Below, in pieces: positions 1 through 64,000 of a stretch of DNA of 64,000 nt (positions within the stretch are counted from its first letter, which is position 1; every line of letters starts with the position of its first letter). Source of the stretch: Alloascoidea hylecoeti (Eukaryota); the NCBI GenBank assembly GCA_001600815.1, contig BCKZ01000002.1, forward strand, positions 1-64,000. The letters run 5' to 3'. The translations under genes and the position numbers were made by a program. Under the pieces are notes generated by a model that saw only the letters and a program-made list of their open reading frames with translations, was not told where the DNA came from and ran no database searches.

Positions 1-888
1 GTTGAAGTAACTCGTCCATCTACTGCAAAACTAGTCAAATCGTCTCCTGCACCAAAAAATCAGCTAATAAAGATGAAAGACTCTTCGTTTTTACTTTCTG
101 CTAAAAATGTTAGCTACAGAGAACCAAATTCTAACCATATGAATATTAAAACAATGCACCCGGCTTCAGAACTGGAGTCAAATCATCATGCTCAACCCAT
201 GCAAAATTTAAAGGTTAAAGAGGGAACTTTAAGTTTAGAATGGTATAAATCTAAAAACTCTTTACTCTCTCCAAAGCTTTCAAATTTATTAAAATTGGAG
301 TCTAGGCCTAGAACTACTTCTCGAATTACAAAAGGCATGATAGGTNGACCGATCTTAGAAACTAGTACAATTGAGTTACAAAGACCTTCATTTTCAGTTT
401 ACAGTCCCGATTCTCCATCTGCACATCAAAATAGACACAAAAAGTTAAGTAATATGACTTCTAAAGAAGAATATCCTACTTCTGGATTCAAAAGAAAGCT
501 TTTTAAACATCTAGACAAAAATATCTTAAATCATGGTTCTAGTCGAAAATCTCCTTCTAGGTTACCAAAAGTTGACACCAATGTAACACCATTGAATGTT
601 ACAAAAGCAATATCGGCTATATCTCAAACACAGGCTTCTTATAAGAAGACAGATCATCGATCCCAAGATCAGGTATATTCTCATAAAGGCGAAGAAAATA
701 ATCCCCCAGTCTGGGTACANCAAGAAACTCAATCGCAAGCAAATCCAATTTGCTTTNAAGATCTCGGAGTAAGTTATAATACAACAAGGCCATTAGGTCA
801 GTATGATCCACCTGGTTTTGGGCCAAAAACCCTAAAGGAAATATCATCTAAAAATGATCTTATAGATATTTTGCTTTCTAGAAGGTAA
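1..888 (+). CDS. 3' part of a Ser/Pro/Lys-rich low-complexity protein of unknown function (5' end probably outside the window)
   Basis: Frame is open from base 1 to TAA at 886-888; no recognisable domain. Confidence 0.55.
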   Translation, partial: VEVTRPSTAKLVKSSPAPKNQLIKMKDSSFLLSAKNVSYREPNSNHMNIKTMHPASELESNHHAQPMQNLKVKEGTLSLEWYKSKNSLLSPKLSNLLKLESRPRTTSRITKGMIGXPILETSTIELQRPSFSVYSPDSPSAHQNRHKKLSNMTSKEEYPTSGFKRKLFKHLDKNILNHGSSRKSPSRLPKVDTNVTPLNVTKAISAISQTQASYKKTDHRSQDQVYSHKGEENNPPVWVXQETQSQANPICFXDLGVSYNTTRPLGQYDPPGFGPKTLKEISSKNDLIDILLSRR

Positions 889-2000
889 AATCANTAAATC
901 AATATTTATAGTACAAGTAATATAGTACTTGTTATACCAAGAAAACTTACAAGTTTCCTATGTAACTTTATATGTAAATTATTGGAACTTTTACTTCTGC
1001 TACTCTTTCCACAGATTTTCTCTTCAGCCATAGTCATCATAGTCTTTGGTTAAAATGATAATTTGCTTAGACATAGTTTCCTCCATTGGATTTACCCTTG
1101 GAATTGGGTTTAAGGTAGATGCGACAGGAGATTATATTCGATGTTTAGTTTGTCAATATTTTTTGTTTCTCGTCCATTAAAACCAGGAAAGTGGAATTAG
1201 TTTCTAGTGGGCGGAATTATTTAATCTATAAGTATACTTATTTATATAATTTATCACGGCAATATATGAAAGAGTATCTTTTGAAACATCATAATTATCA
1301 GGTATTGAAATCGTCTCAACGTGGCAAATTGGCAATGCATATGCGTATTTCATTATTGTTGTTTCTACATGCATCCTTATGCATTAATAAGCGCAGCTCA
1401 TGTGTCAAAATTAAGCTTTCAAAATAATATAAGCTTATTTATTCACAAAAAAAATTAGCAATAAACAAAATTTAAACCTTTTACAATTATAGTGACAAAT
1501 TCCTCCTCAATTTATCAAAATTAATAATATATATTTAAAACTCCTTTACAAAAATATTATACAAATGAGCCAATAAAAATCTTTTTGAACAAAAAATATA
1601 ACATTATACCTCTATTATAGTTTCATGTTATAGTTAGTCTTTTTAATAAAGAATATAGATGTAATTCAGTAAAGAACAACCTGTGAAGTGGATTCTGTTC
1701 TCCTTTTATCTTGTTTCTAATTAGCTAATTTATTATATAACTATTTAATGTGTAGTAAGTTTAAGCAAAAGCAGCTATTACTATTAAGGAAAGTTCTGGC
1801 GAACGTCACCTATAATTTCAATACCCAGATGGAATAAAAAGAGTTAACCGGAATATATGTAAAAAGAATGTAATAATAACTAGATGTAATAATGAATTAT
1901 CAATCTACAGTTGTTAGATTGAGAAAAAAAGGCAGGCATAAAAATTTATTAGCATTTAATGAAGATGAGCTTTATTCAAAAGCACGAGTTGGTGAAACAA

Positions 2001-3071
2001 TCAAATAACGGTTTCATTTTGAGTTTTCGCAGTATCCTGGAGATTGTCCAGCAATGTATAAGTATCTCTTGCAATAGTACTGTTGTAGAGGATAGCATCT
2101 AAAGCTTCTCGACCTTTCGGATAGTCCGAATGTCTTTTGTACAAAGCATTGTCTGATAAGGAGGCACCAGCCTGGAAGACATTAATCGTGGCAACAGCAC
2201 CGTCTACAGCAGCCATAACGCAGAATTCAGCACCACCAGCACCAATAGCCATTGGTTGAGCTCCACGACCTGTTTTCGCGGATGGGTTCAGTGGATCAAT
2301 CAAACAAGGACCACCGAAGCATTTTGAAGGATCATCACAGGTGATGCTGATACCGAAATCAGGCATCTCATCCCTAAATGGGGTTTCAGGTTCAATATAA
2401 ATAGGATTCCAGCCGACCATCATGAAAGTAGTACCATATTTATCCATATTTCCACCAGCAATATATGGAGACCAATTACCAATTGGAGTCTTTCTTGTAC
2501 CCCAAACACAGGCATCTGTTGCATTGTAACCAGGTGGGTTGACAAAGTAATGGCTAGCGGTTTCTGCCCAGTATGAATCGTCGGGAACAGCCAATGTAGT
2601 ATTGGGTGAGTGACCTTCAACTGATGTTGGAATCAACATTGCCTCATTACCTGGCAAAACAGTTTGACAAAAGGCAACAACATCCTCTAATCGATTGCTA
2701 ACTTCAAGAGTGCCAACACCATCAACGCAAAATGGCCTGTCTGGGAAAGGAATTTCCAGCTCACCATCAGAGTTACAATACAAACCTCCATATTGTGATT
2801 CGGGATAGGTATAAGTTGTAACTTCTGGGTCCCATTGGGNCATTAATTGACCTGGCGGGCATGCATAAGGGCACCAGCTATCAGCATGGCAAGATCTATC
2901 AGGAGAGATTGCCCAACCACCATTTAACTCGTCGGGAGTGACAGCGGTAAGATTTTCATTTTTTGGAAATTTGCAAGTAATTCTTCTTTTATCATAGCTC
3001 TTTATATGAATAGCCGAGCATTCATACATAACTAAGACCAAAAGACTAGCTGCAACAAGAATAGAATACAT
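2001..3071 (-). CDS. Secreted SUN-domain (GH132 beta-glucanase-like) protein, Adg3/YMR244W-like type
   Basis: Signal peptide, KRR dibasic site, Cys-rich SUN motifs (CPYACPPGQ, GGLYCNSDGEL, VAFCQTVLPGNEAMLIPT, GNWSPY). Confidence 0.88.
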   Translation of the reverse strand: MYSILVAASLLVLVMYECSAIHIKSYDKRRITCKFPKNENLTAVTPDELNGGWAISPDRSCHADSWCPYACPPGQLMXQWDPEVTTYTYPESQYGGLYCNSDGELEIPFPDRPFCVDGVGTLEVSNRLEDVVAFCQTVLPGNEAMLIPTSVEGHSPNTTLAVPDDSYWAETASHYFVNPPGYNATDACVWGTRKTPIGNWSPYIAGGNMDKYGTTFMMVGWNPIYIEPETPFRDEMPDFGISITCDDPSKCFGGPCLIDPLNPSAKTGRGAQPMAIGAGGAEFCVMAAVDGAVATINVFQAGASLSDNALYKRHSDYPKGREALDAILYNSTIARDTYTLLDNLQDTAKTQNETVI

Positions 3072-5211
3072 TATTAAAAAAGTTAACTAAATAAAAGTTA
3101 TATTGAAAGGATAGTAATCTTCTGCTAATTGAAAATATTATATAAAAATCAAGGGAGTATATGGTACCGCTTTATATAAAAAATATATATATCATTAATC
3201 TACATTGGATTGCTTTTTTCTTTCTTTTTTTACCTCTTGAATAGATCTGATATGAACTTAAAATTACTTCTCATCTAGAAGACAAACTCATATGTATAAA
3301 CTTCTTAATTTTAAACTTTATCATAACATTTTTGAAAAATGTCGTACTTATGGTTCTTTCATCGTCCACTTTCTGTCAAAGAGATGGGCTAATTTTAGGA
3401 GTCTTTCTCCTTTTATTTTTCTGCTTAACTCTATATACCAAAAGGTTTGTGATTTTGAACGATCATGGGTACCTAAGGATATTTTGCATATAGTAACCGA
3501 TATTATCTAGTAATGCACATCATGTTTACTTTGAGGACGCTTGGAAAATATTTGGTTAGTATTTAATTTTAATAGGACAAATCTAGATTTTGATCAATTT
3601 CCATAATAGTATATAGCTATCTCCTTTTGGATATGTAATACAGTATGGAATACTATATTCGAATGTGTCCTATAGGCATATATTATATATATTATCCAAT
3701 TTTATTTAGACTCTTAATTATATATATAGGCTTACAATTGCAATATAACACTACTTACAAGTATCTAAATGGTTTATGATTATAATATTTATAGTAAATA
3801 ATAAGATTTTCGATAATAAAATATATATACGGGTATTGTCTACAGCTATAAATTGATATAGCTATTNGAATATATCCTTGACGAGTACGTGCATACAACC
3901 ACTTTCAACATTCAAAAGTTATCATAAGTACTAAGATCTTAGAATTATAGTGTAAAAATGGAATTCGAATCTGTAAATATAATTATTATTTATAGATACC
4001 ATATAGAGTTTTTGTTTTGAAAACATCTCAATTCATTATTACCTCTAGGCTGTACTCGAAAGTAGGCACAACAAATCTAGTTTTAGCTTGAAAAAGGTAG
4101 GGAGAAAATAGTATTTATTTAAGGTGAAAAATCAAGTTTAAGTTTATATTTGGATGCAGTTACAAGTGCTAGTGCTACAAACCGCATATATAGTATTAGA
4201 GGACTATACACATATTTGTTTGCCAGAACATATATTGTTTAAGAGTCGAGACTTATGCAATCCTCGAAATGATTTTNATAATAATATTAGTATAGACTTC
4301 ATAAGCATGCTGATCGTAGAATTATTGTAGAATCGATTGACGGATCATGTAATGAGTCCATTTCCTCGGTTTAATATACATATATTATTGAGATAATAAA
4401 TACTTTCAATTAATAGTCACTACAGATTACCTAAGCCATATATCTATAAAAGATGACACTATAACCCGTATACCCGTATCATAGAGGAGTTATTAGAGTA
4501 GGAAAGCACAGCTATCGGTAAATCTCTACACCTCGAATTAGGGTTAGCAATTAGACTTAGAAGTACTGATTTCAAGCTTTCCAGTACAAGTAAGGTACGA
4601 TAATTGTAATTTTATAGTTACTATTAACTTAGTAGGCAAACATCCGGTTCCTATCCGATGGTATCCTAAATAAAGGAACGTCATAGAGCCTGGATAACAT
4701 CGCGTGACACTCATAGTCCATAGCTATATCTGTAGCTAGATATCTGTAGCTAGATATAGCTAATTGGAGTATTTCTTTTTTCACAGGCCTCTCGTAATCA
4801 ACGGCAGCTGGCAGCTGCACAAGGTAATGTGAAGAAGGAGCGGAAAATAAAACCTCCAAAAATTGGACGCGTAAACTTACTTTATTTATAATCCACCATT
4901 ATACCATCCCAAAGAAGAACTTTAATTCGGAGTGGTAAAGGGACAAGTTTGAGATTACATTGTTTAGGAGCAGTTGAATATCTCGCAACAAAATTGCAAA
5001 ATACTTCATCGTTCCCAGATCTTCCCTAAGGAGTAGGTTATATAAAACTCCTTCAATCGAATAGTTTAATACAAAACAAAAACTTTCGGTGTTTCATGAT
5101 GATGAGATATTAGAGAACACTCAGGAAATGATTAAAAGAAGCTATGTAATATTCATCACCTAAATATCTCAGANATGAGNAGAGGAAAAATGATTCGCTA
5201 CGTACTCAAAA

Positions 5212-5574
5212 AGTGGCTATATTAATACCAATTTGATTATTGAATAGATCAAAAACTGCTTTCCCCCAAGAAAAAGATAAAAGAACCCTCCTCATCTCAG
5301 ATGGTCATGCATGGATAGACGCTTGAAAATANAAATAAAANAGACACCTGCAAGAAAGACATAATACATTTGCGTATTCTTNTTGAGATATCACAAGTTC
5401 TTGACGTTTGCTTCTCCCCATTGAAAAGATATTGACATCGAGCAACTCAGGAATTTTACTCAAAAGAATCGAAATCACGTAGAGTCCAAAATGATGATTT
5501 TGTTGGTATTTATAGAACAAGAAAATTAGTAAGATAAATAAACATCTGGTTTTAGATCGACGGGTATATATCCA
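5212..5574 (+). mobile_element. Degenerate pogo/Fot1-type (DDE_1) transposase relic
   Basis: Ordered fragments broken by stops and frameshifts: SGYINTNLIIE*IKNCFP, RTLLISDGHA, QVLDVCFSPLKRY, SGFRSTGIYP. They follow the Fot1/pogo motif order (GW...W...LLILDGH.SH...QPLDV..F.PLK...GF..TGI.P). Confidence 0.7.
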
Positions 5575-6611
5575 GCCGTCGGTTCCCCTTACAGGATAAG
5601 GAAAACATTCTAGATGAAAATAAAAAGTACTTAGANGATGAATTGCTATTTAATAACGTCACACATGAAGAAAACTGTAGCTAATNAGNGAGTGTGTGAT
5701 GTCAGCATAAAAGATGAGGCAACTAAGTTACTTACGGAGGAGGTGAACATGAATAGGAGGAACTTTACTCACTTATCNGATCACAACCCAATCAGTGATT
5801 AAATATGACAAAGCGCTCGGAAAGGTACTTAACTGGNGTAGTTACAATCGNCGCAATTGTTCCTTGTATTACAGAAATGATTAAAGAAATAAAATCAATT
5901 TCAAGGGAAAAAAGCTCATCAGTGAAGCTACGAGAATAGTTGCAATAATAGAGCAGTTGGATAACCCATTATCTAGTCCTCCACTTGACGATTTATAAAT
6001 TTACATATACATAGGTTTATATAATTTATACTACAGTATATATAAAGCTCATATTTTCTTTCGATAAATGTGTACATGTTTTGATTTTTGATTTTCCCTT
6101 AACAAAGGTGGGTTCCCTCGCAAGAGAACCTCCAAATAAATCGATAATGTATACAGTATATAATTACTACTGGAAAATAAATTCACATCAATTCTATTCT
6201 AGAAAACGATGTAGTTGCAATTGTAGTTATCAATTCAGTACGTGTATGTTTAACCATATGCATAGTTAACTGCAATACGNTCCGGAAGCATAATAAATTT
6301 TCCAGTTTGGGTAATTTTTGGATTCATACAGAACCATACTAAAGTTTGGGATATAAAGAGCNTCTAAAGAAGTTTCTGAATTTTATATTATCGTTAACTT
6401 CAGTTTAATTTTGTGTAAGTATGAGGAGAAACATCAATCAAATTCATCACAGGCGGAAATGAGCAATATATTTTACAATTACAATTGCAATACGTATATG
6501 ACATATTCATTTCATAAATAAATGAGCCCTAATCCAATTTTTCGAATTCTTTTTCCTACAAGAATCCTATGTAATAAATTCAAAATTATAGTAGGTAGTA
6601 GTTACCCAGGC

Positions 6612-6711
6612 NNNNNNNNNNNNNNNNNNNNNNNNNNNNNNNNNNNNNNNNNNNNNNNNNNNNNNNNNNNNNNNNNNNNNNNNNNNNNNNNNNNNNNNNN
6701 NNNNNNNNNNN
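6612..6711. other. Scaffold gap (100 N)
   Basis: Run of 100 N. Confidence 0.99.
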
Positions 6712-7292
6712 ATATAGATGTTTAAATTTGAATGTACATCTTTCATTATTGATATTGGGGTCACATTTGGCAATAACATTGCGATTAATATTAAAACAAT
6801 ACTCGTCTTAAGCTTGTAATATATAAAGCTTTATANCAATATATCATAACACAATGTTGATATGCGCGGACAAAACCACTTAAATTATATGGATATGATA
6901 CAATTGCAATTAATCAATTTCCTCGTCTTTCAAGTCAGTACGGACACTTGGACAAACTATATATCAGCGNATGTGTATTANATATTCTCTAGATATAATA
7001 GAATATAAGTAGTCGTCGGTATAAGTGAGCTACTTAGAGAAACTAATTTTCTTTGATCTATCATTACAACTTGGTGTGTTTTTGAACCAAATATTTCAAC
7101 AGTATATAATAAGCTTAAGGGCTCATAGAATCACCGTTCGCAGTAGTCTAAAGCTTCTAGGATTNTAATTAAATAATAAATATTATAGAAAATAGATTAT
7201 AATTATACTCATACGGCTAATACTATAGAATCTATAGAGTAGTAATCCATGGCCATGTGTTAAAGATAACATGCTGTAAAATTGTGTAAATA

Positions 7293-7588
7293 CAGTGATC
7301 CCGCTAAATTCTGGAATGAAAAAAAAAAAAAAAAAAAAAAAAAAAATAAGTAATATTAATTATAAATTTATTAACAGTACTAATCTCATAGTCAGTGTAA
7401 TTAACACCGAGAATCCCCTGCTCAAATTATGTTAGAAATTAGAGATTATTTGTTCTCTAGTTCATATTAGGTAGCTATAATAGGTGTTTCAGCTAATTCA
7501 CCCTTAAAACAATCACTAAATCATTATACTATATAATCAACAAAATGCTACCTAATTAATTTCATTTTCCGGTATCTACTATCCACTG
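7293..7588. mobile_element. Possible degenerate TA-flanked Tc1/pogo-like MITE containing a 28-nt poly-A run
   Basis: Left end TA|CAGTGATCCCGCTAAATTCTGGAATGAA; right end (reverse complement) TA|CAGTGGATAGTAGATACCGGAAAATGAA; poly-A at 7319-7346. Confidence 0.35.
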
Positions 7589-8503
7589 TATCTAGTATTT
7601 TCAATGTGAATATCCCATCCAATAGATACCGCTGATTTTGTCCCTCATTTTCACATGGGTTAAATCTCATGGATTAAATCTTGGGGTTTTTCCATTATTA
7701 ACGTCATAGGTCTAGGGCAAAAAGAAAGCCTGATCATGATATGATTTGCAATTAATCGGTTATTTTCATGTATAGATTATGCAAATCCTGCCAATCGCTC
7801 CAAAATAATCTAAACAAAAAGAAAAAGTGTCAAACTCCGGGGTAGAATATCCGTTTTTACAAATGATCATGGATCAGGTTAATAAATGATGGAACACACA
7901 ATTATAAAAGAAATAACCGAATAATCCCAATAACACAGATCATGCCATCTACTGTTTACACTTTACGCTTCCAATTACGTTAATTAAATTAAGGTTAGTT
8001 GCAGGAAATACATCGTGAGCGGAGAATATATAAATTATTAGAGATCATCGCATTTTATGGGTTATTTTTTTATTAATAAGGAAAGTTCGGTATATAAATG
8101 GCGCTTTTAGAAAAACACCTTTACGTACATGGTTAACCGTTTTTATCGATTGCTAAAAGAAAGTTTTTATAAGAGCCACACTTCGTTGGAATTTTACAAA
8201 TTTTATTTTTTTTCAATTTTCCTTCTTCCTTCTTTCACTTTTACCTTTCTCGACAAATATAGTTATTTGGTATTTGCTGCCATCAATATTGATCTGGTTT
8301 CTACAACACCGAGTTAGTTCAGAAAAATAAACGGAAAAACACATAATTATACACCACATATACGGAAAGAAATAAATATACTCAAGCTAACCATTTATTT
8401 GTTTTTTTTTGACTATATTTACAGTTTGAATCATAATATACATCCTCAAATCCTTGTACCGCAAAGAAATCATTTTCACTTACAATAACGATAAGGATAC
8501 AAA

Positions 8504-9643
8504 ATGTCAACCCGGAGTTTACCACTTATAACTNAACAACAATTAGCGTCTCTTAAATCAGCTGGGAANTGTATTGTTACATTAAATAACAGACAAGTAT
8601 TTGATGTCACTGATTTCATAGATGACCACCCAGGTGGTGGTGATATAATTGAAGAATGGTCGCAAAAAGATATTACTGATATCATGAGAGATGTTTANTC
8701 TCATGTTCATTCTGAATCTGCCTATGAAATGATGGAAGAAAATTATCTAATCGCTGTACTTGTCAATGAAAGTGAAATCAAACAGCATGGTTTAGATAAA
8801 GATTTGTTAGATTTAGAAGGTAGAGATATTGGGTTAACAAAGAGGAAACCATTTGAATTAACTGGTATTTCATCAGCCGCCGAGATGGAAATTAAAACAG
8901 ATTATGAAAGTGATTATAAAAAACATAAATTTTTAGATCTTAGTAAACCATTATTGAAGCAGGTTCTTTTCGGTGGATTTTCAAAAGATTTCTATCTGGA
9001 TCAAGTGCATCGGCCAAGACATTATGGTAAAGGTTCAGTTCCATTGTTTGGAAATTTTTTAGAACCTCTTTCAAAAACACCATGGTGGGTTATTCCTACA
9101 TTATGGTTACCTACTAATGGGTTTCTTTGGTATCTAGCTTCAGAAGGCCTAAGATTGATTGACTTGGTTACGTGTCTTTTCGTTGGTTTATTGTTGTGGA
9201 CATTGATTGAATACAGTATGCATCGATTCTTATTTCATCTAGATAATTATCTGCCAGATAATAGTGTTGCATTAACTGTCCATTTTCTATTACATGGAGT
9301 TCATCATTATTTACCAATGGATGGCTTAAGACTTGTTATGCCGCCAACATTATTTGTTGCACTTGCCACACCATTTTGGAGACTAGCACAGTCTATTCTA
9401 CCATATTATTGGGCAATTGGTATTTTTGCAGGTGGAACGCTTGGATATATCATTTATGATATGACACATTATTTCTTGCATCATAAACAATTACCCAAAT
9501 TTTTCAGTGATTTAAAAGAAAATCATATGGAGCATCATTATAAAAATTANGAGCTAGGATTTGGAGTTACGTCTACCTTATGGGATCATATTTTAAGGAC
9601 AACTTTCCCCTTCTATGAAACTAAAAAGGGTGGAAGCTCATAA
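8504..9643 (+). CDS. SCS7: Sphingolipid fatty-acid alpha-hydroxylase (cytochrome b5 plus FA hydroxylase domains)
   Basis: HPGG cytochrome b5 motif; His boxes HRFLFH, LHGVHH, HYFLHH and HMEHH; FYLDQVHRPRHYG motif. Confidence 0.96.
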   Translation: MSTRSLPLITXQQLASLKSAGXCIVTLNNRQVFDVTDFIDDHPGGGDIIEEWSQKDITDIMRDVXSHVHSESAYEMMEENYLIAVLVNESEIKQHGLDKDLLDLEGRDIGLTKRKPFELTGISSAAEMEIKTDYESDYKKHKFLDLSKPLLKQVLFGGFSKDFYLDQVHRPRHYGKGSVPLFGNFLEPLSKTPWWVIPTLWLPTNGFLWYLASEGLRLIDLVTCLFVGLLLWTLIEYSMHRFLFHLDNYLPDNSVALTVHFLLHGVHHYLPMDGLRLVMPPTLFVALATPFWRLAQSILPYYWAIGIFAGGTLGYIIYDMTHYFLHHKQLPKFFSDLKENHMEHHYKNXELGFGVTSTLWDHILRTTFPFYETKKGGSS

Positions 9644-10272
9644 AACAAACTTAACATAATATATGCAATCGGTAGAACCATATAAGGCTGATAGGNATAA
9701 GACTCTGGGAGGCTAACAATATTTTTTTTAATTATTCATTTTTAGCGAAGTTGGATTTTTGGTACCTAAATTTACATTTATGACTATAATTAATTAATAC
9801 TACTTGACTTAATTTATGTATGAACATCGAACACATTAATTAAGATATAATCTAATAAACAATAATATATATCGATATCTAAATCTGATTAATATATTAA
9901 TGTATATATATTTGGTATTTGTCCACTCCTTTTAAACCTGAAGCTGTAGATCTAACCATGATCATGAAAGTTTTGGATTCTGTAGTATATATAATATGAT
10001 TTATGCGCAAATCGCTCCAATTGTTTNGTTTTTACCGGGCTTCATAATTATCATCGACCGTATACACTGTATAGCCTACCATATAAACCAATCTTAAGAC
10101 AAGGCTATAAGGTTGAGGCGTTGCTTTCTATAAGTTTTCAATTGTTCGGATATAACGTTTAAATTTAAATTATACGAGAAAAAGAACCTTTCAAGTTTAC
10201 AAAAGCAAGCTTCGAAGGTTTATGTTCCCATTGCAATTGACTATCATAGTGATAATGATCTTATACAAGCCT

Positions 10273-10312
10273 TGTTATAGCACATTGTTTAATGTTATAG
10301 CACATTGTTTAA
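10273..10312. repeat. Perfect 20-bp tandem duplication upstream of CNA1
   Basis: (TGTTATAGCACATTGTTTAA)x2. Confidence 0.9.
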
Positions 10313-10486
10313 CTAAAGAGAAAATATTAATAGCGATCTAGAGGGATATTTTCTTCGTCCTCATCCGCATTCCTAATAAAAAAAATAGAAAAACCCGTAT
10401 ATGAGATTATTATAAATAACACCCATACTTCCCCTGAATCATCGTTATTGCTGACATTTCGTTTATTACACAAACCATCGATATCC

Positions 10487-12330
10487 ATGAAGAGATACAA
10501 CCCCAGGCCTCAGACTGACCCTCGCGACAATCGTCACACACCGGCCGCTGGTGGACAGCATCCAAGTTCACCTTCCCAAGGAACCCCCCAAGGAACTCCA
10601 AATTCTACTGGCTTGTCACACTCAGAAAAGTTGGAGAAGGTAGCTCAATCTATTTCAAACAAAAAGATTATTAGTGCTGAAGGAGTAGAAGATCATACGA
10701 TATATATCGAAAAAGACGGCACTGTACAAAAAACAGATGAAAGAATTGTTAAAAGTATGAATTATTGCGAAATATAAATATATCTAAAATTAGAAGCCAT
10801 CAAGAGTCGTCTGAATCTGATACTACTAATATTAATATTAATATTATACTAACTGCACTTATTTCCTAATTAGCTATTCTTCCTCCAATAGCAACAAAAC
10901 CTTCAGATGATCAAGTTTTTTTACCAAATGGTCTCCCCAATATCCCATTCTTAAAAAATCATTTCATACGTGAGGGACGCCTAACAGATGAACAGGCCCT
11001 AAAAATCATCGAAAAAGCGTCCAGTTATTTCCGTGCCGAATCTAACTTGCTCCCCATTCCTGCTCCAGTAACAATTTGTGGTGATGTTCACGGTCAATAC
11101 TATGATTTAATGAAATTATTTGAGCTCGGTGGTGATCCAGCCGAACGTAATTACCTATTTTTAGGTGATTATGTAGATAGGGGTTATTTTTCAATCGAAT
11201 GCTTACTTTATTTATATTCTATGAAGATAACATACCCAAGGACTTTTTTCATGTTGCGTGGTAATCATGAGTGTCGACATTTGACGGAATATTTTACTTT
11301 TAAAATGGAATGTAAAAGGAANTATTCAATGGAAATTTATGATGCTTGTATGAACTCTTTTGATACATTACCATTAACTGCATTAATTAATAAGAAATTC
11401 TTTTGTGTACATGGTGGGCTATCACCAGAGCTAAAAACATTGGATGATATATTGGCACTTGATAGATTTCAAGAGCCTCCAAGTCGTGGACTAATGTGTG
11501 ATTTATTATGGTCTGATCCATTAGAAGATTACGATAAATCAACAACAAGGTCTAATTTTTTAAACAATGATGCAAGAGGTTGTTCATATTTTTATACCTA
11601 TAATGCCGTTGCAGCATTTCTTGAAAGAAATAACTTGTATTCGATGATTAGGGCACATGAAGCACAGGCTGATGGTTATAGATTATACAAAAAATCCACG
11701 AAAACGAAATTTCCAAGTATATTCACTATATTTTCTGCGCCAAATTATTCAGATTCTTATGGGAATAAAGCTGCAATCGTTAAATATGATAACAATGAAT
11801 TCAGTATTCGACAATTTAATGCATCAAAACACCCATATTGGTTGCCAAATTTCAAGGATGTCTTTAGTTGGTCTTTGCCCTTTGTTGGTGAAAAGGTAAC
11901 TCAAATGTTAATGGCAATTCTTAATATATGTACAGAGGAGGAATTGGCAAGTGACGAGCCACTGACTGAAGATGAAGAACGTGAAGCTAAAAGAAGAGCT
12001 TTACGTAAGAAAGTTATTGCAATTGGAAGAATGTCGAATATGTTCTCTGTATTACGTGAAGAATCTGAAAGTGTCAATAAACTCAAATTTGCGCATGGAG
12101 GTANATTACCTTCTGGTACATTAATGTCAGGATCTGAGGCAGTTAAAGAATCTGTTCATTCATTTTCTGACGCTAGGAGATTGGATAGAGCAAACGAAGC
12201 TTTACCTCCTGCTTTTAACCAAGAAGAACACGATCAAGAGATTCAAGAGAAGATTTATAGAATTAATAGTGCTACTGATAACGATGCTGAGCTGAATAAT
12301 CTGGTAAGGTCATTAAGCAAATCTATTTGA
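10487..12330 (+). CDS. CNA1: Calcineurin catalytic subunit A; exons 10487-10754 and 10874-12330
   Basis: Intron 10755-10873 (GTATGA...TACTAAC at 10847...TAG) joins the frames. PPP motifs GDVHGQ, GDYVDRG, RGNHE and SAPNY; CnB-binding helix; calmodulin-binding and autoinhibitory segments. Confidence 0.96.
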
Positions 12331-12536
12331 AGCTTAAATAATTATATAATTAATTGACTTATAACATGTTCTGTTTCTTGATACTACTTTAAATTTAGTT
12401 TTATGTTCAATGCGAAAGGCACAATTAGCTATCATATACACCTATATATTATAATACACTTTCTTTTTATACATACAAGTATATTAATACCATGAAATCC
12501 TTCAAACAAGATTTATGTTCAGTTTTTTTGCACCTG

Positions 12537-12570
12537 TTACCCGGCCATTGCTAGTAGTTTGAGTGGCAAT
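12537..12570 (+). promoter_or_regulatory. Reb1-type site (TTACCCGG) and Rpn4/PACE-like element (AGTGGCAAT) in the PRE10 promoter
   Basis: TTACCCGG at 12537-12544; AGTGGCAAT at 12562-12570, close to PACE GGTGGCAAA, about 40 bp before a proteasome gene ATG. Confidence 0.55.
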
Positions 12571-12608
12571 ATCACCTCTTTACTTCATTACTTAAAAGCA
12601 GTTTAGAG

Positions 12609-13640
12609 ATGGTAAGTTTTGAAAACAAATAGTGACTTATCAGTCTTATTAATATATCAATTAACTTTTATCGATCATTAGACATCAATTGGAACAGGAT
12701 ACGATTTATCAAACAGTGTTTTCAGTCCTGGTATGTGTTTCATTATAAAATAAGAGATCTCTTTTCATCTATAAATCTAATAATTTTAAAATATCTTTTA
12801 GATGGAAGAAACTTCCAGGTTGAATACGCTGTGAAAGCCACGGAAAATACAGGTACTGCCATAGGTTTAAAATTTGAAGATGGTATTGTGCTTGCTGTTG
12901 AAAAAATCGTGTCATCAAAGCTTCTTGTCCCCGGTAAAAACAAACGTATCTTGACAATTGATAGACATGCTGGACTTGTATGTAACATATATAAGATAAA
13001 AAATAAAGAATTAACGTTAACAATTTAATAGGCTTACTCGGGTATAGTACCTGATGGAAGACATTTAGCCGGTCGAGGTCGTGATGAGGCAAGTCAATAT
13101 AGAGGAATTTATGGTGAACCAATTTCAATTCCTGCTTTAGCTGATAGATTGGGAAGTTATGTNCAAGCTTATACTTTGTATAACTCAGTTAGACCCTTTG
13201 GAATTGTTGGAATACTTGGTGGTGTTGACGAAGACGGTCCCCATCTTTATATGATTGAACCTAGTGGAACATATTGGGTAAGCATTTATTATTATTAAAA
13301 CTACATACTTGATTTTTTGTTTTTGTTTTACTAACGTTCAACTGGTTAGGGATATCATGGAGCTGCAGCAGGAAAAGGAAGGCAGACAGCAAAATCAGAA
13401 CTGGAAAAACTGAACCTTTCAGAGTTAAAAGCTCGAGAGGCAGTCAAAGAAGTAGTCAGAATAATTTATGCCGCCCATGAAGATAATAAGGAAAAAGACT
13501 TTGAACTTGAGATAACATGGGCAAGCAAATCTGAAACTGGTGGTCGTCATCAATATGTTCCTCATGAATTAGTAGAGGAAGCCAAAAAATATGCTCTTGA
13601 TCAATTATCAGGAAATGATCAAGAAATGACAGATGCTTAA
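12609..13640 (+). CDS. PRE10: 20S proteasome alpha-7 subunit; exons 12609-12611, 12682-12730, 12802-12977, 13032-13277, 13350-13640
   Basis: Spliced product [27 protein letters not shown]...[23 protein letters not shown]. Four GT-AG introns (donors GTAAGT, GTATGT, GTATGT, GTAAGC) keep the frame to TAA at 13638-13640. Confidence 0.95.
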
Positions 13641-13942
13641 TTAATGTGTTAAATATAAAAATAAAAGAAATCCATACATTAAGAAATAATTATAAAAAGT
13701 ACACAACCCGTAGATTCTTCATCTATATATCGTTACACATGAGTCCATAAAACCAAACAGATTAAAGCAAAGAAAAAAAAAAATTCAAACGAACAAATAA
13801 AGAAATAATATAACAAACAAAAAAACAAGCAAGCAAACACATACTGTGTCATAATATTATATATAATTCATAGCCCATATTGTAGTTCCAAGATTAATGA
13901 TATACTCTTTCTGTTAATTTGTTGATTATATGATTAGTGATT

Positions 13943-16900
13943 TCAATTGTTTTCGTGCATATCGATATACGCATCTATTTTACTAGAAATAAATTGAAAG
14001 GTGGAACTTGATAGTTGATATCTTTCACTATCTGAAGCATTGACATCCAAACTATCCAATAGTTTAATGTTTGATTTTACGAAATTCATTTCTTCTGNAT
14101 CAACAAACCTATCCAGTTTCGAGGCAAAATCTTCAAATAAATTAACAATACTTTTTTGTTGAATGTGTAATCGGTTGGTTTGGTCCATATCTAGACTAAG
14201 CGATCCACTAACAGTTCTTCGTGATAATTGATCTATCTTCCCTTCTAATGAACGAATTGTTAGATTCCGTTGATCAAGTGACACTCTTAAATTATTATTT
14301 TCGGCAAATAGTTGTTGTTGTTGCGTTAATGATCTCTGTAAATCCTCTTCAATCATCATCATGTCTATGTTATTTAAATTTCCAGGATTATTGTCATTAA
14401 TTTGTGCAAAATACTCTTCGAATTCTTGTACCTTATTCCGTTCTTGTTGTAAAGCTTTTGTAGTGTGTAACAATTCCCCCTCAACAGAATTTTTCTGCTG
14501 TCTAACAAATTCAAGTTTTTCTGTTAATATATCAACCTTTTCAGCTCTATCAGATCCAAATCTCTTTAGCTCTTCAACAACCTGTTGACTATCAGCAAGA
14601 AGTGTTTTTAAGTCAGACAATTCAGTTTGTATATCTTTCATTTTCTCAATATCTTTAACTTGCTTCTCCAAATCATTTCTTATGTTTTCTTCNTTCTCTA
14701 ATTTAACTTTTAATTTTTTAATATCAACAATATATTGTTTTTCAATTTCGGAATGCTGATCTTTTAATTTTTTAATTTCAAAATCAATATGATTTATCCC
14801 TTTATCATTTGAATTATCTTTTAATATTAATTCATTTTCTAATTGTAAGTCTTTTAATCTTAGTTTCAATGATTTGATTTCATCATTTAAATTATTTTCT
14901 TTTTTTTCTTTTTCAATTAAAGACTGTTGTAATTTTTCTTGTTCTTTGAATAATTTATAAGCTCGTTGCTTTTCTTTATCCAGTAAATCGATTACTTCTT
15001 TTAATTTGCTACTTTCATCTGTTCTCATTAATCTCAAATTTTCAAGTTCATGTTGTAATGATTCAAGTTGTTCTGTTTCATCCTCATTTGAAGAATAAGT
15101 GCTTGTACTGTCATATCCTTCATCATAATTTACACTTTCATTATATTTTAAATGATTTTGATTTTCGCTTCGAATTTGAATTTGATCATTTTGTTTTTCA
15201 GTTATGTATGATGTTTCTAAATCAATAACTCTATCACCAAGTTCTTTTAGATCCCCTAGTAGTAGTAGATAATCATCTCTTTTCGAAGCAATTGACAGTT
15301 TTATCCATTGCAATCTATCATTTTGATCCCCACTTAATAAATTATTAATATTATTATCAAGTACCGATTCTGAATTCCATGTAAATAATAAATCAACTAT
15401 AATATCAATTAAATCGTTTGTAATACCATTTGTTGCTTTGGTATCATCAATAATGACACATTGATATCTAATTGTATCACTTAATTTATCTAATTCACAT
15501 ACCAGATTGTCAACTTTATTCTTCTCCATCGTTAAAGAACTTTTAAGTTTATTGATTTCATCCTTCGATATATTTTCAAAATCTGAAGATGGAGATTTCA
15601 TAGTTGAACCACCAATAGTAGTTTTAATATTACTTAGTCTTGAAACAAAGTTATCTTTTAGTTCTGAATCGTTTTCGCCGATTTCTTCTAAAGCTTCTCG
15701 TAAAATCGATTCCATTAATTTCCATTGAATTTGAAATCCATAAATTTTTTGGTTTAATTCTTTAATTTTTGATGATTCACCAACACTAAAACTTGTAGTT
15801 GGTAGGTCTTTAATTTGATTCCAGTTTTCCAGTGTGGAGGTATTACCACTTTTTAATGACATTCGTCTTAACGATTTATTGAAAGTGTGGGTTGTTTGTT
15901 TCCATCTGGGAGGTGTTGTTTCCGGTTCTGGAAGATCAGGCTTCAACTGAACATTGTCGATATCAAGTTGTGCTCCTGATTTTGTATCCTCAATATCTAT
16001 TTTTGAAGGTGTTATTGTCGGAGTCTTACGGGGTGGTGGTATGGCCAGGGAGCGTTTACTGCTATTAGAAGTAAACCTATTCGAAATTCTATGACCCGAC
16101 TTTTGACGTGCTGATGTTGGAGTCGGAGTTGGGGATGGAGAAGGAGGAGATATAGATCGATTCNAAATATTCGGCAGTATTCGCAATGACTTCTTATCAA
16201 AGGATTTAGTTTTTCTGTTTTTTTCAAGTGAATCGGGAGTACTTGAACCTATTGGAGGTGATGACTTCATTTCTCCTTGTAAATAATTTTTGGGAGAGTT
16301 TGATGTTGATGATACTTTTACTTTTGAATTTGTTCTGCTATTAATAGGTGTTTGAATTAAGGAATCCGACTGTTCAAGAATATTTGAAGGATTTTTTCCA
16401 GTTTGATTTTTCCCATTTTGTGTATCGGAAGTTGAAAATGAAGAGTTGTTGAGTGACTCTGATCTACTTAGCATATTCTTATCTCTATATTGTCCGGTAG
16501 ATTCAAACATACTAGTATTATTTTTATCATTTAGCTTCGAGGAATAAGTGAAAATATCCGGACTTGAACTGACCTCTTTATTCTCATGATTTGTTTTATT
16601 TATTTGTGTTTCGCTTACAATCTCATTTGATGTTGTTGAAATGGGATCATTAGAGTTATTATAAATAGCACTAACATCTTTGTTCGCGTTCATTGGATTT
16701 TTTGGGTTTTTTGATATTGAACCCGAGGAAATATCTGAATCTATTCCGTCATCATCCGAGTCAAAGGAAGAATTCACCAAACTTAAGGAATTAAAGCTTC
16801 CTTGCCGCGAATATGGGGTTTCTTGAATATTAATACCATTACCGTTACCAATCGGGGTAGTACGAAAAGTACTATTAGCTTTTCTCAGCATCTCCTCGAT

Positions 16901-16996
16901 TAGATTTCTTTTAGGTCTATAAGTTGGATTTTCATTAGGTTCAACATGCCTAGATGTTTTGGAGTCTATCCTGGTTTCACTTTCTATTGTCGTCAT
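13943..16996 (-). CDS. Long coiled-coil protein with a disordered Ser/Pro-rich N-terminus; possible Spc72/Mto1-like gamma-tubulin complex receptor
   Basis: 1017-aa ORF with a heptad-rich C-terminal half; segment ESSKIKELNQKIYGFQIQWKLMESIL loosely resembles a CM1 motif. The CDS is secure, the function tentative. Confidence 0.7.
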   Translation of the reverse strand: MTTIESETRIDSKTSRHVEPNENPTYRPKRNLIEEMLRKANSTFRTTPIGNGNGINIQETPYSRQGSFNSLSLVNSSFDSDDDGIDSDISSGSISKNPKNPMNANKDVSAIYNNSNDPISTTSNEIVSETQINKTNHENKEVSSSPDIFTYSSKLNDKNNTSMFESTGQYRDKNMLSRSESLNNSSFSTSDTQNGKNQTGKNPSNILEQSDSLIQTPINSRTNSKVKVSSTSNSPKNYLQGEMKSSPPIGSSTPDSLEKNRKTKSFDKKSLRILPNIXNRSISPPSPSPTPTPTSARQKSGHRISNRFTSNSSKRSLAIPPPRKTPTITPSKIDIEDTKSGAQLDIDNVQLKPDLPEPETTPPRWKQTTHTFNKSLRRMSLKSGNTSTLENWNQIKDLPTTSFSVGESSKIKELNQKIYGFQIQWKLMESILREALEEIGENDSELKDNFVSRLSNIKTTIGGSTMKSPSSDFENISKDEINKLKSSLTMEKNKVDNLVCELDKLSDTIRYQCVIIDDTKATNGITNDLIDIIVDLLFTWNSESVLDNNINNLLSGDQNDRLQWIKLSIASKRDDYLLLLGDLKELGDRVIDLETSYITEKQNDQIQIRSENQNHLKYNESVNYDEGYDSTSTYSSNEDETEQLESLQHELENLRLMRTDESSKLKEVIDLLDKEKQRAYKLFKEQEKLQQSLIEKEKKENNLNDEIKSLKLRLKDLQLENELILKDNSNDKGINHIDFEIKKLKDQHSEIEKQYIVDIKKLKVKLEXEENIRNDLEKQVKDIEKMKDIQTELSDLKTLLADSQQVVEELKRFGSDRAEKVDILTEKLEFVRQQKNSVEGELLHTTKALQQERNKVQEFEEYFAQINDNNPGNLNNIDMMMIEEDLQRSLTQQQQLFAENNNLRVSLDQRNLTIRSLEGKIDQLSRRTVSGSLSLDMDQTNRLHIQQKSIVNLFEDFASKLDRFVDXEEMNFVKSNIKLLDSLDVNASDSERYQLSSSTFQFISSKIDAYIDMHENN

Positions 16997-17230
16997 GTCT
17001 TAAGTTTTCTTCCAACTCCAATTGTACACTACCGCGGTAACAAGTCAGGCAAGTATATTTGAAAGCCTTCTTATAGACTTTCTATTTTAAAGGCGTATAA
17101 AGAATTATATTCTTTTTGTAGCGAAGAAAAACAAACAGATCACGAAGGTTTGTTTTGAAAAATTAGTAGATCAGAAGTAACTAACTAATTATATGGCAGG
17201 AATATAATCTGGCTTTGTGAGTTAATTGGA

Positions 17231-17238
17231 TTACCCGG
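17231..17238 (+). promoter_or_regulatory. Reb1-type site
   Basis: TTACCCGG about 235 bp upstream of the coiled-coil gene ATG. Confidence 0.45.
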
Positions 17239-17527
17239 GCATCACCGTTACATGATGAAATCGGGTTAATATTATATTATAGGTTTTAATATTTCAGTCG
17301 GAGATACTTAATTCTATTTATCATTATCTTTTATTCTTTCAATTTCCATTATATTGTATCTGTATAGTTACTATAAGTTAATGTAATATCGATATCAGTT
17401 ACATACATGACCTAATTAAATTGTAGTTTTATCAAATTAAAGTGCAGTCATCTAATTATAATGTTCTAAATCAAAACATGTTCAAGTTCATAGTTATAAG
17501 ATACGACTTCCACTGAAGCACACTTAT

Positions 17528-17730
17528 TTTGAAGACATTTGGAAAAATCTTACAAAGAAGATATTTAACTACAAAATAGAATATTCAACAAGAATACTTA
17601 AAATTTCGGTTACGGCAATATTGGAAGCTTTAGAGAAAGAGGAAACGAGTCTAATCATAATAAGAGAGTTCCTGGAGAATCCGGTGTGAGAAAAGCTGTA
17701 AGTGCGTATAAAGTCTGGACTCTGGAGACA
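17528..17730 (+). mobile_element. Possible Tc1-like transposase C-terminal relic
   Basis: FEDIWKNLTKKIF...LKISVTAILEAL resembles the region after the Tc1 catalytic Glu (IE.IW..LK.K); weak match. Confidence 0.3.
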
Positions 17731-18014
17731 GATTATCAGTAGGAAATATTAGCCACCCACAAAACACAAATACTTCGTCTGGATACTCACGAGAATTATT
17801 CTCCGAAGATTGCTGAAAATTCAGTGGAGATAAAGTATATTTGTCTGATTGAAATTGATATATATGTGTTTATATAGAAAACTGTAAAATTAAGTAATGA
17901 ATATGGTTCAATGGTGTTGATATATCATATTGATAGATCTAGAATAGGTAGTAATATCTAGATTTTAGTTATTTAAAGAAATTCAAAAAATTCAATGTTT
18001 AGAAAGAAATGCTT

Positions 18015-19391
18015 TTAGAAAGAAAATAATCCACCTGCTAAGGCCCCACCAATCATAAGTGTTAACATAACACCGTTAGCCTTGGTATCAAATTCATAAA
18101 AGAATGGAGTTCTCAATGCACCAGCAACACCTTTACTTTTTGAATGAGTAGCGGAGGAAGATGAACCGGAACTTGAGCTTCCAGAAGAAGAAGAGGACGG
18201 AGAAGCCGAAGAAGAACTTTCATCATCAGGTCCCATATCCTGAGTAGAAGCCCCGTCATTACCTTTTGGCTTTCCAGCTCCATCCTTCATATAAGTTTCA
18301 GCATCTTCAGGCAAAGTTGGCAAATCATCAGTGGCTACCCAATTATCGCTGAGTGTTGGACATTCTATAGAGCTTACAGTTGCTTTACTCCCGCCATCTC
18401 CAGTTGGGTTTTTAGTTGAGTTGTATTCGCCCTGCAAGTTATAAAAGTCATCTTGTTTAAGGACCGAATCTTCCGAAGTAATATTGACCAAACCATAATT
18501 GTTGGGCTCCTCTGAATATTCATAAACTAGCCCACCCGAGAAAACAGAAGACATTTGGGTAGAATAAATAGTTCCAATTTCAGTAAAAGGTCTACTTCCA
18601 GGTACTTCATTACATCCGAATTCACTTAAGAAAATAGGAGCTGGAATATTCTCATACATGTCAACTTTTTCGCGATATCCACTCACAAGAAAAGAGGATT
18701 TCCCACACCATGAATAGTCATTGATACCAATAAAGTCCGATTTAGCACTTGAGTCATTACCGCATGTGAAATACTGGGCCGCTTGCAATCTATTCTGAGA
18801 AACATCAGCAGCACTATAACCAACTGGGATTTCACGGTATGACCTTGCTTTAATATAATTTTTCATATCTCTAACAACAGCTTTAACATAGGGAGCTGTA
18901 TTAGTAGTATTTTCATTGTTAATTACTTCATTTCCAGCAAAAAATCCCAAGACGTTATCATAATTAGCAAATGCATCAATGGTTGCAAATACATGTTGTA
19001 AGTATGGAGCATTATAAGATCTAGCTGGTCTAAGACGACTAATCGAATTTTTTGGGGTGTTTACGTCAAGAATGAGATAAATCCCAGCATCTGCCAACTT
19101 CTTCATGCAAGCATCATGATTCAAAGAATTATCAACACTGTAAGCTCTAATTGTGTTCAAACCAAGATCTGTGAAAATAGGAACATCTCTTTCACAGATT
19201 GATTCAATAGCAAGAGAGTCTGTCAAGTTTCCTGATCCACCCGGTTGATAGTCGACACCTCTTATGTAAAATCTTTCTCCGGACTTAGAATCCCAGAATG
19301 CATTACCTTTCACTTCAATAGGGGAAATGTCGGCGATGACAGATGATACCAACCCTATTAGAAAAGACTTCCAGAAAGATGAAAGCATCAT
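18015..19391 (-). CDS. GAS5: GH72 1,3-beta-glucanosyltransferase without X8 domain, GPI-anchored
   Basis: RFYIRGVDYQPGGS, GFFAGNEV and FLSEFGCN motifs; Ser-rich stalk; hydrophobic GPI tail. First ATG (MMLSS) at 19391. Confidence 0.9.
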   Translation of the reverse strand: MMLSSFWKSFLIGLVSSVIADISPIEVKGNAFWDSKSGERFYIRGVDYQPGGSGNLTDSLAIESICERDVPIFTDLGLNTIRAYSVDNSLNHDACMKKLADAGIYLILDVNTPKNSISRLRPARSYNAPYLQHVFATIDAFANYDNVLGFFAGNEVINNENTTNTAPYVKAVVRDMKNYIKARSYREIPVGYSAADVSQNRLQAAQYFTCGNDSSAKSDFIGINDYSWCGKSSFLVSGYREKVDMYENIPAPIFLSEFGCNEVPGSRPFTEIGTIYSTQMSSVFSGGLVYEYSEEPNNYGLVNITSEDSVLKQDDFYNLQGEYNSTKNPTGDGGSKATVSSIECPTLSDNWVATDDLPTLPEDAETYMKDGAGKPKGNDGASTQDMGPDDESSSSASPSSSSSGSSSSGSSSSATHSKSKGVAGALRTPFFYEFDTKANGVMLTLMIGGALAGGLFSF

Positions 19392-19881
19392 GATTGACCA
19401 GATTATAAATAAGTGATAAGATAAGAAGATTAAATTATAATATATTATGATTTGTATGTTCAACCAAGAATTTCAGTTGAGAAACGAGTGTCAATTGTAA
19501 TAAAGATGGAGTGGAGAAGAAGAGAGTATGCTATGGAAAATTTATGCTTAAATGTAAGCGCGCTCGTATTTATTTTTCCAGAAAAGAAAGTTTAAGGTTG
19601 ATACTCGGGCAGATGCTCACACTGCAGCTCCTGCATTTTGATCGTTTGACCCATACTAGACAAACAGTTACGAATGTTATACGAGTGCCCATACGTATAT
19701 TTAAAACTTACTACATACGGTATTAATGATATNAAATTGATAATTATACCAATTATAAGATATTCTATCATAAAAAACAAAAATTCAAATGTTTCGAATT
19801 CAGTTGAGGTACCTCAAATTTTAGGTTCTAGCTACTTAAAGGAACTTTAAAACTCTAATGCCAGTTACGTCATCCAAAAAC

Positions 19882-22486
19882 TCACTGTTTATTCACAGTT
19901 GAATCTGTCTCAGCACGAGTATCGTTAATTTCTGTATCAACTTCTTCCACTGACGAAATCTCTTTTGTTTGCTGAACAGGTCCACCCTCTTTAGAAATCT
20001 CCACAGAAATAGCCTTCTCAAAATCAAATTCCTCATCGGAATCTGCATGATTTGGCTTATTAGAATCAGCCTTTACTTCTAAATCTATTTCGGCATCAGA
20101 AAGAGTGTTAATTTTTTGATCATTTGAATCAATTATTTCCTTATCTTTAACATGTGTAGTTGTGACTATTGAATCTTCATCTTCTATAAGAGTTTCAGTT
20201 TTTGAATTCATATCTGTAGGATTTTCGTCATCAATTTCCGATATTGTTCCAGTAGAATCATTCTTTACATCTAGTTGTTCTGGTTTAATGCCCTTTCCAA
20301 CACTAATTTCGGATATATCACTACCACGTTTCGCAAGAGAATTAGACTCCACTACCTCATCATTGGGTTTCGAAGTTTCCAATCCTTCTTCATCGGTAAT
20401 ATGATCAGACGCAATGGATTTGGTAATGCTTGTAGTTGATTTCTTCCTTTCGACCTCGTCTTCGTTCGACTGAACTTTTGGAGCTTCATGAACCACGTCT
20501 TCACTTTTATCAACACCATCAACAGAGTTAGTTACTTCTGTTTCTTTATCAGTATCTTCAACCTCCGGTTCTTTCTTTGCTTTACCATAAGACCATACAT
20601 CAAAGGAGGCCAAAGACAGCTTTTGAATCGGATCTTTGGCTACAGGTCTTAATACCTCACTAGGCAATTTTCTACCTCTTGGGCCTCTAACTCTTCCCCG
20701 TCTAGCATCACTTAGAACTATCTTTTCTACTTTGGGTTCCTCTTTTTTGTCACTATCTTCTTCTTTTGTTACGTCATCGGAAGGAGAAGCAGAAGCAGGT
20801 AAAGTCATCCCAGGCATAGGCATCATACCTGGTAAACCAATAGGCGATCTTCCAAACATACCTTCCAGATTTTTTGCAAACTTCGATCTATTGACATTTA
20901 GCTTGGTCCCCCTATCTATAGGTGTATCATTCAGATCTTCATCAGTTTCGAGAGAGCTTGAACCGGAATCGGCTGACTTTTTGATCGTTCTTTTAGGACG
21001 ATGAGGAACAGAGGGTTTTGGTTTACGCTGCAAATCATCAGCTGAACTGTTAAATAATGATTGCTGAAACATTGCAATCTTAGAAGATAACTTCGCTGGT
21101 CTCTTAGGAGGCACCTTTGGAGGACCACGTTTTATTTTGGCAGAATCATCAGATGCAACATTTTCTGATTCTGTAAGAGTATGAGATAGACCAGCTTTTT
21201 CGTGTGATTTTGGTTTTCCTGGTGCAGAGGACGGAGTGGAGGTGGAGGCCTCTTCGATATGACTTGCAGAAGATCCGGAGTTCTGACGTGTAGGAGACCG
21301 AGATCTAGACGGCCGTCTAGGAATAACTGGAGCATCCAATTTTGATACTGTATTAATTTCCTCTTTCTTCAAATTACTCACATTTTTTACAGGTGAAGCA
21401 ATTCTTGAAGGGCTTGTTGGCTCAACTGTGGCTATTTGAATTGATTGTTGAGGAACCGCAGATTCACCTCCGGTATCAGAAGTTAGGGGTGCGTTCAAAG
21501 ATTTAACTGTATCAAGTGGGGGTTGAAACTCAGAAGATCTAATGTTGCCAGGGAGATCATCCTTTAAACGAGATTTGCTAGGGCTTGCGGACCTGGATGG
21601 CCTCTTTGCAGGGCGATGGGGTACTATTGGATGTTTTGGAACCGTTGTCGAATCCACCTCTTTGTTCGAAATTTGAGCACCGCTAACGTCACCTTCCACA
21701 TTAGGGTTTTCATACTCTAATTTAAGGTCTAAGGTATTATGCAATTCTGATGACGTAGGTGCTTCTTCGTAAGACGAATGACCGTCTTCAGATTGACCGC
21801 CTTTGCTGGGACTTGACCTGGATGGCCTCTTTGAGGGACGACTAGGCACTGATGGACCTGGAATCGAAACATCATTGTTAGGATGTGAATCACTATTAGT
21901 GTGTTCGCTTTTGGCTGAACCTAGTTCTGGTGAAGCACTAATATTAGAAGATGTATTAGATAGTGAGGTTCTATCAGTTGGTTCAACAATTGGTAGGGAT
22001 GTATTATTGGTAGTAACCGGTGTGTGGGATTCATTATCTTCTGGTATTTGGGGAATAACAGGAAGATTATGCAGCACATGTTTTTTAGTGATCTCATCCT
22101 CCTCTTCTTCTATATGGAGAGGTAAATTAACCCCAGCCTGATAGACTCGATTACCTTCAGTCGTGCTATTAAACGATGTTTCGGAAGTGGATTCCGTTAA
22201 GACTGGAGTTGAGGCAGATTTTAAGGGCCTTCTAGGAACAACGGGAACGGGATGCTATTAAATGGTTAGAGAACAACAACAACAAAAACATTAAGCTTAT
22301 AACCTCATGAAACAAATAAGTTCATACCCCTTGACCAAGATCGAGTCTCGATTCACTTGAAACTGTTGATATATCGTGTCCTCTAGTACTTCTTGCAGGT
22401 CTTCTAGGAACAATGGGACGAGAAGGTACTTTGGGGATTTCAGTTCTAGAATCTGAATCTGCTGAAACAGCTGATTCTTCGGACAT
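19882..22486 (-). CDS. AIM21: Aim21-like actin-patch / capping-protein regulator; exons 22486-22328 and 22254-19882
   Basis: DARRGRVRGPRGRKLP motif, PPKVPPKRPAKLSSKIAMFQ and many PxRP repeats. Phase-0 intron 22255-22327 (GTATGA...CTAAC...TAG) extends the ORF to ATG at 22486. Confidence 0.8.
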
Positions 22487-23449
22487 ATATATATAGAGTG
22501 ATTGTATTGCAATTGATGGTAATGTAATGTTGCAAGAAGGTTTAAATTCAATTGGTTTATTTGTTAGGTTTCAAACGTGAGCACGTGGTATGCATATTAA
22601 TTCAAATAATCAGCTTAAATTTAATCGTCACTTGTGATTAAAGGTACTCCGTGAATTTACATGAAATAAATCGCAAGGTATTCCATTTCCTGTTAAGATT
22701 CTACCCAGCAGTATATGGCCAAAGTGGTGGTGAAGAACATTCTTAAAGATTTATTCAACGAAATAAATATAACAATTACAACTATAGGGATTGTCTTATT
22801 TTAACCGGCTACTCCATGATACTACTATTTACACCAGAATCAGGGCACCGGCCGAAAAAAAAAATGAATTTTAATCTGCAATAATCTATGCAAGGAGCAA
22901 AGCATTAGAGTCTTCCAATATCGTATTGAGATTCGAGAAGACCGGAATTTAAGCATTTTATTTTATCCGAGTACAGTGTTGAAATCTATTTCTATTGCTA
23001 CAGGATCAAAAACAGAGTAAAGAAGAACCTCTCCAACTTTGACTTAAAAATAAAGGAACGCGTGGAAAATTGTCAGGAGAATCTAATAGAATAAGTGGTC
23101 TATCTAAACAAAATATTTAGTTAATTTATATCTTTTGGCGATGTTGGTGGTTGATTTAGTAAATACTTGTTCCAGTTGAAGTAGGACATTACATCTAGAT
23201 TGTGCAGTCACAGGCACAATTGAAAACATAAATACAATTGGAAGCACAATTCTCGCACCTACTCCATGGCGTTACCTTTCAAATCAAGAGAAGATCTCCC
23301 AAGCTGGTCATGGTAAAGTTTATCAACCAATGATCCCTCTAAGTATTAGATAAATGGTTTATATTATTACAACATTACACCTATTTCTTCCACCAACTTT
23401 TCATTGATCTGTTCATTGAAGATAAAATTATCACAAGTTATAAATAACA

Positions 23450-24259
23450 ATGGCTCCAACACTAGAAGAAATTGATGACGATGATATTGATGATTTAGAT
23501 TTCAATATTGAAGATCATGATCCATATGGTGCTTTAACCGTACCAAAGGTTAGTGAACCACCATTATTCCCACCTTTACCGTCAGTATCTTCGACTTCTT
23601 CACAACCAAGAACTTCACAACACCAACCTTCACGAAATGATACGTTATACGGTACAAATGCCCCTGGAATGTCTGATGATACGAAGTTTCTTACACCAGA
23701 AGACCTTGAAGGTTATAAACACAATATTCTAATTTATCCATGCTATTTTGATAAAAATCGATCTCACAAACAAGGACGCAGGGTCAATCTAAACCGAGCA
23801 GTTGAAAATCCATTAGCTAAGACAGTTCATGATGCTATGGTATTTATTGGAATTCCATGTGTATTGGACGCTATGAAATCACATCCTCAAGATTGGAGTA
23901 ATCCAGGCAGAGTGAGACTAATGGTTACAGCAGAAGAAATGAAGGATGAATTAAAAATTAATAATGAACGACATTTATTACGATTAATCTCTGACTTTCT
24001 TTTAAAACGTCCAACAACCATAAACACCCCCAAGCAATTTATTCCTTCTCCTGAATTTCGAGATATAGAATTAAAATCGGCTCCTATTCCTCGAGGATTT
24101 GTTATGAATTCCATTATCCCTCTTCATTCTCCCGCTATATTTGGAGCTCCAATGACTCAATCAATCTATGATGACAAAGACGTGGCACCTAATGAAATGA
24201 GCAAACGGAAACAGAAAGGCAAAGGCGAAGGTAAAAAGGTCAAATATGTAAGAGGCTGA
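23450..24259 (+). CDS. SEC65: Signal recognition particle subunit (SRP19 family)
   Basis: IYPCYFDKNRSHKQGRRV, AVENPLAKT and KSHPQDWSNPGRVR motifs. Confidence 0.95.
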   Translation: MAPTLEEIDDDDIDDLDFNIEDHDPYGALTVPKVSEPPLFPPLPSVSSTSSQPRTSQHQPSRNDTLYGTNAPGMSDDTKFLTPEDLEGYKHNILIYPCYFDKNRSHKQGRRVNLNRAVENPLAKTVHDAMVFIGIPCVLDAMKSHPQDWSNPGRVRLMVTAEEMKDELKINNERHLLRLISDFLLKRPTTINTPKQFIPSPEFRDIELKSAPIPRGFVMNSIIPLHSPAIFGAPMTQSIYDDKDVAPNEMSKRKQKGKGEGKKVKYVRG

Positions 24260-24315
24260 TTGTAAACGTTTCACATAGTTAGATATTAATGTCAATATTG
24301 CAAGTAAATGTGCGT

Positions 24316-24323
24316 CCGGGTAA
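24316..24323 (-). promoter_or_regulatory. Reb1-type site upstream of ZDS1
   Basis: CCGGGTAA (TTACCCGG on the minus strand). Confidence 0.45.
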
Positions 24324-24583
24324 CCGTGTTTTAGGTGTTCGGAGGTATTTGAAAACCACCTCCCTGAAGTAGTTGGCTAACAGTCACAACCCGAATCACC
24401 ACTAGTCGCTCTTTTACAGATCAGTCGTTTCAGTTCGAGATACGTGGCAAAACATTCGCAAACATCCGTCCGCAGCAAGGCCAAAGGCATTTTCAACGTC
24501 GGCCTAACCGGTATTAGCTATTTAGGATCAGTCCCACAGCGTGCAAGGATTATTATTTATAAAACTCGATACAACTACGCCTG

Positions 24584-27500
24584 ATGAGCTCCAGAACGAG
24601 GAGGTCGATTCCTCCACCAGTCCCACCGAAGGACCAATTAATGGGTGATAGTGACCGTGATCAGAATCTGCAGGCCGCCCATGCTGTTGTTGAACAGGAG
24701 CTGGACATAGTCAAGAAACTGAAAAGGTTAAGTATGGGCTCCCTGCTAACCACCACCGACCCAGATTTACCCGGAGACACCCCCATCTCCCCCAAACAAC
24801 AATCCTCAACCCAGCGAAACTCCCAACAAGACGCACGTGACTCAAGTTCATTTGATCCCTCGCAGCTTTTGTGGGTCCCTGCGCGGGTGCATCCGGAGCT
24901 GGCTCCCAAAGAGTGGAAATCGTTTGTTCATTCAAAAGTTAAGGATCTCCAGTCCCAAATATCTAATCAAACTAACGAAGGAGGAAATGTAAGCAGAGGC
25001 AGTTCTCTTCGTAGGTCTAACTCAAAGCTGTCAAAGCAGATTAGAAACCCTCAAAATTACACTGATGGCGCCGATCTATTTGAATCCAAAAGAAAATCCT
25101 TAAGGCTAGACACAAGTACGGACGTGTCTCAACCTTCTTTGGAAAAGTTAAGTGCCGAATTAGCAACCCTTAGTGGTATGGAATCATTAGCTACTGATCC
25201 AAGTATGTTAGTTAAAGCATTTCAAATGGCTGATTCAGAAGATGATTACTATGATGATTCTGAGTCTCCTATCGATTACTATCTTGAAGAATCTTCATCT
25301 CCTTCTACCCCTCCACACTCATCTTCTACCGCTTTACCTGAAGCCGTTGATCTAGATACCCCTATTGCTGTTCCAACAACAAATGTTAGTCTAAGGCGAT
25401 CGAAAGGAATGGTAAACCATAGAAAAACTGTTAAAAATTCACACAGAGGGAGAAAAAAATCACATTCAGTAACTTCTTATAGTTCTCCCCCTGATAATGA
25501 TGAATTTGATAGTGATTTAAGAAGATCTCCAGAGAAAGATTCACCACCAAAATCGCAATATCAATATCAGTCTCAACTCAGATCACAATCTCAATCTCAA
25601 CCTCAACCTCAACTTGAACCTCACTCAGAATCACAATCTCAGTCTCAGTCTCAGCAACCTCAATCGATACCATATCATGGTCGTTTAGCGAGAAGATCAT
25701 CTGAGCCTTCAAAACCAGAAATTCCAAAACACAAGATGGTACGGGCCTCTACTTTTGATTCGGATAATACAACTGAAAGGAAGACCTATACCGAGCCATT
25801 GCAACCAAGTCCTACTGGACTTGATCAAGAAAGATCTAGAACAATCAAAGAAGAAAGTAATAAAGGATTACCTAACATTCCAGAATCTCGTTCTCGTGGA
25901 AGGTATTCTCATAGTGTGTCTCAGAATATATCCTCCCAACAATATATTAGAAGGCATGACAGACATTCAGAAAGAGAGCGGTATAAAGATCATCATCGTG
26001 ACCCAGCCCAAGATCAAATCTTAGTTCAAGTTCAAAGGGAACAGCAGAAAGTTCCTTCTCCAACTACATCATCATTCGGACAAGTAGCATCTGGCAATAG
26101 TAATGTGATATCTCCAACTAATTCGTCATTCGGACAATTATCATCCGGTAGTAATAATGTGACATCTCCAACCACCTCACCATTCGGACAATCTTCATCT
26201 GTACCATCTCCACAGTTATCTTCATCTATAGACCGGCAACGTTCTTATGGATCCTCTTCTAATAAGGCTGTGCCAATGGTACCTGCCCCTAATTTATCAA
26301 ATAAGTCTGATTCGTCGGATAGTTCTCCTCCCAGAAGGCAGCATAGGCGTGGTACATTTAGCCGTATTTTCAATTCAGACTCTACCTCTACATCTACACC
26401 TGTAGAATCAGAAATCCCACAATCTAAATCAGCTACTAATATTACAACAGCGGGGCCTCCTACCTCTAATAATCAATACTCTAATTCAACACCCGACTTA
26501 TTATTATCATCTTCCCAGTCAGTACCTGGTAATACTTCTAATGAAAAAAGGGACGCTGCTGTAACTCTAAGGCATACAAGAAACAGACATCAAGTAGAAG
26601 GAAATGCATTCTTACAAGATGGTAAATCATCACAGCAACAGCCTCAACAAGCGCCGTCGAATCATATATCCACACCATCTACAAACTCGGTTTCATCATC
26701 TACGGGTTCGTTGGGTGGAAGTTCTATTGGCTCTATAGTGCCAGTAGTGCCAGGTTCTTTATCATTACACACATTTAAGAAGAAAACAGATATCACTCCA
26801 GTTACAAGTTTAGAATCACAATTGAATGGGCATTCGAATTCCGTAACGGAAAAAGAAGTTAAGAAGGAGAAGGAATCATCGGGTGTGTTATCTATATTTT
26901 CGAAAAGAAAAGGTAGGAAGGAAAGTAAGAAGGAAAAAGAGCGCGAAAAACAACGAGAAAAGGAGGAGAAATCAAGACAACAAAAGCAAAGACAATATAG
27001 TTATGGTAGTGATCAGAGTCAAAGCACCGAAAGGAATAATTCCGTTAGTGGTAGCACTGTTATTAATGGAAGGGACATGACAACATCAAGTAGTAATAGA
27101 TCAAGGACACGGAACCGATCTAATTCTCGATCTCCATCTCGCTCAAGATCACGATCGAAATCTGATTCAAACTTAAGATCAAGTTCTGCATCAAGGGTAC
27201 CGACTACATTAAAATCAAAATCATTAAATCAATCTTCAAGTATAGGATTAACATTTGCAGAAAGACAACTAGAAAGACGAATTGCAAGAGAACAATTTGA
27301 AAAGGTTTACAATGAATCGACACAAATTCAAGCGCCATCATTACTTGGTTATTCACTCCCGCCAATGAGTAAAAGTAGTATAATTATGTTTCATCATCGA
27401 TTCCCGGTTCATGTTGAACGAGCAATTTATAGACTTTCTCATTTAAAATTGGCAAACCCAAAAAGACCTTTAGTACAACAAGTATTACTTTCAAACTTTA

Positions 27501-27631
27501 TGTATGCCTATTTGAACTTAGTTAATCATATTTTATATATGCAACAACTGGCTCAAGGGAATCAACAAACTCAACCGCAATTAGAAGGACAAGAAGCTGC
27601 TGATGAAGAAGAAGAAGTTAATGGGAGCTAA
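24584..27631 (+). CDS. ZDS1: Zds1/Zds2-family PP2A-Cdc55 regulator
   Basis: C-terminal Zds_C domain (RFPVHVERAIYRLSHLKLANPKRPLVQQVLLSNFMYAYLNLVN); N-terminal LKRLSMG and LLWVPARVHPELAP motifs. Confidence 0.93.
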   Translation: MSSRTRRSIPPPVPPKDQLMGDSDRDQNLQAAHAVVEQELDIVKKLKRLSMGSLLTTTDPDLPGDTPISPKQQSSTQRNSQQDARDSSSFDPSQLLWVPARVHPELAPKEWKSFVHSKVKDLQSQISNQTNEGGNVSRGSSLRRSNSKLSKQIRNPQNYTDGADLFESKRKSLRLDTSTDVSQPSLEKLSAELATLSGMESLATDPSMLVKAFQMADSEDDYYDDSESPIDYYLEESSSPSTPPHSSSTALPEAVDLDTPIAVPTTNVSLRRSKGMVNHRKTVKNSHRGRKKSHSVTSYSSPPDNDEFDSDLRRSPEKDSPPKSQYQYQSQLRSQSQSQPQPQLEPHSESQSQSQSQQPQSIPYHGRLARRSSEPSKPEIPKHKMVRASTFDSDNTTERKTYTEPLQPSPTGLDQERSRTIKEESNKGLPNIPESRSRGRYSHSVSQNISSQQYIRRHDRHSERERYKDHHRDPAQDQILVQVQREQQKVPSPTTSSFGQVASGNSNVISPTNSSFGQLSSGSNNVTSPTTSPFGQSSSVPSPQLSSSIDRQRSYGSSSNKAVPMVPAPNLSNKSDSSDSSPPRRQHRRGTFSRIFNSDSTSTSTPVESEIPQSKSATNITTAGPPTSNNQYSNSTPDLLLSSSQSVPGNTSNEKRDAAVTLRHTRNRHQVEGNAFLQDGKSSQQQPQQAPSNHISTPSTNSVSSSTGSLGGSSIGSIVPVVPGSLSLHTFKKKTDITPVTSLESQLNGHSNSVTEKEVKKEKESSGVLSIFSKRKGRKESKKEKEREKQREKEEKSRQQKQRQYSYGSDQSQSTERNNSVSGSTVINGRDMTTSSSNRSRTRNRSNSRSPSRSRSRSKSDSNLRSSSASRVPTTLKSKSLNQSSSIGLTFAERQLERRIAREQFEKVYNESTQIQAPSLLGYSLPPMSKSSIIMFHHRFPVHVERAIYRLSHLKLANPKRPLVQQVLLSNFMYAYLNLVNHILYMQQLAQGNQQTQPQLEGQEAADEEEEVNGS

Positions 27632-27789
27632 AATATGTTAGCTATTTAGTTATTTTATAAATTTAGTATTACATATTTTGTTTTCTTTATTTACCTCTTA
27701 ATGAAAAAAAAAAATTCATGCTTATTATTGTGTAACATACATGTAATGATATTCTACTTATATATTATAGGGGAAGATTATATGAATAT

Positions 27790-28938
27790 TTATAAATCTA
27801 TTTCGCGCTGATGCTCCTCCCACTCTTTTAAGAACTTCAAAATCTTTGCAGCTTCTCTTCCAAGCATCCCACCATCTTTAACGAGGATATTGAAATTTCT
27901 AACAAGCGGTGTATAATATTTATTTTTAAATATTGTATTTCGTGATTCAAGAGTATCACCAAATAAAGAATAATCATCCTCATTATTTTTTATAGAGCTT
28001 TCATTTTCAGAAGGAGCAATCATAGGTTTAAATAAACCAAGGAAATCAAAAGGCTGAGGTTTTTGATTTAAAAAAAGTAAATATTTAGGTGTAAAAGCAT
28101 GCGTATTAGCATATGGATGATCTCTAAATTCAATTTCATTGACTTCGTCAACAAATTCTAATCTCTTCCAATCCAACCCATATTGTAAATAAGTACTGAA
28201 AACTTGTAAATGTTTCAACTGAGTACTTGTATCAGCATTATTACTATCAAATAAAAGTAAGTTATCAGAAATATTTCCATCTTTATTCCAACCTAAAATC
28301 ATCATGAAATCAGATAATAATTTATCCCAATTCTTATCGTTTTCAATTAGTTCATTTGAACATGAATCAAATAAAATTTTAAAAAAAGTAGAGGAGTCAG
28401 AACGAATTTTTGTATTTAAATGTGACATTGAACTTTTCAAATATAACAAATAGATTTTCAGATGGACTTGAAATAAAGATATTATCGCAGGATCGTCTCT
28501 ATTTAATATTTTAATCAAACACTCTATAAGAGCATTACGAACTGATTTTGAAGTATCTATCATCAGTGGTATTATTGCAGTCATAATTTCTTTATAGATA
28601 ACTGTATTTGATGCAGGAGGTAAATGGCTTGTTATGAAGTGAAGAGATTCTTTACGTGTTATCGGAGCATGGTGTTTCGTTAATGAAATATAATGTGATA
28701 GATTCGAATCAGTAGTATGTGATTTCAAAATTGATTGTGAAGGTAAAGATATTGTTTTAGCAGTAAAAGAGGTGTCAGTATAATTTGAAGGTTTCGCAGC
28801 TGTTTTACCAACTTTCAGTTTTGATTTCTATATACTACCGTTAATAACCTATAAACTAAAACATTTCAATAACAATAACAATTACGGACATACCACAAAA
28901 TCCTTTTGTTTTTCCTTTTTTCTTCTTGTAGAACCCAT
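27790..28938 (-). CDS. IPI1: Rix1-complex pre-rRNA processing protein; exons 28938-28894 and 28827-27790
   Basis: Spliced N-terminus MGSTRRKKEKQKDFV|KSKLKVGKTAAKPSNYTDTSFTAKTISLPSQSI; phase-0 intron 28828-28893 (GTATGT...TAG). Confidence 0.92.
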
Positions 28939-29044
28939 TAATGTTTCTTATAATATCTAAAAAGTTTTTTGGATGATATTTTTTATCACGTGCTGTTACA
29001 CCAAATCTTTAAACCTCTGTTCTTCATATTTAGTAATCTGAAAA
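28939..29044. promoter_or_regulatory. 106-bp bidirectional promoter between IPI1 and RQC1 with a TCACGTG E-box
   Basis: Divergent ATGs at 28938 (-) and 29045 (+); TCACGTG at 28986-28992 (Cbf1-type). Confidence 0.6.
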
Positions 29045-30931
29045 ATGTCAGCTAGGCTACTAAAGAAACTACAGCAATTGGAGGTATCCTCTCCAGACGC
29101 CTCTGACTCAGAATTATTAGAGGAGGAGGAAGTGACTCAACCAAAAGCCAATCTATTCGCACTCTTAGGTGCAGAAACAGACGAAGAAGACGAGAAGGAT
29201 GAAGATGAAGATGAAGACCAACAACAAGAAGAAAGTAAAAAAGGAAAAGAAATAAAAGTCATCAATAAAGAAATAGAAGATCATAATCCACCTTCAAAAT
29301 CGAAATCCAAAAAAAACAAGAAAAAAAACAAAAAGAAGAAGAAGAAATCCAACTCACACAAACAGCTTGAATCAGAAGACATTTCCAATGATTATCCCAT
29401 CAACCCAGAGTTCCCATTATTCAAGCGCTCAAATTTTGAAGCCTCATCATCACTCTTAACAATAAACCGTAATGATTTGAATCCCGAGAATGAGTATAAA
29501 CAATTATTCGGGAAAACCAAATTGTCTACTGGCTCGGAGGTTTCTCGCTCAAGTTTCTTTGGGTTATCTAGTAAGCAATGGGATGAGCTGATTTCTGCTT
29601 ATACCAAACAAGGATGGGGTGGTAGATCAATTCCACATACTAGTCGAAAACTATTATTAAGCAGTTTACCGACTTTTTGGGTCCCAGTTAAGAAGAAACC
29701 TTTAAATATGGAAAAAATTCCAAATTCTACACCATCATCAGAAAATGTATCTTATTTTAAATTCAAGAAAAATACTTTGAATTCAGATGAAGAAAAACAA
29801 CAATTTAAATACAATGCTGCCTTTTTTCATGCAATTCAATCTGGTGATCATCAACGAATATTTGATATATTAAAACAAAACCCAGTTCATATTGAAAGTT
29901 TACTACAAGGGTCTGAAATACTATTAAAGCAAGGTGGTTTACGTGATGAATCGAATATATTTTTGGAAAGAGCAATGGTTGTATTTGATTGGTGTTTTAA
30001 TAAAACTTTTGATATTCTTAGTGGTGGGAAATCTCGATTACCTTTCAAATATTTCCTAAATCGACAATTTCATTTATGTTTATTCAAATATATCTTATCA
30101 TTAACACAAAGAGGAACATATTTCACTGCATTACAGTTTGTTAAACTGTTATGGAGTTTAAATCCAGAAGAAGATCCATATGGTGTAAGATATTTCATTG
30201 ATCATTATTGTATTATTTCTGGAGAATATGAATATTTAATTGATTTATCAAAAAGTGATCTAATCACAACTTATACGGATTGGTATACACCTGGAATCGC
30301 TTATAATTTGGTCCTCGCGTATTTATACCTAAACAAAACCGAAGAAGCAAAAGAATCTTTGATAAGAGCAATGTCATTATATCCATGGACAGCTCATAAA
30401 TTATTAATGACTTTAGGAATTTTTCATAATAATAATGAAAATTTTAATTTTAAATTTGGTAATTACGATTTTGCTACAAAAGACATTGAAGTAATGACGG
30501 AATCAATTATTATTAGATCAAAACAAGTTTGGGTTAAAAAAGAACATTTAGATTTTTTAAGAAATGAATCAGAAATGATCATTTCTTCTGAATTATGGAA
30601 ATCATCAACTGATTTATTATATGAAGATATCAAGAAATTAGCGATTGAATCTGAATTAGATAAAGATAAAGAAGCAGCAATTTTCCCAATTAATTTAGGA
30701 AGATTTGCACTTTTATCAGGGGAAGGTAAAATCATGTCCCATTTACCTTCAAAGGTATGGGAGATTCCTAATTTTACAGCAGAGTACGATGTAATGGCTC
30801 CTTTAAATGATGAAGGGGAAAGGTTCCCCGACGATTGGGTAAACTTAAATGATATGGAGGATGAAGCTGAAAATGTGGAGTATGAGAGACAATTGATGGA
30901 ACAAATTGCTAGATCATTAGAAGAACAATAA
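29045..30931 (+). CDS. RQC1: Ribosome quality control protein (Tcf25 family)
   Basis: Acidic and Lys-rich N-terminus; NPENEYKQLFG, RLPFKYFLNRQF, LLWSLNPEEDPYGVRYFIDHY and WYTPGIAY motifs. Confidence 0.9.
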   Translation: MSARLLKKLQQLEVSSPDASDSELLEEEEVTQPKANLFALLGAETDEEDEKDEDEDEDQQQEESKKGKEIKVINKEIEDHNPPSKSKSKKNKKKNKKKKKKSNSHKQLESEDISNDYPINPEFPLFKRSNFEASSSLLTINRNDLNPENEYKQLFGKTKLSTGSEVSRSSFFGLSSKQWDELISAYTKQGWGGRSIPHTSRKLLLSSLPTFWVPVKKKPLNMEKIPNSTPSSENVSYFKFKKNTLNSDEEKQQFKYNAAFFHAIQSGDHQRIFDILKQNPVHIESLLQGSEILLKQGGLRDESNIFLERAMVVFDWCFNKTFDILSGGKSRLPFKYFLNRQFHLCLFKYILSLTQRGTYFTALQFVKLLWSLNPEEDPYGVRYFIDHYCIISGEYEYLIDLSKSDLITTYTDWYTPGIAYNLVLAYLYLNKTEEAKESLIRAMSLYPWTAHKLLMTLGIFHNNNENFNFKFGNYDFATKDIEVMTESIIIRSKQVWVKKEHLDFLRNESEMIISSELWKSSTDLLYEDIKKLAIESELDKDKEAAIFPINLGRFALLSGEGKIMSHLPSKVWEIPNFTAEYDVMAPLNDEGERFPDDWVNLNDMEDEAENVEYERQLMEQIARSLEEQ

Positions 30932-32352
30932 TTGAATACAGTATAGGGTACAACGGAATACAATTTACGGAAAATCTGCGGACATTTACGGGAAATCAAA
31001 ACTTATTTACGAAAAAAGTTACGTTTTTCATATTTTAAATGTTACCTGATCATAGTGATATATACTCTTAGATATATAAACATAAGACTAATTACAACCG
31101 AGTTATAATTAAGAGTCTAAATGTTATATTAACTCATGTTGCCATTTGCTGACTTTGGAATAACAACAGTTATATTACATTCCAAGTAAATGTGATTATT
31201 AGAAGCTATACGAGATTTGAACCAGCTTCTGGCCCAATATTTAGGTCTCCCTACCCCTCAGAGTTTTAAAAAGTAGAAGCATTAATATTACTAGTATTTT
31301 CTGGTGTAAGTGATATGGAAGGGAATCGTCCGAATGAATTTGATTAGATACAAAAGACAATCTTGCTTGATGTTTACGCTTCATGGGAAGGTGATATCAG
31401 AATATGTTTTGAATCTCTCGGTGCAGGAAAAATATCCATTTCTTCATGACGACAAGAGGTCACCATTCTGATTCATCCTCATCCTCATCTGAGCTTAGTT
31501 CAGTGTAGGTCACCAATTCAGACATTGACCCATTGTTGTTATTGTTAGTGTCAGAATCATCTCTCGAATTACGATCAATATCATTACAGATACTTGCAAT
31601 AGAACGATTCAATTAGTATTGATAACTTTTATAAATTATTTGATTTAAATTAAACTTGTAGTTATTACAGCCCAATTGACTTAATTTGTTTATTAAATAC
31701 CAAAGGATATTTGCTTCTTTAAATAATCTAGATAAACATCATAAGGGTCTTATTTTGTCTGTAGTTAGCGTTGTGTATGAACCACTCAATTGCCTTCAAT
31801 TCCTTCCAGACTGCCCTCAGTCTATATCTAGTGTATCCATATTTCTAAAACTATATCTCTAAGGAAGCTCGTGTCCATTAAAAATGGATTTTTATGATAT
31901 TTACCTTAAAATCAGAGGTTATTTCAAGATTATATATTCCCTCTTGAGAATTTCACCATCCAAGATGGGATTCTTGTAATTATAGACTTTTATAATCGCA
32001 AACCATTTTTGGATTATTCTCTTTCGAAAAGTTCATCCTATAATATATAAACTGCTAAAATTTGAAAATTAATACTGTGAATTAGATGCTACCGTAAGTA
32101 TGGTACCAAATATGGAAATAAGCGTCACATGCTAACCATCAAGTAATGTACAGAATACGGTTACGAAAAATTTACGAACGATAAAGCACACCAATAAGTA
32201 TAAATGTAGATTTAAAAAGATATTAATTAAATTAAATCAAATCATATAAACTACTAATCCTTCTAATTGTATCAATATGGGAAGATAAGAGCATATAAAA
32301 TGCAAATTTAAAATTCTTAATCAAATAAAATAAATTAAAATATGATTCGTAG

Positions 32353-32716
32353 TAGGCCGCGCATCGCCGAGTACTCGAGTCCGAGTACAGACCTTTTGGC
32401 GTGACTCGAGACCGAGCACATTGGATTTCTGATCGAGGCGAAAACGAGCCAAAATTGAGATTCACCCAAGCACTAAAGTGAGCATTGATCAGGATTTCCA
32501 TAATCAATTTCAAACGGTATCATATAAAACTGGCATACTATTTTATGATTAAAAATAGATTCAAAGACTCTGAACTATTTATATGTATTGATTCTTCATG
32601 ATTTAGCACAATTTGAGTAATATGGCGAATCATTGATTGATTGACTTGGAGCGAGCATCAGGGAAGGTTTTCAAATAGGCGTGCATGGAAAAATATTTGA
32701 CGATGCGTTCGGCCTA
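32353..32716. mobile_element. hAT-like MITE (364 bp) with TIRs and 8-bp TSD
   Basis: TIRs TAGGCCGCGCATCG / TAGGCCGAACGCATCG (reverse complement); flanks ATTCGTAG (32345-32352) and ATTCGCAG (32717-32724); subterminal CCGAG/CTCGAG repeats. Confidence 0.8.
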
Positions 32717-32726
32717 ATTCGCAGTA

Positions 32727-33350
32727 CAGCCGAGTCAGATTAAACGGATTCATCGGACACCACTCCAAGGCCCAGCCTAAGAACCTATTTAAACAAACAT
32801 GTATATGTAATATTCTAGGCACCTAAAGGACCTTTTCAAAATGAGAAGAATCAAAGAACATGGTGTTATGGTCTAAAGATATATTAGAGTGGTCTCAGAA
32901 GGTTTGTGGTACATTTCTGGGATCCGGAAAAGTATAGGCTCGAATTAATTATTGAACCTTAAAATGTTTAATCCAGTTATTCCATTTAATTTTGACCATT
33001 TCTTGGACACATGATGCATTAATGTTCAAAATTAAGTGGAACAACTGTAATATAAAGAAGCCTGGGTCTGTAATTATTTTGGTATGGAGGTCGTATTAAG
33101 TGTTTTTGTCGTAGAGAGCTGTTTATGACATTAAGGGCGCCAACACTTAAAAAGCTTAAGGCATCATTTTCTATAGACTAGTATAGATCCTCTAGAATTT
33201 GCGTAACATTATACACTATTTTAAGAACATTTAAGGCTTATATATAATTATTAGAGTACTCAATAGTTCTAATTGGCTGACGTTATAATCTTGCCATTTT
33301 ATGGAGTGGTGACCCGAACAAGAAGCGTAAGTTTAATCTTGACCCGGTCG
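32727..33350 (+). mobile_element. Internally deleted Tc1/mariner-type element (624 bp), TA-flanked
   Basis: TA|CAGCCGAGTCA-GATTAAAC versus reverse-complemented right end TA|CGACCGGGTCAAGATTAAAC; internal RAVYDIKGANT* resembles the Tc1 C-terminal AVI.AKGG.T motif. Confidence 0.65.
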
Positions 33351-33538
33351 TATATTATTCGATGTTGAAACAGAAAACAAAATCGATCCATAAAATATCA
33401 GTACACTACTTTAAATTTGGAAAGTCTACATCGGGAGGATAAATTATTTAATACTATATGTGGTTAATATGGTACCTTCCGTATATTTTTTGTCTATTGT
33501 TGTTGTTCACATATGTATAATAAAACTAGATATTAAAT

Positions 33539-34852
33539 CTAAGGTACACTAAATAAAGAAAAGTTTCTAACAATACCAGGACCTAATTCTTCATAATCTT
33601 GTTTTGTATAACAATAACTTTTAAATTCAGCAGTTTGAGCCAATAAACTACCACCAAACCAAACAGCATTTCTTTGTTTTTTATGAGAAATTACGGAAAC
33701 TTCAACACCAGTTGATTTAACACCGGTACCAGCTAAAGATTCACTTTTTTTAATTCTTTGATTTGTAAGTGTTCTAATATCACGTTGTAATCTTCTACCA
33801 AATTCTTTAAACATTGTTGAACCACCAGATAATACAATATTTTTATATAAACCTTTTCTAACATCAATTGGGGAAGCTTGAATAACGGAATCAACAACAT
33901 TTGGTAAAGGAGTTAAGAAATCACTACTTGCAATTTCAGGATTGAAAAAGATTTCGGGAGCTAAGAAACGTTCATAACCAACATCAATTTCCAAATATTT
34001 ATCTAATCTTTGATCAACTACATATTTTTGAAAACAACCTGGTTCTTTATCGTATCTTGCGAATTCTTTAACAATATTTGGACAAACATAACAATATTGT
34101 TCTTTAATTTTTTCAGCAGTTTTTAATGAAGTATCTTTTTCACCTCGATCTCGTAATAAACTTTGAACAAATAAAGTTATATCACGACCAGCAATGGGGA
34201 TATTTTTAATAGCACCACCAATTACATAACCTTCGGCAACAGGAATAACATGAGTTACACCATCACCGGAATCAATAACGGTACCGGTTAAAGATCTATC
34301 TTTAACTTTTGAAGAAGTCCAAGAAGCAGCTAAAGCTAGGACGGCTTGTACGGCAATATATAAACCAGCACAATTAAAAGTTTCAAACATAATTTCAGCT
34401 GTGTTTTCCCTATTTTCAGGAGGATTTAAAGGAGGTTCGGTTAATAAGAAATAATGATCCTCTGGTTCACATCTTAAATATTTAAAGATTGAATTTTCCC
34501 AAAACCTTTCCATATGATCCCAATTATCGATTTGACCATGTCTAATTGGATAATTTAGACCATATTTTGGGCCATTTGCAGCATTCAAAGCTTCATCACC
34601 AATGAAAAAATCCAAATCGGATGTACCTTTATTACGTTTTGTATTTGCATTTGAAGTTGCTATAACAGTTGGGAATATAAAAGAAGGGGCGTCATTTCCA
34701 GCGTAACCAAGTTTAGTTAAACCGGTACCACTAACAATTAAAAATGATGGTTAGTATTTTATAATAGATGAATGGCATCAATTGGATGAACGTAATTGAG
34801 TAAAATAAACGTACTTGTCCATGACAACGGCCGGATTTCCAGTGTTGGCCAT
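33539..34852 (-). CDS. ARP3: Actin-related protein 3; exons 34852-34815 and 34730-33539
   Basis: [30 protein letters not shown]...; intron 34731-34814 (GTACGT...TACTAAC...TAG); Arp3 motifs [16 protein letters not shown] and [10 protein letters not shown]. Confidence 0.97.
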
Positions 34853-34976
34853 TTTGCAATATGATGATGTGTAAATGTGTGAATGAACAGATATTCAGAG
34901 TGTTTGTTGGGCGTGTGGGTGTTTGTGCGGTGAGTACAATGGAAATATATTAAAACTATATAAATAAGATAAAGAA

Positions 34977-35440
34977 CTAGGCATTTTGATGGATTTTGGG
35001 GTCCGGAGTGGTGACGGACTTTATCAAGAGTTCAATTACTTTGGCTTTTGATTCGGCAGCTTTCTTTAGGATTTCCTGGAGTTCGGATTGGACGGCAACC
35101 TCTGAATCCTTTTCAGCTTGGATGTTTGAGCCGGCGTGCTATATCATCATTAGCACAGAACTTTCAAGCAAGTATTTAAAATAGGAACGTACCTCTTCTT
35201 TGTATCTTGACAATTCGGCATCTTTCTCTGCTTTGTAGGCTTCAATTTCAGCAGAAGCGTCCTTTTTAGCGGCCTTCAACTTTTGGGCACGATCTTCAAG
35301 AGGTTTGTTAGCATGAGACGGAGCGGGAGACGGAGCGGGAGACGGAGTGGAAACAACATACATGCTCTTGAGTCAGCGACGATCTGGTGAGCTTCACGTT
35401 CAGCGTCCAGCAGTTTTTGGATTCCGTGGGATTGAGACAT
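34977..35440 (-). CDS. VMA10: V-ATPase subunit G; exons 35440-35362, 35293-35193, 35138-34977
   Basis: Spliced MSQSHGIQKLLDAEREAHQIVADSRA|YRAQKLKAAKKDASAEIEAYK...|HAGSN...PDPKIHQNA*; introns GTATGT..GCTAAC..AAG and GTACGT..GCTAAT..TAG. Confidence 0.93.
35315..35350. repeat. GC-rich 12-bp minisatellite x3 in VMA10 intron 1
   Basis: GAGACGGAGCGG GAGACGGAGCGG GAGACGGAGTGG. Confidence 0.9.
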
Positions 35441-35674
35441 TGATTGTTGTTGGAGGAGACACCCAGAGATGATTGGGATTGGAAGAAAGAGAGCGCGTGC
35501 TGAGATGTACGCTTTAGCCATGCGTATTATAATAAATGTTTCATTATTTTTACATTAAGCATTTAATGGATTGCAGGGGAGCCCTTCACTATGCTTGCAC
35601 TGTATGATAATTGTAATCGTAATTGTAATTAGTCCTCCTGATGAAACCTTTTTTCTTCTTCACTCTCCCTCACC

Positions 35675-38600
35675 ATGTCTGGAAAACGTAAGTCCCCCCT
35701 CCCTCCCGGCCTTCCCGTGTGCTCATATGGTCATACTAACCATTCTGCCTCCTAGATCGTTCGTTGTCTCCTGCAAAGGACAAGTCAGCACGTTCCTCAT
35801 ACCAAAATTTTGACCCCGAACAACCTTCGGGCGTAAACCTGTCCAAAAAACAGTCTTTGATCAGGCCTGAACGCTCTCGTATGGACCCTTCCAATCCTCA
35901 CTATCACTACGCACAGCACGCTTTGGAATCGGACTCTCTACAAGTAAATCCTTCTTCCACCGGTAATGATCCTCTCCTGTCTGGATCTAACAATTTAGCT
36001 AACATAAATGAATATTACGCTGGAGATGATATTCATCAACATGGCAAACACACTTCGGCTGAAATCCCTACACTAGTTATCGAAGGTGATGACTCCCATG
36101 GGCCATCCGCTGCAAACTCGGAAGATGTAGGTGGCAGAGAAATATACGGTTTAAACGATGAAGATGGTGCTGAAAACATTGGTAATCTACCTTCGCGATC
36201 TAATAATAGTGCCACTTTTAATGGTCCACAACGAACCTTAACAAGATCTGGAACAATGAACCCAAACCTTAAAAAAACCAAAGCTCCTTCTTCTTTTCCA
36301 TCCGTTTGGATCATCTATTGTTGGGCCTTAACTTGGTGGATCCCTCCTCCTTTAATGAAATTATGTGGTATGCCTGATAAAGATAGACAATTGGCATGGA
36401 GAGAAAAAATCGGTTTAATTTCAATCATTTTAATGCTAGCTGCAATAGTTGCTTATCTAACTTTCGGTTTTACCAAAACTGTATGTAAAGCAACTTCAAT
36501 TACAATTAAATCTGATGATATAAATACTGGTTACCTGGTTATAAATGGTCGGGCTTTTGATTTAACTTCTTCAACTCATCCAAAAGCTGCTGGTATTACA
36601 AAAAATGCAAATATTTTATATCCTCCAATTAATGCTGGCGGGAAAGATGCTTCATTTTTATTTCAAAATGTTAATGGTAATTGTAAAAATTTAATAACTC
36701 CAAAAGATAATTGTTCAATCCCTTATAATGATGACAATGAATTAGCTTGGTATTTTCCATGTAAAATATTTGATGTTGATGGTTCTTCAACTCCAAATTT
36801 TACTGAAACTTATTATAATGGTTGGGGTTGTCATACTTCCGCAAAGGCAAGAAAAACTTATTATAATTTAGATGTTACTGGGAAAGTTTATTTCGATTGG
36901 GATGATGTTAAAAATGCCTCAAGAAATTTGGTTGTTTATAACGGTGATGTTTTAGATTTAGATTTACTTTCATGGTTAGATACTGATAATGTCAATTATC
37001 CAAAAAGATTTGATGATTTAAAAAATGATAATCATATAACTGGTTATGATGTTTCTTTACAAATGTCTTCATCATCTGATAAAAAAATTGCAAAATGTTT
37101 ACAAGAAACAATTAGAGTTGGTGTTGTTAATTCAACAACAATTGGTTGTATTGCTTCAAAAATTGTACTTGTTGTTTCTTTAGTTTTCATTCTAGCTATT
37201 GTTATTATTAAATTTTGTTTTGCTTGTTATTTCCATTGGTTCGTTGCTGGGAAACAAGGTGCTTATTATATGGATAATGCGACAATGAATAAAAGAGCAA
37301 ATGAATTAGAAGATTGGAGTGCAACCCCAAATCTTCAAGGTCCGATTAAAAAATCACCATCTTCAGTTTCCCATAAGTCAAAATGGTATGAAAGAAAACA
37401 ATCAAGATTTGCGAACTTTGATAATTTAGACCAAGAGATGACAACAATGTCAACTCAATTAGCTGCTCAAGCTAAACAACAGGCATCTCGATTAAGTAAA
37501 CGTAACTCATCATTTTATAATAATAATAGAAGTTCTTTCTTTGCAGGTGGTGGTGATCCAAGAGAATCAATGATGTCAGGAGCTGCTGGTAATCCATTTG
37601 ATTCTTCAACTGATCCAAATGCTCCAATTATTGGTAATCAACTTTCATATGAATTAATTCATCCAAAAGTTTTACCACAACCACCTGCTGAATATCAACC
37701 TTTTGGTTATCCTTTACCTCATACAATTTTATTAATTACTGCATATTCAGAATCAGTTGAAGGTTTAAGAACAACTTGTGATTCTTTAGCAACAACAGAT
37801 TATCCAAATTCTCATAAAATGTTATTAATTATTTGTGATGGTATTATAAAAGGTTCAGGTAATGATAAAACAACTCCTGAGATTTGTTTAGATTTGATGG
37901 AAGATTTTTTGGTTCCAATTGATGACGTTCAACCACATTCATATGTTGCTGTTGCTCAAGGATCAAAACGTCATAATATGGCTAAAGTTTATTCAGGATT
38001 TTATAAATATGATAATGATACTGTACCACCTGATAAACAACAAAGGGTTCCAGTTGTTTGTATTGTAAAATGTGGTACACCACAAGAAGAAGGTACAGCA
38101 AAACCTGGTAATAGAGGTAAAAGAGATACTCAAATTATTTTAATGAGTTTTTTACAACATTTAATGTTTGATGAAAGAATGACAGAATTAGAATATGAAA
38201 TTTTATCAAATTTTTGGGGTATAACAGGATTATTTGCAGATTTATATGAAATTGTTTTAATGGTTGATGCAGATACAAAAGTTTATCCCGATTCAGTAAC
38301 TCATATGGTTGCAGAAATGGTAAAAGATCCAAAAATTATGGGATTATGTGGTGAAACAAAAATTTCAAATAAAAGACAATCTTGGGTAACAGCAATTCAA
38401 GTATTTGAATATTATATTTCTCATCATCAAGCAAAAGCTTTTGAATCTATTTTTGGTGGTGTTACTTGTTTACCTGGATGTTTTTGTATGTATCGTATAA
38501 AAGCACCAAAAGGTTCAGATGGTTATTGGGTTCCAATTTTAGCAAATCCAGATATTGTTGAAAGATATGCAGATAATGTAACAGATTCTTTACATAAGAA

Positions 38601-39483
38601 GAATTTATTATTATTAGGTGAAGATCGTTATTTAACTTCATTGATGTTACGGAATTTCCCAAAAAGAAAACAAATATTTGTACCAAAAGCATGTTGTAAA
38701 ACAATTGTACCTGATGAATTTTCAGTTTTATTATCTCAAAGAAGAAGATGGATTAATTCAACAGTTCATAATTTGATGGAATTAGTATTGGTTAAAGATT
38801 TATGTGGAGTTTTTTGTTTTTCAATGCAATTTGTTGTTTTCATTGAATTAATAGGTACTTTAGTTTTACCAGCAGCAATTGCATTTACATTATATGTTGT
38901 GGTTGAAGCATTTATTGATATTTCAAATGCCGTTTTATCATTGGTATTATTAGCAATGATTTTAGGGCTACCAGGGTTATTAATTGTTATAACAGCTTCA
39001 AGATGGTCATATGTTCTTTGGATGATAATTTATTTATGTGCATTAGTTATTTGGAATTTTGTTTTACCATCATATGCATTTTGGAAGTTTGATGATTTCA
39101 GCTGGGGACAAACGCGTGAAATTGCAGGAGGGTCGGCTGCAAATAAAGGACATGATCAAGGAGAAGGTGAGTTTGACTCATCAAAGATTGTAATGAAACG
39201 TTGGAGGGATTTTGAGAGGGAGAGAAGACGCGACGGCTATTTGTCGCAACCGCCGACAGCTTGGGATCCAAATTCAGCCGCAAATGACAACACTGCTCGT
39301 TCTCCTGCCAATGAAGAGCACGATGCGGATGTCTCGAGAGGCCAGGGGGAGTTGTTGTACGAAAACTCGTTAAGCAGCGACGATGAGAGTATTGAGCAGC
39401 AGGGACTGATGCACCAAGAGGCACGACATCGGGATGAATACGCCGACAGCGGATACTCCTACGACCAGACACAAAGGCTGTGA
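35675..39483 (+). CDS. CHS3: Class IV chitin synthase; exons 35675-35687 and 35756-39483
   Basis: Intron 35688-35755 (GTAAGT...TACTAAC...TAG); AWREK, KPGNRGKRD, VDADT, LGEDR and QRRRW motifs; cytochrome-b5-like region. Confidence 0.97.
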
Positions 39484-39601
39484 ATAAGTACGATTATAAT
39501 TATATAAGTTATATTGTATATAATTATATACATGCTATGTACGGCTGTTGGACGCATCACTAAGTATCTGACACACGCTTAGCAAAATAGAAGCTCGCAT
39601 T

Positions 39602-39609
39602 CCGGGTAA
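39602..39609 (-). promoter_or_regulatory. Reb1-type site, followed by a TATA-like element, upstream of the OSCA/TMEM63 gene
   Basis: CCGGGTAA at 39602-39609; TATATAAA at 39643-39650. Confidence 0.45.
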
Positions 39610-39731
39610 TCAGGCACGCGTGCAGTTTCATAGCTGTCCTGCTATATAAATTAATCAATCCCAGCCCTCCTTTTTCGAATTGCTTTCCTTTCTATTTTAA
39701 ACTTCTTTTTGGCTTCCCGAGTGAATTTACG

Positions 39732-42440
39732 ATGTCCGACACAGAAGAGGCTGCCACCTCCGTTTCCTCGTTCGTGTCCACCCTCGTCTTCAATCTGGTC
39801 CTGCTTTCCGTGTTCGTGGTCGCCTTTGTTATCCTCAGAGGAAAGTTTAAGAGGACTTACGCTCCAAGAGCTACCCTGGAATTCATAGACGAAAAGAAAA
39901 AACCCGATCAGCTCTCCTCTTCTCCTTTTCGATGGCTGTACGAACTGCTCTCCAAATCTGAAACATTTATAATCCAAGAGGCTGGTATGGATGGTTACTT
40001 CTTCTTGAGATATTTAAGGTTAATCATTTTCATTTGTGTCGTTGGAATCCTTCTATTATACCCAATCCTGTTACCCATTAATGCAACCGGTGGTGCAGGA
40101 GAATCGGGGTTTGATCTTTTATCTTTTTCAAACATTAAAAATCATAATCGTTACTATGCCCATGTCTTCGTTGGTTGGGTTTTCTACGGGTGTTGTCTAT
40201 TTTTATTTTATAGAGAATTAACGTATTTCACTACCTTTAGAAGTTCAATCCTTGCAACCCCTTACTTTGCTTCTCAACCATCTGCAAAAACTATTTTATT
40301 TCAAACCGTCCCTAAAGAATATTTAAATAAAAATGCTTTGTTGTCTTTATTCCCAAATTCAAAAAGAGTTTGGATTGCAAGGGGTAGTAAAAAACTAGCT
40401 TCACTAGTTAAAAAGCGTGAAAAACTTTCCACAAAATTAGAAAATGCTGAATCTAATTTATTATCAAAAGCTGTTAAAGCTAAATTAGCAAATGATCAAA
40501 ATGAAATAATTGAACAACAAACAAATGACATCTCTGTATATGTCCCTGAAAAAAAGAGACCAACTCATCGTTTAAAACCTTTAATTGGAAAAAAAGTCGA
40601 TACAATCAATTATTGTCGTAAAGAACTTGGTAAATTAAATATTGAAATTGAAAAATTACAATTAAGAGCTGAAAGTTCAAAACCATTAAATTCTGCTTTT
40701 ATTGAATTTGAAACTCAAGCTGATGCTCAAGTTGCTCTACAATGTTTAGCCCATCATACTCCTTTATATTTATCTCCAAGATTCGCAAATGTTGAACCTG
40801 AAAATGTCATATGGTCAAACTTAAGATTGTTCTGGTGGGAAAGAGATGCAAGAGTAATCGGTACAACTGCTGCCATCTTTGCTTTAGTCATATTGTGGGC
40901 AGTGCCTGTTGCATTTGTTGGTATGATTTCAAATATTACATACTTAACCAATAAATTACCATGGTTAAAATGGATCTACAATATGCCTTCTGAATTACTA
41001 GGTATTATAACTGGTATTTTACCAACTGTTTTATTGTCTTTATTGATGATGGTTTTACCGATGTTTTTAAGACTAATGGCTAAAATATCTGGTTGTCCAA
41101 CTGATCAATTGATTGAATATCATGTTCAAAATAGTTATTTCTCTTTTCAAGTTGTTCAAGTTTTCTTGGTTACTACAATTGCTTCCTCTGCAACTTCTGT
41201 TGTAACGCAAATCATTGCAAAGCCAACAAGTGCAATGACTTTATTAGCTTCTAATTTACCAAAATCTTCAAATTTCTTTATTGCTTATATGCTATTACAA
41301 GGTTTAACTGTCCCTGGTGGGGCTTTGTTGCAAATCAGTAGTTTAATTATGTTTCATGTTCTAGGTTTCATTTTAGATAAGACTGCAAGGAGCAAATTTA
41401 AAAGATGGACTAACTTGGGTACAATTGCATGGGGTACAACATTTCCCGTTTATACAAATTTGGCTGTTATAATGTTATCATATGCTGTTATATCACCACT
41501 AATTATCGTATTCACTTTATTGGGATTTACCTTATTGTATATTGTTTATTTACATAACATTATTTATGTTTTTGATCATGCTGCTGATGCTAAAGGAATG
41601 TACTACCCAAGGGCAATATATCAAACTTTCACTGGTTTATATCTTGGTGAAATTTGTATGCTAGGTTTATTTGCTGTTGGAAAAGGTTGGGGTCCAATTA
41701 TTTTACAAGCAATACTTATTGGTGTTACTACTTTTTTTCAAATCAAAATTCAGGACTCAGTAAGACCTTTATTGAATTGTCTTCCAAGAGATGTTTTAAA
41801 TGCAAGTGAAAATAGTTTAAGACTTGTAGATGGTCGATCACAACAAAATGAATATGATGATAATGTTACTAATGAAGTTGGCACCAGTATAACTGAAAAG
41901 CATCGTCCTTCTGTATCTGGTCCATTTTCTGATAATCATAATTTACAAACCTTAAATCCAGATGGTACCTTATCAGTTGATAATAAAAATATACGAGCAT
42001 TAAATCCAAACTCAAGATCGGGTACTGTGACTCCAGAATTAACAGCACCAAATTCAAGTAATTCATCAACTGATTCATTATTAACCTCAACAAAAGTACC
42101 CAATTTACATGATCCAGATTTTGAATTACCGCCACCTAAAAATTTTATAATACGTTTCTTTTTACCGCATACTTATAAATCTTACCCAATTGTGAGATCT
42201 ATTTTACCTGCTATTTTTCAAACTCCTATTACATTAAATATTGAACAGGAGGAAAATATGTATAATTATCCTGCTGCAACTGCAACTGCTCCATATCTTT
42301 GGATCCCTAGAGATCCAATGGGTCTAAGTAGAATAGAATGTGAAGAAACTGGTAAGGTTACAAATATTAGCGATGAAGGTGCTGAATTTGATGAAAAGGG
42401 TAAAATTATATGGACTGGTGCTCCTCCTGCTTCGGAATGA
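39732..42440 (+). CDS. CSC1/OSCA/TMEM63-family membrane channel (Rsn1/Phm7-like)
   Basis: GMDGYFFLRYL, ILLPINATGG, VIWSNL, LASNLPKSSNFFIAY and LWIPRDPMGLS motifs; many hydrophobic transmembrane segments. Confidence 0.92.
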   Translation: MSDTEEAATSVSSFVSTLVFNLVLLSVFVVAFVILRGKFKRTYAPRATLEFIDEKKKPDQLSSSPFRWLYELLSKSETFIIQEAGMDGYFFLRYLRLIIFICVVGILLLYPILLPINATGGAGESGFDLLSFSNIKNHNRYYAHVFVGWVFYGCCLFLFYRELTYFTTFRSSILATPYFASQPSAKTILFQTVPKEYLNKNALLSLFPNSKRVWIARGSKKLASLVKKREKLSTKLENAESNLLSKAVKAKLANDQNEIIEQQTNDISVYVPEKKRPTHRLKPLIGKKVDTINYCRKELGKLNIEIEKLQLRAESSKPLNSAFIEFETQADAQVALQCLAHHTPLYLSPRFANVEPENVIWSNLRLFWWERDARVIGTTAAIFALVILWAVPVAFVGMISNITYLTNKLPWLKWIYNMPSELLGIITGILPTVLLSLLMMVLPMFLRLMAKISGCPTDQLIEYHVQNSYFSFQVVQVFLVTTIASSATSVVTQIIAKPTSAMTLLASNLPKSSNFFIAYMLLQGLTVPGGALLQISSLIMFHVLGFILDKTARSKFKRWTNLGTIAWGTTFPVYTNLAVIMLSYAVISPLIIVFTLLGFTLLYIVYLHNIIYVFDHAADAKGMYYPRAIYQTFTGLYLGEICMLGLFAVGKGWGPIILQAILIGVTTFFQIKIQDSVRPLLNCLPRDVLNASENSLRLVDGRSQQNEYDDNVTNEVGTSITEKHRPSVSGPFSDNHNLQTLNPDGTLSVDNKNIRALNPNSRSGTVTPELTAPNSSNSSTDSLLTSTKVPNLHDPDFELPPPKNFIIRFFLPHTYKSYPIVRSILPAIFQTPITLNIEQEENMYNYPAATATAPYLWIPRDPMGLSRIECEETGKVTNISDEGAEFDEKGKIIWTGAPPASE

Positions 42441-42912
42441 ATTTGCTATGTACCCATTATTTGTTTGAACCTTATTTTAGTTTTAAAGTAATAATTGTTT
42501 ATTTTTTTTGTTGTTGTTAATCATTAAACATTAACTTTGTTTTTATTTTTGTTTTTATTCTATGATACTATTTTCTTTTTTTTAATTTTATTTTATTTTA
42601 TTTTATTTTCTATATATTAATTTCATTCATAAATATTAATAATATAATAAAATATCTCTTTTTTAATTAAGACCATATCTAAATTTCCAGGTCCTAAACC
42701 TATAAGCCGGAGACATAAACATATGCCATATATACCCCACATTCATGCAGTTTCATTGAAACTCAACTGAAGCGATATATTTCACACAATTTAAAGTTTT
42801 GTGGATGTGTGATGATTAATTAATCTATCATATAAACTACTCTTCCCCACCTTCATTAATAACTAAACTAAACTACTATTTTATTCCTCACTCTTCTTCT
42901 TTGGAAACAAAA

Positions 42913-43956
42913 ATGACAAAATCTTCAAGCTCTGCTCTTAATCGTCTTTCACTTATTCAAAATCATACTATATCCAGAAATTTGACATCAGATGCGATTG
43001 TGAAGAATTATTTATCTGCTTTAGCATCTACAATACCAAATGATTCTGATTCTTTAAAATCACGCCATACTGGTTCACCATATACTCCTGATTATAAGGT
43101 ATATTTGGAATCAGATGGTAATCTTTCTTCATTTTGGCATGATGTCCCTTTATATCATAACCCATCTCTTAATAATAATAATAACAATAATAACAATAAT
43201 GAAAAAGTTTTTAATATGATTGTTGAAATTCCAAGATTTTCAAATGCTAAATTTGAAATATCAAAAGATCAAAAATTTAATCCAATTATTCAAGATACGA
43301 AAAAAGGAGATTTAAGATTTGTAAAAAATTTATTTCCCTATCATGGTTATATTCATAACTATGGTGCTTTACCACAAACATGGGAAATACCATATAAATT
43401 AGACTCATTAACAGATTTAAAAGGTGATAATGATCCATTGGATGTATGTGAAATTGGTTCTGCTATTGGTAAAGTTGGTGAAATTAAACCAGTCAAAATT
43501 ATTGGATCGATTGCCTTAATCGATGATGGTGAAACAGATTGGAAATTAATTGCAATTGATATAAGAGATCCAATTGCCTCAAAAATTAATAATTTAAAAG
43601 ATGTTGAATTAAATTTCCCTGGTTTATTATCCTCTACAAGAATATGGTTTAGGGATTATAAAAAACCAGATGGTAAAGATGAAAATAAATTGGCATTAGA
43701 TGGTAAATTTTTAGAAAAAGAAGAAACATTAAAAGTCATTAATGAATGTTTTGAGCATTGGAAGCTTTTATTTAAAGAAGATTTAACTCTCAAAAGAGGT
43801 ATGGAACTAACTAATTCAAAATTAAATAAAACTAAAGAATTTATAAATTTAAAAGATTTAAAGGATTTAAATATAAAGGGAATTAATGACTTTAAATATG
43901 AGGCCCCTGTTGCTGCTAAAATTGATAAATCTGTTGATAAATGGCATTTTGTTTGA
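42913..43956 (+). CDS. PPA2: Family I inorganic pyrophosphatase with an N-terminal extension, probably mitochondrial
   Basis: SFWHDVPL, HNYGALPQTWE, GDNDPLDVCEIG and DDGETDWK motifs; Ser/Arg/Leu-rich presequence-like start at ATG 42913. Confidence 0.85.
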   Translation: MTKSSSSALNRLSLIQNHTISRNLTSDAIVKNYLSALASTIPNDSDSLKSRHTGSPYTPDYKVYLESDGNLSSFWHDVPLYHNPSLNNNNNNNNNNEKVFNMIVEIPRFSNAKFEISKDQKFNPIIQDTKKGDLRFVKNLFPYHGYIHNYGALPQTWEIPYKLDSLTDLKGDNDPLDVCEIGSAIGKVGEIKPVKIIGSIALIDDGETDWKLIAIDIRDPIASKINNLKDVELNFPGLLSSTRIWFRDYKKPDGKDENKLALDGKFLEKEETLKVINECFEHWKLLFKEDLTLKRGMELTNSKLNKTKEFINLKDLKDLNIKGINDFKYEAPVAAKIDKSVDKWHFV

Positions 43957-44891
43957 TATAAATATAATACAGGAATATAAAGATAAGATAGAAAGTATAG
44001 GCATATAAGTATAAGATGGAAATATGATACCACGCACGGGTACCAAAATGTAATTCATGCCCTACATTGTAAGTAAATATTGCAACCACAGCTGTGTACG
44101 CCCTGGGACCAAATATGATGAAGAGTATACTCGACTATTACTCGTATTACTTGAACTTTCAATTGGCAGTTATTCATATATTTATCCCAACCTACTACGT
44201 ATAGCTATATTATATCTTTACGAGTAAAATTTCTAGTCACAGACGAAATGATCAATGCAAATATAAAACTGTACGGTGGGTGCAATAATATTCTGTTCAG
44301 ATTTAATAATCCGGTATTTCAGAGGAATCACTGGACTCTGATAAGAAGATTGCCCATCTACTGCAAGTTTCATTCATATCGGGCATTTGTGCTAAGTTCT
44401 AACGGTTGTTGCATATACATTTAATATTAGCTGCTACATGCATGAGATCTTACAGTGTTATTCATCAAAAGATGGCCGAATATTTAGCCATTCATGTGAC
44501 CGAAACTGAGTGGAACGACTGTAATAGTAGTAGTATTAGCTACGATTTTATGGCCATCGCGAAAGACTACGGATTCAACCCCCAGCAGGGAAGCTTTAAC
44601 TTGCTGAAGAGATTTTGGATGATTTTTGATGGCTACGCTGGTGTTCCCATCTAACTCTCATATCACCCCTCCAGAATTGGAATTTTACGGGCCCTACCAT
44701 CAAAAGGGGTGGTTACACCTTGTGTTATATGCTCTAAGTAATAAACACCAATCTTGTTATCATAATTAAGGTCCATGGAAATAAAATTTATATCAGTGTA
44801 AATTTCATCATGCACAGGAACGAAAAGGTAAACATTCAACAAATCAATATTTACTCTCAACGTAAGATTCATTTACAGTACCCTATGTTAC

Positions 44892-45068
44892 ATGATGAAA
44901 GTGGATGATTTAGACTCAGATGATGATATGGATATTGATGATTCGCGGGAATTATTGAATGATGACGAAAATGTTGGAATGCGAGAACAAGACAACCTTG
45001 AGATACTCGAAAACAGTTATAATCAGTTAAAATTGCAAGATATAACATTAGATCCAGCTGAAAATAGT

Positions 45069-45102
<34 letters not shown>

Positions 45103-45104
45103 GC

Positions 45105-45153
<49 letters not shown>

Positions 45154-46268
45154 TAGATGTTAAGAAGGAAAATAATTATTTAAATCGTGAAAATGGCTTG
45201 GTAGTGATTAAGGACAAAATAAACAACATTCAAGAAAATAACAATGCAGATGAAAGTATATCTGATGATTCAAACTCAACAGAATTGCACATTACAAGAA
45301 ATAACAGCTTGAAATCTCGAATAAAAAACAGGTCAAAATCTACAACTTCTAAATATAGATCCCCAAATAAAAAAAATCGTCTTGGGCAAGTCAAGTCAGA
45401 AGATGGAGAAGAATTCTTTTATCAATTGCAATATGATGCAAATAATGATTATGAAAATGAAATCCCGGCACCAACATCTTCAAGCTCATGGACTATTAGA
45501 AACGATAATTTACCATATATTATCTATACATATCTTCAAGTTTTTTTCAATATTATTATTGGATTTGTTGTTCTTTATATTGCAATCTCTTCATTAAGAG
45601 TATTAAACAACGATATTTCAAATAAAATGAACTTAGAAATTGATGAATTAACTAAAAAGAGTTTGCAATGTAAAAAACTTATTGAAATTAATCATTGTAA
45701 TAATAATCCACGAAGATTTAATATACCGAAATTACACCAACAATGTTTAGAATGGGAAACTTGTACAACGAAAAACATTGATATTTCATTAGGTAAAGCA
45801 AAAATCAGTGCTGAAACAATTGGTAGTATAATTAATGGATTTTTTGAACAATTTAGTTTCAAAACAATATCAATCTTAGTATTGGGTATTTTTGGTGTTG
45901 GCTATCTTAATAATTATATATTTGGTTCCTTAAAAGCAAAATCGAATCATAGCCATGATCCTAATTTAAATAATACCAACCAAAAGATTAATAATGAGGA
46001 TGATAATTCTAACGAGTTCATTGATACAAATACATACTCAAATTCACCCTCTAACTCACATCGTTACGTTCGTTCGATACCTGGCTATAGGAGACATCCA
46101 ATAGATCGAAACGGAAGTTATAGTTTTCAAGATAATAATTATAGTCTTAGTTACAGTAGTCCACAATTGCAAAATGCAGATCTGGATAGAAGTTTACCCG
46201 ATAATTATTATCAAAGAGACTGTTATAATCATTCTTTATATAGGAAATCACCACGAAAACGTCGATAA
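44892..46268 (+). CDS. BRL1: Brr6/Brl1-family nuclear envelope protein
   Basis: YLQVFFN transmembrane segment, four-Cys luminal domain (CK..NHC..CLEWETC), ISAETIGSIINGFFE and a second transmembrane segment. Confidence 0.85.
45069..45152 (+). repeat. Compound microsatellite (AAC)11 AGC (AAT)16 encoding poly-Asn
   Basis: Read directly from the sequence. Confidence 0.97.
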
Positions 46269-46538
46269 GGGATCAAAGGACAATATTAATTTAAATGCGC
46301 ATGCGGTGACATTACCATATTTATATTTGTAATTATCAATCTTATAAATTTATAGCTAATCATACATAGATTTTTTTATAATATTAATTTCAGACCATTT
46401 ATTTTATGGTTAACTCTAGATACTGTAAAACACTTCAAGATGGGAGCATCATATAACCATCATAATATATAAAATTATCTTCAACCACCCAAGCCTATTA
46501 CGTAGCAATAAATTTCATTTGAAAACTAATTTCAGAAC

Positions 46539-47582
46539 TCATATTATATGGCTAACTTTAGTAAAATCTTCCTCAATAGGAGCATCGTCCGAATCACTAT
46601 CATTGCATATAGGTTTATATTCATCTGTAGCCACCATAAGTTCGTGTTCCCTGGCCTGGTCGGGGGGTTTCTTGGATTCATTGTTAGATTCTTCTATTTT
46701 ATCACTAGCAGTGTCACCATCTGAACTTTCGCCAGAGCTATCATCATTTGATTCAGAGTCATTTTTGGAGTCACTCGCGAACGTGAACCCAGGAACTTTC
46801 AAAACTTTTCCTATTTTATTTTTGATTGTGCCCACGTAATCTGCTAAGGCATATATCGTCGGATACTCCAAAACCTTTTTACCTGTTAATTCAGTACCAA
46901 TAGTAGCATCCTTATTCATTTCAATCAAACATTTGTTATTTGCTTCTGAATCTATATCTAGCAAAAAGAAGCGTAAATTTTTTATAACTTCATCTCTTTT
47001 AATCTCAAATATTTCTCTATTTGCTGCTTCTTCCTCAACGGCCCAACCAAATTCCTTCCTGATAAATTTAATGATGTCAAACAATTTCGTCGTTTCAAAA
47101 TCATTAAAAGTAACCTGCTTCAAATTTTTACCTTGGTCATCTATTAATATTAATTCAATAGTCCATTGATAACAGTTAGTAGCTTTTACCATTCTCGAGT
47201 GATTATTGATGGATCGGGTCATTGTTCTTGGAAGTGATCGGACTATTACTCCTCTTCGTGATACCTCATTGTCATTATGATTATTGTTATCAGTTTTCCG
47301 TCTTTTAACTCTAAACAGATCCCCTTTATATTTCTCTTGCATATCACGTTTCCCAACCGTGAACTTCCTTCCAACATTTAGTAGAAAATTATAATCCCTA
47401 TTAAAAGAATTTTCGGTGTACTCATCTCTTTTAATAAAAGCAGTTGGATCTTTTAAACCAGTACAGCCGGATTGCATTTTATGACGTTTTGAACATGAAA
47501 CTGAGCAAAATAGAATTGAACATGCTGGGCATTTATATTTGGGGGATGGAGAATTGCATATTTGACATTTTGTTTCTATCAT
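46539..47582 (-). CDS. BCD1: Box C/D snoRNP assembly factor with zf-HIT domain
   Basis: CQIC..KYKCPAC..FCSVSCSKRHK..GCTG, RDYNFL and VLEYPTIY motifs. Confidence 0.9.
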   Translation of the reverse strand: MIETKCQICNSPSPKYKCPACSILFCSVSCSKRHKMQSGCTGLKDPTAFIKRDEYTENSFNRDYNFLLNVGRKFTVGKRDMQEKYKGDLFRVKRRKTDNNNHNDNEVSRRGVIVRSLPRTMTRSINNHSRMVKATNCYQWTIELILIDDQGKNLKQVTFNDFETTKLFDIIKFIRKEFGWAVEEEAANREIFEIKRDEVIKNLRFFLLDIDSEANNKCLIEMNKDATIGTELTGKKVLEYPTIYALADYVGTIKNKIGKVLKVPGFTFASDSKNDSESNDDSSGESSDGDTASDKIEESNNESKKPPDQAREHELMVATDEYKPICNDSDSDDAPIEEDFTKVSHII

Positions 47583-48316
47583 AAGGGACCGATGGATTAA
47601 AAAAGCACTTCTTTTAAAAAAAAATAAGATTTAGTTTAAAAACAAAACATCCAAACACCCAACCACAATTACCGTACGTTATAGGCACCCTCTATTCCAA
47701 AGCAAACCATCGATTACAGCCTTTGGTTAGTAAAATATGGTATTTTATCTGGTCGGTGGTATACGTGATACGAGTATATACCATAAGATAGATATGTATA
47801 GGTGAAGTTTTGAGAATTACTTTTTAAGAAATATTGACTGGTTCCAGCTGAAGGTAATGATTTATAAATGAGGACTCGAGACTCTCAATTATAAATTTAG
47901 CTCTGGAAAATCCAAATAAGTAATTAATATTATATATGTAAATTGATTTTAGAACAATCAATATCAATAACATAGTCATAGACTCTAGCTGGTATACTAC
48001 AGAGGCGTGTTATAGGTCGATATTAAGGATGCATCTTATTATGTGTCCGAAACCATTGGGAAAATTAATTGTAGTTAGTATCATATATAAATCTATATAA
48101 ATCCAATTGCAACCTGACTATTTGATATTTGAACTTTTATGAATCTTATTATCATGTTATATTATTATATCTTACTATGTGAACCCTGCATGACAACTAA
48201 CGATCCGATCAGTAACAACCGCACATAGCTATGCCTTCACAAACCGTGCGGTAATTAATAATAACCAATTGCTATAATAGGTGTATAAGTCATAGATACG
48301 AGATCTCATATATATA

Positions 48317-49087
48317 TTAGATTTTTTGCTTTCGGTAAACGGGTAATGGGATTGGATTTCCAACAATGTAAGAGTTTTCATCATCAGCCAGACCACAATA
48401 AGCATTATAAAACCCAATAAATGAAGTGATAATCCCCACAATCCCACCAGCTTTTGTACAACCAACAGAGTCCAAGAATTCACCAAGCATAAGTAGTAAA
48501 AATGTTACGTCGAGAAAAACAAACAAGGAAAAAAAGGCGAGGTTTGATTTCATTGTACACAAAACCAATAAGGACGTAAATATGAACCACCCAGTAAGGT
48601 AAAAACCAACAGCCGACTGCAAATCACTAGTTTCAGAATAGGCGGTCGCTATACCAAAAGCATCTATTTGAATTGCTGCATAAGATAACCAAAACCCTCC
48701 ATACGAACTTAAGGCACAACCGCCAAATGTGCTCCCCGAGGCTAGTTCCCACATCCCTGCCAATAACTGAACTAATCCTCCATAGAACAATGCTAGTCCT
48801 ACAACAATATTTGGTTCACTTATGCCCCTTGTCTGGGCATTACACAAGGATAAAACAAACGTCGTCAGTGAAAAGGCTGATAGGCCTAAAGGAGAAGCAT
48901 TTCCGAATTTCCGATGAGGGCTGGTATTAAGATTCCCGCCAAAAGCTCTTAAAAACTCTTCTTTATCAATTATTGTGTTTCCAATATGAATAACATCGTG
49001 TGGTGAAAGAATATGATTAGTGGTTTCACCATAGTGACCTTTTTCAAGATCTGTGGTATATTTGGTAGCTGTAGAACATTCAACCAT
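48317..49087 (-). CDS. ADY2: GPR1/FUN34/YaaH (Ato/Ady2) acetate transporter
   Basis: AFGGNLN, NASPLGLSAF, FYGGLVQLLAGMWE and SYGGFW motifs; six transmembrane segments; ATG at 49087. Confidence 0.9.
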   Translation of the reverse strand: MVECSTATKYTTDLEKGHYGETTNHILSPHDVIHIGNTIIDKEEFLRAFGGNLNTSPHRKFGNASPLGLSAFSLTTFVLSLCNAQTRGISEPNIVVGLALFYGGLVQLLAGMWELASGSTFGGCALSSYGGFWLSYAAIQIDAFGIATAYSETSDLQSAVGFYLTGWFIFTSLLVLCTMKSNLAFFSLFVFLDVTFLLLMLGEFLDSVGCTKAGGIVGIITSFIGFYNAYCGLADDENSYIVGNPIPLPVYRKQKI

Positions 49088-50187
49088 CACTTAGAAATAA
49101 GTTCAATTTAGATAACCTCAGTTGTTGAATGAAAAGTTGAGAAGTATTCCTTCTGCTTTTAGTAATCGAAAGATATGAACAATGAAATAAGAAAACAAAT
49201 AAATATCTGATGAGAAGCTTCAATGAAATAAAAAATTTAAATTGCGATTTTTAAGCAAATTGAGGTTCTTATATACTCACGCTAAAATGATTGAAAAATG
49301 AACTTGAAACTTTCTAGCGAAATGTATGATTAAACTTATAGTCATGTTGAATCCATATTTGGCCTATAAATAATCAGCTAAAATTATAAGCTTTGTATTA
49401 TTCTATATATATATATTTATTTATAACTAGTATATATAATGCTCATGATCAGATACAATATTGCAATATACATTACGATTAAGTCCATTGATTTCGGCGT
49501 TCCATTCATATAGGCCCATACATATATAAATTTATATATATATAATTATAATTGCAAGCTTGAATTTACGATCGTAGAGAACGGCCGGAATATTAAATAC
49601 AGTAAAATTATTAAAACCTTATTTTCATATTCCAAGTATCACTAGTTAACGTTGTACATTTATATATATATTAATATTATTCATTGCTCTATTATTTATA
49701 TATATGCCTAAATTTAACTATATCCTAATATTAATGCTGCAGCGTTATATGTTATCGCATATATAAAAGTTTTTGCGGTTTTTCGAATTTCCGGTTGCTC
49801 TTTACTTAAATGAAATTTAAACACTAACCTCAATATATATGTATCCTTTGCTCATTTCATCCAAAAGTTAATAGAACAAAAATTATAATTATAGCCAAAC
49901 CACACTTAACTTATATAATAGCAAGAAACCTCCATCGGTATTAAAGCTCAAATATATTCAAATATTATGCTATAATATTGCAATATTTATAATTATAAAT
50001 GTACGTAGGGCGAAAATATAGGCATCATAAGAAAGAGATCAAAACTTGAAATTTATAATCAGTCTTCATTCATTACAACGCTCTCAGTAATACGACAAGC
50101 AGAGCCTCGACTTATGTTTGACTCGTAGTTTCAATGATCAACTTTTATCCACTGCTATATTGCATATGCATTTTCATATACCTCGTA

Positions 50188-50589
50188 CTGGTGGGTATCA
50201 TATTATCGCGTTTTTATATATCTACCTATAAATATATATTTAAAATTTAATTATCATTCACTTGAAATTGTATTAAAACTCCTAATATATGTATTTACCT
50301 ATACTTAGTTGAAGTTTCATCTTATATATATTTGCATTCCTAACCTCAAATACAGTTAATAGTTAGCTATACTTATAATTATAATTATATCTTGTAATAA
50401 ATTATAGAATAAATCTTATTAGTATTGTTATAAAACACTTCTAGAAATCCTACTTAATATTTAATTTATAAAATCTTATTATACAAATAGGGTGGAAGTA
50501 GGTGAACTTTACCATATACAATTTATTTATGATTAAAAGGCCAATTCTCAAGAAAATATTACTAATTAAAATACTCTAGATCCCACCAG
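50188..50589. mobile_element. Candidate TA-flanked MITE (402 bp, very AT-rich interior)
   Basis: TA|CTGGTGGGTATC ... GATCCCACCAG|TA; short TIR. Confidence 0.45.
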
Positions 50590-50699
50590 TATGCGGTGAG
50601 TGAGTCAACCAAAAGTGTTTGACTTAGTTGATCCCTTAACCGGCAATACTTTTGAAAGATGTATCTTGACCTTCTAGACACCACTCATTATAGCTAACT

Positions 50700-52360
50700 C
50701 AGAATGCTTGTTTCCTGGATCAATTTCAAGCTTGTGCTACACGGGTTTCAATCTGATCTAAGTCTGGAGAGCTAGCAGATCAACACACCTGGTCCATTGG
50801 ATTCTCATCCTACTGATTTATGGACTGTAGAAGTATCCCCAATATCATTTTCAAAGGCTTGAGTAAAAGGTGTTGCGACCTGTTATAATATCGCTTTGAT
50901 GCAGCTCTGAATTAGTCTTTCTCTCAAACTTCTCCATAACGACAAATATCGTGTGTTTTTCGGACGTTTTTGTAATTATCTTATTAGACCCCTGCCATCT
51001 TCTGATGGCTTTGACTTTCCAGTTGGTTTTGTACTCTACACTGCCAGTGGCTTTATTAAAAAACGGTTCCAGCGTGGGTATTACTTGCTCCGACCAATAA
51101 ATGAGATACTGCTGTAGTTAGCCAAGTCGTTCAAAATATTTTGAATGGTCGAAATGATTAAGGTTTCGATGCATATGTGTATAAAGTTTACCAAGAGGTT
51201 AACAATTTTTCAATGTTGTATCCTAATATTATTACTGATGTCCCCCTATAATTATAAAATTGTATATTTAAAGTTGGAATATCCACTTAGTTAAAGCTCA
51301 AATATATTAATATAGTCATATACATATATATATGGTGCGCTCTACTGAAGATGAACAACTTTTTTCTTGTGTGAAATTTTGATCGCCAGGAATATCTCCA
51401 AAAATAAATCGCTTTTTATATACAGTCACTGAATACTCTATAAGCTTTAAACAGTTCTTAAAATATTACATAATGTTCTGTAAATAGTAGAGATTATATT
51501 AGTAGATATAAATTGAAATTGTAAGTTTAATACTTCGTGTTGTAATAGAGACAATCAGATTATCAACAATACGCTGGACACCTCTATCTCCTTTCCACAA
51601 AACAAATTCATCTTGATATTAGCCCTATGGATAGTTATGATTTTCTTCTTGAATATGAGACACTCGAAAATCTCATCAAAAGCCTCTTCCAGAAGCTGTA
51701 TATAGGAATGTGTGGTAAATGGAGTTAAGGGTGGAAATAGCAAATACTAAAATTTCAATGTCGTTTATGGCTCCGTTTTTTCTGCAATTAGGATCCCCAA
51801 CTACTCTATATAGTAAATTACGGCTTCCTTTCCACATTTAAACATATGCCGTGAGACTCACAGAGTCAGAATTCCCTATAATATGAATAGTTTTTGATTC
51901 AAAGGCTTGGCGTGGCTGTTGTGAACCAGATACTTTTCCAGATCCGGATTCTGTCTAAATATTCATTACCAAAGGCAACACCATCCCAAATGTCATGAGG
52001 CACCTCAATATATATGCAGATAATGTCATTCTATTAATTAAGTTATTCTCGTTTAGATAAGACTATTCATATTCCAAAACTATTCTATATTCTTGTTTTT
52101 ACATTAGGGTTCTTAGGTGGTCTTCTATATTCCAATGCTGAACTTTAATGCCTGTTCCTCATACGTATCCAGGGGGAAATATTTTATAACTCTCAGAATG
52201 TGATTATTTAATATATCAGTTAGTTATGTAGGCTTTCTAATCCCAGGAAATATTATTATCTAGAAGAGTTGTTGGAGTATTTATTTTCGATGAACCAAAC
52301 AGTTGAAATACTAAGCCTTCTGCTTATTTCAGCAAGTAAAAATTCATTTTTACTCATATT
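50700..52360 (-). mobile_element. Heavily decayed Tc1-family transposase
   Basis: Collinear minus-strand fragments: AEISRRLSISTVWFIENKY (HTH-like, about 52330), WDGVAFGNE (W..V.FSDE-like, about 51985) and *SASSPDLDQIE (WP..SPDLNPIE-like, about 50765). May be one interrupted element or two. Confidence 0.6.
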
Positions 52361-53101
52361 CTAAATTTGAATTTCCTTAGTTAGTTAAAAAATCTTCTCA
52401 AATTTATAATTATGTGAAATCTACCTTAGCAAATTCTATGTATATTTGAAAAAGAAGGTTGTTTTATTAGAGGTGTCAGAAAAGGTTATGCTTTTTTATT
52501 TACGCGATAGTACATGCCACTGTAATTACCCTATGAGGAAATATATCAGTTTGAAAATCCATACACTCACTTAGATAAGTTAAGAAATAGCTCTAGGGAC
52601 AATAATTTAGACAAAGTGCAATAATTAATTTAAATGACAAGATTTAGATTTGCCATTTATCTACTCTTTCGTCCTTAATATATAAGTGAAGTGATTTTGG
52701 CGTTGTGGTCACTGCGGGAGCGTTTTTTAAAATTTGATATGCATATGCATATTCCTAAAAAAAAAAACAATTGTAAGTGTATAATTATAATTTTCGATTT
52801 TAAGTTTTGGACAAATTGAGCGATGGATACACGACGAGGAACCGAAATTCTCCAAGAAGTACCACAAATCAGAGATTATAAAATATGACATCTTTCTGTA
52901 GCAGCACACTTCTGCGGCACTCTCTCAATAGAAATTGGGATCCGGACGTTCGTTACGATATGAACGATGATCTAGCACGGTTGGCAGAGGACGATGTCTT
53001 TGTATCTCCTTTATTCTGAGAGATTGCCCAGCTCATATCAGATCAAAATGTTCCAACCAGGACCTCGCAAGGAGTATGATTATGTGATTTCAGATAAACA
53101 G

Positions 53102-53149
53102 TCCAGAACTATCGATATCATTGCTATTATTAACTAAGAAATAAATATG
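53102..53149 (+). repeat. Left arm of a perfect 48-bp inverted repeat
   Basis: TCCAGAACTATCGATATCATTGCTATTATTAACTAAGAAATAAATATG is the exact reverse complement of 55955-56002. Confidence 0.97.
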
Positions 53150-53529
53150 TACCTAAGGAATAACTTATTGAGTATTAAATACACAAAGTGATACAATACT
53201 AACTTACACAGATAATATATTAAATATAAATTATTGTGTGTGACATCAACTCTGGTTAATCACAACAATGGACAGCCGGTTGCAATACTGAGTTCGGTAT
53301 GCGAAAAATACAGTATGGGCACATTGAAATCTGCCCTGCTAAAATACCCATTTTAGCAGCATCCATTCTGACACATTCATGGTAGTGTTTTACAGGAATT
53401 ATTTTGGCATACGAGATAAATTATGAATTAGAATAAATGTAGTATAAAATTGTATTAATCGACTATTCTCAATTTCATTATCACCCTCTATCTCATGGGT
53501 ACAGTCGTAACGTGGTGTATTTAACATCG

Positions 53530-55866
53530 TCATCCCCCATTCTCATTCTGATCATTATTCAAATGATTATAATCATCAGGGTATTTTCTAATCATATCAA
53601 CGGACATTTCAAAATAACCTTTTACAGGATTAAATTTTTTAAAATAAATTCCAATATTATTAAATTTTGATGATTTTCCTAACAAATTTAAAGTTTCTGG
53701 ACTTTTTAAATTATTCAAATTAATTTAAATTTGATTCTGAAGCATAAATAAATTTATTTTCATATATTAATTCATAATAAATTTCAGGTTTGGATATGTT
53801 TAGATTAATATAGCTGGCACTATAAGTATGATCGAAGAGTCTTCGAGCAAGTTGATCATGAGATCCTAGTGTTCGAATACTCCATAATAATACAATACCA
53901 GTATTTCTACCATGTTTTAAAACTTGTCCGACATAATATTTTGGTTTTATATCGATGGGTAATTGTGATAAATAATCTCTTTTTCTTTTATTGATATAAT
54001 TTAATGTTTTAAAAAATAAATGTGTTTTTGGATATATTGAATTTAAAGGAGCATGTATTAAACGTTTTAAAACTTTTCTGATATAATATTTTGGTTTTAT
54101 ATCGATGGATAATTGTGATAAAGAATATCTTCTTTTTTCATGAATATGACTTAATGTTTTAAAAAATAAATGTTTTCTTGGATATATTGAATTTAAAGGA
54201 GCATTTATTAAACGTTCCAAAACTTTTGAAGATTCAGGAAATGCTTCACATAGATGGTCTGTTAACATGAGTAATTCTGCTGTATAATTTGAAACATTTA
54301 AGGGTAAGAAAGAACCTTCATTATAATCAACCCCATTAAACCGTCGAGCATAATCATAATCAAAAAAAATTTCAAAAGTAAAATTCATATTAACATTATG
54401 ATTAATAATATCATCATCATTATTATTGTTAACACTAATATCTCTATTATATTTATGAATTACTAATTTTGTCATTAATAATTCAAGCATAACATTATTT
54501 CTATGTTGTATTCTAGACACTAATAATACGATTATCTTCTACTAAGATTTCAAAATCCATTTGGTGTAATAAAATCTTCATGAATTGAAAAATTGATATT
54601 AATTCGATATATTTTCTTTTAAATGATATTGCTAATTCATGTAATCTTCTTTTTAATTGATGTATTGTATATGATTTAAAACCAAATCCACCAAACTCAC
54701 AATAAACATAATTATCGTCAATTGAATCATCATGTTCATCCTCAATGTTTAGATCATTGTTATTATTGAAAATTAAATTAATTCCTTGTGTTGGATTCTT
54801 TAAGCATGATGCTTGTGTTGAATTTCTTTTTATTACTGGAACCAATGTTAAAGCCAGTTGTCGATACTAATTATATTCCTAGATCAGTTATTATTTTTTA
54901 AAAAAAGATTGTAATACATATACTTACAAGTAATAATTCATAATGTCTTTGATCAAAGCAACTGAATGCAAAAACAGCATCTTCAACATCTAAATCATTA
55001 TTTGTTTTATGATTAATAGAATGTGAAGATGGTTTCTCCTTATATTTTGGAGTTGTTAACAGTCCATTAAATATTTCAATAGCATAATTATGACGTATCA
55101 TTCTTAATAATTTTTCTGAATATGATATTTTTGATAAATTGGTTAATCTGTAAAAATCATCATCCTTTGTGTCAATTAGATTTTTATCATTAATCTGATA
55201 AAATTTATAACTGATTCTTGATGTTTCGGTTGAATCTAAATCTCGAACTAAATAATGGTTACTATCAATAGATGATAGATCAATAGATGATGTATCAATA
55301 TTTTTAAATGAAGGAGATGATGATAATATTGCTTGTAAGAAATGATGATTAGTTTTATAATTACAAATATCCATTAATTTTGGAATTAAGTTTTTATTAT
55401 ATTTTGAATATAATCGTTGTAATGTTTAATATCTTGTTGTTGAATGAATAATAACGTTGTTTAATCTATCCACCAGTTTTGAATCTATTAAAGATCGGGA
55501 TTTATATTCTTCTCTAAAATTTCTTATGTGTGATGAAGAATTTCGAATAAAGTTGATAGTATTTGGATCGATAAAATTATCCCATCTAAAGAAGAGTTAT
55601 AACTTTTCGTTAGAATTAAGAAATACAATTTTAACAAAATATAAATTTAAAAGATATATATACTTTTGTAAATATAGTGGTTTCCATAGTTTATTATCAT
55701 AGGCTACCTCGTGGAACGAGTGTGAAACCAGTGATAATTTAGTTAATGTTTTGAGGTCATTAACTTGCGATAATATATTAAGTAATATTTCGTCGGGTAG
55801 GAGCTCTCATCATGTTTGTGAAATATATTTCATTAGGATGGGAATGCAGGATTAATTACCATCCAT
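53530..55866 (-). pseudogene. Disabled F-box protein gene with C-terminal YccV/HspQ-like domain (Mfb1/FBXO21-like)
   Basis: F-box LLPDEILLNILSQV..LSLVSHSF....DNKLWK (about 55800-55670); introns 55586-55663 and 54879-54927; YccV-like KYYVGQVLKH..GIVLLW..YY..YASESNL..IGIYFKKF..YPDD. In-frame TAA at 55426-55428, TAG at 54867-54869, frameshifts near 54515 and 53719. The start at 55866 assumes a weak extra intron (55806-55859). Confidence 0.8.
53913..54227. repeat. 150-bp (50-codon) tandem duplication inside the F-box pseudogene
   Basis: TTGGTTTTATATCGATGG.TAATTGTGATA occurs at 53941 and 54091; protein repeat KVL.RLI.APLNSIYP..HLFFKTL...IDIKPKYY twice. Confidence 0.93.
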
Positions 55867-55954
55867 ATATACCTAAAAAAAATAAAACTGACCTATTTGG
55901 AACACGCATAAAAAAAGCAATTAAAAGCAAATTTTAAAGGATAAATTATAGAAG

Positions 55955-56002
55955 CATATTTATTTCTTAGTTAATAATAGCAATGATATCGATAGTTCTG
56001 GA
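55955..56002 (-). repeat. Right arm of the perfect 48-bp inverted repeat
   Basis: Exact reverse complement of 53102-53149. Confidence 0.97.
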
Positions 56003-56093
56003 GCAAGAAAGCTCCTTTCATTCAATTGAACATTATCAATACTTAACTGGAAAGAATATTTATCCTGTTAAACTCAGAGGTTTTGAGACAGAA

Positions 56094-56335
56094 ATTGATA
56101 CAGTGGATGCTAAACCTATAGCTCTACAACCGTACCTCCCACTCCTCTAATTCGTGAGAAGGTAGCCAAAGTAATTGATCCAACTGCTAGATGGGCTGCG
56201 CCAACATTTGCTGTCCCAAAAAAGGATAGTGATGATGTGAGAGTGGTCGATGTTTGCCGCCGTTTGAATAAATGTACTACTCCAGTAACGTTTGGATTTC
56301 CTTCAATTGATTCTATTTATGAGGAGCTTGCAAAC
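56094..56335 (+). mobile_element. Ty3/gypsy reverse transcriptase N-terminal fragment
   Basis: IDTVDAKPIALQPY /frameshift/ ...RWAAPTFAVPKKDSDDVRVVDVCRRLNKCTTPVTFGFPSIDSIYEELA. Confidence 0.85.
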
Positions 56336-56339
56336 GTAT

Positions 56340-57898
56340 AACCAGATAAAAGATCGAATGTATTTATTCTTGTTGGAAGTTTCTAATAGAGGTCCAGTAA
56401 AATCAATTGAGATAATATCGGAGACATTCTCTTTAATTTCATCTTCATCAACAAATTGGATTTCACGTTGAAAATTAAAGTTGACTTTTCGTTGTTTTTG
56501 TTTTACCTCGTCCCTAGCCACCTTCTGCTACTTCTAGTATCTGAGGCATGTACGCCTTTCAAGATTATCCATTCCAAAAAACTTACAGGGACTGTGAGTA
56601 CTCTTTCCATTTTTTTCCATTGGTGCCGTTATAAACTTCCTTTTTCTGGTAGTCGTGATTGTTATCGTGAGGCTTTGATTTGTAATTGCTATTACTGTTA
56701 TTGATAAAAATTAAAATCTAAATCGTTTTTCAATTCTTTGGAAGTTTAAAATTCTGAATTATACTTGTATTTAAAATTTTCTTGTAACAAGCGATTGTAT
56801 ATTTCGTGAAGCGTTACGGAAGGTTGTTGGATCCCATAGTTAACACCATGAACTCTTTTTGTGCCGGTTTCCAACCTAGACAACAAAAGCATCCTTATGG
56901 AATGATTGGGTAATAATTCCGCCGGAAGTGATCTTTGCAAAATTCTAAAACGAGTAATGAGTTCTTGGATTGTATCAAACTTCTCAGGATTCAGTGTAAC
57001 AAGATTTAAAAACAATGAAGCGTATGCAAACAGCAAATTATTATTTCCCAATAAAAAGGGGAAAGCATCAACAAAACTTGGTTTACCTATCGTTTCCACC
57101 ATTAACGTTCGCCACATGCTTTTCATTTCAGAAGGAATATACGCAATGCAAAAGATCATTTGGAATAGGTCAAACCAGAGGCCTTGAAATAGTTTTCTAT
57201 TTCCATTAATTTAGAAATTCTATCAGTGCCCTCCATTTTAAAACTTTAGGTGGGATCGAACTTGGGTGGAATTAGCACAGTATCGTACCCGTTTAATTCA
57301 ATTGGATGTTGAATTATTCCCGGCCATAAGGCGACGAGTTCTCATGACTTTTGACGCTGCCCACTGAGGTAGGATTATCTTATCTAGGTCCGAATTGCCA
57401 TTCCTGGAAAATAGACCAGGTGAGTCTCTGGTTTTAGGGGCCCTCGTTGAAATCTGATTTTGGATTTTACTTCAAAACCCTTACGAACTTTATTTATGTT
57501 ATCCCTTTTTGATTTGGGTGCGTGCTTGGGACCAGATTCCTCAACATTTGATTCCTCATAATCGGGTTCATCATCTCTTTCAATCAGATCTGTCGTTGCT
57601 GTATCTGGAGGAATATTTGGGCTTTCCTGTAACTTGATGTCACCAGTTAGTTTTGTATTCTTGGGTGCTATTGTTAATTTAATGAAACTCTCCCAATCAG
57701 TAATAGTTAAGATGTTATTGTTCTGGTTGTTTTAATATTTCCGGTAAGAATGGAGATCTCGAAGATGTCAGATTCGTTGAAGGAATATAGATAGAATTGG
57801 TGTATAACAGCTTAGAATAATTTATAACGAAATAGAAAACAACAGTAGTTACTCAAACAAATATCCTTTCGGTAAAGTTGTGGTTTAGGACCAGTTAT
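56340..57898 (-). mobile_element. Degenerate LTR-retrotransposon interior: gag-like region, decayed zinc knuckle and integrase core fragment
   Basis: ORF 56746-57159 is gag-like; CKFFGMDNLERRTC (about 56590-56545) is a degenerate CX2CX4HX4C; DIISIDFTGPLLETSNKNKYI (about 56425-56360) is an rve integrase motif. Confidence 0.7.
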
Positions 57899-58079
57899 TG
57901 TTATGAAAACAATGTTGTAATCTTAAAATAATTGTTTGTGAATAAATATTAAATAAAATAAATAGTAATATTTAGTAGTGTAGAAAAGATTTTAAAGATA
58001 TATAGAAGTAGTAGAATGTAATAGAATGCATTAGTATTAAAGCTTATATCACGTGCATATATATAATACTGTAGTAACA
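57899..58079 (-). mobile_element. Putative 5' LTR (181 bp) of the minus-strand retroelement
   Basis: TGTTA...TAACA inverted termini; lies directly upstream of the gag-like region; followed on the minus strand by ATAACTGGTCC. Confidence 0.6.
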
Positions 58080-58114
58080 CGATTCGTAATTTGTACTATT
58101 ATAAATTTAGACTA

Positions 58115-58815
58115 CAGTCAGTGGCCTAGGAATCGGCCATGCTAACCTACCTGGATTTGAGCAAATCTGGCCAAGAAATGCTGTGATTTTTGACTTTAAG
58201 TATGTAAATCGTCTTACTATATAGGCCGGCCAACCTTCCTCCAAGGCCAGATTCCGAGACATTTTGTATGTAGAAAAATAAGAAAAATATTTATTAATGT
58301 TCAGGTGTTCAATATTTTTTGTCTTTTCAATACATATTAGCGAATGGTTTCAAAGATGATGTTCGAAAATATTGAAATTATTTGAAGTTTTCTATGGGTT
58401 TATTAAGAATACGTAGGAAAAGCGAAATTAGCATCCACCAACTTCAAATCAGTTTCAATTGCTTCGTCAATTATGTTTCTAACCATTCTCTTGAGCATAC
58501 ACGTTCTACACTCAAGTTTATTTAAGCTTGTAATTGAATTACATAAATGTTACCGATAAATTGTTTTTGCAATAACATACCATCAACTCAAACGCCTTCA
58601 TATAAGTTATAAGTTATATATATAAAATTGAAGATTTATTTGTAGAAAGCTACCGTAATACTGTTCGTTCTTTATTTAGTTGCAATATACCCCAAAGTAG
58701 TTCAATTACGTAAGCTAATAAACTAAGATTGCATAATATCTTATGTAACCGTGACCACCCTGCGCCGAGGTTTTGAAAGTTTGCCGACCAGGACCGAATC
58801 CTAGGCCACCGCCGG
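58115..58815. mobile_element. Tc1/mariner-type non-autonomous element (701 bp), TA-flanked
   Basis: TA|CAGTCAGTGGCCTAGGAATCGGCCATG versus reverse-complemented right end TA|CCGGCGGTGGCCTAGGATTCGGTCCTG (21/27 identical). Confidence 0.75.
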
Positions 58816-59617
58816 TATACTAAGTTGTATCATAGCGATTTTCGTATGCATATATGCATGACATTCTCGTGACTTCACACTGTGCTCTTGCCTATAGTTT
58901 CAGTAATATGTTCCGGGAAAGAAGCGTATCATAGAGCCGAAGAAACATCGGTGCACAAATCTAAAGAAGTCAGGCCAATGGTATAATAGTAATTAGTTCC
59001 TATTTTTTATGTATATGTGTCAATATATTCATATGAAGTTGACGTATGTTCAAGCCAAGCTATTTGTTGATAATTATTACTATTGTGTAATTTGTTTTTA
59101 AAATAACTGAATGGGGACAATTTATTACAATTTGTTGATCGAACACTTGAATTGTATCAGCATTTTTTACTTAGTATCCAATTGCGCCATTACTTTTTGA
59201 AATGGCACTTGCAATTTTATATGATTGATGTTGTCATTGACGTTAAAAGTTGATACATCTTGTTCTGCATTAATACATGGCGTTATTTTCACTCGAGGAT
59301 ACTATTTCCTTTTTGGGACAAATGTAGAAACAATTGTCGTTAACGAGTTATGATTAAGTAATAATTGTAGCAATATAGAAATACAGATACAACATTAACA
59401 CAACAAATGCTTTATTATCTTGAATAAGCTATATCTACCACGGTATAAACTTCTTGATAGCCGATACTTATAATTGAAAATGGGAAATAAATTAGTATTT
59501 AAAGAAGTACAATTCTCTATTTTAATATATCATCAATAAAATAAAAAACTACTTGTTTTAACAATTTTATTACTTCAATTAACAAATAAATTTAGACGAT
59601 TTATCAATTATCAAAAA

Positions 59618-60349
59618 ATGGCTGGAAAATTCATTGATGAAGGAGACTCAGTTGCTGGTCCATTAGAAGCACCATACAGAAAATTATATGCTTTCGATTC
59701 ACCAAATGGTAAAAAGGCATCAATTGCTTTGGAATTATTAGGAGTTCCATACCATGTTCGTAGAATTGATTCTTCAATTGGTGAAAATAAGGAACCATGG
59801 TATTTAAAATTGAATTCAACTGGTCAAATTCCTGTTTTATCAGATGTTGATAAGAATGGTGATTCAATTACTTTAAGTGAAAGTGGTGCAATTTTGTTTT
59901 ATTTGGCAGACAAATATGACACTGAATACAAAATCAGTTACAAGCCAGGTACAAAAGAATTTTATCAACAATTGCAATGGTTTTTCTTTTCACAAACCGG
60001 AACAAATGCAGCATTAACTGAAGTTTTTGTACAAAAATTTAAGAATCCTCAAGGACAAAGTGAAGAAACATTCAAAAGATTTGTTACTGCTAGTCAGAAT
60101 ACTCTAAAGATCTTAAATCAACAATTAATTGAAAATGGTACTGGATTTATTGTTGGTGATCATATTTCAATTGCTGATATTGATGCTTATGCTTGGATTG
60201 CAATTGCTGAAGTTTTAGACGTTGACATCAGTGGAACAGGCTTAGAAGCTGTTGTTGAATGGAGAAAGAAATTATCCGCCATTCCTGAGGTCGCCAAGGG
60301 TAGCGGTATCTTTGAAAGCAAGCAAAAGTTTACTCCAGCTAAATTCTAA
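59618..60349 (+). CDS. Glutathione S-transferase, Ure2p-like/Nu class, no prion domain
   Basis: SPNGKKASIALELLG, LNSTGQIPVL (cis-Pro), SESGAILFYLADKYD and GDHISIADI motifs. Confidence 0.9.
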   Translation: MAGKFIDEGDSVAGPLEAPYRKLYAFDSPNGKKASIALELLGVPYHVRRIDSSIGENKEPWYLKLNSTGQIPVLSDVDKNGDSITLSESGAILFYLADKYDTEYKISYKPGTKEFYQQLQWFFFSQTGTNAALTEVFVQKFKNPQGQSEETFKRFVTASQNTLKILNQQLIENGTGFIVGDHISIADIDAYAWIAIAEVLDVDISGTGLEAVVEWRKKLSAIPEVAKGSGIFESKQKFTPAKF

Positions 60350-61095
60350 GTTTGTATTTAATATAGTTATTAGATATATATAAAATATTAAGTATAGAAT
60401 AATAAATCGTTATTTTAGACCAAATAATTCCCGCACAGCTAAAAAATAATCCGCAGCGTAATTCACTATATAATAGTGGTTTGACAGTATTAAAACTTCT
60501 CGGGCTAATATTAATCAAAAAAGAGCGAAATCTAAAATGACTATTTTTGCAATGCAATGCAATGGTCTGTAATTAAAAAAATTGAAACTATCGACTAACT
60601 ATTATATGAGAATTCTGTGCATGGATATATTAAATGGCATTGGCACATCTATAAAATTTTATATCATCGGTACCTGCGAGTTAAGAGTAATTAAACCTGA
60701 TCGATGATATTGAAATTTAAACTTCATGGTCTTTGTAGTTTATAAACTTGTTGTCCATTACACCTTCAGTAGCAGTTTTGCATTCTGGTTGGCTAGATAG
60801 CCATATACAATATATTACATGAATTATTATAGGGATAAATGTGGCATCTTCGAATTAGGGGGTGTTAGCTAGATATCAATTAATCAATTAATCAATCAAT
60901 TGTAGTGTTCATATAGCTAATCAGATGTAAATATTAATTATAATGTTATCTAGATTAATTATAGAGACATAATAAAGGAGAGAAGAAAGAAATATAAAAG
61001 GATTGAGAATTCCCCTGAAGTTTTGGTGATCGTATTGAATTTCTGTTCTTCTCAAATACAACTACAGATTACTACGATTAATAAAACAAATAAAG

Positions 61096-61614
61096 ATGAA
61101 GTTATTATTATCAATTGTGTTTGGGATCATCGCTACTCTAGCTGATGGCGAGGCTGATGCAAATATTAATATCGATATCGATGAAGCTGTCAAGGAACAG
61201 GTTGTGGAGAAAGTAGTGGAATCGATTGCAGGTGTGCCGGAGGCAACTGGTGGACTCCATCCATTGGTTATTGTATTATTGACATTCATTATAACAACAG
61301 TACTACTCGTCGGCGGAACGATTGGTGTTTTATATTTGTTTGGCACTTCAACCATCTTGCCATATATTCTTGAAAACTACGCAAAAGATTACTTGCTTGA
61401 ATATGGGAAAAATGCAGCTAAGGACGCAGCTAAGGACTTGGTTACAGATAATTTGAAGGATTTGGCAGGCAGTGAAACGGTTGAGAAGATCACACAGATC
61501 ACGCAGGTCACACAGGTTTCGGGAGACAAAAAGGAGATCGCTGAAGATTTAGCCAAAGCCACTGGAATCGACGTTGATGCGGGAGATTTGAAGAAATTGA
61601 AGAATATTTTTTAG
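61096..61614 (+). CDS. Small unknown protein with signal peptide and one transmembrane helix
   Basis: 172-aa ORF with a good ATG context, hydrophobic N-terminus, central hydrophobic stretch and charged repetitive tail. Confidence 0.7.
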   Translation: MKLLLSIVFGIIATLADGEADANINIDIDEAVKEQVVEKVVESIAGVPEATGGLHPLVIVLLTFIITTVLLVGGTIGVLYLFGTSTILPYILENYAKDYLLEYGKNAAKDAAKDLVTDNLKDLAGSETVEKITQITQVTQVSGDKKEIAEDLAKATGIDVDAGDLKKLKNIF

Positions 61615-61972
61615 TTGTGTAGTAAATATACTGCGTAACCGAATTGGGAAATGTGATGAGTACTTGTACTGCCCGCGTGCATGCATCTGAAACACGGTTG
61701 TGCCAAAATGTACGCGAAGAAGAAATTACGTGAGAAAACAGCCCCTTTCGGGTGGAATGTATTATTTAGTACTTTTCAAAAGTATATGGATGTTTCAGAC
61801 AAATTTTGGTATAAAATGGTAAGAATCCCTTCTCTTCTCCACTTCTTCTTCAGATCTTCTGTTCTGTCTTCCAGGTTATTACACTCCTTGTCTACTATTG
61901 TCATATACTACTGGTTAGTATTTCTCATCTCTCTTTCATTTCTTTAAATCAAAAATCAAAAAACAGAAAATC

Positions 61973-62872
61973 ATGCACTTCTCTCTACAACTTGGAATTG
62001 CCGTCCTATCTCTCATGTCAACTGCCGCTGCAGTCCCCATCAATGCCGAGCGTTTTCACAAGCATGCCTTCCATAAAAGAGACGTCGTTACTGAATGGGT
62101 TGAGGCGTCTGTCACCGTAACTCAAAATAGAGTGGTTTATGTGAATCAAGATGGTTCTCTTTTGTCTGTCATTACTAAATCTACAACTGCTGATTCCACC
62201 ACAGCCTCTTCAAGTGCTGCACCAATTGTCTCAACCGAATCTTCTAGTTCTACCTCTCAAGCTCAATTTACTTCCGTTTTGACAACTCTTGCAAAACAAC
62301 TAAAAGAATCTTCCGTCGAGCAAACTACTACTTCCTCAAGTTCTGTTGCCCCAACTACTACCGTTGAAAAAACTATAACCCCAACTTCCTCTTCTGCTAC
62401 AACTATTGAAGTAACCTCTTCTAGCTCTTCTAGCTCTTCTACATACGTTGAACCAACAACTACATCAGAAGCTGAATCAACTACAACTACAACTACATCA
62501 GAAGCTTCTACTGTGGTATCTTCCACTGCTGCTGCTGCATCATCATCTTCATCTTCATCAACCTTTTCCGGAGATGGTACATATTATTCCCCAGGTCTTG
62601 GTGCATGTGGTGACACAAACTCAGATAGCGATTATATTGTTGCAATCTCTGAAGATCTATTTGATACAGAAGCAACTGCAAACCCAAATAACAATCCATT
62701 CTGTGGTAGAAAAATTAAAGCTTCAAGAAATGGTGCATCAGTTGAAGTCACAGTAGTTGATAGATGTACTGGCTGTGCCTTACATGATTTAGATTTCTCA
62801 CCTTCTGCATTTGATAATTTGGGCGAAGAAGCAGAGGGAAGAATTACAATTGANTGGGAATGGATCTCATAA
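61973..62872 (+). CDS. Secreted expansin-like / RlpA double-psi beta-barrel protein (Asp f7-like)
   Basis: Signal peptide, KR site, Ser/Thr linker, then GDGTYYSPGLGACG, NPNNNPFCGRKI, VTVVDRCTGC and DLDFSPSAF. Confidence 0.93.
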   Translation: MHFSLQLGIAVLSLMSTAAAVPINAERFHKHAFHKRDVVTEWVEASVTVTQNRVVYVNQDGSLLSVITKSTTADSTTASSSAAPIVSTESSSSTSQAQFTSVLTTLAKQLKESSVEQTTTSSSSVAPTTTVEKTITPTSSSATTIEVTSSSSSSSSTYVEPTTTSEAESTTTTTTSEASTVVSSTAAAASSSSSSSTFSGDGTYYSPGLGACGDTNSDSDYIVAISEDLFDTEATANPNNNPFCGRKIKASRNGASVEVTVVDRCTGCALHDLDFSPSAFDNLGEEAEGRITIXWEWIS

Positions 62873-63289
62873 ATTCAATTGTAAACAATAAAAATTATAA
62901 GTATTTTTAGAATAATTATAAACTACATTTTTTGGCTTTACATTTTGCATATTATGACTTGAGCTGGGCTCTTATATATTATCATAGTAATATATGTTTA
63001 TATATATTTACATTATTGGAATAAAAAATGAAATGAAATTTTATAAAAGAATAGTATAGATCTATTCATGGTAGTGTTTATATAATTATAACTAGCTAGA
63101 AATTAAAAAATATTAATTATAGAATTTTATTTCTTTGCTCGATGACATGAATGAATCAGAATGATCTAGTAACCCTTCCTATAATTATAATATACATTCC
63201 AGCTATTTATTATAATACTCTATATCGGCTTCCGGAATAACGGTTTTCATCATGAATCATGATCATTAATTATGAAACTTTCAAATTTT

Positions 63290-63415
63290 CTTTCATGATC
63301 ACTCATACTACTCTTGGTTTTCTAATATCCTACGAGTTAACCTTAATGTAACCTGGCCTGGAATGATCTTGGCATTTGGATAGCCAGCCACTTCCTGCCA
63401 ACTTCCTCGTAAAGA
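63290..63415 (+). mobile_element. Possible Ty3/gypsy integrase zinc-binding relic
   Basis: FHDHS....NILRVNLNVTWPGMI.....TSCQL resembles HD...H...WPGM...C..CQ; degenerate. Confidence 0.35.
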
Positions 63416-63802
63416 GGGAATGTCATTTAGACAACTCAGGGATTGATACATGCTTTATTAACTACAATAGGCAGTAAATACTAAATATGTCGTATTATAG
63501 ATTTAATTTTGAGTTGTATTCAGATATTTACCTTATCCATGTTTTGGACTGTTTTGATACCAAAACATATTTTCATCGGTGCAGGATAAACTGTCCTAGA
63601 TTTCTGGTTAAGAATGTTTTTGAAAGGAGAGGGGAGATTGTGTACAATGTGTAATGAGGGAATGGATTCTAATTCATCCTTCCTCTTCGGATTCCTCTGA
63701 AAATTTCAATATTGCATATGGATATGGAATAAAATCATCTATCTCTTTTTCCTCTTTGAACGATGTATATGGTAATTCTGATTCATCATAATAGAATCAA
63801 GC

Positions 63803-64000
63803 TTATAATACGGTTGCCACCCTTCGAAAAATGGAGTCAACCAGGTTATCAATGACACCCTGATCTGCCAGGTCCCAGTATTTTGAAAGAGACAGAAGCA
63901 TTAGTTATTTATTCACCTTTTAACTACTGCATATGGAAGGCTCATGCTACTGCCATGAGATAAACTTTTATGAAGAGATTCCCGATGCGTTCAATAGGGT
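63803..64000 (-). mobile_element. Tc1-family transposase C-terminal relic running off the window
   Basis: PIERIGNLFIKVY at the window edge (NPIE.lW-like) and YWDLADQGVIDNLVDSIFRRVATVL* (63880-63803), matching W...I..LV.SM.RR..AVI. Confidence 0.75.

What the first reader, a model, noticed from the sequence alone, without database searches (positions are those of the whole stretch)
53102..56002. 2.9-kb cassette bounded by a perfect 48-bp inverted repeat, carrying an F-box/YccV gene and no transposase
Seen: 53102-53149 and 55955-56002 are 48/48 identical in inverted orientation and bracket one intron-containing host-type gene; the right arm is about 90 bp upstream of its probable start. The outer flanks (...GATAAACAG | GCAAGAAAG...) show no TSD, and the termini do not look like the TA-CAGT or hAT ends found elsewhere in the window. 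The other long TIR pairs here are visibly diverged and the enclosed gene has at least four lesions, yet these arms are identical. Inference: (a) a gene-capturing non-autonomous TIR element (Pack-MULE-like) that moved recently, (b) an invertible segment whose arms are homogenised by recombination, possibly site-specific (the arm holds overlapping palindromes TATCGATA and GATATC), or (c) a template-switch scar.
Basis: partly seen in the sequence, partly recalled or inferred. Interest (0 to 1): 0.85.

Follow-up and report, generated by a model that had tools for sequence, protein, structure and literature searches.

The report
Single 48-bp inverted duplication scar
A decayed F-box gene in a yeast-like fungus is bracketed by two identical 48-base sequences in opposite orientation, which looks like the scar of one DNA break-and-repair event in a junk-rich region, not a mobile or switchable cassette.

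Summary
The repeat is real. Arms 53102-53149 and 55955-56002 are 48/48 complementary and form the only inverted pair of 40 nt or more in the window. In the probable source runs, the k=31 contigs start exactly 30 nt inside each arm, so the assembler did not invent the repeat.

The arms end sharply. There is no target-site duplication of 2-12 bp and no similarity beyond the arms. No transposase or recombinase was found in or around the cassette.

The cargo is a multiply broken F-box pseudogene of a nearly orphan family. The YccV label has no support. The setting is a 10.4-kb gene-free, repeat-rich stretch of an AT-rich ascomycete yeast.

The best reading (about 0.5) is a one-off repair scar: a small inversion with a 48-nt staggered break that was filled in, or a templated patch. 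Perfect identity over 48 nt needs no homogenisation, because P(no change) is 0.62-0.87 at the strain divergence seen here.

A TIR element, a flip-flop segment and an assembly chimera among paralogs remain possible but less likely. The copy number of the 48-mer in the whole genome, and the orientation of the segment, could not be tested. Interest is low.

The parts
53102..53149 (+). Left arm of the 48-nt perfect inverted repeat. GC is 25%: the outer 23 nt are 39% GC and the inner 25 nt are 12% GC.
   Evidence: In X1 and X2 a Logan contig starts at 53120, 30 nt before the inner end of the arm.
55955..56002 (-). Right arm, the reverse complement of the left arm. It lies 141 nt upstream of the pseudogene's ATG.
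   Evidence: In X1 and X2 a contig starts at 55973, 30 nt before the outer end of the arm. In X4 one contig (record 21) spans 55398-57356 across the arm.
53150..55954 (.). The 2805-nt segment between the arms, 25.5% GC. Window bin 54001-56000 has the lowest GC of all 32 bins (0.242).
53530..55813 (-). F-box family pseudogene. The ATG ATG at 55813-55808 is one base out of frame with the F-box exon, with TGA just upstream in frame. Intron 1 is 55586-55663. There is an in-frame TAA at 55426-55428. Intron 2 is 54879-54927, followed by an in-frame TAG at 54867-54869. There is a frame change at about 54515-54540 and a further frame change near 53720.
   Evidence: ORF list. Pfam F-box-like E 1.7e-13. 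Frames and splice sites read. P0001 reads through the 54.5-kb frame change.
53914..54213 (.). Tandem duplication of 150 nt (two copies, 89% alike, in frame) inside the pseudogene. It is absent from a paralogous contig.
   Evidence: Joint 'skips 146' in the 712-nt paralog contigs of all 4 runs.
56003..56341 (+). Right flank: a decayed fragment resembling the N-terminal part of a retroelement reverse transcriptase. It is frame-shifted, and one frame stays open 11 codons into the right arm.
   Evidence: phmmer against the PDB gave 185 distinct chains at E up to 10, and the 60 shown are all reverse transcriptases. The best are HIV-1 RT residues 46-85 (E 0.035) and Ty3 RT 4ol8 residues 97-145 (E 0.1). 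The match is weak and below Pfam detection.
52902..53101 (.). Left flank, 44.5% GC, with no recognisable gene. Contigs of all four runs end at 52961.
   Evidence: The HORMA hit (E 0.0027, 17.6 bits against a cut-off of 24) is below threshold, one of 85 ORFs scanned.
49100..59500 (.). Context: a 10.4-kb stretch with no intact gene, between a Gpr1/Fun34/YaaH gene and a GST gene. It holds multi-copy segments and other diverged inverted pairs.
   Evidence: (depth 2-4 times the flanks at 51304-52839 and 53224-55527).

Best explanation
The two arms are a single, locus-specific inverted duplication left by one break-and-repair event in a decaying, repeat-rich, gene-free stretch.

The mechanism I commit to is a small inversion of about 2.85 kb. 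One breakpoint was cut with nicks staggered by 48 nt. The overhangs were filled in and the ends rejoined without homology. This copies the 48 nt between the nicks to both ends of the inverted segment, in opposite orientation.

A close variant of the same class is a 48-nt patch copied from the opposite strand 2.8 kb away during repair synthesis (a template switch).

On either variant the cassette is not mobile, encodes nothing that acts on the arms, and has no function. The F-box pseudogene is a bystander.

Shown: the repeat, its sharp ends, the absence of a TSD, the absence of a transposase or recombinase, and the broken cargo. Inferred: that an inversion or template switch happened, and that the 48-mer is confined to this locus.
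For: 1. The arms are exact and end abruptly on all four sides. In-register identity is 1/10 and 3/20 outside, and 3/10 and 8/20 inside. The 8 flank alignments give z from -1.10 to 0.95. So this is a duplicated unique 48-mer, not the conserved core of a longer old repeat.

2. There is no TSD at 2-12 bp (0 of 11 lengths).

3. No transposase, integrase or recombinase domain passes a Pfam cut-off in 7 cassette ORFs or in 85 ORFs around it.

4. All four junction types are implied by the source reads. Contigs of X1 and X2 start exactly 30 nt inside each arm. Logan contigs are k=31 with every 31-mer used once (passages).

5. In isolate X4 one contig runs 55398-57356 through the right arm without a branch. 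A multi-copy terminus with other well-covered contexts would break it.

6. There is a precedent. Inversions in Drosophila carry inverted duplications of unique sequence at their breakpoints in 17 of 29 cases. Often only one breakpoint is duplicated, and the shortest duplication is 46 bp. These are explained by staggered breaks, fill-in and end joining (PMC1885836, passages read).

7. Identity needs no homogenisation. P(48 nt unchanged) is 0.87, 0.79 and 0.62 at 0.3, 0.5 and 1% divergence. X3/X4 differ from the window at 31 listed sites in 11.5 kb, which is a lower bound, and at 18 sites in 1.9 kb next to the arm.

8. The setting is a junkyard: a retroelement RT fragment, multi-copy segments and other decayed inverted pairs.
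Against: No un-inverted ancestral arrangement was seen in any strain or relative, so the inversion itself is inferred, not shown.

The copy number of the 48-mer in the rest of the genome is unknown. No genome is held. Logan does not report contigs of 150 nt or less, so depth says nothing about the arms.

The X4 contig joins interior, right arm and right flank. Under either inversion geometry X4 therefore already carries the derived state. Yet the left-arm junctions did not branch that contig. This means low coverage (k-mer depth about 7-9), a secondary loss, or a non-inversion origin (a templated copy).

Staggered-break inversions are documented in flies. I did not find a yeast example in the one search I ran.

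The interior passes through paralogous repeats. The assembled linkage of the two arms on one 2.9-kb unit was not checked by spanning reads.
Confidence: 0.5

Rival explanations
1. It is a non-autonomous cut-and-paste DNA transposon (cargo-carrying, Pack-MULE-like). The 48-bp arms are its terminal inverted repeats, mobilised in trans by a transposase encoded elsewhere.
For: The 48-bp terminal inverted repeats are perfect and have a sharp inner boundary. The region holds other TIR-like remnants, for example 58104-58141 / 58789-58826. The cargo belongs to a multi-copy family with paralogs at 85% identity or more elsewhere in the genome. The genome-wide count of the 48-mer could not be done.
Against: There is no TSD at any length from 2 to 12 bp, although the arms are perfect. 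A recent insertion should have both.

The termini do not match the other inverted pairs of the window.

Paralog similarity at 85% or more stops near 53305 and 55527. That leaves about 155 and 430 nt of locus-specific sequence inside the arms, so the arms are not the ends of the repeated unit.

The X4 contig passes the right arm unbranched.

The outer 26 nt of the arm have 0 matches in the JGI metagenome contigs. No transposase was found in the window.
Confidence: 0.15
2. It is an invertible segment. The arms recombine, either by homology or through a site-specific recombinase. The segment then exists in both orientations, and the arms are kept identical by conversion.
For: Any perfect inverted repeat can support inversion. 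From memory, about 40-50 bp of homology is enough for recombination in budding yeasts. The arm lies 141 nt upstream of the gene's start, and it contains an 8-bp and a 6-bp palindrome. Contigs at k=31 cannot tell the two orientations apart.
Against: No recombinase is found in the cassette or within about 4 kb on either side. The arm has no pair of 11-13-bp binding sites around a spacer (read). The cargo is a pseudogene with at least four lesions, so there is nothing to switch. Identity over 48 nt needs no conversion. Spontaneous exchange between 48-bp repeats should be very rare (general knowledge, not tested).
Confidence: 0.08
3. It is an assembly artefact of linkage. Both copies of the 48-mer exist, but the 2.8 kb between them was stitched through paralogous F-box copies. 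The two arms may then not bracket one contiguous segment, or the segment's orientation may be wrong.
For: The interior crosses segments with 2-4 times the flank depth. In X1 and X2 the exact contigs break at 54046, 54660, 55345 and 55973.

Protein P0001 matches 53759-54767 at 97-98% and carries two X3/X4 variants, so it appears to come from an independent NCBI assembly of a strain of the X3/X4 type. It continues upstream with 48 residues that are nowhere in the window. The X3 and X4 contigs carrying those variants end at about 54768.

The window has 38 single N and one 100-N gap elsewhere, so it is a draft.
Against: X1 contig 5 (54660-55345, 0 differences) runs straight through 54768, so the window's join there is backed by its own reads. 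Paralogs are only about 90% alike, so their exact shared words are short and ordinary read pairs should resolve them. There is no N within 30 kb of the cassette. The junctions of both arms are in the reads.
Confidence: 0.12

Closest known systems
Inverted duplications at inversion breakpoints (staggered-break model; Ranz et al. 2007, PMC1885836, passages read)
   Same: Unique sequence is duplicated in inverted orientation at the two ends of a segment. There is no TSD and no repeat family is involved. Often only one breakpoint is duplicated, and the shortest reported case is 46 bp.
   Different: Those cases are large inversions in Drosophila, inferred from comparison between species. Here the segment is only 2.85 kb, the organism is a yeast-like fungus, and no ancestral arrangement was available, so the inversion itself is not shown.
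Non-autonomous TIR transposons with captured host genes (Pack-MULEs and the like)
   Same: Terminal inverted repeats bracket a host-type, intron-containing gene fragment, and there is no transposase.
   Different: There is no TSD (MULEs make 9-10 bp, recalled). The arms are 48 bp where MULE termini are typically longer (recalled). No second copy was seen, and the paralog unit ends inside the arms.
Inverted-repeat and retroelement-cluster centromeres of budding yeasts (Hession et al. 2025, PMC12711049; abstract, sections 13 and 14 and passages read)
   Same: It lies in an unusually long intergenic region with retroelement debris, with sequences shared at high identity with other loci, and with an inverted pair of 100% identity around an AT-rich middle.
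   Different: The inverted repeats that paper describes in Barnettozyma are 0.5-4.3 kb, not 48 bp. The RT fragment here resembles retroviral/Ty3-type RT rather than Ty5. There are no Hi-C, Cse4 or one-per-chromosome data.
FLP/FRT-type or Hin/Gin-type invertible segments
   Same: A segment is bracketed by short identical inverted sites. From memory, the full FRT site is also 48 bp.
   Different: There is no recombinase gene and no dyad-plus-spacer architecture in the arm. The content is a dead gene.

Membership tests
Cut-and-paste TIR DNA transposon (non-autonomous, cargo-carrying) | Terminal inverted repeats at both ends | tested here: met
   The arms are 48/48 nt.
Cut-and-paste TIR DNA transposon (non-autonomous, cargo-carrying) | Target-site duplication directly outside the TIRs (2-10 bp depending on superfamily; lengths recalled) | tested here: not met
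   0 of 11 lengths (2-12 bp) are identical. The 9-mers match at 5 of 9 positions only.
Cut-and-paste TIR DNA transposon (non-autonomous, cargo-carrying) | Further copies, or an autonomous partner, sharing the termini | tested here: inconclusive
   There are none in the window and none in the metagenome contigs. The X4 contig is unbranched through the arm. The whole genome is not held.
Site-specific invertible segment | Recombinase gene in or beside the segment | tested here: not met
   Pfam finds only an F-box in the cassette. Nothing passes a cut-off among 85 flanking ORFs.
Site-specific invertible segment | Both orientations present in a population | not testable with these tools
   Only k=31 contigs were available. 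The two orientations share all words shorter than the arm.
Inversion with breakpoint duplication (staggered breaks) | Inverted duplicate of otherwise unique sequence at the two ends of the segment, with no TSD | tested here: met
Inversion with breakpoint duplication (staggered breaks) | Relatives carry the segment in the opposite orientation with a single copy of the duplicated piece | not testable with these tools
   No relative's locus could be fetched. X4 shows the same right-hand junctions as the window.
F-box / YccV-like (FBXO21-type) proteins | F-box domain | tested here: met
   PF12937 at E 1.7e-13 and PF00646 at E 8.2e-07.
F-box / YccV-like (FBXO21-type) proteins | YccV-like (hemimethylated DNA-binding) domain | tested here: not met
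   No Pfam family at E up to 10 for P0001 or for the three C-terminal ORFs. The PDB sequence search found 0. The structure model is unusable (pLDDT 31.8).
Inverted-repeat centromere of budding yeasts | Inverted pair of 99-100% identity, 0.5-4.3 kb long (the Barnettozyma range in that paper), in a long intergenic region | tested here: not met
   Identity and the long intergenic region fit. Length fails: 48 bp, against the sizes given in PMC12711049 section 14.
Inverted-repeat centromere of budding yeasts | One such region per chromosome, Cse4 binding or a Hi-C peak | not testable with these tools
   No genome and no chromatin data are available.

The most novel reading that the evidence does not exclude
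The 10.4-kb gene-free, retroelement-littered stretch (49.1-59.5 kb) is this chromosome's centromere. The cassette is then its AT-richest core (25.5% GC) between perfect inverted arms. That would be an unusually small, nascent or vestigial inverted-repeat centromere, of a kind not yet described.

The hints are these. The region is the longest interval without an intact gene in the window. It shares segments at 85% identity or more with 2-4 other loci. It borders a Gpr1/Fun34/YaaH gene; from memory, the Saccharomyces cerevisiae members ATO2 and ADY2 lie a few genes from CEN14 and CEN3.

Nothing here tests centromere function.
Probability: 0.05. Interest if true: 0.65.

Novelty: new member of a known kind. 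Interest (0 to 1): 0.2.

Why it matters
If the best reading is right, this is an ordinary structural scar. It has minor value as a clean, young example of a breakpoint duplication in a yeast. It also shows that short perfect inverted repeats around a gene need not be mobile or switchable.

It would matter more in two cases. One is that the 48-mer turns out to recur with other cargo, which would make it a TSD-less gene-carrying element in a yeast. The other is that the surrounding gene desert proves to be a centromere with a minimal inverted-repeat core.

Tried and rejected
Whole-genome search. No genome is held for this window.

Metagenome contigs. The outer 26 nt of the arm gave 0 matches. 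For P0001, 132 pattern matches were found but none was confirmed as a relative.

Earlier findings of this scan. Nothing by place or by two sequences.

Homologues of the cargo.
- The 272-aa ORF against longer proteins gave none of 7933 candidates.
- The 175-aa ORF gave none of 518 candidates.
- The Atlas gave no usable hit.
- The scan of 1.84 billion representatives gave 2 hits only, P0001 and P0002.

Testing the YccV fold.
- Pfam at E up to 10 found nothing for P0001 or the ORFs. P0002 had three sub-threshold chance-level hits.
- PDB phmmer found 0.
- AlphaFold2 of P0001 without an alignment gave pLDDT 31.8 and pTM 0.18. It was not searched further.

Retroelement context.
- The integrase-like ORF 56306-56527(-) and the ORF 55971-56147(+) had no PDB match.
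- The gag-like ORF 56749-57210(-) had no homologue among 213 candidates.
- My reading of these as integrase and gag therefore rests on eye only and is dropped.

RNA genes. There are no tRNA genes and no Rfam match at E up to 0.1 in 49-60 kb.

Vector contamination. The arm against 72,556 plasmid records gave 4 weak partial matches. None covers 80% or more of the arm, and the best E is 0.2.

Coverage holes. In X4 the bin 52840-53223 has depth 2.67, against 16.6 and 9.0 in the bins beside it, and no listed X4 contig lies on 52962-53223. I first read this as absence of the left arm in that isolate. Logan drops contigs of 150 nt or less and words seen once, and the tool warns that holes prove nothing. 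It is therefore not used as evidence.

Depth over the arms was also rejected as a measure of their copy number, for the same reason.

The joint 51910 to 56999 ('skips 5088', shorter side 27 nt, all 4 runs) is too short a match to interpret.

Extended homology beyond the arms, as expected for an old long inverted repeat with a converted core, was rejected.

The left flank is not the upstream continuation of the RT fragment, as a simple insertion into a retroelement would require. No protease-like or RT-like frame was seen.
Full report
THE OBSERVATION

The window holds a perfect inverted repeat. Position 53102-53149 on the plus strand equals 55955-56002 on the minus strand, 48 of 48 nt, with 2805 nt between them. 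With up to three mismatches allowed the 48-mer occurs at these two places only. None of 100 dinucleotide-preserving shuffles of the window gave two matches.

It is the only inverted pair of 40 nt or more in the 64 kb. When the minimum is lowered to 24 nt, 28 pairs are found (25 shown). The next pairs are 50 nt at 70%, 42 nt at 74% (low-complexity) and 38 nt at 76%.

The repeat ends abruptly. Just outside the arms 1 of 10 and 3 of 20 positions agree in register. Just inside, 3 of 10 and 8 of 20 agree. Eight gapped flank comparisons against shuffles gave z between -1.10 and 0.95. No direct repeat of 2 to 12 bp abuts the arms (0 of 11 lengths).

IS IT AN ASSEMBLY ARTEFACT?

No genome is held for the window, so I used public runs. 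Four of the ten runs listed hold the locus. X1 and X2 are one sample and the probable source. X3 is a wood-decay metagenome. X4 is another sample labelled as the same organism. All are available only as Logan contigs.

Logan contigs are built at k=31. Words seen once are discarded, every 31-mer is used once, and only contigs longer than 150 nt are reported (PMC12424806, passages read).

In X1 and X2 an exact contig starts at 53120 and another at 55973. These points are 30 nt, which is k-1, before the inner end of the left arm and before the outer end of the right arm. This is what a true 48-nt repeat produces in such a graph. The repeat and its boundaries are therefore in the reads and were not made by the assembler.

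What these contigs cannot show is the orientation of the middle segment. They also cannot show that both arms sit on one molecule as drawn, because the interior passes through paralogous sequence.

In X4 a single 1979-nt contig lies on 55398-57356, with 14 substitutions and 15 gap positions, and so runs through the right arm and both its junctions. This confirms the right arm in an independent isolate. It also shows that, in that run's simplified graph, the arm has no second well-covered context.

THE CARGO

On the minus strand lies a gene with an F-box (PF12937 E 1.7e-13, PF00646 E 8.2e-07; exon 55597-55806). It has two short introns with plausible GT...AG ends, at 55586-55663 and 54879-54927. 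Splicing the first one joins the frames correctly (read).

The gene is broken in several places:
- The ATG ATG at 55813-55808 is one base out of frame with the F-box exon, and TGA precedes that exon in frame.
- There is an in-frame TAA at 55426-55428.
- There is an in-frame TAG at 54867-54869, three codons into the third exon.
- The frame changes near 54515-54540, and again near 53720.

A 150-nt tandem duplication (53914-54213, 89% identity) also sits in the coding part.

The 'YccV' label does not hold. Neither the ORFs nor the longer relative P0001 match any Pfam family, even at E up to 10. A PDB sequence search gives nothing. A structure model without an alignment is unusable (pLDDT 31.8).

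Apart from its F-box, the family is nearly orphan. A scan of 1.84 billion representative proteins with the 272-aa ORF found two proteins only.
- P0001 (387 aa, from an NCBI record, on a 9885-nt contig) matches 53759-54767 at 97-98%, including the tandem duplication.
- It carries two amino-acid changes that correspond to variants seen only in X3 and X4 (54634 and 54661).
- It reads through the frame change at 54.5 kb.
- It starts with 48 residues that are nowhere in the window.
- The X3 and X4 contigs with those variants end at about 54768.
- The X1 contig 54660-55345 runs straight through that point.

So the strains, or their assemblies, differ inside the cassette.

Depth and clipped contigs show paralogs at 85% identity or more over roughly 53305-55527, at 2-4 times the flank depth. 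One 712-nt paralog contig lacks the tandem duplication. That repeated unit ends about 155 nt and 430 nt inside the arms.

THE SURROUNDINGS

Pfam on 58 ORFs of 80 aa or more shows a compact ascomycete-yeast gene set: chitin synthase, GH72 glucanosyltransferase, SUN, Zds_C, Aim21, Brr6-like, SRP19 and others. Overall GC is 33%.

Between a Gpr1/Fun34/YaaH gene (ending at 49090) and a GST gene (from 59540) lie 10.4 kb without an intact gene. None of 85 ORFs of 35 aa or more there passes a Pfam cut-off. There is no tRNA gene and no Rfam family.

Directly right of the right arm, a frame-shifted ORF (56114-56338) finds reverse transcriptases and nothing else among the 60 best PDB chains shown, of 185 matched at E up to 10. 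The best are HIV-1 RT residues 46-85 at E 0.035 and Ty3 RT residues 97-145 at E 0.1. This is a weak match, but a specific one, to the N-terminal part of a retroviral/Ty3-type RT.

The stretch also holds multi-copy segments (51304-52839). A diverged inverted copy of part of it lies at 32776-33249. There are two decayed inverted pairs as well. The left flank is not the upstream continuation of the RT fragment, so the cassette is not a clean insertion into one retroelement.

HOW IT MOST LIKELY AROSE

A duplicated unique 48-mer in inverted orientation, with sharp ends, no TSD and no enzyme gene, is the signature of a single repair event.

The simplest such event is an inversion in which one breakpoint was cut with nicks 48 nt apart. 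The overhangs were filled in and the ends were joined without homology. This leaves the 48 nt at both ends of the inverted segment.

That model was proposed for 17 of 29 Drosophila inversions. Many of them duplicate only one breakpoint, and the shortest duplication is 46 bp (PMC1885836, passages read).

A variant of the same class is a 48-nt patch copied from the other strand during repair synthesis. I cannot tell the two apart. The X4 contig shows that X4 has the same right-hand junctions as the window, so X4 is not an un-inverted ancestor under either geometry. Whether X4 has the left arm is open.

I put this class of explanation at about 0.5.

This does not hold up quantitatively.
- The chance that 48 nt stay unchanged is 0.87, 0.79 and 0.62 at 0.3, 0.5 and 1% divergence.
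- X3/X4 differ from the window at 31 listed sites in 11.5 kb. That is a lower bound, because 174 rows were not shown. They differ at 18 sites in the 1.9 kb from 55615 to 57493.
- The gene's lesions may be older than the duplication.

RIVALS

A cargo-carrying TIR element (0.15).
- Perfect arms without a perfect TSD speak against it, as does the absence of a second copy anywhere I could look.
- The paralog unit stops inside the arms, and the X4 contig is unbranched.
- Its key prediction, recurrence of the 48-mer in the genome, remains untested.

A recombining invertible segment (0.08).
- It has no recombinase, no recognisable core site, and a dead gene as content.
- Rare homologous flipping between the arms is possible but was not looked at.

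An assembly chimera through the paralogs (0.12).
- The independent assembly behind P0001 disagrees with the window upstream of 54767.
- Against it, the window's own reads support that join at k=31.

THE MOST NOVEL READING NOT EXCLUDED

Budding-yeast centromeres sit in unusually long intergenic regions. Depending on the lineage, they consist of retroelement clusters shared between chromosomes at over 90% identity, or of inverted repeats. In the Barnettozyma species those repeats are 0.5-4.3 kb long with 99-100% identity (PMC12711049; abstract, sections 13 and 14 and passages read).

The 10.4-kb desert here has retroelement debris and sequences shared with a few other loci. The cassette is its AT-richest part; bin 54001-56000 has the lowest GC of the window. 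From memory, the S. cerevisiae relatives of the bordering Fun34-family gene lie a few genes from CEN14 and CEN3.

A 48-bp repeat is far below any described centromeric inverted repeat, and nothing here tests centromere function. I give this reading 0.05.

VERDICT

The feature is real and well defined. It is most likely an ordinary one-off structural scar around a pseudogene in a junk-rich region. The genome-wide copy number of the 48-mer, spanning reads and a sister-species comparison would settle the question.

Noticed in passing
window 49100-59500: This is the longest stretch of the window without an intact gene (10.4 kb). It lies between a Gpr1/Fun34/YaaH gene and a GST gene. It holds retroelement debris and segments present at 2-4 times the flank depth. 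It could be a retroelement-cluster type centromere or another heterochromatic island.
   Followed up: partly
window 58104-58141 and 58789-58826: An inverted pair of 38 nt at 76% identity encloses about 650 nt. Its ends begin TACAGT-like, so it looks like a decayed Tc1/mariner-type miniature element.
   Followed up: no
window 49965-50014 and 50363-50412: An inverted pair of 50 nt at 70% identity, 348 nt apart. A contig in all four runs joins 49954 to 51447 on opposite strands. That suggests another copy of this repeat elsewhere, in a different arrangement.
   Followed up: no
window 51304-52839 and 32776-33249: A multi-copy segment (depth up to about 4 times the flanks in all four runs) has a diverged inverted relative at 32776-33249 (76% over 87 nt and 65% over 133 nt). 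No protein family was recognised. One contig joins 55115 of the F-box pseudogene back to 51503. The two repeats therefore also lie side by side at another locus.
   Followed up: partly
window 54768 (inside the pseudogene): X3 and X4 contigs end here, and protein P0001 from an independent NCBI record continues with 48 residues that are absent from the window. The source strain's contig runs through. This is either a strain difference (paralog exchange) or an assembly chimera in one of the two assemblies.
   Followed up: partly
window 52961: Contigs of all four runs coming from the left end at exactly this base, 140 nt before the left arm. That implies a graph branch (a short repeat or a variant) shared by all samples. 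The cause was not found.
   Followed up: no
window 53723-54538 (-), P0001, P0002: Apart from its F-box, the F-box gene family is nearly orphan. Only 2 proteins among 1.84 billion representatives match its C-terminal 272 aa, and neither has any Pfam family above cut-off.
   Followed up: yes
window 346-19733 and 62854; gap at 6612-6711: There are 38 isolated N and one 100-N gap. 37 of the isolated N lie in the first 20 kb. The window therefore comes from a draft scaffold with ambiguous base calls. None lies within 30 kb of the cassette on the left, and the nearest on the right is at 62854.
   Followed up: no
window 12636-13637: A proteasome subunit gene is split over three ORFs (Pfam Proteasome positions 3-50, 49-130 and 132-188). 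This shows that the organism has short introns in housekeeping genes.
   Followed up: no
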